A stretch of DNA of 64,000 bases from an uncultured Erysipelotrichaceae bacterium (GTDB lineage: Bacteria; Bacillota_I; Bacilli_A; RF39; UBA660): positions 22,335 to 86,334 of the forward strand of contig CACZFH010000002.1 of the NCBI GenBank assembly GCA_902780395.1, written 5' to 3'. This document shows, in pieces, positions 1 through 64,000 of this stretch. The position numbers and the translations under genes were made by a program. The notes below the pieces were generated by a model. That model was given only the letters and a program-made list of their open reading frames with translations, did no database searches and had not been told where the DNA came from. Numbering within the stretch: position 1 is the stretch's first letter; every line of letters starts with the position of its first letter.

Positions 1-869
1 ACATTTGGACAGATAAATATATCTCCATTACTTAAAATACTACCAACATATAGTCCAGTAACACAATAGAAATATGTATCTCTTAGCTCTTTTTCCAAAG
101 GAATATCTAAGAAATGGCTACATCCATATTCAACATTCATTATGTTTTCTTCTCTTTTTTCTTTAATAAAATTGAATAACCATTTGTAATCTTCTTTATC
201 TAACAAGATATCACTATTTAGCTTAGCTCTCCCAATAGGATCTACATTAATAACTCTCCAAGAGATTACTTTTAATTTTTTCATTAAATTATACAATTCA
301 TTTAATTCATGTAAATTCTTTTTATTTGCAACAGTTGTTACTTGTACGATTTTAATTGAAGGAACTTGCTGCAGTTTTTTGATATTTTCAATAATTTTAT
401 CAAAGGAACCAGGAACTTTCCTAAAACTCTCATGGGTTTCTTTTAAACCATCAAGACTAATAGAAATAGTTTCCATATTTGTTTGATTCATTTTTTCTAA
501 GATTTCATCGGTTATTAGCATTCCATTAGAAGTCATTCCCCATCTAAACCCTAGTTCATTAGCATAACTCATAATATCAAATAAATCTTTTCTAATTAGA
601 GGCTCACCTCCAGTAACATTTAATAAAATATCATGAGGATTATAATGCTGAGCTATATCAGCTAAAGCTTTCTTTAATTCTTCGGCACTAATTTCATCAG
701 TTGGTACATAATTACCACAACTACTACCACAATGTTCACATCTAGCATTACATCTAGAAGTAACTTCCAAGAATAAATCCTTTAAAATTGGTTTTTTATA
801 TAATCCTTGTCTAAATTCATATAACCGATCCATATTTTTTATCTTGATTTGTTTTATTTCTTCATTCAT
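1..869 (-). CDS. radical SAM enzyme with SPASM/twitch-like region (N-terminal ~289 aa; C-terminus runs off the left edge)
   Basis: Own translation of the minus strand from ATG (complement of 867-869): MNEEIKQIKIKNMDRLYEFRQGLYKKPILKDLFLEVTSRCNARCEHCGSS...GGEPL. CxxxCxxC cluster motif. I read no stop through to position 1. Absent from the ORF track because it is truncated. Confidence 0.75.
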   Translation of the reverse strand, partial: MNEEIKQIKIKNMDRLYEFRQGLYKKPILKDLFLEVTSRCNARCEHCGSSCGNYVPTDEISAEELKKALADIAQHYNPHDILLNVTGGEPLIRKDLFDIMSYANELGFRWGMTSNGMLITDEILEKMNQTNMETISISLDGLKETHESFRKVPGSFDKIIENIKKLQQVPSIKIVQVTTVANKKNLHELNELYNLMKKLKVISWRVINVDPIGRAKLNSDILLDKEDYKWLFNFIKEKREENIMNVEYGCSHFLDIPLEKELRDTYFYCVTGLYVGSILSNGDIFICPN

Positions 870-896
870 AACATTCTCCATTAATTCCAGAAAATA

Positions 897-1118
897 CTAA
901 GAAATCCATTCCTTAATATCTTTCAAAGCAAAACCTCTCATAGCATTTTTTTCTACATCAAAGGCATTTAAAATCCATTGTTCTTCAGGATGCCATTCAG
1001 TTGCTTTAAACACTATAGATTCTGGGATAATATTTCGATAAGATGTAACTCCTTTCCAATTAGTATACAGTATTTTTACAATTTTTTTATCTTTTTCAAT
1101 TTTCTCCAAAGAAAACAC
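897..1118 (-). CDS. small stand-alone WYL-like domain protein (73 aa)
   Basis: ORF track. The pattern ...YRNIIPESI...EEQWILNAFDVEKNAMRGFALKDI resembles the WYL-domain core (R.i.P ... WYL.a.d ... R.F.l..I). It lies 27 nt upstream of the radical SAM gene on the same strand. Confidence 0.45.
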   Translation of the reverse strand: MFSLEKIEKDKKIVKILYTNWKGVTSYRNIIPESIVFKATEWHPEEQWILNAFDVEKNAMRGFALKDIKEWIS

Positions 1119-1469
1119 TCCTTACATAATTATTACAATAAGTATACCATAAATCTAAAATATATAATAGATTATCATAAAGAAAACATAAATTCTTTAT
1201 ATAGCAACAAAAAACAGCATTTTTTATAGTGTATATTAATCAAAATGTATAATAATGTAAATCACTGAAAAATAGAAAAAATATCTAATTAAGCACCAAA
1301 ACCTTATGAAATAAAGCTAAATATTTTTTTTATAAAAAAAATGCAAAAAAAATAAATGTCTAATTTATGAAAAATAAAAAAATACTTAAAAAAAACATTT
1401 ACTTTTTTCCCATCATCAAGTAAGATTGACTTAGGTCGAAAATAAAATGAAGTTGAAGGAGAACAGATT

Positions 1470-3746
1470 ATGGATAGAGATTTTTTTAATGACATAGTAG
1501 TAGTAAAAAGAAGTGGACAAAGAGTTAGCTTCAATCCTACTAAAGTAGCAATCGCTGTAAAAAAAGGATTTGACAGTGTATATGAAGAATATGATGAAAA
1601 AAATGTTAATAAAGTAAAAGAAAAAGTATTAGATTATATTGAAAAGAACTATAAGGATAGAAAGACAATTGGCGTAGAAGACATTCAAGATATAATTGAA
1701 GAAATCTTAAAGAAAATGAAGTATGATGAAGTATATGAATCATATAAAGGATATCGTGAAAGAAGAAATGCTTCACGTGAAGCATTTGTTGAAAAACAAC
1801 AACATAAATTTGTAAAAGCGATAGAAAGTTTAGGATTAAAAAGTGCAGCTGAAGAGAATGCTAAACGTGAAAATGCCAATGTTGATGGTGATGGACCAAT
1901 GGGTACTATGCTTCACTTTGGGTCAACTGTATCAAAAGAATTTGCTAAAGCTTATTTAATGGATGCTAAGTATGCTAGAGCTCATGATGAAGGTGCTATT
2001 CATATTCATGATTTGGATTTCTGGGCTATGGGTACTACTACTTGTACCCAAATAGATTTAAATAAATTATTTAAAAATGGTTTTTCAACAGGACATGGAT
2101 ATTTGAGAACGCCAAATTCTATTGCTTCTTATTCAGCACTTGCTGCTATTGCTATTCAGTCCAATCAAAATGAGCAACATGGTGGTCAAAGTATCCCTGC
2201 TTTCGATTATTATATGGCTCCTGGAGTATTGAAAACATTTAAAAAAGAATTTAAACAAGAATTATCAGAACTAATTGACTTTGAAGGATTTAAAGAATTC
2301 ATTAATTTCGATAAAGTAATAGAAATAATTAATAAACAAGAAAGTATTGAATTTGACTTAAATATATTTGAAGAATTTACTTCTAAAAGTAAAAAAATAA
2401 AAGAGATATTTGAAGCAGCTTATCAAAATGCTATTGATAAAACTGATAGAGCAACTTTCCAAGCCATGGAAGCCTTTATTCACAATTTAAATACCATGCA
2501 TTCAAGAGCTGGAGCACAAGTACCATTCAGTTCTGTAAACTTTGGAACAGATACTTCTCCAGAGGGAAGAATGGTTATTAAGAATTATTTATTAGCAACT
2601 GATGAAGGACTAGGACATGGTGAAACTCCAATCTTCCCAATATCTATTTTTAAAGTAAAAGAAGGAGTTAATTATAATAAAGAAGATCCTAGTTATGATT
2701 TATTTAGACTTGCTTGTCGTGTTTCTGCTAAGAGACTTTTCCCTAATTTCTCATTCTTAGATGCAAGTTTTAATAAACAATTCTTAGTACCTGGAGATTA
2801 TCAAACAGAAGTAGGATATATGGGATGTAGAACAAGAGTTCTTGCTAATGTATGTGGACCATCTGTAACACCAGGAAGAGGAAATTTGAGCTTTACGTCT
2901 ATTAATCTTCCAAGAATTGGAATTAAACACGGAATTGCTTTAGGAGAAAGACAAAAAGCTGATATGAAAGGTTTCTATAAGGAACTTGATGATATGATGG
3001 ATTTAGTTAAAGGACAATTACTTCAAAGATTTGAATGTCAATGTTCTAAATCTAAAGCAAATTTCAAATTCTTACTTGGTTCTCATGTTTGGTTAAATAG
3101 TGAAAACTTAGGACCAAAGACTAAGATTCGTACTGTATTAAAACATGGAACTTTATCTATTGGATTTATTGGTCTTGCTGAAACATTAAAAGCTTTGATT
3201 GGTGAACATCATGGAGAAAGTGAAAAAGCTCAAAAATTAGGACTTGAAATTATAAAACATATGAGAGAAAAGTGTGATGAATATACTCAAGAATATAATT
3301 TAAACTTTACTTGTCTTGCTACTCCTGCTGAAGGATTAAGTGGTAGATTTGTTGGAATTGATCGTTCTATTTACGGAAAGATTAAGGGAGTTACGGATAG
3401 AGATTATTATACTAATTCATTCCATGTACCAGTTTATTATAAGACTACTGCTAAACATAAAATGGAAGTGGAAGGAAAATATCATAAATATACAAATGCT
3501 GGACATATTTCTTATGTAGAACTTGATGGAGATACTGTTAATAATGTTGATGCATTTGAATCTGTTGTACGTATCATGCATGATAGTGATGTAGGATATG
3601 GAGCTATTAACCATCCAGTTGATCGTGATCCTGTATGTGGTTATGTAGGTGTTATTAAAGACGTTTGTCCTAGATGTGGAAGACATGAAGGTGAAGGCGT
3701 TGAAATGGAAAAAGTAAATTGTTATGACTGCGAATGTGGTCGATAA
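1470..3746 (+). CDS. nrdD: anaerobic ribonucleoside-triphosphate reductase large subunit (class III RNR), ending after the Zn-ribbon and lacking the glycyl-radical tail
   Basis: N-terminal ATP-cone-like segment (VVKRSGQRVSFNPTKV). Long NrdD-like body. C-terminal CPRCG...CYDCECG zinc ribbon, then a stop. RBS gaaggag upstream. Confidence 0.9.
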   Translation: MDRDFFNDIVVVKRSGQRVSFNPTKVAIAVKKGFDSVYEEYDEKNVNKVKEKVLDYIEKNYKDRKTIGVEDIQDIIEEILKKMKYDEVYESYKGYRERRNASREAFVEKQQHKFVKAIESLGLKSAAEENAKRENANVDGDGPMGTMLHFGSTVSKEFAKAYLMDAKYARAHDEGAIHIHDLDFWAMGTTTCTQIDLNKLFKNGFSTGHGYLRTPNSIASYSALAAIAIQSNQNEQHGGQSIPAFDYYMAPGVLKTFKKEFKQELSELIDFEGFKEFINFDKVIEIINKQESIEFDLNIFEEFTSKSKKIKEIFEAAYQNAIDKTDRATFQAMEAFIHNLNTMHSRAGAQVPFSSVNFGTDTSPEGRMVIKNYLLATDEGLGHGETPIFPISIFKVKEGVNYNKEDPSYDLFRLACRVSAKRLFPNFSFLDASFNKQFLVPGDYQTEVGYMGCRTRVLANVCGPSVTPGRGNLSFTSINLPRIGIKHGIALGERQKADMKGFYKELDDMMDLVKGQLLQRFECQCSKSKANFKFLLGSHVWLNSENLGPKTKIRTVLKHGTLSIGFIGLAETLKALIGEHHGESEKAQKLGLEIIKHMREKCDEYTQEYNLNFTCLATPAEGLSGRFVGIDRSIYGKIKGVTDRDYYTNSFHVPVYYKTTAKHKMEVEGKYHKYTNAGHISYVELDGDTVNNVDAFESVVRIMHDSDVGYGAINHPVDRDPVCGYVGVIKDVCPRCGRHEGEGVEMEKVNCYDCECGR

Positions 3747-3772
3747 AAATAAAAGAAAGAAGGAGAATTAAA

Positions 3773-3928
3773 ATGGAAGAAAATAAAAAAAGAACAAAAG
3801 TTGTTGGTGAAGGAGTAGGATTTGATAGAATTCGTAGAATTACTGGATATCTTGTAGGAACACTTGATAGATTTAACAATGCTAAAAAAGCAGAAGTTAG
3901 TGATCGTGTAACTCATGAAGCAAAGTAA
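3773..3928 (+). CDS. stand-alone glycyl-radical domain of class III RNR (51 aa)
   Basis: MEENKKRTKVVGEGVGFDRIRRITGYLVGTLDRFNNAKKAEVSDRVTHEAK carries the NrdD C-terminal RxxGY glycyl-radical motif (Gly codon 3845-3847). It has its own RBS aaggag (3760-3765), 7 nt before the ATG, and is in a different frame from nrdD. Confidence 0.75.
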   Translation: MEENKKRTKVVGEGVGFDRIRRITGYLVGTLDRFNNAKKAEVSDRVTHEAK

Positions 3929-4484
3929 TGAAACAATTCGTTTAGCCGCTGATTTACAAAGCGATAGTATTGTTGATGGCCCAGGACTTCGTACTGTTAT
4001 TTGGACTCAAGGCTGTGGTCATCATTGCTTTGGATGTCAAAACCCTCAGACATGGGATTTTAATGGCGGAGGAGAAGTTCCTATTGAGATGGTTTTAGAA
4101 GCTATAGATGAATTAGAGTATCAGACTGGAATTACTTTCAGTGGAGGAGATCCAATGTATCAACCTGAAGCTTGTAATGAAATTGCAGATTATTGCAAGA
4201 AAAAAGGATATAATATTTGGTGCTATACAGGTTTTACTTTTGAAGAAATAATGAAACTAAGCAAAAAAAAACCAATTTATCTAGACTTTCTTTCTAATAT
4301 AGATGTCTTAGTAGATGGCAGATTTGTCCAAGAAGAATTGGATTTATCAATCTTATTCAGAGGATCTAGAAACCAACGTCTAATTGATGTACAAAAGACG
4401 TTAAAAGAAGGAAAAATTGTTTTATTTGATGAACATACTTATAATGAAATTGAATCCTTCCACAGAAAACCAATATATGTCTAA
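3915..4484 (+). CDS. nrdG: anaerobic ribonucleotide reductase activating protein (radical SAM)
   Basis: IVDGPGLRTVIWTQGCGHHCFGCQNP contains the CxxxCxxC motif typical of NrdG. Located directly downstream of nrdD. Confidence 0.9.
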   Translation: MKQSNETIRLAADLQSDSIVDGPGLRTVIWTQGCGHHCFGCQNPQTWDFNGGGEVPIEMVLEAIDELEYQTGITFSGGDPMYQPEACNEIADYCKKKGYNIWCYTGFTFEEIMKLSKKKPIYLDFLSNIDVLVDGRFVQEELDLSILFRGSRNQRLIDVQKTLKEGKIVLFDEHTYNEIESFHRKPIYV

Positions 4485-4485
4485 G

Positions 4486-4506
4486 AGAGAGCGAAAGCTC
4501 TTTTTT
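4486..4506 (+). terminator. intrinsic terminator after nrdG
   Basis: Stem agagc / loop gaaa / stem gctct, followed by a T6 run. Confidence 0.6.
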
Positions 4507-4570
4507 GATGAAAAAACTTGAATAAAAAAGAATTATTAACTATAATAAAAATAGAATAAGGAGGGACATA

Positions 4571-5365
4571 ATGGATAACAAGAAACCTTTCATTATTACA
4601 ATAATTATTATGTCTGTAATAATTATTGGTCTAGGAGCATACGTAGTAATAGATAGATTAAAAGAAAAAGAAGAACAAGAAAAGAAAACATCTATTATTA
4701 ATGAAACAGTTATTGATTTAAATGCCTTTTTTCAAGTATCTGATACTTTGCGTAGATTTGATGATGCCTTCAATACTTATAATTCCAATTATTTGGGATA
4801 CATCTATAATAGTAAAAGAATATATGCATCAAAATTTGATGGGGGAGCAGCTGTTTATGCATCTATGATTTCAGATTTACTAGATAATGGTATTGTATTA
4901 TATATTCCAGAGGAAAAGATAAAAGGAAATTTTGAAAAGATATTTGGAAAAAATTTAGAATTTAAACTTACCGATATAGACTTAAAAAAATCAGAAATAT
5001 ATTTATTTAACTATGAAGCAGAAGCTAATAGAATGGCTTATAAAGTTGCTACGAAAACAGATATCTATAATCCTGGATATATTGCTATGAATATCAAAAC
5101 AATTCTAGAGGATGATACCATAAAAATCACTAGAAAAGTATTCTATGGAGAATATACCGGAGAAAATGGAGTAATGACTAAAATTGTTATGTATAAAGAT
5201 GCTACTAAACAAAAGAAAATAGGGGAATTAAAATTAAAGAATGGAGCTATTAACCAAGCAGAAATTATAGCAAAATATGGTTCTAAGATAAATACCTATA
5301 TTTATACATTTAAGTATAATAAAGATGATGACTATAGCTTTTATTTAATAGAGAAAGGAAAGTAA
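4571..5365 (+). CDS. membrane-anchored hypothetical protein
   Basis: ORF track. N-terminal hydrophobic helix (FIITIIIMSVIIIGLGAYVVI). RBS aaggaggg upstream. Confidence 0.6.
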   Translation: MDNKKPFIITIIIMSVIIIGLGAYVVIDRLKEKEEQEKKTSIINETVIDLNAFFQVSDTLRRFDDAFNTYNSNYLGYIYNSKRIYASKFDGGAAVYASMISDLLDNGIVLYIPEEKIKGNFEKIFGKNLEFKLTDIDLKKSEIYLFNYEAEANRMAYKVATKTDIYNPGYIAMNIKTILEDDTIKITRKVFYGEYTGENGVMTKIVMYKDATKQKKIGELKLKNGAINQAEIIAKYGSKINTYIYTFKYNKDDDYSFYLIEKGK

Positions 5366-5469
5366 CCTTTCTTTTTTTTGTAAAGAATTGTACAAAAAAA
5401 GAAATATCAATAATAATTAATTGTAAATATGTGTCTTTTTTTTATAATAAGAATTGATAATATGATATA

Positions 5470-6216
5470 ATGACAATGGGTGATTGTATGAAATTAAATA
5501 TTCAAGATATAGAAATCAATTATCTACAATATGGTACAGGAAAAGATATACTATTATTACATGGCTGGGGTCAAAATATTGCAATGATGAAGCCTTTAGG
5601 AGATAATCTATGTAATAATTTTAGAGTTACCATAATTGATTTTCCAGGTTTTGGTGAAAGTATGGAGCCAAAAGAACCTTGGACAATTGATGATTACTCC
5701 AATATTTTAGAAAAAATTGTTGCTGAATTAAAAATTAAAAAGCCAATTGTAATTGGACATTCTTTTGGTGGAAGAGTTGCTATTCGCTATTCAGCCCGAA
5801 ATCCAATAGAAAAATTGGTATTATTTGGTAGCCCGTGTATCAGAATCCAGGAAGAATTACCATTATCAGTAAAAATATTAAAATCACTGAAAAAATTACC
5901 TGGGTTAAATGAATTTGGTGAATTCATGAAAAACTATATAGGATCAAGAGACTATAAAGCAGCTAGTCCTATTATGCGTCAAACACTAGTAGAAGTGGTA
6001 AATGAAGATTTATCTAACTATGCAAGAGAAATAGAAGAACCAACACTTTTAATATGGGGAGAGCAAGACACAGAAGCTCCAGTAAATGAAGCCAAAGAAT
6101 TAGAAAAAATTATGATAGATGCCGCCTTAATAATTTTACCTGGAACTCATTATGCCTATTTAGAGAATCTACCAAGAGTTACCTTAATATTAAAAGAATT
6201 CTTACAAGGACAATAA
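5470..6216 (+). CDS. alpha/beta-fold hydrolase
   Basis: HGWG oxyanion region and GHSFGG nucleophile elbow (GxSxG). Start uncertain (alternative ATG at 5488). Confidence 0.75.
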   Translation: MTMGDCMKLNIQDIEINYLQYGTGKDILLLHGWGQNIAMMKPLGDNLCNNFRVTIIDFPGFGESMEPKEPWTIDDYSNILEKIVAELKIKKPIVIGHSFGGRVAIRYSARNPIEKLVLFGSPCIRIQEELPLSVKILKSLKKLPGLNEFGEFMKNYIGSRDYKAASPIMRQTLVEVVNEDLSNYAREIEEPTLLIWGEQDTEAPVNEAKELEKIMIDAALIILPGTHYAYLENLPRVTLILKEFLQGQ

Positions 6217-6235
6217 AAGGAAAGAAGGAAAAAAT

Positions 6236-7852
6236 ATGATAATACTATACATGTTAATAGTAATGGCATATTGTTATGCTGTTATTAAAAAATCAAAAAA
6301 TTCATTACATATGCTTCAACAAAATTTATATAATGAAAACAATAGATATTTAAAATGGGTAAGAAAAAATTTAAAGTTATTTTTAGATATTGATTTGATA
6401 GCAATTGCCATATCTCTAATAGGAGTATTTGTAGTATTTGATATCAAGATGATGACAATACTTTGTTTACTAATAATAATTGGAATATTTATGGGAGTAG
6501 GTTATTCTTGGGATAATAGAGTTAAAAATAGTCAAAATAAGAAAAAACTGGTAGTAACCGCCAGAATCAAAAGATTGATAACAACTTTAACCATTATACA
6601 TATGATACCTGCAATATGGCTAGGTTTCCATTTAAATGATCCATATCTTTGTTGGATTGCTATAACCATTTTTGCAATTATTATTTATTTGAACTTCTAT
6701 GTAGTTTTTGTAGGTTTAATTATTAATATGCCAGTAGAGAAATGTGTATATTATTACTACAAAAGTAAAGCTCAAAAAAAATTAAAACAAATGAGTAATT
6801 TAAAAATAATTGGTATTACTGGTAGCTATGGAAAAACAAGTAGTAAGAATATATTAAGTGAAATCTTAAATTGTAAATATAATGCTTTACCAACTCCAAG
6901 AAATTTAAATACCTATAATGGATTGATTATGACTGTAAATAATAATTTAGACAAATTTACAGATATCTTTATTGCTGAAATGGGTGCTTATGTCAAAGGA
7001 GAAATAAAAGGGTTAAGTAAATTAGTAAAACCTCAATATGGAATCTTAACTACAATTGGAACTGCTCATCTAGAAACTTTTGGTAGTGAGCAAAATATTA
7101 TTGATGGAAAATTTGAACTTATAGAATCTCTACCTAGAGATGGTTTTGCTATTTTAAACGGAGATGATCCAAAACAAGTAAATTATCATTTGAAAAATCC
7201 AGTAAGAGTAGTATGGATTGGAATAAAAAATGAAGATGCTGATGTCAGAGCAACAAATATAAAATGCTCTAACAAAGGAACTTCCTTTGATGTAATATTT
7301 AAAGGAGATCCAAAAAAGTATTCTTTTGAAACTAGATTATTAGGAAATCACAATGTCTATAATATTTTAAGTGGTATTGCTTGTGGAAGAGAATTTGGAA
7401 TAGAAATAGATGATTTAATCCAAGCTGTAAAAAATGTTCATCCTGTAGAACATAGATTGGAATTAAAGAAAATTAATGATTTTTATATGATTGATGATGC
7501 CTACAATTCTAATCCTGTAGGGGCTAAGAATGCAGTACAAGTATTAGGAATGATGCCAGGATTAAAGGTAGTTGTAACCCCTGGAATGATAGAATTAGGT
7601 AAAAAAGAAGATGAATATAACAGAATATTTGGAGAACAAATTGCAGAAGTTGCTGACTATGTTGTATTAATTGGAGAACAAAAAACCAAACCAATAAAAG
7701 AAGGATTATTAACAAAAGGTTTCGATAAAGATAAAATTGTAGTATATAATGATGTTAGAGATGCATATCCTTTTATAGGAACCCTAAAAAAAGACAAAGA
7801 AGTATTTGCTTTGTTTGAAAATGATTTGCCAGATACTTATAATGAAAAATAG
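6236..7852 (+). CDS. murF: Mur-ligase family enzyme, MurF-like (UDP-MurNAc-tripeptide--D-Ala-D-Ala ligase), with an N-terminal polytopic membrane extension
   Basis: GITGSYGKTSSK P-loop, and DDAYNSNP in the C-terminal domain. Immediately upstream of ddl. The first ~190 aa contain several hydrophobic helices. Confidence 0.75.
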   Translation: MIILYMLIVMAYCYAVIKKSKNSLHMLQQNLYNENNRYLKWVRKNLKLFLDIDLIAIAISLIGVFVVFDIKMMTILCLLIIIGIFMGVGYSWDNRVKNSQNKKKLVVTARIKRLITTLTIIHMIPAIWLGFHLNDPYLCWIAITIFAIIIYLNFYVVFVGLIINMPVEKCVYYYYKSKAQKKLKQMSNLKIIGITGSYGKTSSKNILSEILNCKYNALPTPRNLNTYNGLIMTVNNNLDKFTDIFIAEMGAYVKGEIKGLSKLVKPQYGILTTIGTAHLETFGSEQNIIDGKFELIESLPRDGFAILNGDDPKQVNYHLKNPVRVVWIGIKNEDADVRATNIKCSNKGTSFDVIFKGDPKKYSFETRLLGNHNVYNILSGIACGREFGIEIDDLIQAVKNVHPVEHRLELKKINDFYMIDDAYNSNPVGAKNAVQVLGMMPGLKVVVTPGMIELGKKEDEYNRIFGEQIAEVADYVVLIGEQKTKPIKEGLLTKGFDKDKIVVYNDVRDAYPFIGTLKKDKEVFALFENDLPDTYNEK

Positions 7853-7864
7853 GAGAGTGATTTT

Positions 7865-9094
7865 ATGAAAATTAAAGTAGGTGTAATTTTTGGAGGAGAA
7901 TCTGTAGAACATGAAGTAAGTATTATTTCAGCTATTCAAGCAATGAATAAAATTGATGAGGAAAAATATGAAGTAATACCTATTTATATAACAAAAGATA
8001 GAGAATGGTATACTGGAGATATGTTAAAAGATATTGAAGTATATCAAGATTTAAACTTAATTAAAAAATATAGTGATAATGTAATCCTATATTATAAGAA
8101 TGGTAGTTATGTATTACAAAAGAAAAACGGTTTAATGAAAAGAATAGTAAAAGAAATAGATATTGCTTTTCCAGTTGTGCATGGAACTAATGTAGAAGAT
8201 GGAGTCCTACAAGGATATTTACAAACAATCGGAATTCCATTTGTAGGTTCAAATGTTTATGCTTCTGTTGCTGGTCAAGATAAAACAATAATGAAAGATA
8301 TCTGGTTAGAAAAAAAATTACCAATGACCAAATATGTATGGTTTTATGATGCAGAATATCGTGAAGAACAAGAAGAAGTATTGAAAAAGATTAATACTTT
8401 GAAATATCCATTAATAGTTAAACCTGCTACTACAGGTTCTAGTGTTGGAATTAGTGTTTGTGAAGATGAAAAAAAATTATTAGAAGGAATTGATGAAGCA
8501 ATTCAATATGATAGTAAGATAATTGTTGAAGAAGTAGTACAAAACTTAAAAGAAGTAAATATTGCTGTAATGGGTAATTATGAGAATCAAAAAGTAAGTG
8601 AAATAGAAGAAGTACTTTCAGATAACAAATTCTTAACATATCAAGATAAATATATTGGTAATGGTAAAGGAAAACTAAAAGGCGCAAAACCATGTGCTAC
8701 TAAAACTAGTAGCAAAGGGATGGCTTCTACTAATAGAAAACTACCAGCTGATTTAGATAAAAAAATGAGAGATGAAATAGAAGAGATAGCTAAGGAAGCT
8801 TTTAAAGCCTTAGGTTCATCTGGAAACTCTCGTATTGATTTCTTGATTGATGAAAAAGAAAAGAAAGTATATATCAATGAAATAAATTCCATTCCTGGAA
8901 GTTTAGCTTTCTATTTATGGGATGCTAAAGATATTAACTTTACTCAAGTATTAGATGATATGATTAATATTGGAATTAAAGACTATAAGAAAAGGATGAG
9001 TAAAACCCATTCATTTAAAACGAATATTCTTCAAGGCTTCGCAGCAAATGGTGGAGTAAAAGGGATGAAAGGTTCAAAAGGAAAACTACAATAA
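7865..9094 (+). CDS. ddl: D-alanine--D-alanine ligase
   Basis: KIKVGVIFGGESVEHEVSIISA N-terminus, ATP-grasp core (PLIVKPATTGSSVGISV), and EINSIPG C-terminal motif. Confidence 0.9.
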   Translation: MKIKVGVIFGGESVEHEVSIISAIQAMNKIDEEKYEVIPIYITKDREWYTGDMLKDIEVYQDLNLIKKYSDNVILYYKNGSYVLQKKNGLMKRIVKEIDIAFPVVHGTNVEDGVLQGYLQTIGIPFVGSNVYASVAGQDKTIMKDIWLEKKLPMTKYVWFYDAEYREEQEEVLKKINTLKYPLIVKPATTGSSVGISVCEDEKKLLEGIDEAIQYDSKIIVEEVVQNLKEVNIAVMGNYENQKVSEIEEVLSDNKFLTYQDKYIGNGKGKLKGAKPCATKTSSKGMASTNRKLPADLDKKMRDEIEEIAKEAFKALGSSGNSRIDFLIDEKEKKVYINEINSIPGSLAFYLWDAKDINFTQVLDDMINIGIKDYKKRMSKTHSFKTNILQGFAANGGVKGMKGSKGKLQ

Positions 9095-9105
9095 AAAATA
9101 TGAAA

Positions 9106-9137
9106 TAAAAAAAGCGACTTTTAAAAGTCGCTTTATT
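9106..9137. terminator. bidirectional terminator between ddl and tRNA-Lys
   Basis: Palindrome aagcgactttt/aaaagtcgctt, flanked by an A-run on the left and T-rich sequence on the right. It sits between convergent genes. Confidence 0.65.
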
Positions 9138-9149
9138 GTGTAAAAAAAA

Positions 9150-9225
9150 TGGTGGGCTGTTAGGGATTCGAACCCTAGACCCACTGATTAAGAGTCAGTT
9201 GCTCTACCAACTGAGCTAACAGCCC
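9150..9225 (-). tRNA. tRNA-Lys (anticodon CUU)
   Basis: Reverse complement folds as GGGCTGT..GCTCAGTTGGTAGAGC..ACTGA-CTCTTAA-TCAGT..TAGGGTTCGAATCCCTA-ACAGCCC-A-CCA. Confidence 0.9.
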
Positions 9226-9458
9226 ATTTTCAAGTCGCAAATTAATTTTAACTTAAAATTCCTTTATTTACAAGACTTTTTTGTAAAAAAATAGGATAAA
9301 ATGGTAGAAAAAATGCATTTTTCCTAAAAATTCCTTGACTTAACGCGTTTTTTTATAGTATTCTATTATTGCAATTAAGAAGAAAACGAAAGAAAAAGCC
9401 AATTTCTAGTTGCAATTATAAAGGTTTTATAGTACAATTAAGAAGTACAAATTGCGAT

Positions 9459-9535
<77 letters not shown>

Positions 9536-9541
9536 TTTTAT

Positions 9542-9618
9542 GCCTCAATAGCTCAGCTGGTTAGAGCACATGACTGTTAATCATGGGGTCCTAGGTTCAA
9601 GTCCTAGTTGGGGCGCCA
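9542..9618 (+). tRNA. tRNA-Asn (anticodon GUU)
   Basis: GCCTCAATAGCTCAGCTGGTTAGAGC..CATGA-CTGTTAA-TCATG..GGTTCAAGTCC..TTGGGGC-G-CCA. Confidence 0.9.
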
Positions 9619-9621
9619 TAT

Positions 9622-9698
9622 GGCGAGTTGGTGAAGTGGCTTAACACACTGCCCTTTCACGGCAGCATTCACGGATTCGAATTCCGTACTCGTCACCA
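9622..9698 (+). tRNA. tRNA-Glu (anticodon UUC); its 3' end is the prophage attachment site
   Basis: GGCGAGTTGGTGAAGTGG..CTGCC-CTTTCAC-GGCAG..ACGGATTCGAATTCCGT-ACTCGTC-A-CCA. Confidence 0.85.
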
Positions 9699-9699
9699 A
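9680..9699 (+). repeat. attL core (aattccgtactcgtcaccaa)
   Basis: Identical 20-mer at 47522-47541. Overlaps the T-arm, acceptor stem and CCA of tRNA-Glu. Confidence 0.9.
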
Positions 9700-9709
9700 T
9701 AGATTATTT

Positions 9710-9740
9710 ACCATTGTTTATCAATGGTTTTTCTTTTTTT
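9710..9740 (+). terminator. phage-borne terminator directly after the reconstituted tRNA-Glu
   Basis: Stem accattg / loop tttat / stem caatggt, followed by a T-rich run. Confidence 0.6.
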
Positions 9741-9762
9741 AAGTCTTATTTAAGTCTTATTT
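9741..9762 (+). repeat. tandem 11-bp repeat aagtcttattt x2 (candidate integrase arm-type sites)
   Basis: Direct tandem copies between attL and the int stop codon. The octamer aagtctta recurs at 47412-47419 near attR. Confidence 0.4.
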
Positions 9763-10926
9763 TTATAAATTATTTAATAAATCAATTACTTCATCTTGAA
9801 CCGTTGGGAATAGTACTAGATATACTTTTTGCATAATTTCAACTGTATGTCCTAATCTATTTCCTGTCATAACGAAGAATTTAAATGTATCTATTTTAGA
9901 TCTAGTTTCATTACATTTTTTTAGATATTCATTAACTAATAAACTAACGTGTGAATGTCTAAATTCATGTATTGTTATTTCTTGAATCTTATCTTTGTGT
10001 TCTTCATTATATTTTTTAAAATAATATTTTTTGTATCTATCTATAGTTGTCTGTGGTAGAAATCTCGTACAACCGAATAAAAACCAATTTTCATTATAAT
10101 CAGAGTATTTATTTTTTAAATATTCTAAATATTCATTAAGTTGATTTATTAATACATTACTCATTTTTACAACTCTATTTAATTTATTTTTAGTATTCGT
10201 GATTTTATAATTTTTATCTGTATGTACTGATAATGTTTTATCAACAATTATTTCATTCTTAGCAAAATCTATATCTTTTATTCTTAAGGCTTGAACTTCT
10301 CCTTTTCTCATACCAGTATAATATAAGAAAATGAAAAATGTTTTCCAGGTTATATCATCAATAACTGATATATATTTATTGAAGTCTTCATACGTTATAT
10401 ATCTTAATTTATTTTTATCTTTTACTACATCTTCGTTTTTTACCTGGAATCTTCCAAAAAGACTAACAGGATTAGATGTTAATCCATAATTTCTTATACC
10501 AAAATCAAATATTCCTTTTAATATTCCATAGAGTTTATTCTTATATTTAACTGATATGTTCTTTTTTGATACATATTCTGCCCAATCTCGCACGTTTTGT
10601 ACATTTACTGAATCAATATACATATTTTGGAAAAATGGCTCTATATGGCACTTATAGTCGTTTTTATAAGTATATACTGTTGACTCTTTTCTAGTTTCTG
10701 ATAACCATTTAAAGTAATCTTTAGCAACTAGTATGAAATATTTATGAATAGGGTTATCTCTTTTTAATATAAATAATGCTTCTTGTTCTTTAGCTTCTGT
10801 TTTAGTTTTATATTTATCTGAAGAGTATTGATGATTTTTACCAAATGGATCCTTTTTATATACTCTGAAATACCATGTTCTACCATCTTTGGTAGGAGTA
10901 CCTTTATAAACTGCTATTTTAATCAC
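9763..10926 (-). CDS. int: tyrosine-type phage integrase
   Basis: 387 aa. GMRKGE...(R), HEFRHSHVSLL (HxxR), GHTVEIMQKVYL (H...Y). GTG start with an agaagg RBS. Adjacent to attL. Confidence 0.9.
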   Translation of the reverse strand: MIKIAVYKGTPTKDGRTWYFRVYKKDPFGKNHQYSSDKYKTKTEAKEQEALFILKRDNPIHKYFILVAKDYFKWLSETRKESTVYTYKNDYKCHIEPFFQNMYIDSVNVQNVRDWAEYVSKKNISVKYKNKLYGILKGIFDFGIRNYGLTSNPVSLFGRFQVKNEDVVKDKNKLRYITYEDFNKYISVIDDITWKTFFIFLYYTGMRKGEVQALRIKDIDFAKNEIIVDKTLSVHTDKNYKITNTKNKLNRVVKMSNVLINQLNEYLEYLKNKYSDYNENWFLFGCTRFLPQTTIDRYKKYYFKKYNEEHKDKIQEITIHEFRHSHVSLLVNEYLKKCNETRSKIDTFKFFVMTGNRLGHTVEIMQKVYLVLFPTVQDEVIDLLNNL

Positions 10927-11044
10927 CTTCTTTCTTTACAATTAAAATGATTTATATTAAAATTAGAGTATAGAAAAACAAGTAAACTGTAGGGTTTATA
11001 TTTTCTATATTTTTGATCTCGTGTACCAGACGAGGTCTTTTTTT

Positions 11045-11290
11045 TTATTCTTCGCATTGTTCTTGAATGTTATTGAAAAATTCTTTTAAATCTAAACTGT
11101 TATTAAATCCTTTAGTATATTCATTAATATCAAACTTTTGGCTACATTTTTTATAAAATCTATTTACTGTTATAGTAATTTTTTCAGACTCTTGACCAGT
11201 ATAAAATATACCATATCTACTTATGAAAAATCCTACTATAAAGCATATTATACACAATATAGTTGTATTTGGTTTATATCCCATATTCAT
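11045..11290 (-). CDS. small membrane protein (candidate superinfection-exclusion factor)
   Basis: 81 aa with an N-terminal hydrophobic segment (TTILCIICFIVGFFI). Its start overlaps the repressor stop by 4 nt. It sits in the int-cI interval. Confidence 0.5.
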   Translation of the reverse strand: MNMGYKPNTTILCIICFIVGFFISRYGIFYTGQESEKITITVNRFYKKCSQKFDINEYTKGFNNSLDLKEFFNNIQEQCEE

Positions 11291-11937
11291 TCAATCTTTG
11301 TCCTCTTTTCTCTTGCTATTCCCACTACTTTGATAGGTAATTGTTCAACTTGTTCTTTTGTAAACATCATCATCTCATAATCATTATTATATGGGACTAA
11401 TACTATTCCTTGATCATTTATTAATATTTTCTTAAATGTTGATTCAGTTCCATTAATCATAACAGCAACATCTTTATTTTTATATTGTTCAATGTCTTCA
11501 GTTTGTTCAAAAATTACTATATCTTTATCCTGGTATTTAGGAAACATTGAATCACCACTAATTTTTAATCCATAGTATTTCTTTCCATTCTTAGCCCATG
11601 ATTTTGGTATATCTATATAGTCAATAATATCTGTTTGGCTTTCAATTGGTATTCCTGCTTTTATTGTCCCATAAACAGGTATCATTTCAATACTTAAATC
11701 ATTATCAACTAATTCTGCATTGTCAAACTTTATTTCAGGAAAAAAATAATTTATAGAAACTGAAAAGAAGTCTGCCAACTTATATAATATATTATGATTT
11801 GGTTCTAAAATTCCATTTTCATATCTTGAAATTGTTTGTGATGTAGTTTCTAGATATTCTCCTAATTCTTGTTGTGTTACATTTTTTTTCTGTCGTAATT
11901 CTTTTATCCGTTCCCCAACATATTTATTTATTTCCAT
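11287..11937 (-). CDS. cI/LexA-type phage repressor (XRE HTH + S24 peptidase domain)
   Basis: MEINKYVGERIKELRQKKNVTQQELGEYLETTSQTISRYENG (HTH), and ISGDSMFPKY...K (Ser/Lys dyad region). Start moved to the ATG at the complement of 11935-11937, which has an aaaggagagg RBS. Confidence 0.85.
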   Translation of the reverse strand: MEINKYVGERIKELRQKKNVTQQELGEYLETTSQTISRYENGILEPNHNILYKLADFFSVSINYFFPEIKFDNAELVDNDLSIEMIPVYGTIKAGIPIESQTDIIDYIDIPKSWAKNGKKYYGLKISGDSMFPKYQDKDIVIFEQTEDIEQYKNKDVAVMINGTESTFKKILINDQGIVLVPYNNDYEMMMFTKEQVEQLPIKVVGIAREKRTKIE

Positions 11938-11971
11938 AACCTCTCCTTTCACTAATAGTATAACACTTAAT

Positions 11972-12043
11972 TTACGAAAATGGAACAAAAAGTTAATAAA
12001 TTTACAAAAAAATATTGACATTGTACGAAAATGGTACTATATT
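11972..12043. promoter_or_regulatory. lysis/lysogeny switch region: two operator-like 15-mers and the rightward promoter
   Basis: ttacgaaaatggaac (11972-11986) and gtacgaaaatggtac (12023-12037). The second fills the exact 17-nt spacer between ttgaca (12015-12020) and tatatt (12038-12043). Confidence 0.6.
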
Positions 12044-12076
12044 TAAATTGTCAATAAGACAGAAAGGTGGTAAACA

Positions 12077-12304
12077 ATGCAAGAAAAACTTATCTTAGAA
12101 ATGAAAAGACTTCATATTACTAGTAAAGAATTAGCAAGTATTATTGGTATTTCTGAAAAACAATTTGGAAATAAGTTGAATGGAAAAGTTGATTTTAAAA
12201 GTTCAGAAATGTTTATTATTGCTGATTATTTGCATAAGAAAATTGATGATATTTTTTTACCTACAATGTACGAAAATCGTACAAAAAATGTGAGAGGTGA
12301 TTAA
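12077..12304 (+). CDS. Cro/XRE-type HTH regulator
   Basis: ITSKELASIIGISEKQFGNKLNG helix-turn-helix. Divergent from the repressor. RBS aaaggtgg. Confidence 0.75.
   Translation: MQEKLILEMKRLHITSKELASIIGISEKQFGNKLNGKVDFKSSEMFIIADYLHKKIDDIFLPTMYENRTKNVRGD
12268..12282. promoter_or_regulatory. third operator-like site gtacgaaaatcgtac
   Basis: Inverted 6-bp arms GTACGA/TCGTAC around AAA. Same family as the two sites in the switch region. It lies inside the 3' end of the cro-like gene. Confidence 0.45.
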
Positions 12305-12306
12305 AT

Positions 12307-12537
12307 ATGGCTGCTAGAGATAGTTTAGATCATAGAGAACCAAAAGAAATTCTTAAAACAGAATTATATTTAAATGCCTCTATGATAAAAAGAATTTTGA
12401 ATTGTTCTTATGAAAAAGCTTTGGGAGTTATTGATAAAGGATTACAAATAGAAAAAGATAAGAATTTATTTATTATTGAAAATCAAAGACCAAGAAAAAT
12501 AAGAACAGAAACTTTTAAAGAAATATTTAATATGTGA
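12307..12537 (+). CDS. small phage protein, possibly DNA-binding (DUF3173-like pattern; possible excisionase or regulator)
   Basis: ORF track plus RBS gagaggtga. Weak resemblance only. Confidence 0.4.
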   Translation: MAARDSLDHREPKEILKTELYLNASMIKRILNCSYEKALGVIDKGLQIEKDKNLFIIENQRPRKIRTETFKEIFNM

Positions 12538-12553
12538 AAGGTGGTGATGAAAA

Positions 12554-12793
12554 ATGAATAAAAAAGTAAAGAAAAAAATAAAGATTAATTTTTTTAACAT
12601 ATTTGTTTTAGCTAGTGTGATTCTTGCAGGATTTACTTTGTTACATGATTTACTTGTTTGGGGAATTATTCCTTTATTTACAGGTCAATTTTATTGTTTA
12701 ACATATTTTGGATTGTTTGTAGATTTTGCAGCAATATTCATATTAGAAGCTGGATATCAAGTAATGGAGGAGTGGTTTAATGAAAAAGAATAA
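12554..12793 (+). CDS. small membrane protein
   Basis: Two hydrophobic helices. RBS gaaaggtgg. Confidence 0.5.
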   Translation: MNKKVKKKIKINFFNIFVLASVILAGFTLLHDLLVWGIIPLFTGQFYCLTYFGLFVDFAAIFILEAGYQVMEEWFNEKE

Positions 12794-12894
12794 AAAGAAA
12801 AGAGAACTCAACGACCAAGTAAAAGCTCTCTTTGTCAAAACTGACAACCATAATATACCACAAAACCTTTATTTTATCAAGTATGAGGTAGATT

Positions 12895-13623
12895 ATGGCT
12901 GTTAAAAGAATGATGAATACTAATATTATTAACACAGACGAGTTCTTGAGTATGCCTATGTCAGCACGACTCTTATACTACGACTTTTGTATGAGAGGTG
13001 ATGATGATGGATTTATTGATTCACCTATGAAAATAATGAAGTTAAATGGCTGCTCAAATGATGATCTAAAAGTATTAGTAGCAAAAAACTATGTAATTCC
13101 ATGTGATAAAGGTATTTTTGTTATCACTCATTGGTTTATACATAACACTATACGAAGAGATAGGTACAATCCAACAATGTATGTTGAGGAAAGAAACAAG
13201 CTAAAAATAGTTGATAAAGTATATCAAAAAACTGATGATGAAGTAATTGGCAACCAACTGGCAACCAACTGGCAACCCAGTATAGAAAAGAATAGTAGTA
13301 ATAATAGTAATAATATAGAGACTATAGATGGTAAAATTGTTTTCGATTATTTACAAGAAGAATTTGGAAAGCTTTTAAGTCCTATGGAGATTGAAGTTGT
13401 TAGAACATGGGATTATGATGTTGAAATTATTAAACTTGCAATAAAAGAAGCAAGCACTAGTAATCAACGTTCAATAAAGTACATTGACAAAATTTTATAC
13501 AACTGGAAACAAGCTAACTTAAAAAATACAAAAGAAATAATAGACTATTGTGAAAGATTTAAAAACAAAAGAAAGAAAAGTCAGCTACGTAAAAGTAGTA
13601 CAGACTTATATCCTGAACTATGA
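12895..13623 (+). CDS. phage replisome organizer / DnaD-domain replication initiator
   Basis: N-terminal replisome-organizer-like segment (FLSMPMSARLLYYDFCMRGDDDGFI). C-terminal DnaD-like segment (LSPMEIEVVRTW...IKLAIKEA...SIKYIDKILYNWK). Confidence 0.75.
   Translation: MAVKRMMNTNIINTDEFLSMPMSARLLYYDFCMRGDDDGFIDSPMKIMKLNGCSNDDLKVLVAKNYVIPCDKGIFVITHWFIHNTIRRDRYNPTMYVEERNKLKIVDKVYQKTDDEVIGNQLATNWQPSIEKNSSNNSNNIETIDGKIVFDYLQEEFGKLLSPMEIEVVRTWDYDVEIIKLAIKEASTSNQRSIKYIDKILYNWKQANLKNTKEIIDYCERFKNKRKKSQLRKSSTDLYPEL
13249..13279 (+). repeat. 11-bp iterons ggcaaccaact x2.8 (candidate phage ori)
   Basis: Direct tandem copies inside the linker of the replication initiator gene. Confidence 0.55.
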
Positions 13624-14843
13624 ATTTTGAATTAGAAGAATATGTTATTGGAGCATTAATATTAAAACCTGAATTAGTTAAAAGTATTGTTATTCCTGAT
13701 AATTGTTTTTTAGATAAAACAAATAGATTTATGTTTAAGTTATTAAAAAAACAATTTGAAGAATATGGAACTATTGACATTAGTGGTTTACCAGTCAACT
13801 ATAAAACGTTCTTTACTGAAGAATATCCTATAAATGATATTCTCACTAAATTAACATTAGCATTAGAATCCGTTCCAACAACATCTAATTTTGATTATTA
13901 TCAAAAATCATTATTTTCACGATATGTTGAATTTCAAATACTTAATGCAATAAAAGAATTTAACGAAACAAAAATATCTAAAGAAGAATTATTTGATTTA
14001 ATTCATAAATTTGAATCATTAGCAATTGATACGCAGGACCATCATTATTCTTCAAAAGAAATATTTTCTCTTATTAATTCACAAAACAAAGGAATTAAAT
14101 TTAGATTTAACAAATTATCAGATGTAGCAAACATTCAAGAACATGATTTAGTGATTATTGCAGCTAGAACTGGAATAGGTAAATCAGGATTTTGTTTAAA
14201 TCTTTTAGAAGATATTTCAGATAGATATAATTGTATTTATTTCAATATGGAAATTGCTGAAAAACAATTGTATCAAAGATTAGTTTCAATTAATTCTAAA
14301 ATTCCAATGTCTCAAATGGACGATATTAAAACAGAACATCAAAAAAATGCTATTTTTGAAAGCTGTCAAAGAATATCTGAAAAGAAAATAAAAGTCTTTA
14401 ATCAAGCACAAACAGTATCAAATATTAGAAGAATAATAATCAATGAATCTAAATTAGAACATACAGTTGTCTTTATAGATCACGTTGGTTTAATTATTCC
14501 TCAGAAAAATACATCTATATACGAAAATATAACTGCTATTACTAAAGAACTTAGACAAATAAGTTTAAATTACAATTGCACGATTATATTAGTTAGTCAA
14601 TTGAATAGAAGTGCAGATGATGATTCAGTTCCAAAACTAAGTGAGTTAAAAGATTCAGGAGAACTTGAACAATCTGCAACTACAGTTATTATGTTACATG
14701 ATGAAAACTACGGAAATAATATTTCTCATAGCAAAATAGAATTATCATTTTTCGTAGCTAAAAATAGAAACGGTTCATTAGGTAAAACCAAATATTTATA
14801 TAACAAAGAAAATCAAAGATTTGATGAGATTGAAAAGAGGTAA
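13620..14843 (+). CDS. DnaB-like replicative helicase
   Basis: AARTGIGKSGFCLN Walker A, FIDHVGLI Walker B-like, and SQLNR...LKDSGELEQ motifs. Confidence 0.85.
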   Translation: MNFELEEYVIGALILKPELVKSIVIPDNCFLDKTNRFMFKLLKKQFEEYGTIDISGLPVNYKTFFTEEYPINDILTKLTLALESVPTTSNFDYYQKSLFSRYVEFQILNAIKEFNETKISKEELFDLIHKFESLAIDTQDHHYSSKEIFSLINSQNKGIKFRFNKLSDVANIQEHDLVIIAARTGIGKSGFCLNLLEDISDRYNCIYFNMEIAEKQLYQRLVSINSKIPMSQMDDIKTEHQKNAIFESCQRISEKKIKVFNQAQTVSNIRRIIINESKLEHTVVFIDHVGLIIPQKNTSIYENITAITKELRQISLNYNCTIILVSQLNRSADDDSVPKLSELKDSGELEQSATTVIMLHDENYGNNISHSKIELSFFVAKNRNGSLGKTKYLYNKENQRFDEIEKR

Positions 14844-14846
14844 AAA

Positions 14847-15047
14847 ATGATAAAAATTGATGAAGAAAAAATAAATAAATTACTAGAAAATATTGAAAAA
14901 TATAATATTCCAAGTAAATGGATAACACAAATTTGTAATGTTAAATGTATTACAGATATAACAGTTGTTCAATATAACATTTTATTAATGTTAATTCAAC
15001 ATTTACAAGAAAATTTAGAAGAAAGGATAAAAGTAGAAATACTTTAG
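14847..15047 (+). CDS. hypothetical phage protein
   Basis: ORF track; RBS aagaggt. Confidence 0.5.
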   Translation: MIKIDEEKINKLLENIEKYNIPSKWITQICNVKCITDITVVQYNILLMLIQHLQENLEERIKVEIL

Positions 15048-15055
15048 GATAATTT

Positions 15056-15544
15056 ATGAGAAAAGGATTATTTGGTAATTATGTAATTACAGAAGAAGAG
15101 AAAACAACATATGAGTCTTATGAAAAGTTAATAAGAGATAAAGAAAAAACTATAAAAGATAGAGAAAACGTTATTAAAAAACAAAATACTGAAATTAACA
15201 ATTTAGAGTCTTTAAAAGAAGGATTAGAAACTAAAATAACTAGTCTTACAAATGATATCAAAGCAGAATATGATATGAAACTTAAAGATAGAGACGCACA
15301 AATAGAAAAACTTACTAAAGAAAAAGCTTCATTTGCTGCAAGATGTGGTGGTTATCAAAAAGAGCAAAATAAAAATCATCAACAAATAGATTCTTTAAAA
15401 GCTGAATTAGATAAAGCATATGATAGAATAGAAAATTTTTCAAGACAATTTAAAACTGATCATGTTCAAATATCTCCAAGACAATATGATAAAAAGATTA
15501 CCACAGTTGCACAACACAAAAAGAAATTGAAGAGAGGAAAGTAA
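15056..15544 (+). CDS. coiled-coil hypothetical phage protein
   Basis: ORF track. Heptad-rich K/E sequence. Confidence 0.5.
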   Translation: MRKGLFGNYVITEEEKTTYESYEKLIRDKEKTIKDRENVIKKQNTEINNLESLKEGLETKITSLTNDIKAEYDMKLKDRDAQIEKLTKEKASFAARCGGYQKEQNKNHQQIDSLKAELDKAYDRIENFSRQFKTDHVQISPRQYDKKITTVAQHKKKLKRGK

Positions 15545-15691
15545 TATAAAAGAAAATATACCTTGAGCTGTTTATTTATTGGTAAAACCACTAAATCATC
15601 TCCTTTCTAAAATATCTTATATATAAAAACGTATCGAGTTTGGTGGTATATGAGTTAGGGTACGTTTTTTCTTTATAAAGAAGGAGGTTAT

Positions 15692-16552
15692 ATGGAAAGC
15701 AAAGAATTATTAATTGATAATTTAGATAGTTGGCTTGAATGTCAAAGACTTGATTCAGAACTTTCTGATCATACACTTAATACATATAGAAATTCAATTA
15801 ATAAATTTATAAATTATTTATCCACAAACAACTTAGATACATTTGATAAAGATATTCTTATTGGCTATAAAAAACATTTAGATTTAATTAGTAATTCTGT
15901 AAAGTCTAAAAATTTATGGATAATTTCATTAAATAAATATTTAAAGTCTTTAGGATTAAACAACTTATGTTTAAAACAAATAAAAGTACAATCTGAATTT
16001 ATTGTTCAAAGCAATCTATCTGTTTCAGATTATAATCGTTTGCTTAGATTCGCTCTTAAAGAAAATTTATTAACAGATTATCTAATTATTAAGACTTTGA
16101 CTATGACTGGAGTTCGTTTTTCTGAATTAAGATACTTTACTATTGATAATTTAAAACTAAAAAACAAAGGTGTAATTATCATTAAATCAAAAGGTAAAGT
16201 AAGAGATATAGAAGTTCCAACTTTACTAGCAAGAGAATTAAGACAATTTGCTAGAGAAAATAAAATTAAAGAAGGATATATCTTTACTCAGATAAAAGAT
16301 CCTTCTAAATTGTATTCAGCAAATACATTTTGGAAACATTTAAAAAAGTTAGCTGGTCTATCAAAAGTTGGAAAAGATAAATGTCATGCTCATAGTTTTA
16401 GACATCTGTTTGCAGTTGAGTTTTTAAAGACTCATAACAATGCACTGGCATTAGCTGCAATATTAGGCCATTCATCATTAAATACTACAAGAATATATAC
16501 AACATTAACTACAGATGAAAAAAGGTCGTTATTGGACGCAATGACCTTTTAA
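15692..16552 (+). CDS. second tyrosine recombinase (XerC/XerD-like)
   Basis: 286 aa. GVRFSELRYF (R), HSFRHLFAVEF (HxxR), GHSSLNTTRIYT (H...Y). RBS aaggagg. Confidence 0.85.
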   Translation: MESKELLIDNLDSWLECQRLDSELSDHTLNTYRNSINKFINYLSTNNLDTFDKDILIGYKKHLDLISNSVKSKNLWIISLNKYLKSLGLNNLCLKQIKVQSEFIVQSNLSVSDYNRLLRFALKENLLTDYLIIKTLTMTGVRFSELRYFTIDNLKLKNKGVIIIKSKGKVRDIEVPTLLARELRQFARENKIKEGYIFTQIKDPSKLYSANTFWKHLKKLAGLSKVGKDKCHAHSFRHLFAVEFLKTHNNALALAAILGHSSLNTTRIYTTLTTDEKRSLLDAMTF

Positions 16553-16734
16553 AATGTCCCGTTTTTTTGAAAAAAAACGTTAATAAAAAAAACAAAACTA
16601 TTTTAATAAAAAAATATTCATTTTAATTAGTAAAATCAATACGAAAAAAGTTTTTTCCACAGGAAATATAATTATTAGGTTATTTTTCCACACTTATTAC
16701 ACTGGGAGTGTAAAAATAGAAGGAGGTATAAATT

Positions 16735-16953
16735 ATGAGAAAATTTGCTTTAGTTTCATTAATAATTGCTGTGTGTTTAATAATTATTGGTTTGTTATTA
16801 CAAATACATGATATTAACAAGGATTATATGATTCTTCAGAATGAGAATGAATCTTTAAAGATTACAATTCTTCATCAAGGAGATGAAATAAATAGACTAA
16901 ACGAAGAAAATATTTATCTTTGGGAACATAATTATTGCAATGGCAAAAATTGA
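16735..16953 (+). CDS. small membrane / coiled-coil protein
   Basis: N-terminal TM segment (FALVSLIIAVCLIIIGLLL). RBS aaggagg. Confidence 0.5.
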   Translation: MRKFALVSLIIAVCLIIIGLLLQIHDINKDYMILQNENESLKITILHQGDEINRLNEENIYLWEHNYCNGKN

Positions 16954-17096
16954 TGTTATTTATGAAAAGGAAATATATTTAGATTCTTTGTTAATAGATA
17001 GGAAAGTAATACATTATCCATTTAAAAGATTAGGAATATATTTTCTTATTACAACTATTAAATATATTTGGAAAGGTTATAAGGTGATTGTTATAT

Positions 17097-17468
17097 ATGA
17101 AAAGAGATATTAAATTTAAAATTTTTGATAAAGAGACAAAAAAATGTACTTATGCTGATTTACTTGATATTTCTAATTTAGAGGATAATGAAGAAGATAT
17201 TTCCATATATGAAGCCTTGATAGACGCAACGAGTGAACATGAAAGATATGAAGTACTAGAATATACAGGTTTTAAAGCTAAAGGAGGACTAGAAATTTAT
17301 GAAGGTGATATTTTAAAGAGAGAAAATAATTTTTTTGGTAAAGAAATAGGAATAGTAATTTATGCTTCTGGCATACCTTGTTTACATACTAAAACTAATG
17401 TATTTCCGTTTAATTGTCTATACTTGTCTGATTGGTCTATCACAGGTTGTATTTATGCAGAAAAGTAA
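17097..17468 (+). CDS. YopX-like phage protein
   Basis: LEYTGFKAKGGLEIYEGDILK is the characteristic YopX core. Start set at the ATG 9 nt after RBS aaggtga. Confidence 0.65.
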   Translation: MKRDIKFKIFDKETKKCTYADLLDISNLEDNEEDISIYEALIDATSEHERYEVLEYTGFKAKGGLEIYEGDILKRENNFFGKEIGIVIYASGIPCLHTKTNVFPFNCLYLSDWSITGCIYAEK

Positions 17469-17802
17469 ATATAAAATCAAGAAGAATATAGATCTAAATA
17501 TTCTTCTTGAAAAATATGGATTTGAGTGGGGTGAAGATTATGAATATGAACTTTACCACATCAGAGATTTAAATGATGGTTCCTGGAGTTTATGTGTAGA
17601 TAAAGATACGAGAGAATTGTTTATTTATGCTTATCATTTCTTTAATGAAGAAACTAGTCTTGAAAATAAGATAATTAACTCTTATAAACTTATAAGGCAT
17701 TATGCTGCAGAACTATTTGAAGATAATCTAATTGAAGGTTATTTTGTTCCACCAAAAGGGCAATTATATTTTGATAATAAATTAAGAATTAGAAAGAGGT
17801 GA
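17455..17802 (+). CDS. hypothetical phage protein
   Basis: The internal ATG (MQKSKYKIKK...) avoids a 107-nt overlap with the YopX gene. Confidence 0.5.
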   Translation: MQKSKYKIKKNIDLNILLEKYGFEWGEDYEYELYHIRDLNDGSWSLCVDKDTRELFIYAYHFFNEETSLENKIINSYKLIRHYAAELFEDNLIEGYFVPPKGQLYFDNKLRIRKR

Positions 17803-17806
17803 TCTA

Positions 17807-18007
17807 ATGTTAAATAAATATCGAATTAAATTTATATATTCGATTGATGGAAGAAAAGCTCATAAACTTATTAGAGCTACATCTGAACAAGAAGCATTGA
17901 AAGAATTTGAAAAAGCATATGAAGGTTGGGTGGTTGAAGTTTATTCAATCGAGCTTATTGAAAAAAATGTAAAACCAACTAAGTATAAACATAGTGAGGT
18001 GAAATAA
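17807..18007 (+). CDS. hypothetical phage protein
   Basis: ORF track; RBS agaggtga. Confidence 0.5.
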   Translation: MLNKYRIKFIYSIDGRKAHKLIRATSEQEALKEFEKAYEGWVVEVYSIELIEKNVKPTKYKHSEVK

Positions 18008-18009
18008 TT

Positions 18010-18225
18010 ATGTTTGATAAAGACAAAGATAAAAAGGAAAAACTAGAAGAATTAATCAATCTTGCAAATACACCTGAAGAAGAACTTGAAAAGATGAATT
18101 ATAGAGATAAACAAAAAGTATATAAAGCAAAGAATAGATTATGTAAAAAGACCTGGGATTCATCAAAAGGAACATATAGGAGGAATAATCAATGGAAGAC
18201 AATGAAACCTATGAAGATAAAGTAG
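18010..18225 (+). CDS. hypothetical basic phage protein
   Basis: ORF track; RBS gaggtga. Confidence 0.5.
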   Translation: MFDKDKDKKEKLEELINLANTPEEELEKMNYRDKQKVYKAKNRLCKKTWDSSKGTYRRNNQWKTMKPMKIK

Positions 18226-18503
18226 TTAAAGCAGAATATACATATGAGGCATTAAAAGATAGAGTACATGATCAACAATCTGAAATTGAATCTTTAAAAA
18301 CTACCAAAAAGCATTTCTTTGATGAAAATAGATTGTTAGAAAGACATAATTTACAATTGATTAATATAATAAATTTAATTGAGCAACGATTAATTGATAA
18401 TGGTGTAGATGATGAAATATTAAATTGTTGTGATATGTATGATGTTAATGGAGTTGAATTAAGAAAATATATAAAAAAATTGAAGGAGGATAATAATTTA
18501 TGA
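18192..18503 (+). CDS. hypothetical phage protein
   Basis: ORF track; RBS aggagga. Confidence 0.5.
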   Translation: MEDNETYEDKVVKAEYTYEALKDRVHDQQSEIESLKTTKKHFFDENRLLERHNLQLINIINLIEQRLIDNGVDDEILNCCDMYDVNGVELRKYIKKLKEDNNL

Positions 18504-18775
18504 AAGCTGAAGAATTATTTAAACAATTAGGTTTTAAAAAGTATTCAGATGATAATATTACATTATCATATTCTTATGATTCGAGAAGAGAAAAGACTAA
18601 ATATATGGTTGTATTTTATTTTGACGATAGAAGTTATCAAGTTTATAGTGTTTCATATTCTATACGTTTATTTAGTAGAGAAAAGATGTATTATCCAATA
18701 TATGAACCTTATCGTATTAGTAAAGATATGCATAAAGCTATTATCACTCAACTTGATGAGTTAGGTTGGTGGTAA
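18500..18775 (+). CDS. hypothetical phage protein
   Basis: ORF track; RBS aaggagga. Confidence 0.5.
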   Translation: MKAEELFKQLGFKKYSDDNITLSYSYDSRREKTKYMVVFYFDDRSYQVYSVSYSIRLFSREKMYYPIYEPYRISKDMHKAIITQLDELGWW

Positions 18776-18850
18776 TTTGATTGGAATAATATTTATTTTA
18801 TTAATAATGCTATTTATTTATTGTTGTTTAGTAGTTGGAGGTGATAAGTA

Positions 18851-19108
18851 ATGAGTTATAGCATAGAGAAGATAATAGAAGATGTAGAAAAGGATTATCC
18901 AGGAGATGGAAGAATAGCTTTAATAAAGAGTCATGTAAATAAACAAACAGAAGAAATTACTAGATTAAGAGATATGATTGAAGAAATTAATAAAGTAATT
19001 GATCTAAATCCATCATTAGAAAATAATCCTATAGTTAAGGAATTTATAGAGAAACAAAAAGAGGAAGGTGATACAGATGGCGAAGAAGAAGTCAATCAAA
19101 ACGTTTGA
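18851..19108 (+). CDS. hypothetical phage protein
   Basis: ORF track; RBS ggaggtga. Confidence 0.5.
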   Translation: MSYSIEKIIEDVEKDYPGDGRIALIKSHVNKQTEEITRLRDMIEEINKVIDLNPSLENNPIVKEFIEKQKEEGDTDGEEEVNQNV

Positions 19109-19361
19109 TGAAATAATCAAACAATTAAAGAAAAGCAATACTTGTATAATCGTTACAGATAAGAATATAGATTATGTTGGTGATTTTAGTGAAATTGTTA
19201 TGTTATATGACAAACTTACTTTAGGATTAGTTAATATTAATCCTTCAGTTGAAACATATTCTAGTTGGAGAGATTATTTCAAACAATTATCTGATTTATT
19301 TGAAGAACATATAGAAAAATTAAATAAAAAGAATGAAGAAGGTGTTAAAGATGAATTATAA
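19077..19361 (+). CDS. hypothetical phage protein
   Basis: Start set at MAKKKSIK, after RBS gaggaaggtg. Confidence 0.5.
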   Translation: MAKKKSIKTFDEIIKQLKKSNTCIIVTDKNIDYVGDFSEIVMLYDKLTLGLVNINPSVETYSSWRDYFKQLSDLFEEHIEKLNKKNEEGVKDEL

Positions 19362-19554
19362 ACAAAGGCTATTACAAGAATATGCTGAGTTAATAGTGAA
19401 GATAACAAGGCTAAGAGTATTTATTGAACATCAAGAAGAAACCGAAGAAAATGATTTATATCATTCAAATGAAACGTTATTACATAAACAATTAGATTCA
19501 ATGCTTGTTTACCAATCCATATTGCAAGAAAGACTTGAAAATGAATTAGGATAG
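19351..19554 (+). CDS. hypothetical phage protein
   Basis: Start set at the second ATG, after RBS gaagaaggtg. Confidence 0.45.
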   Translation: MNYKQRLLQEYAELIVKITRLRVFIEHQEETEENDLYHSNETLLHKQLDSMLVYQSILQERLENELG

Positions 19555-19557
19555 TTA

Positions 19558-19803
19558 ATGAATAATAGATTAAAATCTTTATTAAATGATTATTCTTTAA
19601 CAACTCAATTCAAATGTTTAACAACTGATTCAATGTATTGCGAATTATATTTTATGAATGTAAAAATAGGAATAATAACTCTTCAGGACCATATTTATTG
19701 TTATTATCCATGTAATTCTATATTTAAAACCTCAGGTTTATTAAATGATTTCTTAATTAAATTAAAATTTGAATTAGACGTATTATTTAGGAGGTGTAAA
19801 TGA
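19558..19803 (+). CDS. hypothetical phage protein
   Basis: ORF track; weak RBS. Confidence 0.4.
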   Translation: MNNRLKSLLNDYSLTTQFKCLTTDSMYCELYFMNVKIGIITLQDHIYCYYPCNSIFKTSGLLNDFLIKLKFELDVLFRRCK

Positions 19804-20336
19804 TGAGTATTGGTGAAAAAGATATGAATTTAATTGTAAGTAGAGTTCTAAAAGAATTAAAAAATAAAAATCTTTTAAATACTAATAAAGATTCTTATAA
19901 ATCTACTGAGAAAATATTATATAGTTATATTGCTTTACCTGAATCTTTAAAACTTCTATATGAAGAAATATCTAAATTAGAAGTTGATTATAAGAATTTA
20001 AAGCCAACAAATATAAAATCCAAGACTTTAATTTTAAATGAAGAAAATCAGACTTATTTCTATGGTAATGAGTCTTTAGAATCACGTATATCAGAATTAA
20101 AACAAATAGCTATAAAAACTAAATCAATTATGAGAATTACAGATAAAGCTCTTAAAAGTATTAAAGAAGATAAGTATTACGATATTATTCCTATGTATTA
20201 TTTTAAAGATCTAACAATTGAAACTATTGCTGAGCATTTTAATGTTTCACTTAGTACAATCCATGAACATAAAAAAATATTAGTCAATAAATTAAAGGTT
20301 TATATTTTTCCTGGAACATTCATTAATGAATTATAA
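19800..20336 (+). CDS. putative late-gene transcriptional activator (sigma-70 region-4-like HTH; ArpU/RinA-type position)
   Basis: The C-terminal LTIETIAEHFNVSLSTIHEHKKILVNKLK resembles sigma region 4. It is the last gene before the packaging module. Confidence 0.55.
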   Translation: MMSIGEKDMNLIVSRVLKELKNKNLLNTNKDSYKSTEKILYSYIALPESLKLLYEEISKLEVDYKNLKPTNIKSKTLILNEENQTYFYGNESLESRISELKQIAIKTKSIMRITDKALKSIKEDKYYDIIPMYYFKDLTIETIAEHFNVSLSTIHEHKKILVNKLKVYIFPGTFINEL

Positions 20337-20338
20337 AA

Positions 20339-20379
20339 CCGAAAAAGTGCCGAAAAACAGCCTTATTGACTACCGAAAA
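20339..20379 (+). promoter_or_regulatory. late-operon control region: three CCGAAAA boxes and a TTGACT -35-like hexamer
   Basis: ccgaaaa at 20339-20345, 20350-20356 and 20373-20379. ttgact at 20366-20371. AT-rich -10-like tataat/ataatg sequences follow. Confidence 0.45.
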
Positions 20380-20466
20380 TATAATGATATAATGTAGTAA
20401 AATGATATGATTATGATTAGAAAAGAGTTCTAAAAATGGACTCTTTTTATTGTGAAAGGAGGAAGC

Positions 20467-20865
20467 ATGACTAAGATTCGTGATAAATATAAGCTTGGTA
20501 GAAGAATGTCCTATAAGAATTCTACTGAATTAGAAGATATGATCCGCAAATATTTTGCAGCTTGTCAACATGATAGAGTTGTTCCAAATATTGCAGGATT
20601 ATGTAATTATCTTGGCATATGTAAGAAAACCTTTTACAATTATTTGAATAATGAAGATTTACCAGATTATCATGATGTTATTGATAGAACAAGATTAGCA
20701 ATGGAAGATATATATGTTCAAGCATTGTTTTCAAAATATTCAAGTGGAGCTCAATTTGTTTTAAAGAATCAATGTAATTGGAACGCAGAAGAAAATATTA
20801 AAAATACTAATATTGAGATGTCTTATGAAGATTATTTAAAGGACTTGAAGAAAAATGAGTATTAA
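20467..20865 (+). CDS. terminase small subunit
   Basis: ...PNIAGLCNYLGICKKTFYNYLN HTH typical of TerS. Immediately upstream of terL and overlapping it. Start set at the ATG after aaaggagga. Confidence 0.7.
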   Translation: MTKIRDKYKLGRRMSYKNSTELEDMIRKYFAACQHDRVVPNIAGLCNYLGICKKTFYNYLNNEDLPDYHDVIDRTRLAMEDIYVQALFSKYSSGAQFVLKNQCNWNAEENIKNTNIEMSYEDYLKDLKKNEY

Positions 20866-22501
20866 TAGAAAAGATTATATTGAAACATATATTAAGATTG
20901 TTGATAAGAATAATAATTTAGTTGATTTAAAATTTAACTTTGCTCAACAAAAATTATATGACACTATCAAAGAATTAAGAGAAAATAATAGACCAGTAAG
21001 AATAATAATACTTAAAGCTAGACAGTTAGGAATATCAACTGCAACAGAAAGTATATTCTTTACCAACTCTGTTTTAGGTTTTAATATAAAGACTGGTATT
21101 ATTACTCATAAATCAGACGCAACAAGCAACTTGTTTAATATGAGTAAATTAATGTATCAAAATTTACCTGATAAACTAAAACCTAGTTTAATTAAAGATA
21201 ATCAAAATTGTTTAACATTTAATAATCAAGATGGTACTGGTTTAAATAGTGAAATAAAATGTATGACTGCTGGTGCAAAAGGTGTAGGTAGATCTACAAC
21301 ATATACTCAGTTACATATGTCAGAATATGCCTTTTGGCCTGGAGATAAAAAAGATACTTATTTAGGACTTATTCAAACTGTTCCTAATACTCCTGATTCA
21401 ATAGTTATTATTGAATCAACTCCTAATGGATTTGAAGATTTTAAAGATAAATGGGATAGTGCTGTTGCTGGTAATAGTGATTTTGTTCCTTTATTCTTCC
21501 CCTGGTTTGACAATCCTGAATATAGAATGAATTATGATGGATTTGATTTAACCCCAGAAGAAATTGAATTAAAAAAACTATATAATATTGATAACGAACA
21601 AATTGCATGGAGAAGATGGTGTATTAAAAATAACTGTTCTGAAGATGTTGAACAATTTAAACAAGAATATCCATCCAATCCTGATGAAGCTTTCTTATCA
21701 ACTGGTAAATGTGTGTTTGACAAAAATAAAATTATAAATAGATTACAAGAAGTTAGAGAGCCTTTAAAACAAGGTTATTTTGATTATAAATATGATGGAA
21801 AAACAATTACAAATTATTCATTTATTGAATCAAAATCAAAAAATTATATCAAAATTTATGAAGATGTAAAAGATGGTTATCCTTATGTTCTTGGTGGAGA
21901 TACTGCAGGAATTGGTTCTGATAGTTTTGCAGGTGATGTTATTAATAATAATACAGGAAATCAATCTGCTACATTAGAATTAGAATTAGATGAAACTGAA
22001 TATACAATGCAAATGTATTGTTTAGGTATGTATTACAATGAAGCATTAATATGTATTGAAACTAACTATTCAACATATCCAGTAAAGAAATTATGGGAAA
22101 TGGATTATACTAATCAATATATTAGAGAAGTAGATGAAGGAATCAATGTAAAGCAACAAGATAAATTAGGTTTCAATACTAATAGAGCTACTAGACCAGT
22201 TATTATAGCTGAATTAGTGGAATTTGTTAAAGATTGTTCATATTTAATTAATGATAAAGATTTATTAAAACAAATGCTTTATTTTATTAAAAGAGATGAT
22301 GGTAAACAAGCAGCTGAAGACGGATATCACGACGATAGAGTTATGTCCTTTGCTATTGCTCATAAAGCAAGAGGACAACAGACTTATACAATCGAAAAAG
22401 TAGAAAAGAAGGAAGAAGTTAATCTTCCTTTTGCTTTGCAAGATGATAGAGATGATAATAATTATTATGATGATACTAATGATTTAAGATTGGAGTGGTA
22501 A
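20855..22501 (+). CDS. terminase large subunit
   Basis: ILKARQLGISTA Walker-A-type segment, a C-terminal nuclease-like region (GGDTAG...DDR), and its size and position. Confidence 0.85.
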   Translation: MSINRKDYIETYIKIVDKNNNLVDLKFNFAQQKLYDTIKELRENNRPVRIIILKARQLGISTATESIFFTNSVLGFNIKTGIITHKSDATSNLFNMSKLMYQNLPDKLKPSLIKDNQNCLTFNNQDGTGLNSEIKCMTAGAKGVGRSTTYTQLHMSEYAFWPGDKKDTYLGLIQTVPNTPDSIVIIESTPNGFEDFKDKWDSAVAGNSDFVPLFFPWFDNPEYRMNYDGFDLTPEEIELKKLYNIDNEQIAWRRWCIKNNCSEDVEQFKQEYPSNPDEAFLSTGKCVFDKNKIINRLQEVREPLKQGYFDYKYDGKTITNYSFIESKSKNYIKIYEDVKDGYPYVLGGDTAGIGSDSFAGDVINNNTGNQSATLELELDETEYTMQMYCLGMYYNEALICIETNYSTYPVKKLWEMDYTNQYIREVDEGINVKQQDKLGFNTNRATRPVIIAELVEFVKDCSYLINDKDLLKQMLYFIKRDDGKQAAEDGYHDDRVMSFAIAHKARGQQTYTIEKVEKKEEVNLPFALQDDRDDNNYYDDTNDLRLEW

Positions 22502-22502
22502 T

Positions 22503-22835
22503 ATGAGTTATTTAACATGTATTTTAATTGTTGGATTAATAATAATAGTATTCTTTGTAGGATATGGAGTTGGAATTATGACTCCTTTTTTACTGAAAAA
22601 ATATTTTAATATTAGTGAATCTAACTTAAATCAACTAAATAATTTTAAAGAGGATTTTTCAAAAGATATAAATTCTTTACATGAAGAAATAAATAATTTA
22701 GATGTTATTAATGAAGTAAATCAATTAAAAACACAAATGGAGTCTATACTTAAAACTAGAGACGATAATAAAGATTTAATTAATGAATGGTTTTTTGGTG
22801 ATAAGAATGGTGGTGGGGTAAATGGAACAAGCTGA
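22503..22835 (+). CDS. small membrane / coiled-coil phage protein
   Basis: ORF track; N-terminal TM segment. Confidence 0.5.
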   Translation: MSYLTCILIVGLIIIVFFVGYGVGIMTPFLLKKYFNISESNLNQLNNFKEDFSKDINSLHEEINNLDVINEVNQLKTQMESILKTRDDNKDLINEWFFGDKNGGGVNGTS

Positions 22836-24531
22836 TTTAATATGGAGTCAATACCAAAAAGGACTTAGTTATATAAGATCCACTGGATTAGATGATGAAT
22901 GGATTGAATGTGAAAAATTTTGGGAAGGTGAACAATGGGCCAAAGCAACAAATAGAACTAGAAGTTTACCACGACCTGTAGTTAACGTTTGTAGTATGAT
23001 AGCTGATAATAAAAAGTCAGGTATTTTAAGTGAAAAAATTAAAATCATATATAGACCTGATGAAATGTTTGGAGATATGTTAGAACGTGCAAATCATGGT
23101 GCTAACATTTTTACTAAATTTTGTGAAAATGTACAACAGGAATTAGAACAAGAAAATTTAGATGATGAAGCAGTTGAGAACTTAGTTAAGCTTGGAACAG
23201 CAATATATCATTATTATTGGGACAATGATGTTAGTGGTGGAATGACTACTCCTTATTTAGGTGGTATGAGAGGAGAAATACTTCACCCAAAAAACGTTAT
23301 TGTTTCTAACTTCAGAGAAAAAGATATTCAAAAGCAAAAATACATTATTATTGCTTCAGTTGAATCTTTATCTAGTGTTAAAGAATTAGCTAAAAAGAAT
23401 GGTGTTAAAAACTATGATCAAATTAAAGCTGATAATGAGATTGATGATGAAGCAACTAAAGTATTAGAAACATGTACTGTCTTAACAAGATATACTAGAA
23501 AAAATAATAAAGTTGTTTGGTCTAAATCAACTCAAAATGTTATGATTCAAGAACCAACATATTGGGAACCTGGATTGAATGAAGTTAAATTAGATGAAGA
23601 AGATTATAAAAATGATGGAAGTGAGATTAAAGAACCTGATAAGGCAGAACAAAAAGGAATATTTAACAGAAAACAATTATATCCAATTGAATTACAATCT
23701 TATAAAAATAGAAAAGACTGTATTTATGGAATAGGAGAAGTTAAACAATGTATTTCTAATAATAAAGCTATTAATTTCAATTTAGCTATGATGTTATTAT
23801 CAGTTCAACAAACTGCATGGCCAAAAATAATTCAAAAGGCTGGTGCATTAGCTAGACAAGTTATAACTAATGCACCAGGCGAAATAATTACTGATAATAG
23901 TAAAACTCAAGGTTGGGGTATTCAGTATCTTAATACTCCTGCTTTTAATGCTCAAGCATTAACTTTGACAGATAATATTTTAAATCTAACTCGTAGTACA
24001 ACTGGTGCAACAGAAGTTGTAACAGGAGAAGTTTTAGGGGCTAATATGGCAGCTTCTGCTATTATTGCTCTACAAAACCAAGCTAAAAAACCAATTGAAA
24101 CTGCTCAAAAGAAATTCTTTAGATCTCATATTCGAATCGGAAGAATTATTGAACAGTTTTTTAAATGTTACTATACTGATGATAGATTATTTTCTTATGA
24201 AGAAGATCAACAGACATATACAAGTCAGATGAATGGATCAAATTATAGTGATATAGATTTTTCAACTAATATCGAAGTTGGTGCTAGAGGTGTATTTAGC
24301 GAATCTTTAATTATTAGTTTATTAGATCAATTATTGCAACAACAAGCTATTGATGTTGATGATTATATAGAATTATATCCTGATTCAATTATGACTTTTA
24401 AAGAAACTCTTAAGAAAATGAGAGCTAAGAAGTTAGAAGTACAACAAATGCAAGAATTATTGATGAATCAGCAAATGTTGAATCAACCACAAATGCAACA
24501 ACCTATCGAGAATGTTGCACAACCTGTATAA
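22822..24531 (+). CDS. portal protein
   Basis: 569 aa, directly after terL. I recognise no specific motif; the call rests on size and position. Confidence 0.7.
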   Translation: MEQADLIWSQYQKGLSYIRSTGLDDEWIECEKFWEGEQWAKATNRTRSLPRPVVNVCSMIADNKKSGILSEKIKIIYRPDEMFGDMLERANHGANIFTKFCENVQQELEQENLDDEAVENLVKLGTAIYHYYWDNDVSGGMTTPYLGGMRGEILHPKNVIVSNFREKDIQKQKYIIIASVESLSSVKELAKKNGVKNYDQIKADNEIDDEATKVLETCTVLTRYTRKNNKVVWSKSTQNVMIQEPTYWEPGLNEVKLDEEDYKNDGSEIKEPDKAEQKGIFNRKQLYPIELQSYKNRKDCIYGIGEVKQCISNNKAINFNLAMMLLSVQQTAWPKIIQKAGALARQVITNAPGEIITDNSKTQGWGIQYLNTPAFNAQALTLTDNILNLTRSTTGATEVVTGEVLGANMAASAIIALQNQAKKPIETAQKKFFRSHIRIGRIIEQFFKCYYTDDRLFSYEEDQQTYTSQMNGSNYSDIDFSTNIEVGARGVFSESLIISLLDQLLQQQAIDVDDYIELYPDSIMTFKETLKKMRAKKLEVQQMQELLMNQQMLNQPQMQQPIENVAQPV

Positions 24532-24620
24532 GAGTTAAAAACTCTTTTTATTTTTGGTATAAACTTTTTGTTTATATATAAATTTAGCATGGAAGAGCTT
24601 AAAAATCCAAGGAGGAATAT

Positions 24621-25460
24621 ATGGAAAATGAAAGCGAAAAAGAATTGGCAGTCGCTGAGCCAATCGATACAGAGGAAGAGTCTGTAGATGAATCTGATGA
24701 AATGGAATTTTCTGATACTGAAGAATCAGATGAAAATGATAATCAGGCCGATGATGAATCAAATAATGATACTGAAGAAGAAAATGAAGATGAAGAATCA
24801 GATGAAGCTCAAGAAGAACAACCAAGCAAAGGAAAACCTAGTGTTTTATCTAAAGAAGAAAGAGCTATGTATGCTAAGGCAAGAAGAACTGTAGAAAAGA
24901 GTGTTGAAGAGAAACATAAAAAGGCACTCGATAAAGCATATGAGAGAGGTAGATTAGAAGCTTACAAAGGTAAAATAAATCCTTATACTAATACTGAAAT
25001 TAAAGATTTAACTGATGTTGAAGTATATGAAGATATGTTCAAGATTGCTGAAGAAGGTGGAGATCCTCTAAAAGATTATGCTTCATATTCTGCAGATAAG
25101 AAAAGAGAAGAGGCTCGAATAAAGCAAGAGGAATCTGAAAGGCAAGCCAAAGCAGAGAAGGATATAGATGATTTTCAAAAGAAATATCCTGATGTAAATC
25201 TTAGTGATTTATTTAAAAATGAGAATTTCTTAGACTATGCTGAAGGTAAAGATAAAAGCCTTGTTGATGTCTATGATTCATATATGAAATTTATAACAAG
25301 TTTTAGAAACAAAGGAATCGAGACCGCCAAGAAAACTATTGCTAATAGCATAAGTTCTCCAGGCAGTTTATCTAATGGTTCTGAAACTGTTGTTGATTAT
25401 GCAACAATGCCAAAAGAAGAATTTGAGAAAGTTGTTGCTAGAGTAAAAGATGGTAGTTAA
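24621..25460 (+). CDS. scaffolding protein
   Basis: Extremely acidic N-terminus followed by a helical K/E-rich body. It sits between the portal and capsid genes. Confidence 0.65.
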   Translation: MENESEKELAVAEPIDTEEESVDESDEMEFSDTEESDENDNQADDESNNDTEEENEDEESDEAQEEQPSKGKPSVLSKEERAMYAKARRTVEKSVEEKHKKALDKAYERGRLEAYKGKINPYTNTEIKDLTDVEVYEDMFKIAEEGGDPLKDYASYSADKKREEARIKQEESERQAKAEKDIDDFQKKYPDVNLSDLFKNENFLDYAEGKDKSLVDVYDSYMKFITSFRNKGIETAKKTIANSISSPGSLSNGSETVVDYATMPKEEFEKVVARVKDGS

Positions 25461-25482
25461 TCAAAAGAAGGAGGGATAATTA

Positions 25483-26430
25483 ATGCCAACAACTCAAACA
25501 ATTGCTACTTTAACAGTAGAAAATCAAACTTTCTATGATAGAACTTTATTAGAAAGATTATTACCTGAATTACATTTTTATAGAGACGCAGATAAAAAAG
25601 TAATTCCTAGAGGAAAAGGAACAAGTATTGAATTTAGAAAATTTAATAGTTTACCTATTCCTGGAGCTTCATTAACTGAAGGTGTAACTCCTGCTGGTAA
25701 TAGTTTGAATATTACTAGCATTACTGCGACTGCAAAACAAGAAGGAGATTTTGTAGAAGTATCTGATGTTTTAGACATTGCTTCTAAAGATCCAGTTATT
25801 ACTGAAACTTCTGAATTATGTGGTGAACAATCAGGACAAACAGTTGATATCAGAACACGTGATGTTGTAACTGCAGGAACTACAGTTCAATATGCAAATG
25901 GTAGAGCAACACAAGCAGCTTTACTTCAAACTGATGTTTTAACAGGTCGTGAAGTTCGCCTTGCAAAAGCTCGTTTAAAGAAAAACAATGTTAAACCATT
26001 TGAAGATGGCTGCTATCATTTAGTTATCGACGCAGAGCAAGAGTTTGACTTTAAAAATGACGTTGCAAGCAATGGATTTATTGAAGTTTCTAAATATGCT
26101 CAACCAGATAAACTATTAGATGGTGAAATTGGTAAATATGATGGAGTAAGAATTTGCGTTACTTCTAATATAGAAACTATTACAGTTGGTTCAGGTTCAT
26201 CTGCTGTATCAGTTCATAAAGCTATTATGTATGGTAGACATGCTTATGGTGTTACAAGTGTTGAAAAAGGAGAAGGTAAAGCTTCTGTCATTGTTAAACC
26301 ACTTGGTTCATCGGGAACAGCTGATCCATTAAACCAAAGAGCTACAATTGGTTGGAAAATGTTCTTTGTTGCTAAGAGATTAAATGAATTAGCAATTTGT
26401 AGAATTGAAACAGGAGCAACACAAATCTAA
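25483..26430 (+). CDS. major capsid protein (resembles the N4-gp56-type capsid family)
   Basis: 315 aa, directly after the scaffold gene. The segment ...GKGTSIEFRKFNSLP...LTEGVTP... is as I recall for that family. Strong RBS. Confidence 0.7.
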   Translation: MPTTQTIATLTVENQTFYDRTLLERLLPELHFYRDADKKVIPRGKGTSIEFRKFNSLPIPGASLTEGVTPAGNSLNITSITATAKQEGDFVEVSDVLDIASKDPVITETSELCGEQSGQTVDIRTRDVVTAGTTVQYANGRATQAALLQTDVLTGREVRLAKARLKKNNVKPFEDGCYHLVIDAEQEFDFKNDVASNGFIEVSKYAQPDKLLDGEIGKYDGVRICVTSNIETITVGSGSSAVSVHKAIMYGRHAYGVTSVEKGEGKASVIVKPLGSSGTADPLNQRATIGWKMFFVAKRLNELAICRIETGATQI

Positions 26431-26468
26431 TGTGTTGCTTCTTATTTTTTATAGAAAGAAGGTAAATT

Positions 26469-26867
26469 ATGGCTAAAGAAATAGATGAAAAAGTTGAAGG
26501 AAAAACTGATAATAGTAATGATTTAGACGAAAAGTTAAAATTATTAGACGAAAAGTTAAAATTATTAGATGAAAAATCTAAAGAAATAGATGAAAAAACA
26601 GCTAATTTTGAAAAAGCAGTTAAAGAAGCAGAAGTTAAATTACCTGCTATTAACGATAAAGAATTAGTTGAAAGTGCAAAAAAAGTAGGTGAAACTTTAT
26701 CTAAAATGGATAAAGTCAATGTACGTATTCCAGTAGATGAAAAGAATCCTGAAGACAAATTTGTTCCCGTTACAATTTCAGGATATACATACCAAATTGA
26801 AAGAGGACAATCTGTTGAAGTCCCAAAAGAAGTAGAAAGAATTTTAATAGAAGCAAAATATATTTAA
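26469..26867 (+). CDS. virion-module protein with a DEKLKLL tandem repeat
   Basis: ORF track; RBS; position after the capsid gene. Confidence 0.5.
   Translation: MAKEIDEKVEGKTDNSNDLDEKLKLLDEKLKLLDEKSKEIDEKTANFEKAVKEAEVKLPAINDKELVESAKKVGETLSKMDKVNVRIPVDEKNPEDKFVPVTISGYTYQIERGQSVEVPKEVERILIEAKYI
26523..26570 (+). repeat. 21-bp tandem repeat ttagacgaaaagttaaaatta x2.3
   Basis: Two exact adjacent copies plus a diverged third, in frame (LDEKLKL). Confidence 0.8.
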
Positions 26868-26939
26868 TTTTGCTTTTTCTTCATGTTAAGAGATTTATGT
26901 TAGTGCAACTCTAACAAACATGACCGAAGGAGGATTATT

Positions 26940-27551
26940 ATGAATTGGGGAGAAATACAAATTGAAGCATTAAAGAAAATGTACTTGAATAATGACGATA
27001 TAACTGTCTCTCAGCTTGATAATTATAAATCTGATAAAAGATACAGGACATATCTTTTTGCAATGCCACAGGCCTGTAATGAGGGGATTAGAAAGATTTT
27101 AAGTGTTAAACCTAATGTCAAAAGTTATTCATTAAAACATAAGGAAGATACAAATAAATATGATTTAAAAAAAATTATTCCAAAATTTAAGCAATTATAT
27201 GATGTTGTCTATAATGGAAATGTAATTCCATCTTATCATATTGAAGGAGATAACATTCTTGTAATAGATAATTGGAAAAATGTAGATGAAACTTTCACAA
27301 TTTATTATGAATCATTTCACGATTTAATAAAATCAGATACTAGTCCATCAACTGCTATTGATTTAGATCGTGAACTTGTAATATTACTTCCATTATATAT
27401 TGCTGGAGAACTTTACAAAGATGATGATATTCAACAATCAACAATTTGGATTAATGAGTTTGAAACAGCTTTATCTGAAATTAAGCAAAGCATGAATACA
27501 ATAATTAGTAATCCTAGAATGATTACTACAGTATATGGAGTTGATTGGTAA
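26940..27551 (+). CDS. virion structural protein (possible head-tail adaptor)
   Basis: Position; RBS gaaggagg. Confidence 0.45.
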   Translation: MNWGEIQIEALKKMYLNNDDITVSQLDNYKSDKRYRTYLFAMPQACNEGIRKILSVKPNVKSYSLKHKEDTNKYDLKKIIPKFKQLYDVVYNGNVIPSYHIEGDNILVIDNWKNVDETFTIYYESFHDLIKSDTSPSTAIDLDRELVILLPLYIAGELYKDDDIQQSTIWINEFETALSEIKQSMNTIISNPRMITTVYGVDW

Positions 27552-29386
27552 TGTATAATATTCCTGCAGCTCAAAAGAAAAATTATTATAGCATTGACAA
27601 TTTTTTAGGTGTTGACTTTACTTCAAGCCCTATTGAAGTTGACAAAAGAAGAAGTCCTAATGCTATAAATATGATTAATAATAATGGTTTTAATGAAACA
27701 AGAAATGGTTATGAAATAGTTGAAACATTTTCTTCTAAAATAAATGGTATATGGAATATAGATATAAATAATACTGAAATAGTTTTAGTCCATGCTGGTA
27801 CAGAATTATATAAATGTAGCAGTGATTTTTCCTTAAAGACACTTGTTAAATCCAATTTAAATAATGACAAATCAGTTGGTCTTTACTTTAATGGTTACTT
27901 GGTTATTTTTGATGGTTTAAGAGCATTATTATGTTCAATAGTATCAAACAATTTAGTAGTTGATTATATAGATGAATCAGGATATATTCCTACAACCTCT
28001 ATTGCACGTGATTCTTCAGGTGGAGGTACTGATTATGAAAAGATTAATCTTATGTCTCCTTATAGAATAAATACATTCTTAACTGAGATGGTCCAAACTA
28101 CAATTAATGGTGAAATACAAAATAATCCTCAAACTGTGTTTAAATTAGATGACTCTAATATAACTTCCGTAGAACTTGTTGAGGTTTTACAAGATAATGG
28201 AAGTTGGCAAGTTATTAGTTCTAGCAATTATACAGTTGATTTAACTACAGGAACTGTTACGTTTGCAACAGCTCCAGGAGATAGTCCAGTTTTAGGTAGA
28301 GATAATGTATCTATCAGATATAGAAAAGATTCCACAGAAAATAAAAATCGAATTAATAATTGTAATATTGCCACTTTGTTTGGATATGATGGAAATAATA
28401 ATAGAATATTTGTCACAGGGAATCCTGAATTTCCTAATTGGGATTTTCATTGTGAACAAGATGATCCTACTTATTGGCCTGATGAAAACTTCACTAAAAT
28501 TGGAACAGAACCAATTATAGGTTATTTAAGATTAAGTAATGGTAGTTTATCTATCCATAAGAAACAATCAGATACAGATTGTACTGTATATTATAGAACT
28601 TCTAATATGTTAGATAATCAAGAAGTATTTCCTTTAAAAGATGGTGTTAAAAATGTTGGTTGTATTTCTAAATATTGCAATTGTAATTTAGAAAATGATC
28701 CTTTATTTTTATCAGATCAAGGAGTATATGCTTGTATTGGTGATAATGATGAAAAATATGCTCAACAAAGAAGTTACTATGTTAATGGTAAATTAATAAA
28801 AGAAGAAAATCTTGAAAATGCAGTAGCAATCAGTTTTTTAGGAAAATATTATTTAGCAATTAATAATCATGTGTATATTGCTGATAGCAGATATAAATCA
28901 TATCCTAAAAATGCAGATACAGAACAATACCAATATGAATGGTGGTATTGGGAAAATCTTCCTATTAGGGTTTTCTTTTCATGGAATAATGAATTGTATT
29001 TTGGTACAGATGATGGAAAACTATGTAAATTTAATTATAAATATTTAGATAATAATAAAGAGGTGTTTTCTTACTGGGAAACACCTTTTTTGGAACTAAA
29101 TAATCCTTATTTAGCAAAAACTATTAAAAATGTAACTCTAACTTTAAATCCTAATCATTCTTCTGATATTACTTTTGGATATAAGTTAGATGATGAAACG
29201 ACTGAAATTATCTCTAAAAATTATCATTGCTTAGATGATGATTTTCCTAAGACCATTCAGGAAAAAGAAAAAATCAAAAAATTTATGTTTATAAAGTTTT
29301 TTATGAAAAACAAATCAACTTCGAAAATGACTTTCGAAAGATTAATACTTGAATACATTGTAGCAGGTAAATATAGAGGGGAGTGA
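27551..29386 (+). CDS. large virion structural protein (function unknown)
   Basis: The ORF track gives 27545. The ATG at 27551 overlaps the upstream stop (taATG). Confidence 0.55.
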   Translation: MYNIPAAQKKNYYSIDNFLGVDFTSSPIEVDKRRSPNAINMINNNGFNETRNGYEIVETFSSKINGIWNIDINNTEIVLVHAGTELYKCSSDFSLKTLVKSNLNNDKSVGLYFNGYLVIFDGLRALLCSIVSNNLVVDYIDESGYIPTTSIARDSSGGGTDYEKINLMSPYRINTFLTEMVQTTINGEIQNNPQTVFKLDDSNITSVELVEVLQDNGSWQVISSSNYTVDLTTGTVTFATAPGDSPVLGRDNVSIRYRKDSTENKNRINNCNIATLFGYDGNNNRIFVTGNPEFPNWDFHCEQDDPTYWPDENFTKIGTEPIIGYLRLSNGSLSIHKKQSDTDCTVYYRTSNMLDNQEVFPLKDGVKNVGCISKYCNCNLENDPLFLSDQGVYACIGDNDEKYAQQRSYYVNGKLIKEENLENAVAISFLGKYYLAINNHVYIADSRYKSYPKNADTEQYQYEWWYWENLPIRVFFSWNNELYFGTDDGKLCKFNYKYLDNNKEVFSYWETPFLELNNPYLAKTIKNVTLTLNPNHSSDITFGYKLDDETTEIISKNYHCLDDDFPKTIQEKEKIKKFMFIKFFMKNKSTSKMTFERLILEYIVAGKYRGE

Positions 29387-29390
29387 TAAT

Positions 29391-30311
29391 ATGGCTTCAA
29401 TAAACGATTGGATTAATGCAGCTAATAATTTAAAACAACAAACAATAAATGATTATGTTAATAAAAATCAAGGTATATTAAATTCAATTAATAGTCAAAG
29501 AGACGCAGAATTAGCAGGACTAGCAAATTCTAATCAACAAGCTTTAAATAAACTTGCACAAGATAAAGATACTGTTAATGAGACAGCTTTAAATAATGCA
29601 AAAGCTGCTAATGTTAATAGACTTCTTGCATTAAGAGATAATAAAAATGCTTTGAGTCGTGCTGGTCTTTCTTCACAAGGATTAGTTGGTTCTCAGGTTA
29701 ATTCTATTAATAATAACTATGGAACTAATTTAAATACTATTTTAAAAGATAAAGCAACTGGACTAAGAGATATTGAAAATCAAATAAATAATACTAATTT
29801 AACCTATGATACTAATAAACAAAATTTGACTGCTCAATATGCTTCAACACTTGCTCAACAACAAGCAGCTATTAATAATGCAGCACAACAATTAGGTATG
29901 CAAGCTTATAATGATTATATTTCTCAACAACAAGCTTATGCTAATTATGAACAACAAAAAGCAGAAGCAGAACGTCAATATCAACTTCAATTACAACAAT
30001 TAAGAAGTAGTGCAAGTGGATCTAACTGGAGTGATGGTGGTGGAGGATATGCTGTTAATACTGCATACTATCAAGGTGATTTAAATCCTGACGCAAGAAA
30101 TGGAACATTCAGCAATGGATATCAACCTAATAATGTTAATGGAGTTAAATTATCTAAAACAAGTAATACAATTACATTTAATACAAAAACTTTAAGTGGT
30201 CAAAAACAAACTGTTACTCAAAACATATGGAAAGCAGGTAAAAAATACTATTATTGGGACGGAAGATATAATAGATATATTCAATGTACAAAAACAGGTA
30301 AGAAGGTGTAA
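29391..30311 (+). CDS. Q/N-rich virion-module protein
   Basis: ORF track; RBS agagggga. Strongly Asn/Gln/Ala-biased composition. Confidence 0.55.
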   Translation: MASINDWINAANNLKQQTINDYVNKNQGILNSINSQRDAELAGLANSNQQALNKLAQDKDTVNETALNNAKAANVNRLLALRDNKNALSRAGLSSQGLVGSQVNSINNNYGTNLNTILKDKATGLRDIENQINNTNLTYDTNKQNLTAQYASTLAQQQAAINNAAQQLGMQAYNDYISQQQAYANYEQQKAEAERQYQLQLQQLRSSASGSNWSDGGGGYAVNTAYYQGDLNPDARNGTFSNGYQPNNVNGVKLSKTSNTITFNTKTLSGQKQTVTQNIWKAGKKYYYWDGRYNRYIQCTKTGKKV

Positions 30312-30314
30312 TTT

Positions 30315-33300
30315 ATGGCTAATTATTTCTTAAATGATGATGGCTCTACATCTTTAAAAAGAAAGAATAAGAAAAATGGTAAAAATTATATTCAACAAGA
30401 AGATGGCTCTACAATTGAAGAAGTATATGAAGAGCCTAAAAAAGCACAATTACCTAAGGCAAAACAAAAGGAGCCTAAACAAGACTCCTTTTCTACTGCT
30501 ACAAAAAAACTAAGTGATACTTATAATAATAGTTTTACTAAAAATAATGGATTAAGTTTTTCAAATGTTGTTACTGATTTAGCTAATCTATATGACGCAA
30601 ATAATAACGTTTTAAAGTCTCTTCCTGTTGCAGGTAATTTATTTAAAGCAAGAGAAGTTGCAAGAGATACTATAGTTAATGGAGCTACTAATTTAGGAAC
30701 AGGAGCATTAAAAAGCATTGAAGGGACAGCTGATTTTCTTAGTGATGTTGTTGCTAATCCTATAGAGCAAGGTATTAATTATGGAATAGATTATGTTAAA
30801 AGTGGTAAAAAAGTTGCAGATGAAAATCTAAAGGATTTAAAAAAACAACAAAAAAGAGATATAAAAAGAAACTTAACTAAAGAATTTCAAGATAAAGTCG
30901 GATATACAGATGTCGTTGATGATCTTGAAAAAAATTCATTAATTAAAAGAGATAATCTTGCAGGACAGGTAACGCAAGCAGTTGGAGGTATGGTTCCTGC
31001 TTTAGTTATGGGGCAAGCATTTGCAGGAGCTGAACCAGCTTTACAATCAACTGAAGGATTAAGTGGCTTAAATAAAGCTAAAGTTATAGCTGGTAATATG
31101 GGAAAGAGTTTTACTAGTCAAATGCCATCTAACTTAATGCTAGGAACATCTAGTTATGGTAGTGGAATGGAAGAAGCTTTAAATAATGGTGCTACTATAG
31201 AACAAGCTAGATTATATGGTATAGGTAATTCTGCAAAAGAAATGGCTACAGAATGGATTACAGGAGGTATTCCAGGACTAGGAGGAAAAGGTGGTTTGGA
31301 TTTACCTGCAGAAAAACTAATTGATAAAACTACTGGAAAAATAAAAAATGAATATGCAAAAGCATTTGCTAAGACTTTAGCTAATTATGGATATAAATTT
31401 GTAGGAGAAGGTCTTGAAGAAGGTCTTTCAGAAATACTAGATCCATATTTAAAAAATGCAACATATTCTAATGGTGAAAAAATTAATTGGCAAGAAGTTT
31501 TTTCAAGTTTTATTGTTGGAGGTTTAACTGGTGGAATATTAGAAGCTCCTAATACTGCAGTTGATTTTAACAATAATATGGTTGAAGCTAATAATAATAT
31601 TCAACAAAAAAAGGCAACACTTCCAGTTGCAAATACAAATGCAGTAAATAAAAATAGTCTTCAATCACAAAACAATATTGAAGGAAATCCTTTAATTGAA
31701 AATAAAAATCCTGTTAGTTTACCTTTAGATAAAAATACTGTTCAGAAATTAAACTCTGTTAATCAAACTCAAGAAAGATTTATTTATGAAACGAGTGATA
31801 ATTCTAAGATTGACAATTTTAGAAGAAGTGCTAATCAATTTATGAATAATAGTAATGAAACTAAATCTTTCGTTCAGACTGTTGAAAAAGTAATTAATGA
31901 TAAAGGTTATAATGTCACTTTTGATAATTCAATTGGGGACAATATAAATGGTCGAATAGGAATCAATGAAAATGGAGAAGTTGATATCAAAGTTAATCCT
32001 AATTCAGATCGTGCAGGAGAATTTATTTTAACACATGAAATTACTCACGCAATTGACAATAAAGAAATGCGTGAGTTAGTTTTAGATTATGCTAAAAAGA
32101 ATAGTGAATTTAATGAAGCTTTAGAATCTTTAAAACAAACTTATGGAGTAGATGATGTTAATGATGAAGTTCTTGCTGATATTTCAGGTCAATTATTTGG
32201 AACAGAAGAATTTATTAATAAATTATCAACAACTAAGCCTAGTTTATTCAAAAAGTTATATGATAAAATTATAAACTTTGCAAATAAAATAACAGGGAAT
32301 TCTAAAGAATCTTTATTTATAAAAGACTTAAAGAATAAATGGGAAAAAGCTTATAGAGAATCAGATGATAATGTTGCACAAAAAAATCTTAATAAGTCAA
32401 AATTTAGTATTAAAGAAAACAGTAACGGTAAATATGTTAATATTGATACCGATCAAAATATATTTGATGGAATAGATGAAAAAGATTACAATAAAATTGC
32501 AAAAATGTATATTAATGATTATCTTAGAGGAAATACTCAATTATCAAGTAATGATACAGCTATAATTGATTCTACATCTTCTAAAAAATACACTAATCCT
32601 GGAAAAAGGCAAAATTATTTTACAGAAAAAATGAAATTAACACCTGAGTTAAAAAATGTTTTACAAATTGCAGAGAAAATAGATTCATCCTCACCTTCTA
32701 AGGATAATTCTAAATATAATAATTGGGAATACTATAAATTTGATTTTAACCTTAATGGAAAGAATTTTGAGGCTGTAGTTAATATTGGAATTGATTCAAA
32801 TAATAATAAACATTTTTACGAAGTAAATAACATAAAAAAAAGAACTGATGGTATATCAGAAACAAGTCTGAATAGTCCAACCAGTTCTATTACTAATAAT
32901 ATACCACAAAACGAAAAAAATGTAAATAATTTTAAAGAAAAACAATTAGAAATAATAAAAAATAACAATCCTGTTGAAGATGATTATCATACATGGATAA
33001 GAAATGTTGATGATATTAAAACATTATCGGAGACATTAGAAGACAGTGATTGGAGTGATTATGATGAATTTAATCCTGATCTAACTAGAGCAGATATTGA
33101 TAAAGCTCTTGAGACAGGGAAAATAACAGTTTATTCATCATATCCAATAGAACAAGGTATTTTTATTAGTCCTTCTAAAATGGAAGCAGAATCATACTCT
33201 GCAGATGGTAAAGTTTATTCTAAGGAAGTAAATATTGATGATGTTGCATGGATAGATCCTACACAAGGTCAATATGCTAAGGTTGATACTAAAGATTCTT

Positions 33301-36300
33301 TAAATAATTCATCATGGCAAGAACATTTAGAAAAAAATTATAAATCAAAAGGAACTAAAACTAATTTTGAAGATACAAGATTAGATACTAACAATACTGA
33401 ACAGAATCTTATTAATAAAGAAACTGACCGTTTAACAAAAAAATATGAACGAGAAAAGAATAAAAATAAGAAAATTATTACTAAAGAGGCTTCTAAGATT
33501 CTTGAATTTGATGATTATCAACAAAAAAGAAAATTTACTGATTTAGTATCAGAATATTACGATAATCCTGATTTAAATAAAATTAAACAAGATATTAGAG
33601 ATAATTTTAGTGAAAAAAGAATTGAGTATGTTAATGATTATGTTAAAGATATTAAAAATGTAATTAGAGGAACTGATTTACAAATAACTGATTATGTTAG
33701 AAGAAATTTAACTGATTTCGGAAATTTCAGAAAAGAAAATTTCAATAAATTAAAACTAAAGAATCAAGGACAATCAATTGATTCTTTTTATAATGAATTA
33801 GCAGAAGATTATCCTTCAGTATTTAGTAAAGATATAACTAATGAAGTAGACCAATTAGAAAGAATGTCTGAGTTTATGAATGAAGACGATAAATTCTATG
33901 AGAAATACAATTTAGATGATAATGCTATTAATGAAGCAGCACAATATGTCTATGATTCTATAAAAAATAAAGATAATATTGATGATTTAATAAATAGTAT
34001 TTCAATTTCACCAAAACAAATTAGGAAAGAAAAAACTGTAGAATATAGAGAATATGCAGAAGACTTTGTTAATAACTCAGAAGACTGGGTTGATAAGAAA
34101 TTAGGTCTTTCATATAAAACTAATACAATGAAACGTAATTTTTATGATGTTATGGGTAAAAAAGATGGTGGAAGGTTATACCATAGTTATATTGAACCTA
34201 TTTTTAATCATAATGCTCAAATGCAGAATGATATTTCTTCTTATAATGAAAAGATTGGTAAATTAAAATTAAATGATAAAGAATCAACTGCAGTTCAGAT
34301 GTTTGGAGAATATAAATATAATCCTGAAACATTAGTAACAGGAATGGAAGTTGATGAATTTATTACTAAAAATAAATTAGATCATAAAAAGATTGAAAAT
34401 GCTGTTGAAGTATTTAGATCTACTTATGATGAATTGATAGAAAGAGTTAATGAAACTCTTAAATCTCAAGGATATAAAGAAATAGAATATCGTAAAGGTT
34501 ATTTCCCACACTTTGTTGAAGAAGGTGCTAAGACTAAATTTGGTAAAGTTTTAGAAAAAATGGGCTGGAAATTCAAAGACGATTCAGTTCCAACTGATAT
34601 TGCAGGAATAACTGATACATTTAAACCAGGTAAAGTATGGAATCGTAATGCACAACAAAGGAAAGGAAAATATACTGATTTTAATGCTTTAAAAGGTTTT
34701 GATAATTATGTACGTGGAGCTATGGAAACAATATACTTCACAGAAGATATTCAAAAGCTTAGAGCTTTAGAAAATGAAATACGTTATCAACATTCTGAAA
34801 AAGGTGTACAAACTCAAATTGATGAGATATTAAGTGATACTTCAATTGATTTTGAAGAAAGACAAGAGAAGATTGATAAGATATTTACTAAATATAAAAC
34901 TCCATTAAATAATTTAGTTAGTGAAATAAGAGATTATACAAATAGTATAGCCAATAAAAAATCTATTTTAGATAGAACAATGGAACAAGCAACGAATAGA
35001 AAAGTTTATAGTGTTATGCAGAATATAAGTAGTAGATTAAGTGCTAATATGGTTGGATTAAATCTTTCAAGTGCTATTACAAACTTTATTCCAATTACAC
35101 AAGCAACTTCACAAGTTAAATCCAAATATTTATTAAAAGGACTTCGTGAATCTATCAAAAATCAGGTTGTAGCCGATAATTTTGAGAGTAAAAGTGTTTT
35201 CCTTACTTCAAGACTAAACGAGGCTGATAAGTTATTTAAAACACGTTTAGAAAAGTTTTCTGAAAAAGCAAACTTCATGTTTGAAGGAATTGATTCTATT
35301 ACAGCTAATACTATTGTTAGAGGAAAGTATTACGAAAATATTGCGAATGGTATGAGCGAATACAATGCAATGAGAAATGCTGATGAATTTGCACGTGATT
35401 TAATGGCTGGAAGGACTAAAGGTGAAATGCCTACCATATTTAATTCTAAGAATCCATTTGTTAAGCTTTTCACTTCATTTCAATTAGAGGTTAACAACCA
35501 ATATCAATATATGTTTAAAGATCTTCCAAGAGATTTAGCAGATGAACCTAAAAAGAAACTAATTGCTGCATTTGCTAAGATGTTTTTTGGAGCATGGATC
35601 TATAATCAATTAACTGAAAAAGTTGTTGGTAGAAAAGCAGCATTTTCTCCAGCTGATACAATAAAAGAAATATATGATACTTCAACCGATAAAAATCTTA
35701 AAATAAATGAAAAAAGTTCTAATATTCTTGAAAAATTAACTCAAGATGTTCCATTTGTTGGTAGTTTAGTAGGTGGTGGACGTCTTCCAATTAGTAGTGT
35801 CGCTAATCCTCTTAATGTAATAAAAGGAGAAAGTACAGTCGGAGATGAAGCTAAAAAACTTCTTTATTATACAGTTCTTCCTTTTGGTGGTGGTCAATTA
35901 AAAAAGACTACTGAAGGGGCTTCAATGTATGTTAATGATAAAAAGATTAAAGGAAGTTATACCAATAAAGGTAAACTAAGATTTGAAGCTAAAAAAGATG
36001 TAGGTTCTGTTGCACAGAATCTTTTATTTGGGCAATATTCTAGTAAAGAAGCAAGAGAATACTTTGATAAAGGATACCTTCCGATTGACTCTAAAACAAT
36101 AGATAAATTAGAAAAACAAGGTGTATCTATTAATGAATATAGAAAATATTCAGACGATAAGAAAGAATTAGGTTTAAATGAAATAAAATCTGATAAGGAT
36201 TCAGATGGAAAATCAATCAAAGGAACAGCTTCTGCGAAGAAAGCTCTTGCTATTATGAATAGTAATTATTCTAAAAAAGAAAAAGAATATTTAATCTCTA

Positions 36301-36893
36301 ATTTATCTAGTTCTGATAATGCAGTGTCTTTAAGCGATTTAAATAATCTAAAGAAAGATGAAAAGACTTATAAATTTTACTTTGGTTTAAATGAAGATAA
36401 TAGAAAGACATTTAAAAATGAACTTAATGATTTAGGAATGTCTTCTAGTGAATTAATTAAGTATTATGAAACTAGAAAAGAATATAAAGATACATATACA
36501 TCTAATTATTCAAGAAATAACTTAATGAATTACATAAATAGTTTAAATGTAAATGATGATACTAAATGGTATTTATATAATAAAGACTATGGTAGTGATA
36601 ATTTATCAACTGTTGTAGATAAGTTTAATCTAAAATATAGCGATTATTATAATGTTAAAAAATATTCTGAAGAAATTTCCACAAGATATAGTGGAAATAA
36701 AAATTCTAAAATAAGGAAAGAATTAGTATTTAAATATATTAATAATCTAAAATTAAATAAAGTTCAGAAAAGTATCTTATTTAAAGAAGCTGGTTATAGT
36801 GATTCAACAAGTAAACAAATAGTATTTAACTATATTAATTCTATGAATATTAGTAAACAGGAAAAGCAAAAATTATATAATTCTATATTTTAA
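30315..36893 (+). CDS. giant virion-associated protein (2192 aa) with a zincin HExxH motif; ejection or polyvalent-type protein
   Basis: FILTHEITHAIDNKE (HExxH). Gly-rich hydrophobic segments near the N- and C-terminal thirds. Located in the structural operon. Confidence 0.6.
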   Translation: MANYFLNDDGSTSLKRKNKKNGKNYIQQEDGSTIEEVYEEPKKAQLPKAKQKEPKQDSFSTATKKLSDTYNNSFTKNNGLSFSNVVTDLANLYDANNNVLKSLPVAGNLFKAREVARDTIVNGATNLGTGALKSIEGTADFLSDVVANPIEQGINYGIDYVKSGKKVADENLKDLKKQQKRDIKRNLTKEFQDKVGYTDVVDDLEKNSLIKRDNLAGQVTQAVGGMVPALVMGQAFAGAEPALQSTEGLSGLNKAKVIAGNMGKSFTSQMPSNLMLGTSSYGSGMEEALNNGATIEQARLYGIGNSAKEMATEWITGGIPGLGGKGGLDLPAEKLIDKTTGKIKNEYAKAFAKTLANYGYKFVGEGLEEGLSEILDPYLKNATYSNGEKINWQEVFSSFIVGGLTGGILEAPNTAVDFNNNMVEANNNIQQKKATLPVANTNAVNKNSLQSQNNIEGNPLIENKNPVSLPLDKNTVQKLNSVNQTQERFIYETSDNSKIDNFRRSANQFMNNSNETKSFVQTVEKVINDKGYNVTFDNSIGDNINGRIGINENGEVDIKVNPNSDRAGEFILTHEITHAIDNKEMRELVLDYAKKNSEFNEALESLKQTYGVDDVNDEVLADISGQLFGTEEFINKLSTTKPSLFKKLYDKIINFANKITGNSKESLFIKDLKNKWEKAYRESDDNVAQKNLNKSKFSIKENSNGKYVNIDTDQNIFDGIDEKDYNKIAKMYINDYLRGNTQLSSNDTAIIDSTSSKKYTNPGKRQNYFTEKMKLTPELKNVLQIAEKIDSSSPSKDNSKYNNWEYYKFDFNLNGKNFEAVVNIGIDSNNNKHFYEVNNIKKRTDGISETSLNSPTSSITNNIPQNEKNVNNFKEKQLEIIKNNNPVEDDYHTWIRNVDDIKTLSETLEDSDWSDYDEFNPDLTRADIDKALETGKITVYSSYPIEQGIFISPSKMEAESYSADGKVYSKEVNIDDVAWIDPTQGQYAKVDTKDSLNNSSWQEHLEKNYKSKGTKTNFEDTRLDTNNTEQNLINKETDRLTKKYEREKNKNKKIITKEASKILEFDDYQQKRKFTDLVSEYYDNPDLNKIKQDIRDNFSEKRIEYVNDYVKDIKNVIRGTDLQITDYVRRNLTDFGNFRKENFNKLKLKNQGQSIDSFYNELAEDYPSVFSKDITNEVDQLERMSEFMNEDDKFYEKYNLDDNAINEAAQYVYDSIKNKDNIDDLINSISISPKQIRKEKTVEYREYAEDFVNNSEDWVDKKLGLSYKTNTMKRNFYDVMGKKDGGRLYHSYIEPIFNHNAQMQNDISSYNEKIGKLKLNDKESTAVQMFGEYKYNPETLVTGMEVDEFITKNKLDHKKIENAVEVFRSTYDELIERVNETLKSQGYKEIEYRKGYFPHFVEEGAKTKFGKVLEKMGWKFKDDSVPTDIAGITDTFKPGKVWNRNAQQRKGKYTDFNALKGFDNYVRGAMETIYFTEDIQKLRALENEIRYQHSEKGVQTQIDEILSDTSIDFEERQEKIDKIFTKYKTPLNNLVSEIRDYTNSIANKKSILDRTMEQATNRKVYSVMQNISSRLSANMVGLNLSSAITNFIPITQATSQVKSKYLLKGLRESIKNQVVADNFESKSVFLTSRLNEADKLFKTRLEKFSEKANFMFEGIDSITANTIVRGKYYENIANGMSEYNAMRNADEFARDLMAGRTKGEMPTIFNSKNPFVKLFTSFQLEVNNQYQYMFKDLPRDLADEPKKKLIAAFAKMFFGAWIYNQLTEKVVGRKAAFSPADTIKEIYDTSTDKNLKINEKSSNILEKLTQDVPFVGSLVGGGRLPISSVANPLNVIKGESTVGDEAKKLLYYTVLPFGGGQLKKTTEGASMYVNDKKIKGSYTNKGKLRFEAKKDVGSVAQNLLFGQYSSKEAREYFDKGYLPIDSKTIDKLEKQGVSINEYRKYSDDKKELGLNEIKSDKDSDGKSIKGTASAKKALAIMNSNYSKKEKEYLISNLSSSDNAVSLSDLNNLKKDEKTYKFYFGLNEDNRKTFKNELNDLGMSSSELIKYYETRKEYKDTYTSNYSRNNLMNYINSLNVNDDTKWYLYNKDYGSDNLSTVVDKFNLKYSDYYNVKKYSEEISTRYSGNKNSKIRKELVFKYINNLKLNKVQKSILFKEAGYSDSTSKQIVFNYINSMNISKQEKQKLYNSIF

Positions 36894-36907
36894 GGAGTGT
36901 GATCTTA

Positions 36908-38251
36908 ATGCCTTTGTATGATCCTAAAAATGATACTGATAATGTATCTTATGGTTTTTTAAAAAAAGTTTTAGGTGATAAACTCTATGAAAATACAAAA
37001 AATACTTCTATAAGTTATTCTAAGAACTTTGGATCCACTCCGACTGTTCCTTATACTAAAGGAGATACGTGGAACAGAGGAGATAATATTTATATATGTA
37101 TTAATAGTAGAGATGTTGGCAATTTTAAAGAAGAAGATTGGCAAGTCTTATATGATAAGGAGACTAATGAAATAATATCTAATAGTTTTCAGTTTTTATC
37201 TTCAATTGATTTAATTAAAACTGATGATGGATATATTGAAACTTTTTATCAATCTGATGATCCTTCTACAAATTGGAATAGTACCATTAAGCCTAATCAT
37301 GTAGGAGATTATTACATGAATTCAACAACTTTTAAAACATATAAATATTCGACTACATACGAGTGGGAAGAAGTATCTGTTACAACTATAATATTTAATA
37401 ATATTACAGGACATAGAAGAATATTTACAAGTAGGCCAAGTACTTATGATGAAGGAGATATTTGGAAAATAAATAACACTAATGATGTTGATTTGTTTAC
37501 AAATATAGCTTTAAATGATTTTTTACAAGCAAGAGTTTCAAATAATATTTTTACAGAAACAGATTGGGAATTAATATCAAATGAATTAAATATCAAAGCT
37601 AATTTATATTCTATTGGTGGAAAAATGGTTTCAGCAAATAACGTATTTTCTAATTTACAATATTCTTCATTTGGTAAACATGGAGGATATGATGTTTTAG
37701 GTTTTGATGAATATTTAGGATTAGGAGACACGAGTGGAGAAATTGCTGTCATGGGAGGTTTATATAGAGGTTATGCAGATATAGCTATTGATATAGACTT
37801 GCCTGATAATTTTAAAGTTGTTTCTGCTTTCCTATCAGTTTATCATACTCCTATTTATTGGTCATATGCTACAGGAGGTACTTCTATAAATGCTTGGGGT
37901 GCTTCTAAAAACGTTAAATTGTATAAGATGGCTGAGGAAAAAAATCTTAAACTCTTATATCAAAATTCTTTAACTTATAGATGGAAAATAAATGCTTCTA
38001 ATTTAACAGAAATACCTAATGCTTTTGGAGCAACATCTTATTCTTTTGCAAATACGCAAAATGTTACTGTTGAAAGAAAAGATTCTGTTAATTTAAAAAA
38101 TTATATTAATTCAACAGGAAAAACAAAACTTGTTGTTAGAACAGGTGATTCGATTCCAAGCAGTGCTAATACTATGGTTTCTAATACAGGAATGGCTAGA
38201 GCTGTAGTTAATATTTTAGGATATGTAGATTTGAAAGGAAGTGGTAGTTAA
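36908..38251 (+). CDS. tail / baseplate-associated structural protein
   Basis: The ATG lies 10 nt after RBS aaggag. Position in the tail module. Confidence 0.5.
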   Translation: MPLYDPKNDTDNVSYGFLKKVLGDKLYENTKNTSISYSKNFGSTPTVPYTKGDTWNRGDNIYICINSRDVGNFKEEDWQVLYDKETNEIISNSFQFLSSIDLIKTDDGYIETFYQSDDPSTNWNSTIKPNHVGDYYMNSTTFKTYKYSTTYEWEEVSVTTIIFNNITGHRRIFTSRPSTYDEGDIWKINNTNDVDLFTNIALNDFLQARVSNNIFTETDWELISNELNIKANLYSIGGKMVSANNVFSNLQYSSFGKHGGYDVLGFDEYLGLGDTSGEIAVMGGLYRGYADIAIDIDLPDNFKVVSAFLSVYHTPIYWSYATGGTSINAWGASKNVKLYKMAEEKNLKLLYQNSLTYRWKINASNLTEIPNAFGATSYSFANTQNVTVERKDSVNLKNYINSTGKTKLVVRTGDSIPSSANTMVSNTGMARAVVNILGYVDLKGSGS

Positions 38252-38625
38252 TGGTTAAAACAGATGGTACAACAATAAAAGTTTTTAGAGGAGATAGTGG
38301 TCATTTTGATATATCTAAAACTGATAGCGATGGAAATATAGAACAATTCAAACAGGGTGATAAAGTTATACTAAGTGTTAAAGAAAATTTTGGAGAAAAT
38401 AATGTATTACTTAGAAAAACTATAACCGTTGAAAATGATTGTGATAAAGTTGAATTTCCTATTACTGCAGAAGAAAGTATATCTTTAAGTTCATTAATAT
38501 CTGAACCAATTGAATATGAATATGATATTAAAGTTGAAGGTTCGGATTATTCAACAATTATAGGTCATGATGATTCAGGTGCTAAAATATTTAAAGTTTA
38601 TCCAACTGGAAGTGTTGATTCATGA
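38251..38625 (+). CDS. small tail-module protein
   Basis: ORF track; overlapping start and stop with neighbours. Confidence 0.5.
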   Translation: MVKTDGTTIKVFRGDSGHFDISKTDSDGNIEQFKQGDKVILSVKENFGENNVLLRKTITVENDCDKVEFPITAEESISLSSLISEPIEYEYDIKVEGSDYSTIIGHDDSGAKIFKVYPTGSVDS

Positions 38626-39680
38626 TAGAAGAAGAAAATGAAATAACAATTGATGTATCTTCGTCAAGTAGTATTAATACTTCTATCTCAGGAGATAATA
38701 ATATTAATACTAATATTGATTCATCTAATAGTGTATCTTCTTCTATAAATTCTTCTAGTGGTATTAATACTGATATCGAAGGCTATGGTCCACCTGGTCC
38801 AAAAGGTGCTGATGGAATTACTTGGATTCCTGAAATAGAAGAAGTTAATACTGTTGATTATAATGAAGAAGCTTCAGCTTCAGTTAGAACTTTACTTAAT
38901 AAAATGTTATTCATTTTTAATATACCTAAAGGAAAACCTGGAGATATGAGTAAATCAGTTTATGATACCAATGATAACGGTAATGTTGATAATGCTGATA
39001 ATGCTTTATCTCTTGATGGTTTATCAAAAACTGATATTTTAAATAGTCTTGATGATTTAGGAGATTCTTATACAAGCCTAGATCGTGCGTTAAGTACCTT
39101 CGAATCTTATATAGAAAATAAGATTGATAGTATAGAAACTCCACCAATAGGAATAATTAGTCCGTTTGGAGGAAGCAATGCTCCACCTGGTTGGTTGATA
39201 TGTGATGGAAGTGCAGTTTCACGTATTTTATATGATGAATTATTTCAAGTTATTGGAACGACTTATGGTAGTGGAGATGGATCTACTACTTTTAATTTGC
39301 CTGATTTGAGAAAAAAAATCCCTATTGGTTATTCAAGTAACGAAAATGGTTATGATACGATAGGCAATAGTATTGGTAATGAAACACATTCTTTAACTGT
39401 TGCAGAACTTGCTAAACACAATCATAGTGGTTCTACAGGAAATGCTGGAGGACATAGCCACTTAATGTACAATAAATGGAATACGTATGCTGCAGGTGAT
39501 ACAAGTGGTAATGGATTTACTTCACCAGGTAATGGCTGGAATCAAGATGGGTGGTCTGATAATTATACTAGTGCTGTAGGAGATCATTCTCACTCTGTTT
39601 CAATTGGAAATACTGGAAATGGAGATCCTTTTAGTCTTATTCAACCAAGTTTATTAATGAATTACATTATTAAGTGTTAG
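38622..39680 (+). CDS. tail fibre protein with a short collagen-like stretch and a phage tail-collar domain
   Basis: GYGPPGPKGADG. ISPFGGSNAPPGWLICDGSAVSRILYDELFQVIGTTYGSGDGSTTFNLPDLR is a classic tail-collar/MdpB-like motif. Confidence 0.75.
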   Translation: MIEEENEITIDVSSSSSINTSISGDNNINTNIDSSNSVSSSINSSSGINTDIEGYGPPGPKGADGITWIPEIEEVNTVDYNEEASASVRTLLNKMLFIFNIPKGKPGDMSKSVYDTNDNGNVDNADNALSLDGLSKTDILNSLDDLGDSYTSLDRALSTFESYIENKIDSIETPPIGIISPFGGSNAPPGWLICDGSAVSRILYDELFQVIGTTYGSGDGSTTFNLPDLRKKIPIGYSSNENGYDTIGNSIGNETHSLTVAELAKHNHSGSTGNAGGHSHLMYNKWNTYAAGDTSGNGFTSPGNGWNQDGWSDNYTSAVGDHSHSVSIGNTGNGDPFSLIQPSLLMNYIIKC

Positions 39681-40966
39681 GAGGTGTAATTATTAAACAA
39701 ATAATTTTAAATGTTACTACAGATAAAGTAACAATAAAACAAAATGCTAATCTTAATAAGGGAGAATACAATGTAACTAAATGTAAATTTCTCTTTGACA
39801 AAGATTATAATAATTTAGTGAAGAAAGCTGTGTTTTTTATAAATGATTCAGCTATTGAATTGAGTCTTGATTCAAATAATGAATGTTATGTTCCAAATGA
39901 ATGTTTAGTCTATAAAGGGAATATTGAAATTGGAGCATTCGGACTTATTTCTAATAACAATACTCTTGAAAAAGTATATTCTCCTGATCCTATATCGAAG
40001 GAAGTAATTGATGGTTCTTATACATCAAATACAACTAATACAGTTCCTCTTACTCCAACTGATAAGGAGCAAATAGAATCTGCAATTCAAACTAATGCAA
40101 ATAATATTGAGATTTTAGATGAAAATAAAGTTGATAAAGTTGAAGGATATGGTTTATCCAAAAATGATTTTACTGATACTCTTAAATCTAAACTTGATGG
40201 AATAGAAGCTTCAGCTGATGTAAATTTAATTGAAAGTATATCTGTAAATGGAACTGCTAGAACAATTACAAATAAAAATGTTGATATTATTGTTCCAACT
40301 AAAACAAGTGATTTAACAAATGATAGTGATTTTACTACTAATGATCATGTAGATAATGTTAAAGAATATTTAGAAGAAAAGATAGATGATAATACAGAAG
40401 CTATAGGTGATAATGCAGACGCAATTGATGAAATTAATAGTAATTTGTTAAATTATTCATTGATAAGTGAAACAGGAAATAAAATTCAATTATTGATGGA
40501 TACTTCTACATATAAAATAAAAGCTATTTTAAAAGATAAAAATAATAATACTATTGATACTTCTAATGAAATAGATTTACCAATGGAATCTGTTGTATTA
40601 AGTGTTACTTATAATAGTACAGATAAAGAATTAGTAATAACTCTTCAAAATGGATCTATTACTAGAGTTCCATTAACATCACTTATTTCGGGTCTTGTTA
40701 ATGTAGATACTTTGGAATCTACATTAGATGATTATGTTTTAGTTTCTGATTATAATGCAGCAATATCTAATTTGGAAACAGGTAAAGCTGATAAAAGCAC
40801 AACTTATACAAAAAATGAAGTTGATCAATTACTTATTGATGGTAATTATAATTTTGCTACTTTTGAATTAGATATTGATACAGGAGAATTATATTTGAGA
40901 AAAACAGATGATATGTTATTACAATTTAATATTGATGAAAATGGCTATTTGGAGGTGATTATTTAA
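39674..40966 (+). CDS. tail fibre / fibre-shaft protein
   Basis: ORF track; repetitive T/N/D-rich sequence. Start uncertain (GTG at 39674). Confidence 0.55.
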   Translation: MLGGVIIKQIILNVTTDKVTIKQNANLNKGEYNVTKCKFLFDKDYNNLVKKAVFFINDSAIELSLDSNNECYVPNECLVYKGNIEIGAFGLISNNNTLEKVYSPDPISKEVIDGSYTSNTTNTVPLTPTDKEQIESAIQTNANNIEILDENKVDKVEGYGLSKNDFTDTLKSKLDGIEASADVNLIESISVNGTARTITNKNVDIIVPTKTSDLTNDSDFTTNDHVDNVKEYLEEKIDDNTEAIGDNADAIDEINSNLLNYSLISETGNKIQLLMDTSTYKIKAILKDKNNNTIDTSNEIDLPMESVVLSVTYNSTDKELVITLQNGSITRVPLTSLISGLVNVDTLESTLDDYVLVSDYNAAISNLETGKADKSTTYTKNEVDQLLIDGNYNFATFELDIDTGELYLRKTDDMLLQFNIDENGYLEVII

Positions 40967-42915
40967 TGGCTATAAGAGAAAAAATAGGAAAAGTAAGTTA
41001 TGTTCATAAAGGAATATATAATTCATCAACTACTTATAACAGATTAGATGTTGTTAATTATAATGGATCTAGTTATGTATCAAGAACAGATAATAATACT
41101 AGTAGTCCAACAGATACAAGTGCATGGACTTTATTAGCATATTCACCAGTTAAGGGAATTGATTATTGGACCACACAAGAATTAGCTGATTTTGTACAAA
41201 AGACAGATCCTGAAACAATACCTAATAAGTTTACATTTACAACATTACCTGAAGCGAATATAGATCCTACTACAAATAATCAATTTACAAGGAAAAAATA
41301 TGTTGATGATAATGTTGCTAATATAAATGGATTCCTTCTTAATGGAACAAATCCAACAAAAATAAAAGATTTTTTAACTATGATGAGAGCTATGCTAGTT
41401 ACAGAAGGTGAATATGGTGTTGAATGGGATTTGTTCGCAACTAACAATAGTTCTAGCTGTACTAAATTGTATGATAATGTAGGATTAAGTATCACTCCTG
41501 GAACTGATTCAGTTGCAGAAGTAAACAATTATCCTAAAATATTTGAATCAATTGATTGTAATTATATCAATATTAATGGAGAAGATATTATTACAGCATT
41601 AAAAGGAATGTCTAATTATGGTGAGACTCCTTCAGAAATACAAGATGTTACAATTGATGGAGTAACTTATACTCCTGATGTTGGAACTGTACATTTTTCA
41701 AGATATGAAAAATATGGAATAAATAGTTCAGGGAAAATGGAATACTCTATGTCATGGATTCCAAGAGATGGATATACTCTTATTGATTTAGGAAAAGATA
41801 AAAATGGAAACTTTAAACCATATTTCATTATTGCAAAATATGTTGCAGGATATGATAATAATAACAAAGTAAGAAGTGCTGCAGGATTAGATCCTGCATG
41901 TCATTTAACAGGTTCTTCTGCAGGAGATGAAAATGCAGATCATAACATGAATTATACAAATTGTATTACTATTTTCCATACAAGAGGTAATTATTATTCT
42001 GCTGCTTTAATGTCAGAATATGGATTTATTATGAGAGACTTTTGGTTAAAGTTCGCCACAAGAAACACTCAATCAATTATGGCTGGAAATACATCAAACA
42101 ACTATCAATATGCTGTAGCGACTGCTGAAACAGGAGTTCATAGAGTTGTTTTAACAAATGCACAAGCTGCAAATATTGATTTATTAAGTTGTGTTTCTGT
42201 TGGTGATAGAGGCACTGCCACTAATAATGATCGTATTAATAAATATCTTCACAATATTTGTAAATCTGCTAGAGTAATAGCTAAAGAAACTGTAGATACA
42301 GATCATACAGCTTTAATTCTTGATCATGCTAACTTTAACACTACTTCTACTACTTATGTTTCTACAATGCACGAAAGAAGTGGTTATAGTAAGTTTGTAA
42401 GAGGTAGATATGGCTCTCCTATAAATAACACTAATGGAAAACATGGAATGGTGTTTAATGGTATAGAAATAGCTGTAGGAGGCTATGAAGTAGCAGGTAA
42501 TGCAATACTAGATATTATAGATAATACAGGAAAGAGAGAAGTTTATGTGACTAATAATGCAACAAAACTAAGTGGAACTGTTGCAACTATTAAAGATACA
42601 TATACAAAATCCTCTTTATCAATTCAACCAACTACATTAAACGCATGGAATTACATAACTAGATACGATTATGATCTTACTAATGGTTTAATGGTACCTA
42701 CAGAAGCAGGTCAAAGTGGATCAGGAACTTCTACAGGATTTGCAGATGGATTATATGTGGATAATGCAACAAGTGGTCAAAGGGAATGCTTGTGGCTCGG
42801 CTTTCTGAATGCTTATGGTCTTGCTGGCATGTCCTGTCTCCATACGCGTAGTGGCTTATCACTTGTTAATTGGTTTATCCTCGCTCGTCTCTCAACAAAT
42901 GGTGTAAGGGGGTGA
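40966..42915 (+). CDS. distal tail-fibre / receptor-binding protein; DGR target gene with a C-terminal variable region
   Basis: 649 aa. N-terminal fibre motif (YNRLDVVNYNGSSYVS...SAWTLLA). The C-terminal 38 codons are the VR copy of the downstream TR. Confidence 0.8.
   Translation: MAIREKIGKVSYVHKGIYNSSTTYNRLDVVNYNGSSYVSRTDNNTSSPTDTSAWTLLAYSPVKGIDYWTTQELADFVQKTDPETIPNKFTFTTLPEANIDPTTNNQFTRKKYVDDNVANINGFLLNGTNPTKIKDFLTMMRAMLVTEGEYGVEWDLFATNNSSSCTKLYDNVGLSITPGTDSVAEVNNYPKIFESIDCNYININGEDIITALKGMSNYGETPSEIQDVTIDGVTYTPDVGTVHFSRYEKYGINSSGKMEYSMSWIPRDGYTLIDLGKDKNGNFKPYFIIAKYVAGYDNNNKVRSAAGLDPACHLTGSSAGDENADHNMNYTNCITIFHTRGNYYSAALMSEYGFIMRDFWLKFATRNTQSIMAGNTSNNYQYAVATAETGVHRVVLTNAQAANIDLLSCVSVGDRGTATNNDRINKYLHNICKSARVIAKETVDTDHTALILDHANFNTTSTTYVSTMHERSGYSKFVRGRYGSPINNTNGKHGMVFNGIEIAVGGYEVAGNAILDIIDNTGKREVYVTNNATKLSGTVATIKDTYTKSSLSIQPTTLNAWNYITRYDYDLTNGLMVPTEAGQSGSGTSTGFADGLYVDNATSGQRECLWLGFLNAYGLAGMSCLHTRSGLSLVNWFILARLSTNGVRG
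42787..42900 (+). repeat. DGR variable region (VR)
   Basis: Aligns base-for-base with 42999-43112 (offset 212). 18 of the 23 mismatches are at positions where the TR has A. Confidence 0.9.
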
Positions 42916-42946
42916 ATTGGCCTTGCCAAGAGGGGACTCCCCCTTA
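42905..42946 (+). promoter_or_regulatory. GC-rich hairpin immediately 3' of the VR (candidate DGR target-recognition structure)
   Basis: taaggggg (42905-42912) pairs with ccccctta (42939-42946). Inner stem ttgg/ccaa. It spans the stop codon at 42913-42915. Confidence 0.55.
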
Positions 42947-42960
42947 ATTAATTAAAAGTA

Positions 42961-42969
42961 TGCTATAAT
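42961..42969 (+). promoter_or_regulatory. extended -10 promoter element TGcTATAAT upstream of the TR
   Basis: Exact TGnTATAAT match 30 nt before the TR start. Confidence 0.4.
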
Positions 42970-42998
42970 ATTAATGAGGACCCGAAAAAGAGGTTTTT

Positions 42999-43112
42999 TG
43001 CTTGTGGCTCGGCAATCTGAATAATAATGGTAATGCTGGCTTGTCCTGTCTCAATACGAATAATGGAATATCAAATGGTAATTGGAATATCCTCGCTCGT
43101 ACCTCAAGATAT
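42999..43112 (+). repeat. DGR template repeat (TR)
   Basis: Non-coding copy of the VR. Read in the VR frame it contains 11 AAT codons (CLWLGNLNNNGNAGLSCLNTNNGISNGNWNILARTS). Confidence 0.9.
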
Positions 43113-43326
43113 AATTAATATGAGTTAAATTTTCAGGGCCGTACCCAAGAAGGACATAGATGTAAATCTATCTCATTTAGCATAGCTAAAATTTAAGATT
43201 GAAACACCAACTTGAAAGTTCTACAAAGCACATCAAGAGAACGATTAGAGACGTTATATGTTAATGGATATAATGTGGGGTTAGTAGTAAAGTCCGAAAG
43301 CCCCTGATATCTTGAGAGGTTATATT

Positions 43327-44571
43327 ATGAAACGATATTTAAAGAATTTTGAGTTATCAGAGGAATTTGTTAGAAATTGTCTCTTTGATTGTTTAGGTGG
43401 CTCACCTACGAGAAAGTCAAGATGGAAAGAAAAAAAGACTATCTTTTTTCTTGCAGAATATTTGATGAAGTGGGAATATCTTCATAATTTTCAAGAGATA
43501 TCTAATATTAAAACTATTGCATATAGGCTATATAATTATGCTATTAATGATAAAGAAAAACTTTATCCTATAGTTAATTATGCAGCTCATGAAATGTTTT
43601 TAGAAATAAAAAATAGATCAATTAGATTAAAGAAGATTAATTATAACACTATAATTGATAAAGGATCTAAAAAAACACGTATAATCGGCTCTGCTAGTAT
43701 GAAACAACAATGTTATGATTATGTTGTTGTAAATGCTTTAAAAGATATGTTTAATGCCAAGATTGGTCATTATCAATGTGCCAGTCTTCCAAAAAAAGGC
43801 CAATTATTCGGAAAACAAGCAATTGAAACATGGATAAGAACTAATCCTAAAAAATGCAAGTGGTTTTTTAAGGCTGATGTTAAACAATTTTATCCAAGTG
43901 TTAATCATTCGATTGCTAAAAGATTATTAAAAAGAGATATTAAAAATAAAGATATACTTTATTTAGCATATACATTAATTGATACATACGGAGAAGTGGG
44001 ATTATGTATTGGTTCATATTTTTGTCAATATATGGCTAATTACATAATGTCTTATCCTTATCATTATGTTACTGAAATGTTATATCTAATAAGACGTGGA
44101 AAAAGGTATAATTTAATACATCATACCTTGTTTTATATGGACGATATAATTCTTATCGGAAGTAACAAAAAACACGTCAAAAAGGCTGCAATTGAGCTTG
44201 AAAAGTATCTTAGTAAATTCTTTTATTTAAAATTAAAATTGGATTATCAATTATTTCCTATAGATAGCAGGCCAATAGATATGATGGGATATAAAATATA
44301 TTCAGATCATACTACAATAAGAAAAAGAATATTTAAACCTGCAAATAGGTTATTTAGTAAAGTTAAAGGGAAAGATACAATGACATTAAAAGAAGCTCAA
44401 GCATTAGCCTCTTATTATGGTTATTTTAAATATACCAATAGTTATAAATATAAAAAGAAAGTAAAAATGAATCGCTCTATAAGAGTAGCGAAGGAGGTAA
44501 TATCAAATGAAGCAAAGAATAGCAGAGTTCCCAACACAACAGGGACCTTATCTATATCAACTGCAAAATGA
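43327..44571 (+). CDS. DGR reverse transcriptase
   Basis: YMDD active-site box (44134-44145). IGSYFCQ (44008-44028) sits where DGR RTs carry [ILV]GxxxSQ. ATG preceded by RBS gagagg. Adjacent to the TR. Confidence 0.88.
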   Translation: MKRYLKNFELSEEFVRNCLFDCLGGSPTRKSRWKEKKTIFFLAEYLMKWEYLHNFQEISNIKTIAYRLYNYAINDKEKLYPIVNYAAHEMFLEIKNRSIRLKKINYNTIIDKGSKKTRIIGSASMKQQCYDYVVVNALKDMFNAKIGHYQCASLPKKGQLFGKQAIETWIRTNPKKCKWFFKADVKQFYPSVNHSIAKRLLKRDIKNKDILYLAYTLIDTYGEVGLCIGSYFCQYMANYIMSYPYHYVTEMLYLIRRGKRYNLIHHTLFYMDDIILIGSNKKHVKKAAIELEKYLSKFFYLKLKLDYQLFPIDSRPIDMMGYKIYSDHTTIRKRIFKPANRLFSKVKGKDTMTLKEAQALASYYGYFKYTNSYKYKKKVKMNRSIRVAKEVISNEAKNSRVPNTTGTLSISTAK

Positions 44572-44821
44572 TGGACGTGCAGTTGTTTTTATTAGAGATT
44601 TTATTAGAGAAGATCATAGAGAATCTGAAGAAGGAACCGAAGAGGTTCTTTTTGTTTACAATGAAAATGAATTTATTGTAAATTCTGAAGAAATAACAGA
44701 AGAAATGATTGCAGCAAATCCATTAAGTTGGATTGATTATGATAATACAGAACCAACATTTGAAGAACAGGTAATAACTGCTTTAAATGACATTGGTGAG
44801 TTTTTAGGAGGGTTGCTATAA
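44507..44821 (+). CDS. acidic small phage protein (XkdW-like position)
   Basis: Strong RBS aaggagg before the ATG. Overlaps the RT 3' end by 65 nt in another frame. Confidence 0.55.
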   Translation: MKQRIAEFPTQQGPYLYQLQNDGRAVVFIRDFIREDHRESEEGTEEVLFVYNENEFIVNSEEITEEMIAANPLSWIDYDNTEPTFEEQVITALNDIGEFLGGLL

Positions 44822-44934
44822 TGGTACAGTTTTATGTGAAATTAGTAAGAGAAGGTAAAAAAAGAATAGATCAAGTTCCACCAATTTGGAGAGAAGAAGT
44901 AAGAAAAATAATAGAAGGTGAGGATATTATATGA
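44821..44934 (+). CDS. XkdX-like small phage protein (37 aa)
   Basis: Own translation: MVQFYVKLVREGKKRIDQVPPIWREEVRKIIEGEDII. This small-protein type commonly precedes holins in Firmicutes phages. Its stop overlaps the next ATG. Confidence 0.5.
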   Translation: MVQFYVKLVREGKKRIDQVPPIWREEVRKIIEGEDII

Positions 44935-45245
44935 CATTTGATAGTATCAAAAACTTCTTTGTAGTATTATTTGCTTTATGTGGTGCTATCTCTGTTGTTG
45001 GTGGTGCAATTAATCTAATTTTGAATTGGAAAAAAGGAAGCAAAATAACTAAACATGAAATAACTTTACAAAATCATGAAAGAAGAATAAAAAAATTAGA
45101 AGACGATTCGGAAGGACAAGAATCATTTACAAAAGTTTTATGTAATTCTGTCTTGGCATTAGTCAGTCATGAAATAAATGGTAATTCTCATGACAAATTA
45201 GAGAAAGCTCAGGAAGAGCTTCAAGAATTTTTAATAAATAAATAA
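44931..45245 (+). CDS. membrane / coiled-coil lysis-cassette protein (holin-associated, XhlA-like?)
   Basis: N-terminal TM segment (FFVVLFALCGAISVVGGAINLIL), then a coiled coil. Confidence 0.45.
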   Translation: MTFDSIKNFFVVLFALCGAISVVGGAINLILNWKKGSKITKHEITLQNHERRIKKLEDDSEGQESFTKVLCNSVLALVSHEINGNSHDKLEKAQEELQEFLINK

Positions 45246-45265
45246 TTAAATGAGGAGGTAATATT

Positions 45266-45517
45266 ATGAATACTGAATACCTAATTGCATTAATATCTAT
45301 TGTAGTTGAAATTGTATTAGGATTTGTTGCAAAAAAACACCCTAAATTTAAAAATCAGTTAATACCTATCCAAAATATATTAGTTGGTGTAATAATTGCA
45401 ATAATAAAATATTTCATCACAAAAGATTTTAGTTTTGCAATAGCTGCAAGTGGATTAATTGCAGGTGGAACATATGATATAGTCCATAATTTAAGAAAAT
45501 TGAAGGGAGAAGAATAA
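45266..45517 (+). CDS. holin
   Basis: 83 aa with hydrophobic helices and a charged C-terminus (NLRKLKGEE). Immediately upstream of the endolysin. Confidence 0.7.
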   Translation: MNTEYLIALISIVVEIVLGFVAKKHPKFKNQLIPIQNILVGVIIAIIKYFITKDFSFAIAASGLIAGGTYDIVHNLRKLKGEE

Positions 45518-45518
45518 T

Positions 45519-46526
45519 ATGCAAAAATTTGGAATTGATTTATCACACCATAACGCAGGAATTAATTTTAATATTTTAAAAGATACTGGAGTAGAATTTG
45601 CTATTTTAAGGGCTGGTTATACTGGCTATGGAAATGGAGTAAGTAAAGCTAAAGACAACCAATTTGAAAATTTTTATAATCAATGTAAAGAAAAAGGAAT
45701 TGGTGTAGGAGCTTATTGGTTTACGTGTGCTAATTCATATGAAAAAGGTGTATCTGAAGCTAATTGGATTTATGAAAATTGTTTAAAAGGAAAGCAATTC
45801 GATTATCCTATATATATTGATGTTGAAGATGATACTGGTGAACGTCGTTGGTTAAGAAATGCAGGGAAAGAAGCAATTACTGATGGTATATGTGGCTTTT
45901 GTGAAAGACTTGAAGAACTTGGTTATTATGTAGGAATATACGCTAATCAAGATTGGTTTAATAATTGGATTAATCAAGAAAGAGTTAAACGATATGATAA
46001 ATGGTTAGCTTATTGGACAAAAAATAAACCTAGTAACTACCTTGCTAATACAATGTGGCAATTTGGTGGAGAAACAAATTATGTAAGAAGTCCATATATT
46101 GCAGGTCAATGTGTAGATCAAGATTATTGCTATTATGATTATCCAGAAATTATTAAAAAACTTGGATTTAATGGATATCCAAAAAATACTACAACTCAAA
46201 CACCTAGTTCACCTTCAAAACCAGTTAAGAAAAGTATAGACGAGATTGCTAGAGATGTTATTAATGGTAAGTATGGAAATTATCCAGAAAGAAAAACAAA
46301 TCTTGAAGCTGAGGGATATAATTATTCTGAAGTGCAAGGTAGAGTAAATGAAATATTAAATGGAACATCTTCTCCAACAGCCCAATATTATACAGTTGTA
46401 GCAGGTGATAATTTAACTAGAATAGCAAATAGATATAATACTACAGTCAATAATCTATTAAAGTTAAATCCTAATATAAAAAATAAAAATTTAATATATG
46501 TAGATCAAAAAGTAAGAGTTAAATAA
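45519..46526 (+). CDS. endolysin: GH25 muramidase + Cpl-7-like repeat + LysM
   Basis: FGIDLSHHN...YWF (GH25-type N-terminus). IARDVINGKYGNYPERKTNLEAEGYNYSEVQGRVNEIL (CW_7-like). YYTVVAGDNLTRIANRYNTTVNNLLKLN (LysM). Confidence 0.85.
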   Translation: MQKFGIDLSHHNAGINFNILKDTGVEFAILRAGYTGYGNGVSKAKDNQFENFYNQCKEKGIGVGAYWFTCANSYEKGVSEANWIYENCLKGKQFDYPIYIDVEDDTGERRWLRNAGKEAITDGICGFCERLEELGYYVGIYANQDWFNNWINQERVKRYDKWLAYWTKNKPSNYLANTMWQFGGETNYVRSPYIAGQCVDQDYCYYDYPEIIKKLGFNGYPKNTTTQTPSSPSKPVKKSIDEIARDVINGKYGNYPERKTNLEAEGYNYSEVQGRVNEILNGTSSPTAQYYTVVAGDNLTRIANRYNTTVNNLLKLNPNIKNKNLIYVDQKVRVK

Positions 46527-46530
46527 AAGA

Positions 46531-46561
46531 AGTTAGCCAATTAAGGCTAACTTTTTTTTTG
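46531..46561 (+). terminator. intrinsic terminator ending the late operon
   Basis: Stem agttagcc / loop aattaa / stem ggctaact, followed by a T9-10 run. Confidence 0.8.
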
Positions 46562-46740
46562 CACAAAAAAAGTTAAAAAATGTGCAAAATTGTATTTTTA
46601 ATACAATTTTTGCATGAAAATTGTAAAAATGAGAGAAAAAATCACATATTTGAGTATAAAATGTATCTGAATTTTAAAAATTAGTCATTTGCATATATAT
46701 TTATATTGTTATATTATATCGCCTGAAAGGAGGGATTATA

Positions 46741-46914
46741 ATGTACCAAACAAGAAGATTAAATGATGAAGAGATTGCTAAAATTAATGAAATATATGAT
46801 ACTGATTATAAAGTAATCTTAATTCAAAAAAAGAAAAATAAGTATTATGCAATACTTGATTGTGATGAAAAAATAGAAGTAAAAGAAAAAGAAGTGGCAA
46901 ATTATTTTATGTAA
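46741..46914 (+). CDS. small hypothetical protein (57 aa) in the prophage right-end accessory region
   Basis: Own translation: MYQTRRLNDEEIAKINEIYDTDYKVILIQKKKNKYYAILDCDEKIEVKEKEVANYFM. RBS aaaggaggg. Confidence 0.45.
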   Translation: MYQTRRLNDEEIAKINEIYDTDYKVILIQKKKNKYYAILDCDEKIEVKEKEVANYFM

Positions 46915-47393
46915 TTGCCACTTTTCGCTATTTTATTGTATTTAACGGTATAATCCTGTCCGAATGTTTTTATAAACCATTCTAATGACTTTCTTTCAAC
47001 ATATAATTGTTGGAATAATAATTTATATTCTAAATTAAATATTATATTATTATGAAATAAATTGTGATGATTTTTACATAGAGGACATATTGCTCCATTT
47101 AAAATAGATCTATTTCTGAATGAACCTTCAAAAACTTCGTTTGATTCTACTTTATAATATGGTGTTTCACAACCTTCTACGCAGCATTTATTCATATCCT
47201 TATATATAATACTATATCTATTTTTTTCTTTCTTAGCTTGTTTATAAGTTCTTTGCTTTATTTTCTTTTGCTGAATATTTTTATATTCTTTATATTTACA
47301 TAACTTACAATCATCTATAGTTATAATCTTCTTTCTTTTTTTACAATATAGTGTTCTATTTAATTTAATTTTTAAATTAATACAATTATTCAT
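46902..47393 (-). CDS. Cys-rich zinc-finger / HNH-like (HNHc_6/DUF968-type) phage protein
   Basis: CxxC pairs, and ...EVFEGSFRNRSILNGAICPLCKNHHNLFHNN. The ORF track starts it at 47408; the second ATG has the better RBS (aaagga). Confidence 0.5.
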   Translation of the reverse strand: MNNCINLKIKLNRTLYCKKRKKIITIDDCKLCKYKEYKNIQQKKIKQRTYKQAKKEKNRYSIIYKDMNKCCVEGCETPYYKVESNEVFEGSFRNRSILNGAICPLCKNHHNLFHNNIIFNLEYKLLFQQLYVERKSLEWFIKTFGQDYTVKYNKIAKSGNYIK

Positions 47394-47521
47394 ATTTAAT
47401 CCTTTCATTTGAAGTCTTAAATATTACTTAAAAATTCAAAAACTGTATCAAATACAATTTAATTAATTGTTCTAATTGGTATAAATACTACATTAACAAA
47501 CTATATCTTAACTATTAATTT

Positions 47522-47541
47522 AATTCCGTACTCGTCACCAA
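47522..47541 (+). repeat. attR core (aattccgtactcgtcaccaa)
   Basis: Exact copy of 9680-9699. Confidence 0.9.
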
Positions 47542-47552
47542 ATAAAAAAATG

Positions 47553-47577
47553 AAACACCACTTAGGTGTTTTTTTTG
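47553..47577 (+). terminator. original tRNA-operon terminator, displaced to attR
   Basis: Stem aacacc / loop actta / stem ggtgtt, followed by a T8 run, directly after the tRNA-Glu 3' fragment. Confidence 0.7.
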
Positions 47578-47639
47578 ACAGATGATTAAATAATTAGTAC
47601 AATCATATTATATAAGTATAATTAAAAGAGGTGAATTAA

Positions 47640-47924
47640 ATGAATGAAGAGTTAGCATTTTCCTTAAAGAAAATAGAAGATACCTATGATATCATAGAAC
47701 GATTAATAAGAATGTGTACAGAATCACTACAAAAGCTAGATCAGGATTTTAATAATCTCCAAGAACACATGAGTGGACAACAATTAATTATTGATGCATA
47801 TAAAGAAAAGAAAAACAGTTTATTTCAAATTATTGAACTAATGAAAACAATGAGTCAAATAATTCTTAACAAGAAAATTGAATTAGAAGAAAAGACAAAC
47901 TATTTAAAAAATCATATAGATTAA
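47640..47924 (+). CDS. small helical protein, possible WXG100-partner (no WXG motif)
   Basis: 94 aa, helical, immediately upstream of a WXG100-type gene. RBS agaggtga. Confidence 0.45.
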   Translation: MNEELAFSLKKIEDTYDIIERLIRMCTESLQKLDQDFNNLQEHMSGQQLIIDAYKEKKNSLFQIIELMKTMSQIILNKKIELEEKTNYLKNHID

Positions 47925-47937
47925 AAAGGTGAAGTAT

Positions 47938-48210
47938 ATGGAAGAAAATAAATATAACTTTATTGGTATAGAAGAAAACCTAAAAGATATAAAAGAGCAA
48001 TCTCAAACAATTAATAACTGTGTAGAAAAAATGAATGAAATCATAAATGATTCTATTGGACAAACAGGAGATGCCTGGCAAGGAATATCAGCAGATGAAT
48101 TTAAAAAAAAATGGGATGAATATATATCTGACATGAAAGAATTAACGGAAATAATTAACAAGCAAACAGAAAATATTGAACTAGTAAAACAAGTTATGTC
48201 GGAAGAATAA
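47938..48210 (+). CDS. WXG100 (ESAT-6/EsxA-like) family protein
   Basis: ~90 aa with a central GDAWQGISADEFKKKWDEY (WxG codons at 48076-48084). Confidence 0.65.
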   Translation: MEENKYNFIGIEENLKDIKEQSQTINNCVEKMNEIINDSIGQTGDAWQGISADEFKKKWDEYISDMKELTEIINKQTENIELVKQVMSEE

Positions 48211-48262
48211 TGTTTTTTTGTTGACATATAAAGCTATTTTGTGTAATAATATATATGCGGAT

Positions 48263-48353
48263 GGAGTAGTACTCAAGAGGCCGAAGAGGCGCCCCTGCTA
48301 AGGGTGTAGGGCGGGCAACTGCCGCGAGAGTTCGAATCTCTCCTACTCCGCCA
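48263..48353 (+). tRNA. tRNA-Ser (anticodon GCU), long variable arm
   Basis: GGAGTAG..CGCCC-CTGCTAA-GGGTG..variable arm GGGCGGGCAACTGCCGC..GAGAGTTCGAATCTCTC-CTACTCC-G-CCA. Confidence 0.88.
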
Positions 48354-48364
48354 TTAAAAAAAGT

Positions 48365-48386
48365 ACTCGAGAAATCGAGTTTTTTA
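48365..48386 (+). terminator. terminator after tRNA-Ser
   Basis: Stem actcga / loop gaaa / stem tcgagt, followed by T5. Confidence 0.7.
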
Positions 48387-48444
48387 TTGCACTTGCAAGA
48401 TTTTAACGAATGTGCTATAATACATGTACCTAGGGGGGAATTAT

Positions 48445-49884
48445 ATGAAAAAAATGGTAAAAAAAGGAATTGCTATATTAATAATATTATTAATAGTAAT
48501 TACAACATCTAATGTATATGCACAATCAACAATAACTGTTGATAAAAAAAATTATCTTTGGACTGAAAGTCAAAGACAAACAAAGTTCCACACAACAAAG
48601 GGTTATGCTTTCTGTATCACACCAAATAGAACTGGTCCATCTGAAGGAAAAACCATGACCTTTAAAAGCAAACAATCAAAAGGTGGAGTACTATATTTAT
48701 TTGATAAAACTGGATATAGTGATAATGAATATTTAGCAACTCAATTAGCTATTTGGCTTTATGATAGTAATCATATGTCTGATTTCTGGAAAAAGCATAG
48801 TAACTTAGATGTTGTGAAAAAAGCTAAAGCATTATCTGCCGAAGCTAGTAAAAATAGTAATTATACCCATACTCCAAGTGTAAAATTAACTACTAGTAGT
48901 AGTAATTTATCAATTACAAGTGATAATAAATATTATCGTTCTGGTGTAATCACAGTAACTATGGAAAATGCAACAGAAGCAAAGTTAACTTTAGAAGGTG
49001 CCCCAGCCGGAGCAACTATCGTAAATAGTAATTATTCTGCTATTTCAAAAGCTACTAATAATGCAAAAATATATGTTCAAATTCCAGAAGAAAAAGTTAC
49101 TGGTACAGTAAATTTCTCAATAAAAGCAGAAGCAAATGGTCAAGTTGCTGAAATTGAAAGATACACAACAGGAGATTCTGGTATTCAAGAATTAATCGTT
49201 TTAGTAAAAACAAATAAAGTAGTATCTTACTCAGCTAAATTAGCAGTAACACCAGTAAAAAGATCATGTGATTATGTAAATGGTAAATATTATAATAAAA
49301 AAGGTGAAGTTGTAGATAAAACAACTTATTCAATTGACTGTGAGCCTCATAATTGTGAACCAGTTGGAGATGTTTACTTTGGTAATAATGGAACCCAAGT
49401 AAGTTATGAAGACTTTGTAATTCAATGTAAAAAACCTATTTGTAAAAAAGTTGGAGATAAATATGTTGGTATAAATGGTACAGTTGTGACTCATGAAGTA
49501 TTTGTTACAGAATGTGGTTGTAAACCAATGGGCGATAAATATTTAGGAATTGATGGAACAGAAGTATCTTACGAAAACTATATAATTCAATGTAAAAAAC
49601 CTAAATGTGACATAATAGATAATATGTACTTTGGTATAAATGGTACTAGAGTAAGTGAAGCAGAATATACAAGTCAATGTGTACATAAATGCGAACTTTA
49701 TAATAACAATTATTATGGTTCAAATGGAACTATAGTAACTGAGGAAGAATATAAGAGTCAATGTGTTACTCCATATGTGCCAGTACCTGATACAGATACA
49801 TCAACTGAATTAATTTATCTAATTATGGGAGCGCTTTTATTAGGAACTTCACTAGGAGTTATTACTTATAAAAAACATGCATAA
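48445..49884 (+). CDS. surface protein with a thioester (TQxA) domain, six Cys-bracketed repeats and a C-terminal anchor
   Basis: Signal peptide. GYAFCITPN (Cys codon 48613-48615) and ATQLAIW (48739-48756). Repeats of C-x-GDxYxGxNGTxV-x6-8-QC. C-terminal VPDTD + hydrophobic helix + KKHA. Confidence 0.7.
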   Translation: MKKMVKKGIAILIILLIVITTSNVYAQSTITVDKKNYLWTESQRQTKFHTTKGYAFCITPNRTGPSEGKTMTFKSKQSKGGVLYLFDKTGYSDNEYLATQLAIWLYDSNHMSDFWKKHSNLDVVKKAKALSAEASKNSNYTHTPSVKLTTSSSNLSITSDNKYYRSGVITVTMENATEAKLTLEGAPAGATIVNSNYSAISKATNNAKIYVQIPEEKVTGTVNFSIKAEANGQVAEIERYTTGDSGIQELIVLVKTNKVVSYSAKLAVTPVKRSCDYVNGKYYNKKGEVVDKTTYSIDCEPHNCEPVGDVYFGNNGTQVSYEDFVIQCKKPICKKVGDKYVGINGTVVTHEVFVTECGCKPMGDKYLGIDGTEVSYENYIIQCKKPKCDIIDNMYFGINGTRVSEAEYTSQCVHKCELYNNNYYGSNGTIVTEEEYKSQCVTPYVPVPDTDTSTELIYLIMGALLLGTSLGVITYKKHA

Positions 49885-49885
49885 A

Positions 49886-49913
49886 AGAATGATAAAAAAT
49901 CATTCTTTTTTTA
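49886..49913 (+). terminator. terminator after the surface protein gene
   Basis: Stem agaatgat / loop aaaaa / stem atcattct, followed by T7. Confidence 0.75.
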
Positions 49914-49965
49914 TGCTTTATTTCTAGTTAATTCAAAGTTTTTATGATATACTCTAATCAGGGAA

Positions 49966-52900
49966 GTGGATGTAATGGCAAATATAATAAAAAAATATTA
50001 TAGTGATTTTGATGATATTACAGAATATTACAATTTTTTAGTCAATAAAACAAAAAATCATCAATATGTTGAAATCACAAATGAATGGTTAATTGATAAT
50101 TACTATCTAATAGTAGAACACAAAAATACCATACTCAATTCCAAGAAATTAATTAAAAAAAATAAAAAGATTATTCAAGAAAACTATTATTTTTTAAAGA
50201 GTATTATAAATAGTAAAAACTATAATATTAGTTTTAAATTTTTAGTAGAGGAATTAAAAAAATTTCAAAAAGATAATAAAAAGGCATTTTCTTATCAAGA
50301 ATTGTCTTCATTTATGTATATTATTATCATGATTTATACAGAAAGATTAAATGAATTATGCAAAGAAGAATATGCCAAACTTATTGATAAAGAAGATGTT
50401 GCAACAATTATTAGAAATCATGAAACACTAACAGTAGCAGATTTTTTACCAGCAAATTTTGATATTATTGGAAATTCCCATTATATATTTGAAATAAACA
50501 ATCAATTATATAGAACTGGTAGTAATAGTAATGAGTTATTTAAAGAATTAAATGAATATCTAAAAGAACATAGCGTAAGCTTAAAAGAATTGATTAATGA
50601 AGAATATCAAAAAAGAATTGAAAATAACTTATTAATATCAAATATTTTTAATGATTTAAAAGAATTCTTTGAATACTCAACAGAAGAGTTATTTGAAAAA
50701 GTTTCTAAAACAGAAAAACTATTATTAACAGATCCAGCTTATAAAGAAATGACCATCGAGTCAAAAATATCATACCGTAATAAACTAGTTTCTCTAGCTA
50801 AAAAACATCATCAACAAGAGTATGACTATTTGGAAAAAATATTTACTCCCAATAAACATATTGGATTTAAACTATTTAAAAATACCAATAATACCCTTAA
50901 AGTATTTATATATATATTAACTTTAGTATTAGCAACAAGTATAACAGCATTTTTTGCATCAAAGTATTTTATTAGACCAAGAGTATTAGGTTTTATTATA
51001 TTATTTATTCCTATTAGTCAATTAATTAGTCAAATCATGCATGAATTTATGGTGAAAGTAATACCACCAGCAGTTATACCTAAATTAGACTATTTAAAAG
51101 GAATACCTAAGGAATCTAAGACAATGGTAGTAATTCCAACAATCGTAGGAAATACCCAAAAAATAAAAGAAATGTTTGATGTCTTAGAATCATTCTATAT
51201 AGTAAATAAATCAGATAACTTATATTTTACTTTATTAGGTGATGTAAAAGCAGCTACTACCAAAGACACTGATTATGACGCTGAAATAACAGCTTATGGA
51301 GAAGAATATGCTAAGAAATTAAATGAAAAGTATAAAAAAGAGTTATTCTATTTTATTTATCGAAAAAGAATTTGGAATCCTAAAGAAAATAGTTTTCTAG
51401 GATATGAAAGAAAAAGAGGAGCATTAGTTCAATTCAATAAAATATTATTAGGTGAACCAGTTGATGAAGAAAAGTATTTTCAAATTAACATGCTTCATAA
51501 AAATAAACTAGGAATTAAATATGTTATTACCCTAGATACCGATACAAAATTAGTATTAAACTCTGCTCTAAATTTAGTAGGAGCCATGGCTCATCCAATG
51601 AATAAGCCTGTCTTAAATAGTTCAAGGACCAAAGTTATTAGTGGATATGGAATTATGCAACCAAGAGTAAGTGTAGATATTGAAGCTACTAATAAAAGTT
51701 TATATAGTCAGATATTTGCCGGAATTGGTGGATTTGATACCTATACAGCCGTAGTGCCAAATGTTTATCAAGACTCCTTTGGAGAGGGTAGCTTTGTTGG
51801 AAAAGGAATCTATGATTTAAAAGTATTTAATGAAATTTTAGCCAATACCTTTCCAGATAATTTAATACTATCTCATGACTTACTAGAAGGTAATTATCTA
51901 CGTTGTGGGTTTGTATCAGACATTGAAGTAATCGATGGCTTTCCATCTAAATTCTTAATAGATGTAACAAGACAACATAGATGGGCTAGAGGAGATACTC
52001 AAATTATAGGTTGGATTAAAAATAAAGTGCCTAATAAGAATAATAATAAAGTAAAAAATCCAATTAATTTACTAGGAAAATTTAAAATATTAGATAATAT
52101 CATAAGAATGTTCTTATATCCAATGTTACTAATAATGCTATTATTAGCATTTAGTGGTAGCTTAAAAAAATCATTATTCTGGATAACACTTGTTGTCTTA
52201 GAAATTGCTATATCCATTATTTTCTTCTTACGAAGTAATATGGTTCGTAAAGGAAAGAATATAAAAGCTGTATATTATAAAAACTTATATTATGGTGGAA
52301 AAAGTTTAATATTTAGATCATACATTGTTTTAGCAACAGTACCATATTATTCAAAACTATATATGGATGCTTTCTTTAGAACACTATATCGACTATTTAT
52401 TAGTCATAAGAATCTTTTAAATTGGATTACAGCTGAAGAAGTTGAAAAGACCGTAAATGGTAGCTTAAAAAATTATATTAAAAACTTCTCAATAAACTTT
52501 GTTTTTGCTGCTATTTTTATTGGTATTGGAATTATAAAAGCCAATCCATTAGCTTATTTAATAGCCCTTGTCTTTATCAGTGCACCTTTTGTATTATATT
52601 TTGTCAGTAGTGATATAGACCATACCCAAATTGAACTAAGTGATAAAAAAGTAGATAATATTAAAGAATTAGCTAAAAAAACATGGCAATATTTTGCTGA
52701 TGGCTTACAAGAAAAATATAATTATTTAATACCAGATAATTATCAAGATAATAGAGAAGAAAAAATTGATTTAAGAACTTCTCCTACAGCCATAGGTTAT
52801 TCTTTAACAAGTGTAGTATGTGCCGAAGAACTAGGCTTTATTGATAAAGAAAAAGCTATTGATTACTTAGGAAAAATATTAACTTCCATAGATTCACTAG

Positions 52901-55900
52901 AAAAATGGCATGGTCATTTATTTAACTGGTATAATATTGAAACTAAAAAAGTTATGCCTCCTTACTTTGTATCTTCAGTAGATTCAGGAAACTTAATTGC
53001 TTGTGTTATTATGATTCGTGAATTTTTAGCAAAACAAGGACAAGAACAATTAGTAAAACTATGTGATAAGTTAATAAAAAATGCTAATTTCAAAAAGCTA
53101 TATACTAAAAAAGATGTATTTAGTATTGGTTATGATGAAGATGAAGGAAAACTATCAACCTATAACTACAATAAGTTTGCCTCTGAATCTCGACTAACCA
53201 GTTATGTAGCAATTTGCTTAGGAGATGCTCCTAGTAAGCATTGGTTCTCTTTAGATAAATCATTAACAACTTATAAAGGAAGAAAAGGATTAATCTCATG
53301 GTCTGGTACTGCCTTTGAATACTTCATGCCATTACTATTTATGAGAAACTATCCAAATACTCTATTAGATGAATCTTATCATTTTGCTGTTTTCTGCCAA
53401 AAAGATTACATCAATAAAGTATCTCATAAATTACCATGGGGAATTTCAGAATCTGCTTATAATGAGCTAGATAATGCTCTTAACTATAAATATAAAGCCT
53501 TTTCAACCCCATATCTAAAAGCTAAAGAAGATAAAGAAAACAGAATTGTATTATCACCTTATTCTTCCATAATGGCTATTGAGTTATTCCCAGAAGAAGT
53601 CTATGAGAATTTAAAAAAATTCAAAGAGTTAGATATGTATGGCGAATATGGTTTCTATGAAGCCTATGACTATGATAATAGAGGAATTGTAAAAGCATAT
53701 TTTGCCCATCATGAAGGAATGAGTTTACTAGGTATTACAAACTATCTTAAAAAAGGTATTATGAAAGATTACTTCCATTCTAATGTTAATATCAGAACAT
53801 TTGAATTATTATTAAAAGAAAAAGTTCAAACAAAAACAAATATTGATATGAAAATGGCTAAGTATAAAAAATATAACTATAACAAAGAAAAAATTGAAAA
53901 TGATATCAGAGCCTTTGATTATATTTCATACTTACCAGAAATGTCAGTATTATCAAATAAAAAGTATTCGCTTATCATGAATGATCGAGGAAATAGTTTC
54001 TCTAGATATCGTACATTACAATTAAATCGTTATCGTAAAGTAACCGAACAAGATTATGGTATATTCTTATTTATTAAAGATATGAAGAATAATCATATTT
54101 GGAGTAATACCTATGCACCTATGAATGAAAAACCTGATAAATATGAAGTTGTGTTTGCTTCAGATAAGATTAAATTCTTAAGAAAAGATGAAGATATTTC
54201 TACTAAAACAGAAATAGTAGTTTGTAAAAATCATCATGCTGAAATTAGAAGAATAACCTTCAAGAATGAATCTGATATAGACAAAGAACTTGAATTAACC
54301 AGTTATACAGAACCAATTCTTTCAGAAAATATGGATGATGTAGGTCATAAAGTATTTAATAATATGTTTATTAAAACAGATTTTGACCCAAGAACAGACA
54401 GTTTAATTGCCAAAAGAAAAGGTCGTGGAGATAATAATGTTAATAGTTATATGGTAACTAGAATGATCATTGACAATCCATTAGAAAACTATTCTTATGA
54501 AACAGAACGTGTTAATTTTATAGGAAGAAATCACCAGTTAACAGATGCCAAGGCTCTATCAAGTGATTTAACCAATTTTGCTGGAGAAAACTTAGATCCT
54601 GTTTTATCACTTAGAAATAAAGTATTAGTACCTGCCAATGGTTCAATATCAGTATACTTACTAGTTGGTTTTGGTAGAAGTAGAGAGCAAATTGAAGAAA
54701 TTATAAATTACTATAACAATGCTTATGCCATTGAAAAAGCTTTCCGTATTTCAACTTTAATGAATGTTATTGATACAAAGAATATGAATATATCAGGAGA
54801 AAACATGAGGACATTCAATATCATGTTAAATTACTTGTATCAAACAACCAGAATATCTGTAAACGAAGAAAGAATGAACTTCTTAAGAAAGAATGCTTTA
54901 GGCCAAACTGGTTTATGGAAATTTGGAGTTAGTGGTGATCGCCCAATCATCACAGTAGATATCTATGATATTAGTGATATGAGCTTTATCCATGAAATTT
55001 TAAAAGCATTTGAATATTACAAGAATAAATCAATCTTTGTAGATATTATTATTATCAATAATGAAAGTAACGAATCAGCCAAATTAATCAAAAAAGAAAT
55101 TGATTCAGAAATGTATCGTATCTATACCCTAAATAGTTTCTATCATACTCCAGGAAGTATTACAGTCATTAATAAAGATGAAATAACAGATGAAGATAGA
55201 AGTTTATTGAATGTAGTTCCAAGACTTAGATTTGTTGTAGATAATCATATGAGTTTAAAAGAAGCTGTAGAAGAATTACAGAAAAACAATTCAATTAGTG
55301 ATTATCCAACATATCCAATTGAAAAGAATTTAGCAATAAGTAACACTGAAAAATTACAAATGGATAATGGTTATGGTGGATTTAAAAATAGTGGAAAAGA
55401 GTATGTTATTTATAATAAAAATACGCCTATGCCATGGTCTAACATAATTGCCAATAAAACCTTTGGTACAATTATTACCAACAATGGTTGTGGTTATACA
55501 TATGCCTATAATTCTAGTGAGTTTAAAATATCATCATGGACTAATGAAATGGTAATTAATGATAAGAGTGAAGGCTTTAAATTCAATGGTCAAAACTTTG
55601 ACCCAGAAAAGTGTATTCATGGCTTTGGATATTCTATTTTAGAAAGTGAAACAGAAGATTTTAAACATGAAATAACCGAATTTGTAGCAACCGAAGATAA
55701 TGTAAAAATATACTTCATGAAATTAAAAAATAAAAAAGCTAAGACTCCTGTTGACGTTGAATTCTGGATAAATCCTACATTTGGAAACTTTGAAGAAAAA
55801 ACAACAAGACACATCCTAACAGAGTTTATGGGTGATGATAACTACTTAAAGATGAGAAATGTCTATAGTATTAATTATGGTGATGTAAATGTCTTTATGT

Positions 55901-57603
55901 CTTCTTCAGAACATATTGATTATGCAGAATGTAATAAAATGTTAGTTAAAAACATTAAAGTAAAAGTAGATTTAGACAAAGAAGAAGAAAAAACATTGAT
56001 ATTTGTCTTAGGATGTAGCTTAAGCGATAAAGAAAATAAAGCACTTATTCAAAAATATACTAATATTGCCAACTGTAAAAAAGAATTAAAAGCAGTCAAA
56101 GATTACTGGAATAAAACATTAGGTACTATTCAAGTAAAAACACCAGATAATAGTTTTGATTATATGATAAATGGTTGGTATTTATACCAAACAATATCAG
56201 CTCGTATTCTTGCTAGATCAGGATTCTATCAAGTTAGTGGAGCTTTTGGTTTCCGTGATCAGTTGCAAGATGCAATGAATATTGTCCTAATAGAACCAGA
56301 ATTTACAAGACATCAAATCTTAAATAATGCTTCTCATCAATTTGAAGAAGGAGATGTATTACACTGGTGGCATGAGAAAAACCATTTTGGTTTACGTAGT
56401 CGTTATCAAGATGATTTCCTATGGTTAGTTTATGCAACTACTCATTATATAGAAACAACTTCCGATTATGATATCTTAAAAGAAAAAGTACCATATGTTG
56501 TAGGAGAAACATTAAGTGACTATGAAAATGAAAAAGGAATGGTATTCCATTATTCAGATAACAAAGACACTTTATTAGAACACTGCTTAAAATCATTAGA
56601 AAAATCAATGAAATCATTAGGAAGTCACAAAATACCACTTATGGGTGGAGGAGACTGGAATGATGGAATGAATCGTGTTGGTATTAAAGGAAAAGGAGAA
56701 AGTGTCTGGTTAGGTTTCTTCTTATACAATACTATTGATTTATTCACCAAAATGATGAAAAACTATGATAAGAATTTTGATACAGCTAGTTATATAAGTT
56801 TCAACGAAAAATTAAAAGAAAATCTTAACAAAAAGACATGGGACGGTTCTTATTATCTACGTGCATTCTTTGATAATGGAGACGTTATGGGAAGTCATGA
56901 AAATACTGAATGTAAAATTGACCTAATTTCTCAAAGTTTCTCAATTATCAGTGGAGTAGCACCAAAGGATAGAGTAGAAAAAATAATAACTTCTGTAGAA
57001 GAACAATTGGTAGATGATAAGAATAAGATTATTAAACTATTGACACCACCATTTTCAAAATCTTTAAATAATCCAGGTTATATTATGAATTATCCAAAAG
57101 GAATTCGTGAAAATGGAGGACAATATACTCATGCCGTATCATGGTATTTAATGGCTTTAATTAAAGCCGGTTATCATGATAGAGCTTATCGTTATTATCA
57201 AATGATAAATCCTGTAAATAGAACAAAAACAACCGCAGACGTAGATAAATATAAAGTCGAGCCATATGTAATTGCTGCTGATATTTATTCTTCAGATAAT
57301 TATCCAGGAAGAGGTGGTTGGACATGGTATACCGGTTCTGCAGGTTGGTTCTATAAAGTAGGAGTCCAAGAAATTTTAGGAATTAATAAGATAGGTAATA
57401 AATTAAAAATAAATCCAAAAATTCCAATTTCTTGGGAAGGCTATCGAGCAGTTTATCATTATCAGGATACAACTTATAATATTGAAGTAAGAAAAGAATC
57501 AAAAGACAAAGTAATAATAGATAAAAAAGAAATTATTTCTTCAACTATATTATTAGAAAATGATAAGAAAGAACACTTTGTTGAAATACATATTCACAAA
57601 TAA
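49966..57603 (+). CDS. cyclic beta-1,2-glucan synthase-like multidomain protein (membrane GT84-type transferase + GH94-type phosphorylase region)
   Basis: 2545 aa. ITLDTDTKL and QHRWARGD (51973-51984) transferase motifs flanked by TM helices. The C-terminal half is of the GH94/cellobiose-phosphorylase type (FGFRDQLQD, GGDWNDGMN, GGQYTHA). Start could be the ATG at 49975. Confidence 0.75.
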   Translation: MDVMANIIKKYYSDFDDITEYYNFLVNKTKNHQYVEITNEWLIDNYYLIVEHKNTILNSKKLIKKNKKIIQENYYFLKSIINSKNYNISFKFLVEELKKFQKDNKKAFSYQELSSFMYIIIMIYTERLNELCKEEYAKLIDKEDVATIIRNHETLTVADFLPANFDIIGNSHYIFEINNQLYRTGSNSNELFKELNEYLKEHSVSLKELINEEYQKRIENNLLISNIFNDLKEFFEYSTEELFEKVSKTEKLLLTDPAYKEMTIESKISYRNKLVSLAKKHHQQEYDYLEKIFTPNKHIGFKLFKNTNNTLKVFIYILTLVLATSITAFFASKYFIRPRVLGFIILFIPISQLISQIMHEFMVKVIPPAVIPKLDYLKGIPKESKTMVVIPTIVGNTQKIKEMFDVLESFYIVNKSDNLYFTLLGDVKAATTKDTDYDAEITAYGEEYAKKLNEKYKKELFYFIYRKRIWNPKENSFLGYERKRGALVQFNKILLGEPVDEEKYFQINMLHKNKLGIKYVITLDTDTKLVLNSALNLVGAMAHPMNKPVLNSSRTKVISGYGIMQPRVSVDIEATNKSLYSQIFAGIGGFDTYTAVVPNVYQDSFGEGSFVGKGIYDLKVFNEILANTFPDNLILSHDLLEGNYLRCGFVSDIEVIDGFPSKFLIDVTRQHRWARGDTQIIGWIKNKVPNKNNNKVKNPINLLGKFKILDNIIRMFLYPMLLIMLLLAFSGSLKKSLFWITLVVLEIAISIIFFLRSNMVRKGKNIKAVYYKNLYYGGKSLIFRSYIVLATVPYYSKLYMDAFFRTLYRLFISHKNLLNWITAEEVEKTVNGSLKNYIKNFSINFVFAAIFIGIGIIKANPLAYLIALVFISAPFVLYFVSSDIDHTQIELSDKKVDNIKELAKKTWQYFADGLQEKYNYLIPDNYQDNREEKIDLRTSPTAIGYSLTSVVCAEELGFIDKEKAIDYLGKILTSIDSLEKWHGHLFNWYNIETKKVMPPYFVSSVDSGNLIACVIMIREFLAKQGQEQLVKLCDKLIKNANFKKLYTKKDVFSIGYDEDEGKLSTYNYNKFASESRLTSYVAICLGDAPSKHWFSLDKSLTTYKGRKGLISWSGTAFEYFMPLLFMRNYPNTLLDESYHFAVFCQKDYINKVSHKLPWGISESAYNELDNALNYKYKAFSTPYLKAKEDKENRIVLSPYSSIMAIELFPEEVYENLKKFKELDMYGEYGFYEAYDYDNRGIVKAYFAHHEGMSLLGITNYLKKGIMKDYFHSNVNIRTFELLLKEKVQTKTNIDMKMAKYKKYNYNKEKIENDIRAFDYISYLPEMSVLSNKKYSLIMNDRGNSFSRYRTLQLNRYRKVTEQDYGIFLFIKDMKNNHIWSNTYAPMNEKPDKYEVVFASDKIKFLRKDEDISTKTEIVVCKNHHAEIRRITFKNESDIDKELELTSYTEPILSENMDDVGHKVFNNMFIKTDFDPRTDSLIAKRKGRGDNNVNSYMVTRMIIDNPLENYSYETERVNFIGRNHQLTDAKALSSDLTNFAGENLDPVLSLRNKVLVPANGSISVYLLVGFGRSREQIEEIINYYNNAYAIEKAFRISTLMNVIDTKNMNISGENMRTFNIMLNYLYQTTRISVNEERMNFLRKNALGQTGLWKFGVSGDRPIITVDIYDISDMSFIHEILKAFEYYKNKSIFVDIIIINNESNESAKLIKKEIDSEMYRIYTLNSFYHTPGSITVINKDEITDEDRSLLNVVPRLRFVVDNHMSLKEAVEELQKNNSISDYPTYPIEKNLAISNTEKLQMDNGYGGFKNSGKEYVIYNKNTPMPWSNIIANKTFGTIITNNGCGYTYAYNSSEFKISSWTNEMVINDKSEGFKFNGQNFDPEKCIHGFGYSILESETEDFKHEITEFVATEDNVKIYFMKLKNKKAKTPVDVEFWINPTFGNFEEKTTRHILTEFMGDDNYLKMRNVYSINYGDVNVFMSSSEHIDYAECNKMLVKNIKVKVDLDKEEEKTLIFVLGCSLSDKENKALIQKYTNIANCKKELKAVKDYWNKTLGTIQVKTPDNSFDYMINGWYLYQTISARILARSGFYQVSGAFGFRDQLQDAMNIVLIEPEFTRHQILNNASHQFEEGDVLHWWHEKNHFGLRSRYQDDFLWLVYATTHYIETTSDYDILKEKVPYVVGETLSDYENEKGMVFHYSDNKDTLLEHCLKSLEKSMKSLGSHKIPLMGGGDWNDGMNRVGIKGKGESVWLGFFLYNTIDLFTKMMKNYDKNFDTASYISFNEKLKENLNKKTWDGSYYLRAFFDNGDVMGSHENTECKIDLISQSFSIISGVAPKDRVEKIITSVEEQLVDDKNKIIKLLTPPFSKSLNNPGYIMNYPKGIRENGGQYTHAVSWYLMALIKAGYHDRAYRYYQMINPVNRTKTTADVDKYKVEPYVIAADIYSSDNYPGRGGWTWYTGSAGWFYKVGVQEILGINKIGNKLKINPKIPISWEGYRAVYHYQDTTYNIEVRKESKDKVIIDKKEIISSTILLENDKKEHFVEIHIHK

Positions 57604-57625
57604 AAGAGGGAAACCTCTTTTTTTG
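57604..57625 (+). terminator. terminator after the glucan synthase-like gene
   Basis: Stem aagagg / loop gaaa / stem cctctt, followed by a T-run. Confidence 0.75.
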
Positions 57626-57660
57626 TGAAAAAAATGGTATAATAAAAGAGGAGGAAAAAC

Positions 57661-58128
57661 ATGGATTTACAAAAAGATAAATATATTATTGTAGAAATAA
57701 TACCTACTCATAGTGATTCAGAAAAAGGAATTATTGCTCAAATTAGTGCCTTAAAACTAAATGGAATAAAATTAGAAGACCGTTTTGATTATCGAGTAAC
57801 TAATAAATTTATTGATAATGAAGACTTAAAACAAATGATTTCTTATGACAAGGATATGTTTACCTACGTAGATAATAAGTACTTTATCATAGAGAAATTT
57901 AAACAATGGGCAAAAGATTATCCATTATTACTAATAGAAGATAGTTATACTAAAAACTATTTAAAAGAACTAACTAACGTCAAAGAATTAGTTTATCCAT
58001 ATCTACAACTAGATTATAGTTTAGATATATTTGAACGTATTATGAAAAAGTATTCTCTAGAACCAAGTAATCATTTAGTAGACATAATTTATGAAGCAAT
58101 TATTTATGAAGGTAATAATAAAGAGTGA
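57661..58128 (+). CDS. hypothetical protein (possibly a degenerate DnaQ-like exonuclease fold)
   Basis: ORF track; RBS agaggagga. YIIVEIIPTHSD sits where exonucleases carry DxE. Weak resemblance. Confidence 0.4.
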   Translation: MDLQKDKYIIVEIIPTHSDSEKGIIAQISALKLNGIKLEDRFDYRVTNKFIDNEDLKQMISYDKDMFTYVDNKYFIIEKFKQWAKDYPLLLIEDSYTKNYLKELTNVKELVYPYLQLDYSLDIFERIMKKYSLEPSNHLVDIIYEAIIYEGNNKE

Positions 58129-58175
58129 AATTAGCTTTTTTTATGATATACTATTTATAATAAGAAGGTGATTAT

Positions 58176-59369
58176 ATGATAAAATTTGATTTCAAAACAT
58201 ATGCTAAGTCTTTTATCAATGAAGAAGAGTTCAATAGTCTTTATAGCAGAAAAAATGAAATGATTGAAAAACTAAAGAGTTATGAAATGACAGGCTGGAT
58301 GAAACCAATATCTCCAGAACTAGTTTCAGATATAAAAAGATGTGCTAAGAACATAAAAGATAATTATGATTGTTTAGTAGTAATAGGAATAGGTGGTTCT
58401 TTTTTAGGAAGCTATTCATTTTCTAAATTATTTCAAAAATATTTTGATGATAGAAGTTTTTCAGTAATATATGCTGGAACTACTTTATCTAGTAAATATC
58501 TAGAAGAATTACAACATCACTTAGATAAGAAAAACTTTTGTATCAACGTAATTAGTAAAAGTGGAAGTACTATGGAAACAACCGTTACTTATCAAATATT
58601 AAAAGATTTACTAAGAAGAAAATATAGTGAAGAAGAATTGAAAAATAGAATTATCATTACTACTGACAAAGCAACAGGTCCTCTCCATGAAGAAGCTATG
58701 GTTCATAATTATCAAACATTTGATATTCCAGAAAATATAGGAGGAAGATATTCATTCTTAACAGCAGCTCATCTTCTACCTCTTGCTCTTAATTATAATA
58801 TTGATGATATTGTTGAGGGGTATTATGAAGGAGAAAGATTAATAGATATTGCTTATGAATATGCTGTAACTAGAAGACTATTATTCAATCAAAGAAAAGT
58901 TGTGGAAAACTTCTGTGTGTATGAAGAAAGCATGAGTGCTTTCACAGAATGGCTAAAGCAATTATTTGGTGAAACAGAAGGAAAAGATGGAGTTGGAATT
59001 CTACCAATGTCAACCATTCATACTAGAGATTTACATTCTTTAGGACAATTTGTTCAAGAAGGTAATAAAATTCTTTTTGAAACATTTATAAAAGTAACAA
59101 ACTCAGATAGTTTTATTGAATATAATAAACAAGAACTCCATAGAATTAATAATATTGTATTAGACTCCGTAGTAAAAGCCCATTATAGTGGTGGTGTACC
59201 TTGTCTAGAAATAGAAATGACAGAATTAGATATTGAAAACGTTTCATCTTTAATCTATTTCTTCATGCTAAGTGCTGCTTTTAGTGCTATACTATTTAAC
59301 GTTGATCCTTTTAATCAACCAGGAGTAGAAGTATATAAAAAAGAGGTAAAACAAGCCTTAGAAAAATAG
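58176..59369 (+). CDS. pgi: glucose-6-phosphate isomerase
   Basis: VVIGIGGSFLGS and VISKSGSTMET SIS/PGI motifs. C-terminal FNQPGVEVYK. Confidence 0.85.
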   Translation: MIKFDFKTYAKSFINEEEFNSLYSRKNEMIEKLKSYEMTGWMKPISPELVSDIKRCAKNIKDNYDCLVVIGIGGSFLGSYSFSKLFQKYFDDRSFSVIYAGTTLSSKYLEELQHHLDKKNFCINVISKSGSTMETTVTYQILKDLLRRKYSEEELKNRIIITTDKATGPLHEEAMVHNYQTFDIPENIGGRYSFLTAAHLLPLALNYNIDDIVEGYYEGERLIDIAYEYAVTRRLLFNQRKVVENFCVYEESMSAFTEWLKQLFGETEGKDGVGILPMSTIHTRDLHSLGQFVQEGNKILFETFIKVTNSDSFIEYNKQELHRINNIVLDSVVKAHYSGGVPCLEIEMTELDIENVSSLIYFFMLSAAFSAILFNVDPFNQPGVEVYKKEVKQALEK

Positions 59370-59377
59370 GTGATACT

Positions 59378-59986
59378 ATGAAAAAAAAACAAAGAATAAT
59401 CATAATAGTACTAGCAACTCTCTTTCTAGCTTTAACAATATTAGTTCAAAAAGGATTAATAGTATCAATAGATAATGCTCTATATGAGAGATTAATGGTG
59501 TTTCAAGGATTACCCATGGATACCTTTATGAAGTCTATTACAATACTAGGTAATACCATACCTGTTCTTTGTATTGCTTGTTTTATAATGATTTATTTAA
59601 CTAAAAAAGAAAGATACTTATTTGGAACCAATATTATTATCACCGTATTATCGAATCAAATAATTAAAAGAATAATTAAAAGGCCAAGACCAAATCACTT
59701 AAGATTAATTAAACAAGGAGGATATTCATATCCATCAGGACATGCTATGATAGCAATAGGATTATATGGACAAATATTATATTTTGTAAATAAAAAGGTA
59801 AAAGACAAAAAACAACGAATCTTTTTCTCAAGTCTATTAACTTTTATTATGATAGGAATAGGAATTAGTAGAGTCTATGTAGGTGTCCACTATCCAAGTG
59901 ATATCATTGCCGGATATCTTCTTTCAAGCCTAATCTTAATCTGTGAAATATCATATTGGCATCATCATAGGGGGAAACTAAAATGA
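59378..59986 (+). CDS. PAP2-family lipid phosphatase (BcrC/undecaprenyl-diphosphatase-like)
   Basis: KRPRP, PSGH and SRVYVGVHYPSD motifs. Multiple TM helices. Confidence 0.8.
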   Translation: MKKKQRIIIIVLATLFLALTILVQKGLIVSIDNALYERLMVFQGLPMDTFMKSITILGNTIPVLCIACFIMIYLTKKERYLFGTNIIITVLSNQIIKRIIKRPRPNHLRLIKQGGYSYPSGHAMIAIGLYGQILYFVNKKVKDKKQRIFFSSLLTFIMIGIGISRVYVGVHYPSDIIAGYLLSSLILICEISYWHHHRGKLK

Positions 59987-60684
59987 TAAAAATGATAGTA
60001 TGTAGTTTTTATAACACTTTAATTAATGATGAAGAAGCAATCCCAACAACAACAATGTTGGAAATAGAAAGACTAAAGAAAAAAGGAATTATCTTTGCTA
60101 TTTGTACGAATGATCTTTACCAAGATGTATTAGATTATAATAGAGATTTTCCTTTTATGGATTATATTATTTCTCTAAATGGCAGTTATGTCTATGATGT
60201 AGAAAGAAAAAGATGCTTATTTAAAAGCAAACTTTCTCTACCTAATTTAAAGAAAGTTAAAGAATACTTTGATCCAGAAAAAACAACATATTATACTGAG
60301 AACAATTCTTTTCAGAAAATAACAAATAATCTAGAACAAAGTATTTATAAAGTTGAAGTAGAAATAACAGAAGAAGAATTATCAAAAATTAAGAAAATGA
60401 ATATTACTACTTCTATGATTAACAAACATGGAAAAGACTTATTAGAAATAACCTCTAATAAGGGAAATATGTTTTCAGGAATAGATCAAATTAGTTTAAA
60501 AACAGGAATATCTTTAAAAGATATTTTAGTAATAGGAGCCAATGAAAGTGATTATTCCTTAATAACTAATATTACTAATAGTTATAGAATGGCAAATAGT
60601 TGTGAAAAATTGAAACAAACAAAAGCAAAAAAAACCTTATCAAACAACGAAAAAGGAGTAGAGAAAATACTAAAAAGTCTCTAA
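59983..60684 (+). CDS. Cof-type HAD-fold protein with degenerate catalytic motifs
   Basis: Cof-like layout, but motif I reads VCSFYNTL (instead of DxDGTL) and motif IV reads GANESD. Confidence 0.55.
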   Translation: MIKMIVCSFYNTLINDEEAIPTTTMLEIERLKKKGIIFAICTNDLYQDVLDYNRDFPFMDYIISLNGSYVYDVERKRCLFKSKLSLPNLKKVKEYFDPEKTTYYTENNSFQKITNNLEQSIYKVEVEITEEELSKIKKMNITTSMINKHGKDLLEITSNKGNMFSGIDQISLKTGISLKDILVIGANESDYSLITNITNSYRMANSCEKLKQTKAKKTLSNNEKGVEKILKSL

Positions 60685-60691
60685 CAACATT

Positions 60692-61471
60692 ATGAAAAGA
60701 CGGAAGAATTATTTAATTTTAGGAATTAGTTTGCTGATAATATCCATATCAAGTGGATTTGGTTGCTCTTTTCTTTACTTATCTACCAAAAAAGAAGAAC
60801 CACCAATTTATAATGAAATAGATAATGAAAAAGAAGAACCACAAGAACCCCTAGAAGAAAAACCAGTAGAGAATACTCCAGTTCCTTATGACAATATACT
60901 TCCCAATATTAGAAGTCAATATGGAAATAATAATATAGTAGGAAGACTAGAAATACCAAATATAGGAATTGATGCCTATGTTACTAGAGCAATGGATAAT
61001 TCCTATTATCTAGGGTACAATTACTATAATCAATATGATGCTCTAGGAGTACCTTTTATTGATTATAGAAACACGGATTTAGGCAATAACAAGCAGATTA
61101 ATCTCTATGGACATAATACCCAAAATGAAAAATACTTTAATCATTTGCCTTTTATAAAACTAGAATCTTATACAAATAAAAATATCTTTGATTCATATAA
61201 AGATATCTATCTTAGTATTGATGAAAAGAAAATGCATTATAGAGTAATAGCTATTAAGATAATTGATGATTCCAATAATGAACATATGAAAATAATCTTT
61301 AATAGTAAAACCGAATATTTAACCCATGTTAGTAGATTATTACAAAATACTTTATATAGAGATAATATGATAGAAATATCATCTGATGATAGATTAATTG
61401 TATTACAAGTATGTCATTATAATCCAATGGATACCTATTTATTAGTAATAGGAAAAGAAGTTAAAGACTAA
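60692..61471 (+). CDS. class B sortase-like transpeptidase
   Basis: N-terminal TM anchor. IVGRLEIPNIGIDAYV..DNSYYL, LYGHN (His), VLQVCHY (Cys). Confidence 0.7.
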   Translation: MKRRKNYLILGISLLIISISSGFGCSFLYLSTKKEEPPIYNEIDNEKEEPQEPLEEKPVENTPVPYDNILPNIRSQYGNNNIVGRLEIPNIGIDAYVTRAMDNSYYLGYNYYNQYDALGVPFIDYRNTDLGNNKQINLYGHNTQNEKYFNHLPFIKLESYTNKNIFDSYKDIYLSIDEKKMHYRVIAIKIIDDSNNEHMKIIFNSKTEYLTHVSRLLQNTLYRDNMIEISSDDRLIVLQVCHYNPMDTYLLVIGKEVKD

Positions 61472-61472
61472 G

Positions 61473-61497
61473 AACAGGAAAAATATCCTGTTTTTTA
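61473..61497 (+). terminator. terminator after the sortase gene
   Basis: Stem aacagga / loop aaaata / stem tcctgtt, followed by a T-run. Confidence 0.75.
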
Positions 61498-61655
61498 TTT
61501 AAAAATATTGTTAACAAATAATGAATTACAAGCCTATTAATTATGAAGAGAAAGCTATCAAGCAATATATCAAAAAAAGATATTAAAGCTAGCAATAGCT
61601 TTTTTTGTTTGTAAAAAAAGGTTTTTGTTATATAATCTAGGTAGGTGATAGCAAT

Positions 61656-62510
61656 ATGAAACTAATTGTAAAAAAAGAATCTTTATTATTAGATTACTTA
61701 ATAGAAGAATTAAATATGCCTAGAAAAAGAATCAAGCAATATTTAGCTCACGGATCTATTTATGTTAATAATAATAAAACCACAAAATATAATACCAAAT
61801 TACATCCAGGCATGATAATTATTATAGATACCAATCAAAAAAATGAAGCTAGTTTACCATTTGATATCTTAATGGAAGATGAATACTTAATAGCTGTTAA
61901 TAAACCAAGTGGCTTATTAACTATCGCGACAGCTAAAGAAAAAGAAAAAACCCTTTATCATATGATAAGAGAATACTTAATAAAGAAAGACAAAAGAGCT
62001 AAAGTATTTATTATTCATAGACTAGATAAAGATACCAGTGGAATTGTTTTATTTGCTAAAAATGAAAAAATAAAAAATAAAATGCAAGAAAACTGGAATG
62101 AATATATTTCTCTAAGAGAATATACCGCTGTTGTTCATGGCATATTAGATAAAAAAGAAGATCGAATTATTCAAAAATTAAAAGAAACAAAAACTAATTT
62201 AGTTTATATAAGTAAAGATAAAGATGCCAAAGAAGCTATTACAAACTACAAAGTAATCAAAGAAAATAAAAATAGTATGGTTCAAATTGAATTAGAAACA
62301 GGAAGAAAGAATCAAATAAGAGTAGCATTTGCTTCCTTAAAACATCCTATATTAGGAGATAAAAAATATGGCGATATAAAAGATAATTATCCAAGATTAT
62401 TTCTTCATGCCAATCGTTTAAAATTTTATCATCCTGAAGTAAAAAAAGAAATATTATTAGAAACAACTATTCCCAATGAATTTAAAAAAGAAATGAATAA
62501 AGGTGATTAG
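61656..62510 (+). CDS. RluA-family 23S rRNA pseudouridine synthase
   Basis: HRLDKDTSGIVLFAKN catalytic motif, GRKNQIRV, and an S4-like N-terminus. Confidence 0.85.
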   Translation: MKLIVKKESLLLDYLIEELNMPRKRIKQYLAHGSIYVNNNKTTKYNTKLHPGMIIIIDTNQKNEASLPFDILMEDEYLIAVNKPSGLLTIATAKEKEKTLYHMIREYLIKKDKRAKVFIIHRLDKDTSGIVLFAKNEKIKNKMQENWNEYISLREYTAVVHGILDKKEDRIIQKLKETKTNLVYISKDKDAKEAITNYKVIKENKNSMVQIELETGRKNQIRVAFASLKHPILGDKKYGDIKDNYPRLFLHANRLKFYHPEVKKEILLETTIPNEFKKEMNKGD

Positions 62511-63665
62511 ATGAGTAATCCAAAAAAAAGAAAGAGAATAAATGTTTGGCTTCTATTAATTATTTTAATTGGCTTCGGTTTAGGATTTTGGTATTATCAA
62601 CAAGATAATACTAAAAAAGAATCTCCCAAAGAAGAAACTAAAAAAGCAAAAAAAGAAGAGTTATCATTACCAGAAAGAATCCTAAAAGGCATGACAAGTG
62701 AAGAAAAAATAGGTCAATTATTTTTAGTTCGTTATAGTAAAGAATCAACCTCAAAATGGACTTCTTTGTATCCTGGAGGCTATCTATTATTTGCTAAAGA
62801 CTTTGAACAACATACCAAAGAAAGCATAACTAATGAATTAACATCTCTTCAAGAAAAACAGAAATATCCTTTAATCATAGCTGTCGATGAAGAAGGTGGA
62901 TATGTAACAAGAGTAAGTCGTTTCCCAGCTTTTCGACAAGAAAAATTTGCTTCTCCAAGATACTACTATGAAACAGGAGGTTATGAATTATTAGAACAAA
63001 CTGAAAAAGAAAAAGCAGAATTACTAACAAGTTTAGGGATTAATCTAAATCTTGCCCCTGTAGCAGATGTTTCAACTAATTCCAATGATTTTATAAATAA
63101 TAGAACTTTTGGCAGAAATGCCCAAGAAACAGCAGAATTAATAAAACATATGGTAAAGTATGCCAATGAAAATCATATTGCATCTTGCCTAAAACATTTC
63201 CCAGGTTATGGTAATAATGAAGATACTCACACTGGAGTAGCAATTGATAATAGAGAGTTAGCCTCTCTAAAAGAAAATGATTTTATACCATTCCAAGCCG
63301 GAATAGAAGAAAATGTACCATGCATTTTAATATCTCATAATGTTATAACATCAATTGATAGTAATTATCCAGCTTCATTAAGTGATAAAGTAATCAAAGA
63401 GTTAAGAGAAACACTAAATTATAAAAATGTTGTTATAACGGATGATTTAGCCATGGATGCTGTCAAATCTTATGTTGAAAACAATGAAGCAGCTACTTTA
63501 GCATTAAATGCTGGAAATGATATGATAATAACAAGTGATTTTGAGGAAATGTATCAAGAATTATTGCAATCATTAAAAGATAAAAAAATAACAGAAGAAC
63601 GCCTTAACCAAGCCGTATTAAGAATTATTAACTGGAAAATAGAGATGGGTTTATTAAAAGAATAA
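62511..63665 (+). CDS. GH3 beta-N-acetylhexosaminidase (NagZ-like), membrane-anchored
   Basis: KIGQLFLV, VDEEGG, KHFPGYG and ITDDLAMDA motifs. N-terminal TM segment. Confidence 0.8.
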   Translation: MSNPKKRKRINVWLLLIILIGFGLGFWYYQQDNTKKESPKEETKKAKKEELSLPERILKGMTSEEKIGQLFLVRYSKESTSKWTSLYPGGYLLFAKDFEQHTKESITNELTSLQEKQKYPLIIAVDEEGGYVTRVSRFPAFRQEKFASPRYYYETGGYELLEQTEKEKAELLTSLGINLNLAPVADVSTNSNDFINNRTFGRNAQETAELIKHMVKYANENHIASCLKHFPGYGNNEDTHTGVAIDNRELASLKENDFIPFQAGIEENVPCILISHNVITSIDSNYPASLSDKVIKELRETLNYKNVVITDDLAMDAVKSYVENNEAATLALNAGNDMIITSDFEEMYQELLQSLKDKKITEERLNQAVLRIINWKIEMGLLKE

Positions 63666-63735
63666 TAATAAAAAATGACAAAATAAGAAATATATGATAC
63701 TCTAGAAAAGAGTGAAAAAAGAAAGAAGGAATACA

Positions 63736-64000
63736 ATGACTGTAAAAGAAATATATGAAAATCATAAAAAACTATTAAAAAAAGAAGTAGTATTACAAGG
63801 ATGGATTAGAAATCATAGAAAACAAAAAGAATTTGGTTTTATTGATTTTTCAGATGGAACAGCATTTAAACATATTCAAATTGTCTATGAAAATAAATTA
63901 AAAAACTTTGATCAAATTCAAAAACTACATGTTGGTTGTTCTATCAAAGTTGTTGGAAAAGTAGTTCCTTCTGAAGGAAAACAAGATTTTGAAATCAAAG
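63736..64000 (+). CDS. asnS: asparagine--tRNA ligase (N-terminal fragment; continues beyond the window)
   Basis: Own translation: MTVKEIYENHKKLLKKEVVLQGWIRNHRKQKEFGFIDFSDGTAFKHIQIVY..., a typical AsnRS OB-fold N-terminus. Confidence 0.75.
   Translation, partial: MTVKEIYENHKKLLKKEVVLQGWIRNHRKQKEFGFIDFSDGTAFKHIQIVYENKLKNFDQIQKLHVGCSIKVVGKVVPSEGKQDFEIK

Follow-up and report, generated by a model that had tools for sequence, protein, structure and literature searches.

A stretch of bacterial DNA encodes what very probably is a functional class III ribonucleotide reductase (RNR) made of two polypeptides, judging from the sequence of an operon in the order nrdD core, small gene and nrdG. Class III RNR is the standard example of an enzyme whose glycyl radical is kept on the chain that uses it. 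In the window, i.e. the whole stretch of 64,000 nt that was analysed, the predicted radical loop is instead encoded by a gene of its own, and the locus is laid out as follows:

1470..3746, + strand: nrdD core gene, 758 aa, ending in ...CPRCGRHEGEGVEMEKVNCYDCECGR-TAA
3621..3677, + strand: Zn-ribbon segment DRDPVCGY...CPRC, the last conserved element of the core, which aligns to the Zn site of P. copri NrdD
3678..3743, + strand: C-terminal tail of the core, GRHEGEGVEMEKVNCYDCECGR, with the first copy of a duplicated segment, EGEGVEMEKV (3687-3716), and a variable Cys-rich end
3747..3772, + strand: intergenic spacer of 26 nt, with the Shine-Dalgarno (SD) sequence AAGGAG at 3760-3765, then 7 nt, then the ATG at 3773
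3773..3928, + strand: small gene, 51 aa, in a frame unlike that of the core, with the product MEENKKRTKVVGEGVGFDRIRRITGYLVGTLDRFNNAKKAEVSDRVTHEAK
3915..4484, + strand: nrdG, radical-SAM activase, 189 aa (TIGR02491, 146.8 bits against a cut-off of 126.1)

In the core gene, the ATP-cone occupies aa 9-100 and the NxN flap, RENANVDGD, positions 1866-1892; the gene also has the alpha/beta barrel with its thiyl-radical Cys loop (MGCRTR, 2820-2837) and the Zn ribbon, and its stop codon lies 22 residues past the CPRC of that ribbon. The small gene carries the second copy of the duplicated segment, VGEGVGFDRI (3803-3832), and the motif RRITGY (3833-3850), in which G25 of the small protein (codon 3845-3847) is the predicted radical glycine; its end overlaps nrdG by 14 nt. 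The original prediction had NrdD ending right after its Zn ribbon, with the radical motif 27 nt downstream in another frame, on a separate 51-aa ORF that has its own ribosome-binding site and ATG. The stop, the change of frame and the AAGGAG-N7-ATG start are all as described there, and only the spacer had to be corrected, to 26 nt.

The profile matches of the two pieces complement each other. The core matched Pfam NRDD (PF13597) over profile positions 1-532 of 562 with 616 bits, in addition to the ATP-cone, and NCBIfam PRK07111 over positions 4-714 with 1005 bits (cut-off 764); the small ORF corresponds to positions 533-562 of the former and 711-744 of the latter. Neither the Pfam nor the NCBIfam profiles found a glycyl-radical loop in the core, which ends at NRDD position 532. 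Against the P. copri NrdD chain (PDB 8p23), the core aligned with residues 8-708 (607 bits) and the small ORF with residues 707-738 (35.7 bits). Since the profile matches divide exactly at the gene boundary, we counted them in favour of an NrdD consisting of two polypeptides, and together with the conservation across relatives they uphold the earlier claim that the radical glycine resides on an autonomous 51-aa product, which would imply either an NrdD complex held together non-covalently or a free small protein as the substrate of NrdG. The small ORF matched PF13597 only, with zero matches to PF01228, the glycyl-radical domain of pyruvate formate-lyase (PFL), at E up to 0.1.

In an alignment of 58 sequences the catalytic residues, namely the GCRTR Cys loop, the TTTC motif, the NxN flap and the Zn ligands, are intact and invariant, and the MGCRTR of the core, invariant in the same 58 sequences, aligns with the Cys loop of T4 and P. 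copri NrdD. Also invariant are C723, C733, P734, C736, G737 and R738, in the numbering of the first sequence of that alignment, congener locus L070, whereas the position predicted to supply the first Zn ligand is Asp, not Cys, in the split subfamily. For structure prediction with AlphaFold2 we used a pseudo-fusion of L070, whose ORFs are in frame, in which both of its stops were translated as Gly, and the 58-row alignment as input. The model of this congener (83% identical) gave Foldseek TM scores of up to 0.89-0.93 against P. copri NrdD. Its core was confidently predicted, and its Gly loop (residues 789-797) had a pLDDT below 50, equally low as in a naturally fused control run with the same alignment (locus L114), where the whole Gly domain was also below 50.

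The arrangement is by no means peculiar to the window allele. The comparison of related nrdD loci that had been suggested along with the original prediction yielded the same stop-SD-ATG layout in 31 loci from at least 15 genera of the window organism's family, 12 of 12 from the same genus and 19 from other genera. Across these 31 loci the small ORF is in frame 0, +1 or +2 relative to the core in roughly equal numbers, the spacer ranges from -1 to 49 nt, the stop is TAA, TAG or TGA, and an SD with 4-6 of 6 matches to AGGAGG plus an ATG is present in every one. Among named genomes, NrdD is split in 58 of 80 loci, and the cultured carriers include Butyricicoccus porcorum BB10, Agathobaculum hominis M2, Desulfovibrio falkowii 13CB8C and Succinivibrio dextrinosolvens DSM 3072. 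The recurrence of the arrangement with independent frames and spacers in both sets of loci puts it far beyond chance. In a tree, the split forms make up essentially one clade within the family. Of 8000 candidates scored (28-89 aa), 7998 were stand-alone homologues of the small protein, mostly 50-52 aa and most often 51 aa long among the matches listed, and the best 120 database matches held two exact copies of congener small proteins, neither in frame with a core. Split NrdD marks a large clade found in Bacilli, Clostridia, Desulfovibrionaceae and Succinivibrionaceae, as well as in at least one phage. Most of the carriers found are anaerobes associated with the gut.

Not only the layout but also the protein sequences are conserved. 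The dN/dS ratio of the small ORF was 0.15, against 0.14 over the final 124 codons of the core, with dS about 1; over the first 13 codons after the CPRC motif it was 0.35. Purifying selection acts as strongly on the small gene as on the core. As for the RNR complement of the carriers, searches with two Pfam models detected neither PF02867 (class I/II) nor a further NrdD in B. porcorum, in S. dextrinosolvens or in 10 family genomes (94-98% complete). On this basis no RNR besides the split enzyme was detected in those 12 genomes; an atypical RNR or, in the species with small genomes, deoxynucleoside salvage may exist beside it. The window genome itself has a second, fused NrdD-NrdG operon on contig C34, whose NrdD is 32% identical to the split NrdD over the 201 C-terminal residues compared, so that the essentiality of the split enzyme is not demonstrable there.

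The fact that the window comes from a 73-contig draft assembly could raise the suspicion of a sequencing or assembly error, in which one indel breaks a continuous nrdD ORF. However, restoring a fused frame would require the loss of the stop and of the entire SD/ATG spacer, which is beyond one indel, and neither the 22-residue tail nor the 10-residue leader has a counterpart in fused enzymes. Moreover, 31 independent assemblies and isolate genomes, including a 3.3-Mb contig of D. falkowii, have the same layout in different frames. The frameshift error that the original prediction had named as its possible undoing is of negligible probability, as no single indel fits 31 loci with three frame relations. 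It could also be envisioned that the two pieces are joined after all, through programmed frameshifting, stop read-through or protein splicing, and a few relatives do have in-frame ORFs with a single stop between them (in locus L031, a TAG plus 15 nt). Yet the frame relation takes all three values, the stops number from one to several and are of all three kinds, and neither the length nor the sequence of the spacer is conserved, while a strong SD and an ATG are present in all loci. In addition, intein blocks are absent, and the tail and leader are only about 20 and 10-25 residues long, respectively. We consider a fused product of this kind extremely improbable, and we rejected the recoding, intron and intein readings on the variability of frames and stops and on the 26-nt spacer.

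A decaying pseudogene would leave the split nrdD inactive and its work to the fused paralogue on C34. The presence of that second operon in the window genome fits such a decay, as does the finding that the split paralogue occurs in only some congeners (11 of 24 sampled, plus the window genome). Nevertheless, both pieces are under purifying selection, the catalytic residues are invariant with no other lesions, and the SD and the ATG are kept in every locus. The split enzyme is, moreover, the sole RNR detected in many relatives and two cultured species. A pseudogene surrounded by fused relatives had likewise been anticipated as grounds for dismissing the split; the close relatives proved to be split too, and we regard decay as very unlikely.

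The two-chain enzyme could work as follows. The 758-aa core would provide the ATP-cone, the substrate barrel, the thiyl-radical cysteine loop and the Zn ribbon, and the 51-aa protein only the buried glycine loop and a short C-terminal surface tail. The small protein would dock non-covalently on the core, setting Gly25 beside the catalytic cysteine, C453, and NrdG with S-adenosylmethionine would take the hydrogen of Gly25, either on the free peptide or on a flipped-out loop. After activation, catalysis would presumably proceed as in single-chain NrdD. Non-covalent assembly, activation in trans and any benefit of the split, e.g. the cheap replacement of an oxygen-cleaved peptide, are what we infer, while the anatomy of the locus, its conservation, the purifying selection, the duplication and the lack of another detected RNR in many genomes are what the analysis shows. 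NrdG is about 165-190 aa long beside both split and fused nrdD in the family, and the idea of an NrdG specialised for the split enzyme was dropped, as there was no difference in length or C-terminal extension between those beside split and fused members. The junction with nrdG is equally tight beside split and fused members, between -14 and +17 nt in nearly all family loci, with two automatic start calls at -50 and +135.

A likely pathway to the split is indicated by the segment of about 10 residues (EGEGVxxEKV / VGEGVGFDRI) that is present on both pieces and in a single copy in fused relatives. In 21 of the 31 loci, the pre-motif segment of the small protein has its best 10-mer match anywhere in the core of about 760 aa exactly 3 residues past the Zn CxxC, which supports the duplication statistically. 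One copy kept on each piece, against a single copy in the fused relatives, points to a tandem duplication. Most probably, the segment was duplicated in tandem between the Zn ribbon and the Gly loop of a fused ancestor, and a stop, an SD and an ATG then evolved between the two copies, one copy being retained per half. The 'long' fused forms (817-843 aa) were considered as pre-split intermediates and rejected, as they have only a longer single linker and are without the duplication. Neither could the Cys-rich end of the core tail (CYDCECGR) be maintained as a conserved redox or metal tail: it occurs in most relatives and is absent from L035, L039, L041 and L045, and being missing in several relatives it is not a defining feature of split NrdD.

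Compared to single-chain NrdD with its NrdG (P. copri, 8p23/8p2s, is the nearest solved enzyme; T4 and E. coli are others), the split enzyme has the same domains and an adjacent nrdG, and the small ORF matches the RxxGY Gly loop and the C-terminal tail position by position. The difference is that the loop and tail are here a separate translation product, with an extra 22-residue tail on the core, a 10-residue leader on the small protein and the segment of about 10 residues present twice, once per chain. RNR catalytic subunits divided between two adjacent ORFs that must reassemble are known from elsewhere. In Aeromonas phage Aeh1, NrdA is split by mobE. A split class II RNR, NrdJa/NrdJb of Pseudomonas aeruginosa, is cited in PMC9669993. 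These belong to other RNR classes and are broken at other points, so split NrdD is an analogue, not a member, of the NrdJa/NrdJb type. Nor is the radical cofactor separated in those enzymes, whereas here it is the radical-storage element that is split off, with no mobile endonuclease between the halves.

GrcA/YfiD of E. coli and Y06I of phage T4 are likewise small stand-alone glycyl-radical loops and substrates of a radical-SAM activase, and the original prediction had drawn the analogy with GrcA/YfiD. The likeness as a stand-alone glycyl-radical protein stands, but that as a spare part does not, for the cognate core has no loop; a core without any loop implies that the small protein is a regular and obligate subunit. 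Furthermore, the small protein shares its ancestry with the loop of NrdD (PF13597) and not with that of PFL (PF01228). According to a 2026 review, formate-lyases are the only enzymes for which spare-part proteins are known so far (PMC13450708).

It is nonetheless possible, if rather unlikely, that the small protein serves above all as a consumable, exchangeable cartridge, activated by NrdG off the enzyme, loaded, cleaved by O2 at Gly25, released and replaced, such that damage would cost 51 residues rather than about 800. This is a hypothesis on adaptive value that builds on the two-chain model and does not exclude it. In support of this notion, it is established that glycyl-radical enzymes are cut by O2 at their radical Gly and that PFL cleaved in this way is rescued by GrcA (PMC13450708 and PMC8683613). 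Orphan copies of the small gene exist in D. falkowii (3), S. dextrinosolvens (1) and other Desulfovibrionaceae (2-3); one extra copy in D. falkowii is flanked by baseplate and tail-fibre genes, and the two remaining copies adjoin genes matching phage gene families of unknown function. A related orphan family of 90-100 aa occurs beside fused nrdD, or overlaps a desulfoferrodoxin (superoxide-reductase) gene, and the preponderance of gut-associated anaerobes among the carriers fits as well. On the other hand, the window has one small gene, translationally coupled in the operon, which is what would be expected for a stoichiometric subunit. The broader proposal, that the NrdD-type Gly-loop peptide is a free exchangeable radical cofactor, replaced independently of the 88-kDa core, with the chromosomal, prophage and phage copies and the orphan 90-100-aa proteins acting as spares in trans, we consider unlikely. 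If true, it would be the first exchangeable protein radical cofactor outside PFL.

A published description of a split NrdD was not found in the openly accessible literature searched. The two-chain enzyme would be a natural and widespread form in which the radical loop can be supplied in trans, and thus a ready-made system for asking how NrdG gains access to its glycine, how the loop moves into and out of the barrel, and whether glycyl-radical enzymes beyond PFL have replaceable radical parts. In cryo-EM work on the P. copri enzyme, the mobility of the loop has reportedly been linked to regulation by ATP and dATP. For genome annotation, the core looks truncated and could pass for a pseudogene. 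In several species of gut-associated anaerobes the split NrdD is the sole ribonucleotide reductase detected. The small peptide is labelled in databases either as 'hypothetical protein' or with the name of the full enzyme (NrdD).

The original prediction placed the radical glycine of this nrdD on a separate ORF with its own ribosome-binding site and ATG, and this is confirmed both by the coordinates of the genes in the window (G+C 27.5%) and by the point at which the family profiles break.

1470-3746, + strand: nrdD core, 758 aa, ending ...DVCPRCGRHEGEGVEMEKVNCYDCECGR-TAA
26 nt, + strand: intergenic spacer, with AAGGAG at 3760-3765, then 7 nt, then the ATG
3773-3928, + strand: small Gly-loop ORF, 51 codons, in a frame different from that of nrdD; product MEENKKRTKVVGEGVGFDRIRRITGYLVGTLDRFNNAKKAEVSDRVTHEAK
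3915-4484, + strand: nrdG, 189 aa, starting 14 nt before the end of the small ORF

No terminator-like sites were found at the junctions between nrdD, the small ORF and nrdG, and a strongly AT-rich non-coding leader of 350 nt (1119-1469) lies upstream of nrdD. In profile searches, the core accounts for positions 1-532 of the 562 in Pfam NRDD and the small ORF for the remaining 533-562; NCBIfam PRK07111 is divided likewise (positions 4-714 and 711-744), and the window NrdG scores above its equivalog cut-off. The nearest solved structure, Prevotella copri NrdD, aligns with the core over chain residues 8-708 (607 bits) and with the small ORF over residues 707-738. The gene boundary is thus the exact break point of the family profiles, lying between the Zn site, which the core keeps, and the Gly loop and tail, which constitute the small protein. 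The core retains its active-site elements intact, namely the thiyl Cys loop MGCRTR, the second active-site Cys (TTTC) and the NxN flap. Its Cys-rich C-terminus, CYDCECGR (3720-3743), has CC, CxC or CxxC counterparts in relatives and none in some, and in two loci (L031, L035) a Cys pair stands at the C-terminus of the small protein instead; the cluster may be an optional site for metal binding or redox chemistry.

The same stop, ribosome-binding site and ATG layout was sought in the nrdD loci of relatives. This nrdD paralogue was present in 11 of 24 sampled congeners and, with the window genome included, all 12 loci were split; a six-frame search with the small ORF, covering 400 genomes of the window's class, recovered 19 more split loci, from at least 14 further genera, and 8 fused ones. 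A Shine-Dalgarno sequence matching AGGAGG at 4-6 of 6 positions is present in all 31 split loci, as is an ATG. Spacer lengths range from -1 to 49 nt, the small ORF lies in frame 0, +1 or +2 relative to the core in similar numbers, and the core ends in TAA, TAG or TGA, a variation that no single indel could yield, and on these grounds a sequencing or assembly artefact was rejected. A pseudogene was also rejected, since the layout is kept in relatives and pairwise dN/dS (Nei-Gojobori, dS ~1) is 0.15 for the small ORF (39 codons), 0.14 for the final 124 codons of the core and 0.35 for the core tail. This conservation and purifying selection support the interpretation of an autonomous radical-bearing peptide, which would imply a non-covalent NrdD complex or a free substrate of NrdG.

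Comparing the fused relatives (consensus CPxCxRxExDGVKFERI-RRITGY) to the split cores (CPxCGRxEGEGVxxEK(I/L/V), then a variable tail) and the small proteins (M...K.VGEGVGFERI-RRITGY), a segment of ~10 residues is seen on both chains of the split enzyme. When the copy on the small protein is matched without gaps against the whole ~760-aa core, its best 10-mer hit falls exactly 3 residues past the Zn CxxC in 21 of the 31 loci. Together these alignments indicate that the split arose via tandem duplication of this segment, with the stop, Shine-Dalgarno sequence and ATG evolving between the copies. In a maximum likelihood tree of the cores, a single clade of 30 takes in 29 of the 31 split rows, and the split and fused labels need 2-4 state changes. 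A fused NrdD, CPNCGRHEDDEPFERIRRITGY, from another genome of the family (L052 in G382) sits inside the split clade with strong support and may represent re-fusion through deletion between the duplicated copies, or horizontal transfer.

What the sequences show is a catalytic core complete but for its radical loop, a conserved loop protein with its own translation start, and an activase gene tightly coupled to them. The peptide would dock non-covalently on the core with Gly25 beside the Cys loop, and NrdG would activate it while free or while flipped out. Single-chain NrdD likewise needs its loop outside the barrel to be activated, and P. copri data show this loop to be mobile. No split-specific NrdG feature was found when the NrdG proteins beside split and fused relatives were compared. 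For an in-frame congener with the stops read as Gly, AlphaFold2 gave a core of mean pLDDT 84 (TM 0.89 to the P. copri structure 8p2s by Foldseek) and left the Gly loop unplaced; a naturally fused control was no better.

The suggested analogy to GrcA/YfiD, the stand-alone spare part for pyruvate formate-lyase in E. coli, holds only in part: the small protein is a stand-alone radical-loop protein, but its cognate core lacks a loop, which makes it a regular subunit rather than a spare. We think it rather unlikely that it acts as a replaceable radical cartridge; extra copies of the small gene, and a phage-borne one, speak for that reading. Desulfovibrio falkowii has three (L157, L158, L159) away from its split nrdD operon, one flanked by genes for a baseplate wedge and a tail fibre and two with neighbours matching phage gene families of unknown function; Succinivibrio dextrinosolvens has one (L160), likewise away from the operon, and other Desulfovibrionaceae have 2-3. 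The Eggerthella phage EL753P1 also carries an nrdD core with a split-type tail (CPQCHRKEFEAVPEE...) and a small Gly-loop gene (L163, OP172808.1 3027-11169). This phage nrdD has an intein-like insert directly after the catalytic MGC and is followed by a 102-aa ORF without a Pfam match and then by the small gene, which as recorded has a frameshift within RRI/TGY.

To follow the distribution beyond the family, one genome of each species was scanned, giving 80 loci (58 split, 10 fused, 12 unresolved). Cultured split carriers include Butyricicoccus porcorum BB10, Agathobaculum hominis M2, D. falkowii 13CB8C and S. dextrinosolvens DSM 3072; among the MAGs are some labelled Mogibacterium, Oscillospiraceae, Lachnospiraceae, Bilophila and Anaerobiospirillum, and the named relatives nearest the window are MAGs from the gut with the labels Bacilli, Erysipelotrichaceae or Tenericutes. 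Among carriers of this NrdD subfamily, about 11 of 115 are split in the class of B. porcorum (400-genome sample), and 19 of 20 carriers in the family of D. falkowii (121-genome sample). Of 8000 stand-alone candidates of 28-89 aa, 7998 scored as homologues of the small protein; 72 of the 120 listed are 51 aa long, and their annotation in public records is 'hypothetical protein' or 'anaerobic ribonucleoside-triphosphate reductase'.

B. porcorum and S. dextrinosolvens, like 10 genomes of the family with 94-98% completeness, yielded neither a class I/II large subunit (PF02867) nor any NrdD besides the split one in searches with two Pfam models, which an atypical RNR could escape. The split enzyme must therefore be active in these organisms, provided that they synthesise deoxyribonucleotides themselves; the small-genome carriers might live on salvage instead. 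The window genome has a second, fused nrdD-nrdG operon (L069, contig C34:8000-14000), in which an nrdD of about 730 aa with the motif RRTCGY precedes a separate nrdG of 166 aa; this NrdD is 32% identical to the split one over the 201 C-terminal residues compared. Nearly all congeners have the fused paralogue, and only about half the split one.

We did not find this arrangement in the literature, whether on split NrdD or on RNR in connection with autonomous glycyl-radical cofactors or spare parts. A split RNR of class II, NrdJa/NrdJb, is known (PMC9669993); the one here belongs to class III. The two-gene class III RNR is a widespread variant of a known enzyme, apparently undescribed in print, to which the window contributes another clean split example, a duplication origin and the observation that many genomes have no detected RNR besides the split enzyme.

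According to a 2026 review (PMC13450708), spare-part proteins are known for formate-lyases only. Orphan genes of ~90-100 aa from the window's class and Clostridia (L058-L068, L154-L156) encode an N-terminal domain of ~50 aa that matches nothing in Pfam, joined to an NrdD-type Gly loop that is 70-85% identical to residues 15-49 of the window peptide. Their genomes also carry fused NrdD, and the orphan appears to be a genuine spare part of the GrcA type for class III RNR. In three Clostridia the order is nrdD (fused), orphan gene, nrdG, with a likely nrdR next in two of the three, and in three Bacilli the orphan gene shares 4 nt with an overlapping desulfoferrodoxin (superoxide reductase) gene.

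Follow-up and report, generated by a model that had tools for sequence, protein, structure and literature searches.

The 64 kb stretch of DNA analysed here (the window) very probably (about 95%) carries a diversity-generating retroelement (DGR) that is functional or was so very recently. It has the simplest layout, consisting of a target gene, a TR and a reverse transcriptase (RT) gene with no accessory gene, and is found where the tail module ends, in a 37.8 kb temperate phage located in a tRNA-Glu gene of a low-GC Firmicutes gut bacterium (Table 1). The diversified site is a set of 11 asparagine codons at the tip of a phage receptor-binding protein. A preliminary description of this DNA had proposed a DGR and named three observations that would speak against it. 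Each came out in favour of a DGR: the mismatches remained biased to TR adenines on realignment, the RT compared best with DGR RTs and not with those of group II introns, retrons or defence systems, and natural copies of the VR show abundant variation that is confined to TR-adenine sites.

Table 1. Features of the DGR and its prophage (positions in the window).
Feature	Position (nt)	Strand	Evidence or remark
Prophage carrying the DGR, 37.8 kb	9680–47541		20-nt direct repeat, IMG/VR contigs
DGR target gene, 649 aa, receptor-binding/tail-fibre type	40966–42915	+	ORF, PHROG, fold
VR, codons 608–645 of the target gene	42787–42900	+	Alignment to TR
Post-VR element, overlaps target stop codon (42913–42915)	42908–42943	+	Conservation, covariation
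Extended -10 box TGCTATAAT, putative TR-RT promoter	42961–42969	+	Position conserved in relatives
Leader segment GGACCCGAAAA, upstream of TR	42978–42988	+	Predicted pairing with spacer
TR, non-coding, 114 nt	42999–43112	+	Alignment to VR
Structured spacer (Sp) RNA, 214 nt, TR to RT	43113–43326	+	RNAalifold, covariation
DGR RT, 414 aa	43327–44571	+	RVT_1, bRT match, YMDD
Small acidic ORF, 104 aa, pI 4.1	44507–44821	+	Starts 65 nt inside the RT gene

VR, TR and Adenine Bias

The VR aligns to the TR without gaps at an offset of 212 nt and with 23 mismatches, of which 18 are at TR adenines, 2 at T, 2 at G and 1 at C. Over TR positions 42999–43101, 18 of the 29 adenine sites are mismatched compared to 2 of the 74 non-adenine sites (Fisher p = 9.2e-11). 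Read in the VR frame, the TR contains 11 AAT codons, 9 of which are changed in the VR. The alignment reproduced all of the coordinates and counts given for the two repeats in the preliminary description, and its YMDD-containing RT was also recovered at the same position. Two of its statements stood only in part. The VR does comprise 38 codons at the C-terminus of the fibre gene, but they are not the last, as four more codons (GVRG) and the stop codon follow; and the 212 nt said to separate TR from VR is the start-to-start offset, the actual gap between the end of VR and the start of TR being 98 nt.

Diversified positions of the VR fall within nt 42802–42889, and templated homology between the repeats stops at 42888/43100. 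The GC-rich constant 3′ part of the VR, TATCCTCGCTCGT (42876–42888), is followed directly by an IMH-like segment, CTCTCAACAAAT (42889–42900), that ends the VR and differs from the IMH*-like 3′ end of the TR, ACCTCAAGATAT (43101–43112). These last 12 aligned bases, a diverged IMH/IMH*-like segment, contain three of the five non-adenine mismatches. Three imperfect direct repeats are present in the window, and the VR/TR pair is the sole one with a single-base bias. No remote VRs were found.

Target Protein, Prophage and Host

The target gene is the final large gene of the tail module, and its product matches phrog_17147 and an N-terminal tail-fibre PHROG. An AF2 model of residues 121–649 (pLDDT 92.8) has as its best PDB match a DGR variable protein, TaqVP (E = 1e-5, probability 1.0), supporting a C-type-lectin-type fold for the VR domain, the model check that had been proposed for the fibre C-terminus. 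Matches to the same model in BFVD are tail/tail-collar fibre, FGE-sulfatase-like and TvpA-like proteins. Gene position, together with the fold matches to tail-fibre proteins, supports the earlier assignment of the target as a tail fibre. The C-terminal ~500 aa of the target and the RT occur together in essentially all related loci.

The prophage is bounded by a 20-nt direct repeat, AATTCCGTACTCGTCACCAA (9680–9699 and 47522–47541), the left copy of which forms the 3′ end of tRNA-Glu (9622–9698). Two IMG/VR contigs (L012 and L013) join window positions ~47541 to ~9680. An integrase and an S24/HTH repressor, along with the att repeats in tRNA-Glu, bear out the temperate lifestyle given in the preliminary description. 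The low-GC Gram-positive host that it suggested is likewise borne out by a GH25+CW_7+LysM lysin, a GC content of about 27% and relatives in Bacilli, Bacillales and Clostridia MAGs (others are IMG/VR contigs), supporting a low-GC Firmicutes (Bacilli-type) host.

Conserved DNA and RNA Elements

The post-VR element consists, in order, of GGGGGTGAAT, hairpin 1 (42917–42921/42925–42929) and hairpin 2 (42932–42935/42940–42943; GAGGGG-ACT-CCCCC), and occurs once in the window. Related loci carry 29 distinct versions of it, in which 93% of hairpin cells pair and 53 cells are compensatory. This degree of pairing was reached by none of 500 shuffles, and slid controls were far lower. The reading frame across the element differs between relatives, so the constraint is at the level of nucleic acid, and the element is probably a target-recognition hairpin or cruciform.

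In relatives with RTs at least 58% identical, a TATAAT box, often TG-extended, is found at the same place upstream of the leader, which is conserved. The corresponding box of the window, TGCTATAAT, was not called by a simple promoter scan because it has no -35 match, but its position suggests that it may drive the TR-RT transcript. The predicted partner of the leader segment GGACCCGAAAA is TTTTCAGGGCC (43130–43140) in the spacer, and relatives have a duplex at the homologous position made of other sequences (such as GATATCGAAAAAAG/TTTTTTTCGATACC, TGTAACGCTAAA/TTCAGCGTTACA and GATCTATAGGC/GCCTATAGATC). The window pairing is weaker than those of the relatives, with 9 of 11 positions paired if ungapped, or 10 bp with two bulges.

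The spacer contains a bulged-A hairpin (43141–43155), several covarying hairpins, and a GGGG...CCCC hairpin (43277–43304) with a conserved UUAGUAG...CCGAAAG interior. RNAalifold returned 42 pairs, 19 of them with compensatory change, and the closing helix covaries between subfamilies. Close to its 3′ end, the strand ATATCTTGAG (43307–43316) is predicted to pair with the TR flank (43103–43112), and adjoins the RT Shine-Dalgarno sequence GAGAGG (43314–43319). The Rfam scan gave no match for the spacer. The roles proposed below for the RNA helices and the post-VR hairpins are drawn by analogy with phage BPP-1.

Natural Variation among Related Loci

The TR is 100% identical in the window and four related loci (L012, L013, L001 and L016; four of the five are independent), even where the RT is at 88% identity. 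The VRs of these five loci differ pairwise at 9–23 sites, all of which are TR adenines except for two that are private to the window. Overall, 26 of 29 adenine sites vary, compared to 2 of 74 others, and the pairwise Fisher p values for restriction to adenine sites range from 2e-13 to 4.5e-5. VR flanks are 96% identical. Among 20 close relatives of the target, the VR is different in every one, and when the positions of the 649-aa protein are ranked by variability, the top 11 coincide exactly with the 11 AAT-templated codons. Residues at these positions are all NNT-encodable in the 14 homologue clusters examined. Of 58 related loci, 45 show the VR-TR-RT layout with adenine-biased mismatches, and the others mostly lack upstream DNA. 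Ordinary allelic or mosaic variation also occurs in the target, in the N-terminal 120 residues and in a short stretch just upstream of the VR.

The two private differences, at nt 42829 (Leu to Met) and 42866 (Gly to Val), are non-adenine changes from the TR that are absent from all 20 relatives, and the glycine is otherwise invariant. Renewed homing would remove changes of this kind, and the window copy may therefore not have homed recently. These substitutions and the weaker leader:spacer duplex lend some weight to the idea that this is a genuine DGR by descent but that the present prophage copy is silent, its VR frozen and drifting by ordinary mutation. This appears unlikely, given that the RT ORF is intact and departs by just 1–2 residues from the RTs of L012 and L013, which have other VRs again, and that the TR, the IMH-like segment and the post-VR element are also intact, with little or no sequence change. 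DGR RTs make occasional non-adenine errors, which could account for both changes. A functional or very recently functional DGR is the preferred reading.

The Small Acidic ORF and Accessory Genes

The small acidic ORF is present 3′ of the RT gene in all related loci, including those with RT identity as low as 35%, with a pI of 4.1–4.5 and an overlap with the RT stop of 26–65 nt, while the genes beyond it vary. Its family comprises 725 clusters and has no Pfam or PHROG match. Its constant place beside the RT and its acidity would fit a new accessory protein of the DGR that stands in for Avd in this lineage, and small acidic accessory proteins (CH1) have been described exclusively from DGRs that lack Avd (Wu et al. 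2018, PMC5758913). Such a role is quite improbable. CH1 proteins are longer (160–169 aa), and the predicted fold of the ORF product, a beta-sheet with one helix, is not Avd-like and has no PDB match. A confident family member, P0289 (E = 2e-32), sits in prophages without an RT, where it directly follows and overlaps a 769-aa target homologue (35% identity, E = 3e-76), indicating that the ORF travels with the fibre gene rather than the DGR. It adjoins the DGR but is probably separate from it, its association being with the fibre gene. Neither the neighbourhood of the cassette nor the small ORFs scanned in the prophage contain an Avd, HRDC or other known accessory gene, and without Avd, the Avd requirement of the prototype system must be bypassed here.

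Reverse Transcriptase and the Source of VR Diversity

The closest solved structure to the RT is bRT of Bordetella phage BPP-1 (8ub7, E = 9e-15), and the equivalents of bRT residues R74, I181 and Q187 are kept. The YMDD box is at residues 270–273 (nt 44134–44145). The hallmark motif reads IGSYFCQ (44008–44028) instead of IGxxxSQ, but the CQ form is found in 70 of 120 close RT homologues, and their loci still show adenine mutagenesis. Among the phage relatives of the RT are Butyrivibrio, Lactobacillus (LBR48), Faecalibacterium (FP_Epona) and crAss-like phages. These comparisons support its placement with DGR RTs.

A competing origin, with an RT from a group II intron, retron or Abi/DRT system beside an unrelated duplication of the fibre 3′ end, could draw on the Pfam result (generic RVT_1 alone), the sole NCBIfam match (a group II maturase model) and weak matches to DRT and retron-type RT models. 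The maturase match, however, scores 47 bits against a cutoff of 300, and the defence and retron RT models give generic matches of at most 39 bits, compared to 214 bits for a phage RT family (phrog_1423). Group II intron and retron RT structures have E > 0.1, leaving bRT ahead of every other solved relative by 13 orders of magnitude, and neither a group II intron nor a retron RNA was found in the Rfam scan. Plain duplication cannot produce the adenine bias (p = 9e-11) or its recurrence in 45 related loci, and this origin is effectively refuted.

Recombination of fibre alleles with positive selection on receptor-binding residues, and without reverse transcription, suits the mosaic variation elsewhere in the target but can be dismissed for the VR, where differences fall only at TR adenines between well-conserved flanks while the TR never changes, since recombination would have no reason to follow where the adenines lie in a separate, non-coding repeat.

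Proposed Mechanism

Transcription would start a short distance 5′ of the TR, with the TGCTATAAT box as the probable promoter, giving an RNA with the leader, TR, structured spacer and RT message. In the predicted fold, the 5′ portion of the spacer would pair with the leader, and its 3′ end, beside the RT ribosome-binding site, with the 3′ flank of the TR, looping out the TR as template. The RT would copy the TR into cDNA, misincorporating opposite adenines. This cDNA would then take the place of the VR in the 3′-terminal part of the gene for the receptor-binding protein, and two elements would give the process its direction, namely the IMH-like 3′ segment and the conserved pair of hairpins that closely follows the VR. 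As the 11 AAT codons supply almost all of the adenines, each could change to any of the 15 NNT-encoded amino acids but never to a stop codon. The ligand-binding face of the C-type-lectin-type domain would be re-sorted, and with it the specificity for host receptors, so that VR diversification may affect host range.

Comparison with Known Systems

DGRs are common and well catalogued, and the type of system described here is well known. Like the prototype DGR of BPP-1 (mtd-avd-TR-brt), it is phage-borne, diversifies a C-type-lectin-type C-terminal tip of a receptor-binding protein, carries many AAY codons in its TR, from which the VR differs specifically at adenines, and encodes an RT whose closest solved relative is bRT. 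In both, diverged IMH/IMH*-like sequence comes after a constant, GC-rich 3′ segment, an inverted repeat sits immediately 3′ of the VR (PMC3240598), and the TR RNA lies between segments that pair or are predicted to pair, upstream to spacer and TR 3′ end to spacer (bioRxiv 10.1101/2023.10.23.563531). Differences include the lack of an avd gene, the CQ rather than SQ hallmark motif, and a longer RT (414 aa versus 328 aa, with ~44 extra N-terminal and 26 extra C-terminal residues). The post-VR element has a conserved GGGGTGAAT box and two hairpins with CTTT-type loops, whereas in BPP-1 a single 8-bp hairpin carries a GRNA loop. The partner of the TR flank is found ~200 nt downstream, beside the RT ribosome-binding site, compared to ~50 nt in BPP-1, which reverses the order in which the two duplexes occur along the spacer.

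TaqVP of Thermus aquaticus (PDB 5vf4), although the best structural match of the target model, shares only 11–12% sequence identity (TM about 0.35–0.45 over a multi-domain alignment) and, unlike a phage fibre, is a cellular protein. Tentaclins (PMC10743442) are also DGR-hypermutated phage receptor-binding proteins with a C-lec domain, from gut viromes, but the target was rejected as a tentaclin because its VR domain is C-terminal and it has no Ig domains. In gene order, strand, absence of avd, HRDC, MSL and CH1 genes, and a VR at the target C-terminus, the system corresponds to architecture A1 (target-TR-RT, no accessory gene), which makes up 29% of catalogued DGRs (Wu et al. 2018, PMC5758913). 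By host, source and target (a Firmicutes phage, gut/rumen-type metagenomes and a C-Lec-type tail protein), it resembles viral DGR clades 1, 4 and 6, the gut-phage DGRs that target tail proteins (Roux et al. 2021, PMC8144416).

The adenine-biased repeat pair

The variable repeat (VR) of the fibre gene aligns without gaps to the template repeat (TR) at a constant offset of 212 nt (Table), with 23 mismatches, 18 of them at TR adenines. Within the core of the TR (42999–43101), 18 of the 29 adenines are mismatched, compared with 2 of the 74 non-adenine positions (Fisher p = 9.2e-11). The final 12 bases of the alignment, over which the two repeats diverge generally, account for three of the five non-adenine mismatches; a common TATCCTCGCTCGT is followed by CTCTCAACAAAT in the VR and by ACCTCAAGATAT in the TR, as expected of an asymmetric 3′ end of the IMH/IMH* type. 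Read in the VR frame, the TR contains 11 AAT codons, nine of which are changed in the VR of the window, and 26 of the 29 core adenines occupy codon positions 1–2. The preliminary description, which proposed a diversity-generating retroelement (DGR) from the sequence alone, had given the same mismatch and codon counts; realignment and recounting reproduced them, and all of its numbers were correct.

Features of the retroelement and its prophage, in window positions
Feature	Position	Strand	Description
tRNA-Glu	9622–9698		integration site at its 3′ end
Direct repeat, 20 nt	9680–9699 (tRNA-Glu 3′ end) and 47522–47541		AATTCCGTACTCGTCACCAA; bounds the 37.8-kb prophage
VR	42787–42900	+	codons 608–645 of the 649-aa ORF, by alignment to TR
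Post-VR element	42908–42943	+	GGGGGTGAAT, hairpin with locus-specific stem, then GAGGGG-NNN(N)-CCCC
Candidate promoter	42961–42969	+	TATAAT box TGCTATAAT, about 30 nt 5′ of TR; kept in closer relatives
TR	42999–43112	+	non-coding, within the 411-nt intergenic region beside the RT; AAT-rich in the VR frame
Small acidic ORF	44507–44821	+	104 aa, pI 4.1; starts inside the RT 3′ end

A seed-and-extend scan of all 64 kb returned three imperfect direct repeats, and the VR/TR pair was the only one with an adenine bias. A stricter scan, tolerating mismatches at one base only, returned none, since two non-adenine mismatches break the VR/TR run. A BLAST search with the TR as query revealed no additional copy in the window. 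The other two direct repeats from the scan, imperfect and of tandem type at 49353–49766 (64 and 129 nt, about 74–78% identical), show no base bias and lie inside a host-side ORF (48424–49884) just beyond the prophage. The differences between VR and TR are nearly all at TR adenines, the VR lies in a coding target, and the non-coding, AAY-enriched TR adjoins the reverse transcriptase (RT) gene.

Natural variation among related loci

Genome and viral contig collections were scanned for relatives of the RT, and 58 loci were found with RT identities of 34–100%. VR and TR were sought in these with the same detector. In 45 of the 58, a VR ends the upstream gene, a TR lies about 200 nt downstream just before the RT, and mismatches are overwhelmingly at TR adenines; most of the others lack the upstream DNA. 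Two loci show a weaker adenine bias (L033, 10/15; L034, 6/9), and L029 carries a VR/TR-like pair (3029–3136 and 3282–3389) with 14 mismatches, 3 at A of the downstream copy, and no adenine bias. These three cassettes are possibly decaying.

The 114-nt TR is exactly identical in five loci: the window, two IMG/VR contigs (L012 and L013, RT identity 99.5–99.8%) and two further relatives (L001 and L016, 88%). Their VRs differ pairwise at 9–23 sites, and with the exception of 42829 and 42866, changed in the window alone, all these differences fall at TR adenines. Across the five loci, 26 of the 29 adenines vary, against 2 of the 74 other bases. The two changes private to the window hint that some time has passed since the last homing event. 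At the protein level, every VR is different among 20 close relatives of the target (its own 90% cluster and a few close relatives). When all positions of the 649-aa protein are ranked by variability, the top 11 are exactly the AAT-templated codons, with 6–11 residue types at each. All residues at these positions in 14 homologue clusters are NNT-encodable. Natural copies combine an invariant TR with VR variation restricted to adenine sites, and the population-level variation that had been proposed as a check on the DGR reading proved to be abundant.

The window was compared with L012 and L013 by BLAST and MAFFT. Just 5′ of the VR, the segment 42716–42767 holds 12 differences from L012 in 52 nt. 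It was considered as a second VR and rejected: the differences, mostly synonymous but including NA to SG and S to T, are not TR-templated and represent ordinary allelic divergence. Two close target homologues carry indels; the VR of P0126 is frameshifted and reads on through the post-VR element, and that of P0123 is one codon shorter. These variants are either imperfect homing products or assembly errors.

The reverse transcriptase

RVT_1 is the only Pfam match of the RT. Its best match among all PDB sequences is 8ub7_A (E = 9e-15), while group II intron and retron RTs score E ~0.16–0.17. The numbering of 8ub7_A in the alignment (Q187, D215/D216) agrees with the description of bRT, the RT of the Bordetella phage BPP-1 DGR, in the bRT-Avd-RNA cryo-EM paper (bioRxiv 10.1101/2023.10.23.563531), which identifies 8ub7 as that enzyme. 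Equivalents of bRT R74, I181 and Q187 are kept, and YMDD is present. The hallmark [I/L/V]GxxxSQ motif reads IGSYFCQ (44008–44028, residues 228–234), with I and Q kept and S changed to C; among 120 close homologues this position is Cys in 70, Ser in 47 and Ala in 1. Judged by these motifs and matches, the RT next to the TR probably belongs to the DGR clade. It matches the phage RT PHROG with 214 bits, and its relatives in annotated phage genomes are found in uncultured gut phages, Butyrivibrio phages Arawn and Idris, Lactobacillus LBR48, Faecalibacterium FP_Epona and crAss-like phages.

Two other assignments for the RT were weighed. A retron or defence RT (DRT, Abi) is rejected: PADLOC defence/retron models give generic matches only, of at most 39 bits, the PDB retron RTs are at E ~0.17, and the Rfam scan returned no retron RNA. 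A group II intron is rejected by a score of 46.9 bits against a cutoff of 300 for the NCBIfam maturase model TIGR04416 and an Rfam scan with no group II intron RNA.

The target protein

Among the large genes of the tail module the target comes last, preceded by a 2192-aa ORF at the tape-measure gene position and a tail-collar fibre gene, and followed by the RT and then by holins and a GH25/CW_7/LysM lysin. Its homologues share a conserved C-terminal region of about 520 aa under varied N-terminal modules, some of them collagen-like. Among close relatives, residues 1–120 (40966–41325) are far more variable than residues 121–600, a sequence pattern consistent with modular exchange of an anchoring domain, unrelated to the DGR.

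An AF2 model of residues 121–649 (pLDDT 92.8, pTM 0.92) has as its best PDB matches three chains of TaqVP, the DGR variable protein of Thermus aquaticus (E = 1e-5 to 2.5e-4, probability 1.0), with Mtd, the BPP-1 receptor-binding protein, a weak match at rank 14. Matches in the viral structure library (BFVD) include tail and tail-collar fibre proteins, the tail fibre of crAss-like phage cr55_1, and FGE-sulfatase-like and TvpA-like proteins. The model thus predicts a C-type-lectin-type fold for the VR domain. Assignment to the tentaclins, in which an N-terminal lectin domain is joined to Ig domains (PMC10743442), is rejected; the VR is C-terminal and no Ig domains were detected in the target.

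The adenine bias, the bRT-like RT, the natural VR variation and the fold match of the target together bear out the preliminary DGR interpretation: the element is an authentic DGR whose target is the receptor-binding protein of a temperate Firmicutes phage.

Accessory genes

Although typical of DGRs, an Avd (accessory variability determinant) or other accessory gene is not universal, and none is evident here. No ORF lies in the 84 nt that separate target stop from TR, nor in the wider VR-TR gap of three relatives (L023–L025), and no Avd-like match was found among the cassette neighbours and small prophage ORFs scanned. This is compatible with DGR membership, since the target-TR-RT order with no accessory gene (architecture A1) makes up 29% of the set of Wu et al., who also noted an Avd-less lineage (PMC5758913).

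The small acidic ORF was a candidate accessory gene on account of its constant place: its start falls within the RT 3′ end at all loci of the family, regardless of the genes that come after. Its family comprises 725 clusters and has no Pfam or PHROG match. The candidacy as an Avd substitute was largely rejected. The ORF product is modelled (pLDDT 88) with four strands in a sheet and one helix; the fold has no solved relative and is not a helical bundle like that of Avd. In RT-less prophages, a confident family member (P0289) directly follows and overlaps the gene of a 769-aa protein that is 35% identical to target residues 157–649, including the VR-equivalent region (E = 3e-76). This adjacency to a target homologue links the small ORF to the fibre gene. 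A role in the DGR is unlikely, and the ORF may encode a fibre assembly or tail-tip factor.

Members of this ORF family always start within the 3′ end of the preceding gene, which is the RT in DGR phages or the fibre homologue in RT-less prophages. DGR-less target homologues are present at 1710–4019 of L059–L062, from prophages with CHAP/choline-binding lysins, and L059 carries a small acidic ORF family member at 4001–4444. From gene order, the junction of fibre gene and small ORF looks like the site at which the TR-RT unit was inserted, and the comparison suggests that the unit has been gained or lost at this fixed point.

Cis elements around the VR and TR

The post-VR element occurs in 29 distinct versions across related loci. 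As a double hairpin, 93% of its pair cells are paired, 53 of them compensatory, a level reached by none of 500 shuffles, and slid controls are far lower. Folded alone, the region is not significantly stable (z = −1.4), and the support for the element is its conservation across loci, not folding energy. It overlaps the target stop in the window and is read through in another frame in relatives; because the reading frame across it differs in this way, the constraint acts on the nucleic acid.

In closer relatives, the candidate TATAAT box is followed by a conserved leader, and the TR transcript is predicted to start at about 42975. The 214-nt spacer between TR and RT folds, in consensus, into 42 pairs, of which 19 show compensatory changes, and it matches no Rfam family. 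A bulged A at 43143 is a speculative candidate for the cDNA priming site, the cDNA of BPP-1 being branched to a spacer nucleotide. A predicted closing helix joins the TR 3′ flank (43103–43112, CTCAAGATAT) to 43307–43316 (ATATCTTGAG), beside the RT Shine-Dalgarno sequence; Lachnospiraceae-type relatives have TTTCTTGA and TCAAGAAA at the same places. The leader is predicted to pair with the 5′ part of the spacer, in sequences that differ widely between loci, and this pairing is weaker in the window. Shuffle-controlled searches for RNA duplexes gave noisy results in so AT-rich a sequence, with many z-scores short of significance; the helices are proposed from covariation, not energy. In the consensus fold, the Shine-Dalgarno region (43314–43319) and the preceding bases pair with the constant 3′ end of the TR (43091–43094, 43103–43112); if the modelled fold is correct, translating the RT might preclude folding of the template, or the two processes might be coupled.

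Prophage context

The 37.8-kb prophage encodes an integrase and an S24/HTH repressor, and its GC content is about 27%. L012 and L013 join window position ~47541 to ~9680, and represent an excised or circular form of the prophage. The endolysin region 45494–46551 has no DNA match in these contigs, though both flanks are about 96% identical; this is read from the sequence as a lysis module swapped between otherwise near-identical phages. Downstream of the prophage lies a very large ORF (49966–57603, 2545 aa). The MAGs that carry relatives are labelled Bacillales, Bacilli and Clostridia, and more distant relatives are found in Lachnospiraceae isolates.

Significance and comparison with known systems

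DGRs have been catalogued in the tens of thousands, and some of their commonest carriers are phages of gut Firmicutes in which the target is a tail protein (PMC8144416). The present element is of this well-known kind, in a known accessory-free architecture, and as a DGR it adds little in principle. Its value is practical. The cassette is compact (about 1.8 kb from VR to RT stop) and accessory-free, with unusually clean natural evidence of activity, and its candidate cis elements are well delimited: a promoter, a leader:spacer duplex, a closing helix at the ribosome-binding site and the post-VR double hairpin, for which dozens of diverged relatives supply covariation. These properties make it a reasonable candidate for studying Avd-less DGR RTs and for smaller targeted-mutagenesis tools. 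The same receptor-binding-protein family occurs with and without a DGR, which fixes where the TR-RT unit went in: after the fibre gene and before the conserved downstream ORF. Of the new details, those of most use are the conserved post-VR element and the fold of the spacer RNA.

A bolder and rather doubtful proposal is that this Avd-less phage lineage runs a mechanistically distinct form of mutagenic retrohoming. The longer RT would act alone on an RNA whose closing helix ties the TR 3′ end to the RT's own ribosome-binding site, so coupling RT translation to template folding, and the target would be recognised through a DNA signal in two parts, an invariant GGGGTGAAT box and a pair of hairpins, replacing the single hairpin of BPP-1. 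If true, the lineage would have a minimal DGR that needs one protein and a defined set of cis elements.

Comparison with BPP-1 shows both shared and divergent features. BPP-1 requires a target-recognition hairpin/cruciform with a single 7–10 bp stem and a GRNA loop (PMC3240598). Like that structure, the inverted repeat of the window lies 3′ of the VR and its IMH/IMH* asymmetry, and by analogy would have the same function; the post-VR element corresponds to it in position but is a double hairpin, and so appears to be a lineage-specific variant. The BPP-1 RNA forms an upstream:spacer 'cPRT Stop' duplex and a template:primer duplex between the TR 3′ end and the spacer (bioRxiv 10.1101/2023.10.23.563531), from which we infer the functions of the window helices. 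The two-duplex logic is alike in both systems, whereas the order of the duplexes along the spacer is different in the window.

Follow-up and report, generated by a model that had tools for sequence, protein, structure and literature searches.

[quoted passage not shown] According to the explanation that we prefer, to which we give a probability of about 0.65, this is an active Avd-less target-TR-RT DGR whose RT works with the RNA of the spacer and without Avd, the small acidic ORF next to the RT gene encoding a chaperone or partner of the fibre. The DGR is borne by a temperate phage (37.9 kb) of a low-GC Bacillota host, and the cassette is arranged in the order target, 83-nt gap, TR, 214-nt gap, RT and an overlapping acidic ORF of 104 amino acids (Table 1).

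Table 1. Position of the DGR, of its parts and of the neighbouring lysis genes within the window
Feature	Coordinates	Strand	Basis and remarks
Prophage carrying the DGR	9680..47541	.	About 37.9 kb; alignment of IMG/VR contig L044
DGR target gene, 649-aa distal tail-fibre protein, VR at the C-terminus	40966..42915	+	ORF and PHROG matches
Variable repeat (VR), core	42787..42888	+	Repeat pair with TR; whole unit 42787-42900
IMH-like GC-rich block, then G/C-rich inverted repeat just 3' of the stop codon	42878..42946	+	Sequence reading
Template repeat (TR), core	42999..43100	+	Repeat homology reaches 43112
Conserved structured TR-RT spacer RNA	43101..43326	+	12 aligned relatives, covariation
DGR reverse transcriptase, 414 aa	43327..44571	+	RVT_1 and phrog_1423; alternative TTG start 43312
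104-aa acidic beta-rich protein	44507..44821	+	65-nt overlap with the 3' end of the RT gene; unannotated cassette-linked family
Lysis module (XhlA-like, holin, endolysin)	44931..46526	+	Weak XhlA and holin Pfam matches; closes the late operon, outside the DGR

The contig L044 from IMG/VR (37,784 bp, direct terminal repeats, completeness rating of 100%) aligns to the window over 42004-45494 and 46551-47541 and then over 9680-10741. The assembly of the host genome is a draft of 1.8 Mb in 73 contigs, rated 96% complete. Between the stop codon of the target and the TR there are 83 nt (42916-42998), and 214 nt separate the end of the TR at 43112 from the RT ATG at 43327. An earlier note on this DNA had given the same two lengths and had described both gaps as free of ORFs; coordinates and stop-to-stop frames agree with it, no frame in either gap exceeding 47 amino acids and the longest ones being the TR's own frame or antisense. 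The target protein matches phrog_17147 (2.7e-69), and its N-terminal tail-fibre match is phrog_5073. Downstream of the cassette, the lysis block is swapped or missing in other phages that keep the target, the TR, the RT and the small ORF together.

In order to describe the activity of the system, the repeats were compared within the window and between copies of the phage. Over the 102 nt of the core (42787-42888 against 42999-43100), 18 of the 20 mismatches fall at adenines of the TR and two at other bases; the 114-nt repeat unit at 42999-43112 holds 33 adenines. The VR of the target, whose core ends 27 nt from the target stop codon, is the sole VR in the genome. Mutagenic homing is evidenced by the sister copy of the phage, L044: its TR is identical to that of the window, while the two VRs differ at 23 sites, 21 of which are TR adenines (the other two are non-adenine sites private to the window, at which L044 matches the TR). 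Since the TR is unchanged and the VR differs, mostly at TR adenines, between two copies of one phage, the DGR is recently active. In addition, in each of 12 relatives with the same layout, TR adenines account for 13-18 mismatches and other bases for no more than five.

At the end of the VR, the motif tcctcgctcgt is common to VR and TR and is followed by divergence. The hairpin just beyond the stop codon (42918-42946) is built of GGGGG...CCCCC around TTGGC-CTT-GCCAA, and this G/C-rich structure is retained at the deletion junctions of relatives that have lost the RT. Four features by which a DGR is recognised were found together: an adenine-specific TR/VR pair, a bRT-like RT, a VR at the 3' end of the target with an IMH-like block and hairpin, and evidence of ongoing homing.

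The 214-nt spacer between the TR and the RT is a conserved RNA, supported by covariation. When the sequences of 12 relatives were aligned and folded with RNAalifold, 20 pairs were obtained in the spacer, 14 of them with compensatory changes. In this alignment 95.6% of the cells were paired, against 44-50% with the partners slid, and the observed values were reached by none of 500 shuffles. The helices join 43103-43109 to 43310-43316, 43141-43146 to 43152-43157, 43158-43161 to 43170-43173 and 43277-43281 to 43300-43304. A scan against Rfam returned no match for the spacer.

The RT was identified by its matches to RVT_1 (1.8e-12) and phrog_1423 (8.5e-63). Its AlphaFold2 model (pLDDT 88.9) has bRT (8ub7) as top PDB match, with E 1.6e-17 and a TM of 0.80 over the target. 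The protein carries YMDD, and IGSYFCQ is found where [LIV]GxxxSQ is expected (Ser to Cys); the closest relatives share this variant and most of the lineage has SQ. Residues 115-373 align to residues 71-313 of bRT, and the protein has about 44 extra residues at the N-terminus and about 26 at the C-terminus. Four N-terminal helices occupy residues 12-95 of the model, according to which the four-helix N-terminal extension is enlarged relative to that of bRT.

From these elements the following mechanism can be proposed. The TR-spacer transcript would fold around the very basic RT (pI 9.8), and the enlarged four-helix N-terminal extension may, together with the basic C-terminal tail, replace Avd in positioning the template:primer duplex. 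The spacer would provide the primer for the cDNA, which would be mutagenised at adenines and then directed to the VR via the IMH-like block and the hairpin. The TR-RT unit would be lodged between the fibre gene and the gene of the fibre's own chaperone or partner; intermolecular chaperone or partner genes normally lie directly downstream of tail-fibre genes.

Avd was searched for with four models, PF22296 (bAvd), phrog_3206, PF05635 and TIGR02436, the Avd of BPP-1 being used as positive control. PF22296 detects this control at 2e-37 and also matches the Avd of VP585 (6e-28), and phrog_3206 detects the control at 6e-31. No match to PF22296 was obtained in the genome itself, in 10 genomes with related RT loci or in 49 phage records. 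With phrog_3206, no match was obtained in the 49 phage records, and the best match in the genome was a 74-aa ORF on another contig (E = 0.03). PF05635 and TIGR02436 gave no match either, but PF05635 also missed the BPP-1 control; their null results are therefore uninformative for bAvd-type proteins, and both models were dropped as sole evidence in favour of the two others. Across the four models, no Avd was found in the cassette, the complete 37.8-kb phage or the 1.8-Mb genome, nor in 85 phage records with related RTs. No HRDC domain (PF00570) was found in the phage or in 17 related phage records; the host has a single copy, found on contig C5 within an open frame that spans 241 amino acids or more. 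The earlier note had reported Avd as missing and had proposed a profile search for Avd and HRDC; with the controls detected, PF22296 and phrog_3206 bear out the absence in cassette, prophage and genome, no small ORF of the prophage matches Avd and the phage has no HRDC.

An Avd-less target-TR-RT layout is itself already known. The earlier note had contrasted it with the biochemically characterised DGR, which needs Avd, but 29% of 372 DGRs had no accessory genes in the survey of Wu et al. 2018 (NAR 46:11, PMC5758913), where this layout is described as Architecture A; the cassette is thus not new in kind. The same study (PMC5758913) found no avd elsewhere in the genomes of accessory-less DGRs and an RT lineage lacking avd. 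The present cassette has the composition of Architecture A1, namely a TR-RT core, an adjacent target and no accessory gene of the four classes described there (avd and HRDC checked by profile). Matched by layout, it resembles A1/'Lineage 3' of Wu et al. 2018 in its TR-RT core, its adjacent upstream target and its lack of avd, HRDC and MSL, as well as in the absence of avd elsewhere in the genome, its carriage by a phage and its single C-terminal VR. What is new is the covariation-backed spacer RNA, the enlarged N-terminal extension of the RT and a beta-rich, RT-overlapping small-ORF family that almost constantly follows this RT lineage, none of them described there. No data on Avd-less DGRs were found in Roux et al. 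2021 or in two recent DGR papers.

With the DGR of BPP-1 (mtd-avd-TR-spacer-brt; 8ub7-8ubf) the system has in common the adenine-specific transfer from TR to VR, a VR at the tip of the tail fibre that is followed by an IMH-like block and hairpin, a structured TR-RT spacer and the fold of the RT. However, it is not a canonical avd-TR-RT cassette of the BPP-1 type (Architecture B), because no Avd gene separates the target from the TR. Furthermore, the RT is longer (414 against 328 amino acids), as is the spacer (about 214 against 140 nt), and IGSYFCQ replaces the IGSLTSQ of BPP-1. Handa et al. report that Avd positions the duplex by way of the N-terminal extension of bRT. For BPP-1, retrohoming with a plasmid reporter has been reconstituted in E. 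coli K-12 (PMC12875486).

The small ORF has its own SD (AGGAGG, 44492-44497) inside the RT gene. Its product has a pI of 4.05 (family mean 4.31 ± 0.19), and the AlphaFold2 model (pLDDT 84.5) consists of four strands and a C-terminal helix. No match was obtained in Pfam, PHROG or NCBIfam. Foldseek found no significant PDB match (best E 0.22), the weak ones including OB-fold SSB and PriB (E 0.3-1, TM below 0.3), and also returned two uncharacterised members of the family from BFVD. The family falls into 742 clusters when grouped at 90% identity and into 417 when grouped at 50%. Avd is a basic protein (pI about 9.5) that forms a four-helix bundle. The pI of the small protein, its beta-rich model and the lack of any match to the Avd models led us to reject an Avd identity for it, in keeping with the earlier note, which had called it strongly acidic and unlike Avd. 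That note had also remarked that the gene sits where XkdW-like tail or lysis-module genes are found. The position is indeed that of PBSX XkdW (PF09636), a protein of about 100 amino acids whose gene is flanked by the tail-fibre gene and by XkdX/XhlA/holin/lysin genes, but the likeness is one of position only: for seven family members Pfam gave no match at E ≤ 10, and the Foldseek PDB matches included no XkdW structure. XkdW identity was therefore rejected, and the gene does not belong to the lysis module.

The small ORF is tied to the cassette more tightly than the loose positional link of the earlier note implied, since it travels with target, TR and RT across unrelated downstream genes, including those of phages of 71-176 kb. 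All 10 genome loci that continue downstream of the RT have it there, as do 68 of 75 assessable IMG/VR loci, and it spans the RT stop codon in almost all relatives, whose RT identity ranges from 100% to 30%. The high-GC sub-lineage carries the family too (E 1e-21 to 1e-28 in stop-to-stop frames). An apparent absence from this sub-lineage was rejected as an artefact of ORF calling and of the length filter. Only two carriers were found among 400 sampled genomes of the host's class, too few to inform on co-occurrence. Linkage does not distinguish a fibre chaperone from a DGR accessory, because the target gene is linked to the RT just as tightly.

Among relatives that have lost the RT, five types of junction were found (L015, L032, L129, L135 and L036). 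In all of them the small ORF is intact and comes directly after the fibre gene, with both its SD and its start codon preserved. Blautia producta DSM 2950 has four RT-less copies. Between RT-less copies the dN/dS of the small ORF is 0.12-0.25, a range equal to that of RT-bearing copies. These comparisons indicate that the family is kept intact under purifying selection after several independent deletions of the TR-RT unit, with the reservation that another DGR might in theory act in trans on prophages devoid of an RT.

Distant members of the family provide a second line of evidence. Two proteins at the same position (L115 and L122) bear a C-terminal PF16778 domain (phage tail assembly chaperone; 2.9e-20 and 1.1e-13) and two others (L104 and P0213) bear DUF4376 (8.7e-6; 2.2e-7 for P0213). 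The RT of Bacteroides phage BT-TP2 is likewise followed by a DUF4376 protein. Neither chaperone domain was found by Pfam in the small protein of the window, and its N-domain is moderately related to the PF16778-bearing members (A2 HMM 2.7e-5; hhalign probability 43%, E 2.5e-4). No fusion to an RT and no protein above 245 amino acids occurred among the 150 best representatives of the family. A search seeded with family members of 163-168 amino acids returned only Clostridia MAGs. VP585 gp21 and cr55_1 gp060, other small ORFs overlapping an RT, have no Pfam match.

Experiments have established DUF4376 proteins as tail-fibre chaperones, and their genes come right after those of the fibres (PMC7289586, PMC10579305). 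Like the chaperones of Alteromonas phages V22 (gp27) and A5 (gp9), which have DUF4376, and like PF16778 (Phage_tail_APC) proteins, the small protein is small and acidic, is encoded directly behind the fibre gene when the TR-RT unit is taken away and stays with the fibre gene upon loss of the RT. Unlike V22 gp27 and A5 gp9, it is predicted to consist of an N-terminal beta domain and a C-terminal helix, free of any chaperone domain. Judged from purifying selection after TR-RT deletion and from the tail-fibre chaperone domains of distant members, the small ORF most likely encodes an intermolecular chaperone or partner of the fibre rather than an analogue of Avd.

The 104-aa protein might instead be an unrecognised DGR accessory that replaces Avd, for example an RT-binding protein or a single-strand-binding small barrel, translationally coupled to the RT. 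A near-universal overlap with the RT stop codon, in a lineage lacking Avd, is equally expected of an RT cofactor, and the SD inside the RT gene, the persistence of the ORF with the cassette in unrelated phage backbones, a distribution complementary to that of Avd and the weak SSB/PriB-like matches point the same way. So does the resemblance to CH1, which Wu et al. 2018 put forward as a candidate accessory of Bacteroides DGRs lacking Avd and which is exclusive to DGRs without avd: compared by description, both are small, acidic and motif-free, with a pI of 4.7 ± 0.2 for CH1 and 4.3 ± 0.2 for the small-ORF family, although CH1 is longer (160-169 amino acids) and confined to Bacteroides lineage 3a. 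However, several lineages have independently lost TR and RT and yet retain the small ORF undamaged and with a dN/dS that is not relaxed, the domains fused to family members are those of tail-fibre chaperones and not RTs, a pI of 4.05 is atypical of a nucleic-acid binder, and the linkage argument applies to the target as well. We consider this explanation unlikely. The same grade is given to its wider form, in which the 417 clusters at 50% identity would constitute a new Avd-replacing accessory class of a large DGR lineage, perhaps with a role in fibre assembly as well; such a second role would account for survival of the ORF after RT loss.

Dependence of the RT on a host-encoded or unlinked factor acting in trans, such as a general RNA chaperone, an SSB or an RNase H, appears rather improbable. 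The small ORF is the only linked candidate, and members of the lineage occur exclusively in phages that infect gut and rumen anaerobes. Moreover, the 176-kb phage L040 has recruited an RNase H gene, placed after the target and before the TR-RT unit, a hint that auxiliary nucleic-acid functions matter and would be supplied by the host elsewhere. But the RT lineage spans hosts of 25% to 64% GC, which makes a specific host partner less likely. As for an Avd too divergent to be seen, or one whose gene falls in the 4% of the genome missing from the assembly, we find it hardly credible. The genome is indeed a draft, the failure of PF05635 on a canonical Avd shows that the choice of model matters, and very divergent four-helix proteins can escape profile searches. 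Against this stand the two models that detect the BPP-1 Avd (one of them the VP585 Avd as well), the null results in a complete phage and in the 85 phage records, the ORF-free gaps, and basic small prophage ORFs that match other functions or nothing. Furthermore, the sole Avd-like gene (7.7e-16) seen in the 10 other genomes with a related RT locus lies on a different contig from that locus. Taken together, the evidence leans towards an RT that works with a structured RNA and a small ORF that serves the tail fibre.

To our knowledge, the biochemistry and engineering of DGRs have all been built on the bRT-Avd pair of BPP-1, and we know of no demonstration of how priming and template positioning occur in Avd-less DGRs, which make up roughly a quarter of natural ones. 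The lineage described here offers a compact and active test case of about 1.9 kb, with the TR, a structured RNA of 214 nt, an RT of 414 amino acids and a neighbour of 104. If the RT works with RNA alone, a simpler tool for targeted mutagenesis would follow; a requirement for the small protein would instead define a new class of accessory. For annotation, it should be kept in mind that a canonical Avd is missed by PF05635 and TIGR02436, and that tight linkage to an RT is insufficient to call a gene a DGR component, since the fibre gene's own partner is linked just as tightly. Related prophages are carried by the cultured Dorea acetigenes and Hespellia stercorisuis DSM 15480, and relatives of the cassette are present in cultured strains of Dorea, Hespellia and Coprococcus.

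The DGR cassette is compact (see the table), and the gap sizes and coordinates proposed in the earlier note proved exact: 83 nt separate the target stop codon from the TR, 214 nt lie between 43112 and the RT start codon, and neither gap holds an ORF, stop-to-stop frames reaching at most 47 codons in both. Within the 102-nt core, TR and VR differ at 18 TR adenines and at 2 other bases; past 43100 the copies part ways, as expected of IMH versus IMH*. Only one VR corresponding to this TR was found genome-wide.

Features of the DGR cassette (window coordinates) and related loci lacking TR and RT
Feature or locus	Position or genome	Remarks
Target ORF, 649 aa	40966-42915	Carries repeat copy 42787-42900
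Repeat pair, 114 nt	42787-42900 (VR side) and 42999-43112 (TR side)	Repeat comparison
Long-range helix closing the TR-RT spacer	43103-43109 with 43310-43316	Covariation
RT	ATG at 43327	Matches RVT_1 and phrog_1423
Small acidic ORF	44507-44821	Starts 65 nt inside RT; AGGAGG upstream; pI 4.05
RT-less locus L015		Family member P0073; seen in 95 index blocks
RT-less loci L032-L035	Four prophages, Blautia producta DSM 2950 (complete genome NZ_CP039126.1)	Identical cassette deletion
RT-less locus L129		Family member P0060
RT-less locus L135		Family member P0052
RT-less locus L036		

The same phage is represented by an IMG/VR contig (L044; 37,784 bp, with terminal repeats, rated complete), and the comparison set the prophage bounds at 9680-47541. 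The two TRs are identical and the VRs differ at 23 positions, 21 of them TR adenines, which indicates that the DGR has homed since the two copies split. At the remaining 2, the non-adenine sites 42829 and 42866, L044 agrees with the TR; these mismatches, private to the window copy, would thus reflect post-homing drift, or RT errors, in its VR. The window DGR is a clean, active example. RT motif 4 reads IGSYFCQ (44008-44028), with Cys replacing Ser, as in its closest relatives L004, L005 and L007; most of the lineage retains SQ, and the Cys-bearing window element is active all the same. The endolysin region (45494-46551) is unalignable between the two copies, which are elsewhere roughly 96% identical; judged from the sequences, the lysin module has apparently been exchanged.

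The earlier note had recognised no Avd gene in this layout and had proposed searching the small prophage ORFs with Avd and HRDC models. PF05635 and TIGR02436 detected no Avd anywhere, but BPP-1 was negative as well, so these profiles are uninformative on proteins of the type of its Avd. Canonical Avd is recognised by PF22296, NF033474 and phrog_3206 and by neither of those two, on which alone claims of Avd absence are unsafe. With PF22296 (positive controls: BPP-1, 2e-37; Avd of Vibrio phage VP585, 6e-28), nothing better than E 0.1 was obtained in the bacterium's own genome, 10 genomes with related RT loci and 49 phage records. With phrog_3206 (BPP-1 control, 6e-31), there were zero matches across the 49 phage records; the top match in the own genome (E 0.03), a 74-aa ORF adjoining an ORF6N gene on another contig, was not accepted as Avd. 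No HRDC was found in the phages searched, and the basic small prophage ORFs matched an integrase, a sigma-like regulator, a small terminase, an HNH-like protein, or nothing. With working controls, the absence of Avd was thus borne out among the small ORFs, in the genome and in the related phages. Dorea acetigenes does have a real Avd-like gene (G407:C12:245621-246064; phrog_3206, 7.7e-16), but its contig is not the one bearing the Avd-less RT locus, and it is probably part of a second, canonical DGR in that genome.

The Avd-less layout itself is already known. In the survey of Wu et al. 2018 (PMC5758913), avd was present in 74% of 372 DGRs, while 29% were without any accessory gene (Architecture A, in which A1 is TR-RT); avd was not found elsewhere in those genomes either, one RT lineage "notably lacks avd", and Avd-independent homing was proposed. 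The window layout therefore falls in a described class. Our literature search found no paper reconstituting an Avd-less DGR.

This layout is common to 11 genome loci (RT identity 88-37%) and 80 IMG/VR loci (100-30%), and the relatives examined show 10-19 TR/VR mismatches, all or nearly all at TR adenines. The TR-RT spacer can be aligned across the lineage and contains four helices, one long-range and three hairpins, with compensatory changes in 14 of 20 pairs; pairing holds in 95.6% of cells, versus 44-50% with slid partners, and none of 500 shuffles attained the observed values. No Rfam family matched the spacer. The RT model (pLDDT 88.9) has as its nearest structure the BPP-1 RT, bRT (8ub7, TM 0.80 over the target); its N-terminal region, four helices spanning residues 12-95, exceeds the bRT counterpart by about 44 residues, and its C-terminal tail is basic. 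In the bRT-Avd-RNA structures, the N-terminal extension is the sole point of contact between the RT and Avd, whose proposed task is to position the template:primer duplex (Handa et al.). By analogy with that complex, the enlarged extension seen in our model, together with the spacer RNA, would take over this positioning. In a related Avd-less DGR of a 176-kb uncultured phage (MT835469.1; L040:3988-4497), a gene for a 169-aa RNase H (PF00075, 5.9e-12) lies between target and TR-RT, possibly as a recruited auxiliary function.

The small ORF downstream of the RT had been described as strongly acidic, in agreement with its computed pI, and as occupying the place of XkdW-like tail or lysis-module genes. 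Its family, for which Pfam, PHROG and NCBIfam hold no model, splits into 742 clusters at 90% identity (417 at 50%) and has a mean pI of 4.31 ± 0.19. In a confident AlphaFold2 model, four strands are accompanied by two short helices and by a helix at the C-terminus, and a PDB fold search with this model gave nothing significant (top matches weak, SSB/PriB-like, E at least 0.2). At every genome locus that reaches downstream, and at 68 of 75 assessable viral loci, the ORF either overlaps the 3' end of the RT gene or directly adjoins it. Since it stays with the RT even where the genes further downstream bear no relation to lysis genes, as in phages of 71, 85 and 176 kb, it belongs to the cassette rather than to a lysis module. 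A high-GC sub-lineage lacking the ORF was rejected, the apparent absence being an ORF-calling artefact.

Such linkage is what a new RT cofactor would show, a role that we consider unlikely, as the ORF also persists without the RT. In five kinds of loci devoid of TR and RT, the fibre gene is directly followed by the small ORF; in the Blautia prophages, 33 codons of the RT persist in the cassette alongside the fibre gene and the intact ORF. Of the RT 3' end, the deletion junctions retain differing amounts (nothing, about 45 or about 75 nt, or a form shortened internally), and the Shine-Dalgarno sequence, TTG start and frame are intact in every kind. Among RT-less copies dN/dS is 0.12-0.25, one pair with a common junction included, no higher than the 0.25 among RT-bearing copies. 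No fusion to an RT was found among the best 150 family representatives. Furthermore, distant members in the same position carry a C-terminal PF16778 "phage tail assembly chaperone" domain (2.9e-20, 1.1e-13) or DUF4376, and in BT-TP2 a DUF4376 protein directly follows the RT. DUF4376 proteins are tail-fibre chaperones by experiment, encoded just downstream of fibre genes (PMC7289586, PMC10579305). The simplest interpretation places the TR-RT unit between the fibre gene and a chaperone-like partner of that fibre, the small ORF; this arrangement would account both for the ORF's linkage to the RT and for its survival without it.

In a 134-kb phage, a TnpB/IS605 OrfB gene (L120:5168-6352; PF07282, 1.2e-19) is inserted between RT and small ORF, placing them about 1.4 kb apart. 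An ORF of about 110 aa also overlaps the RT 3' end in Vibrio phage VP585 (L139:3761-4105) and crAss-like cr55_1 (L140:4016-4351); one of these two DGRs has Avd, and neither ORF has a Pfam match. In Faecalibacterium phage FP_Epona, an 87-aa acidic ORF (gp60; L043:4938-5201) overlaps the RT end and lies ahead of an XkdX-family gene; at its C-terminus it bears a motif similar to that in the family member at L039, a likeness weakly supported by an iterated HMM (8e-5, tiny database).
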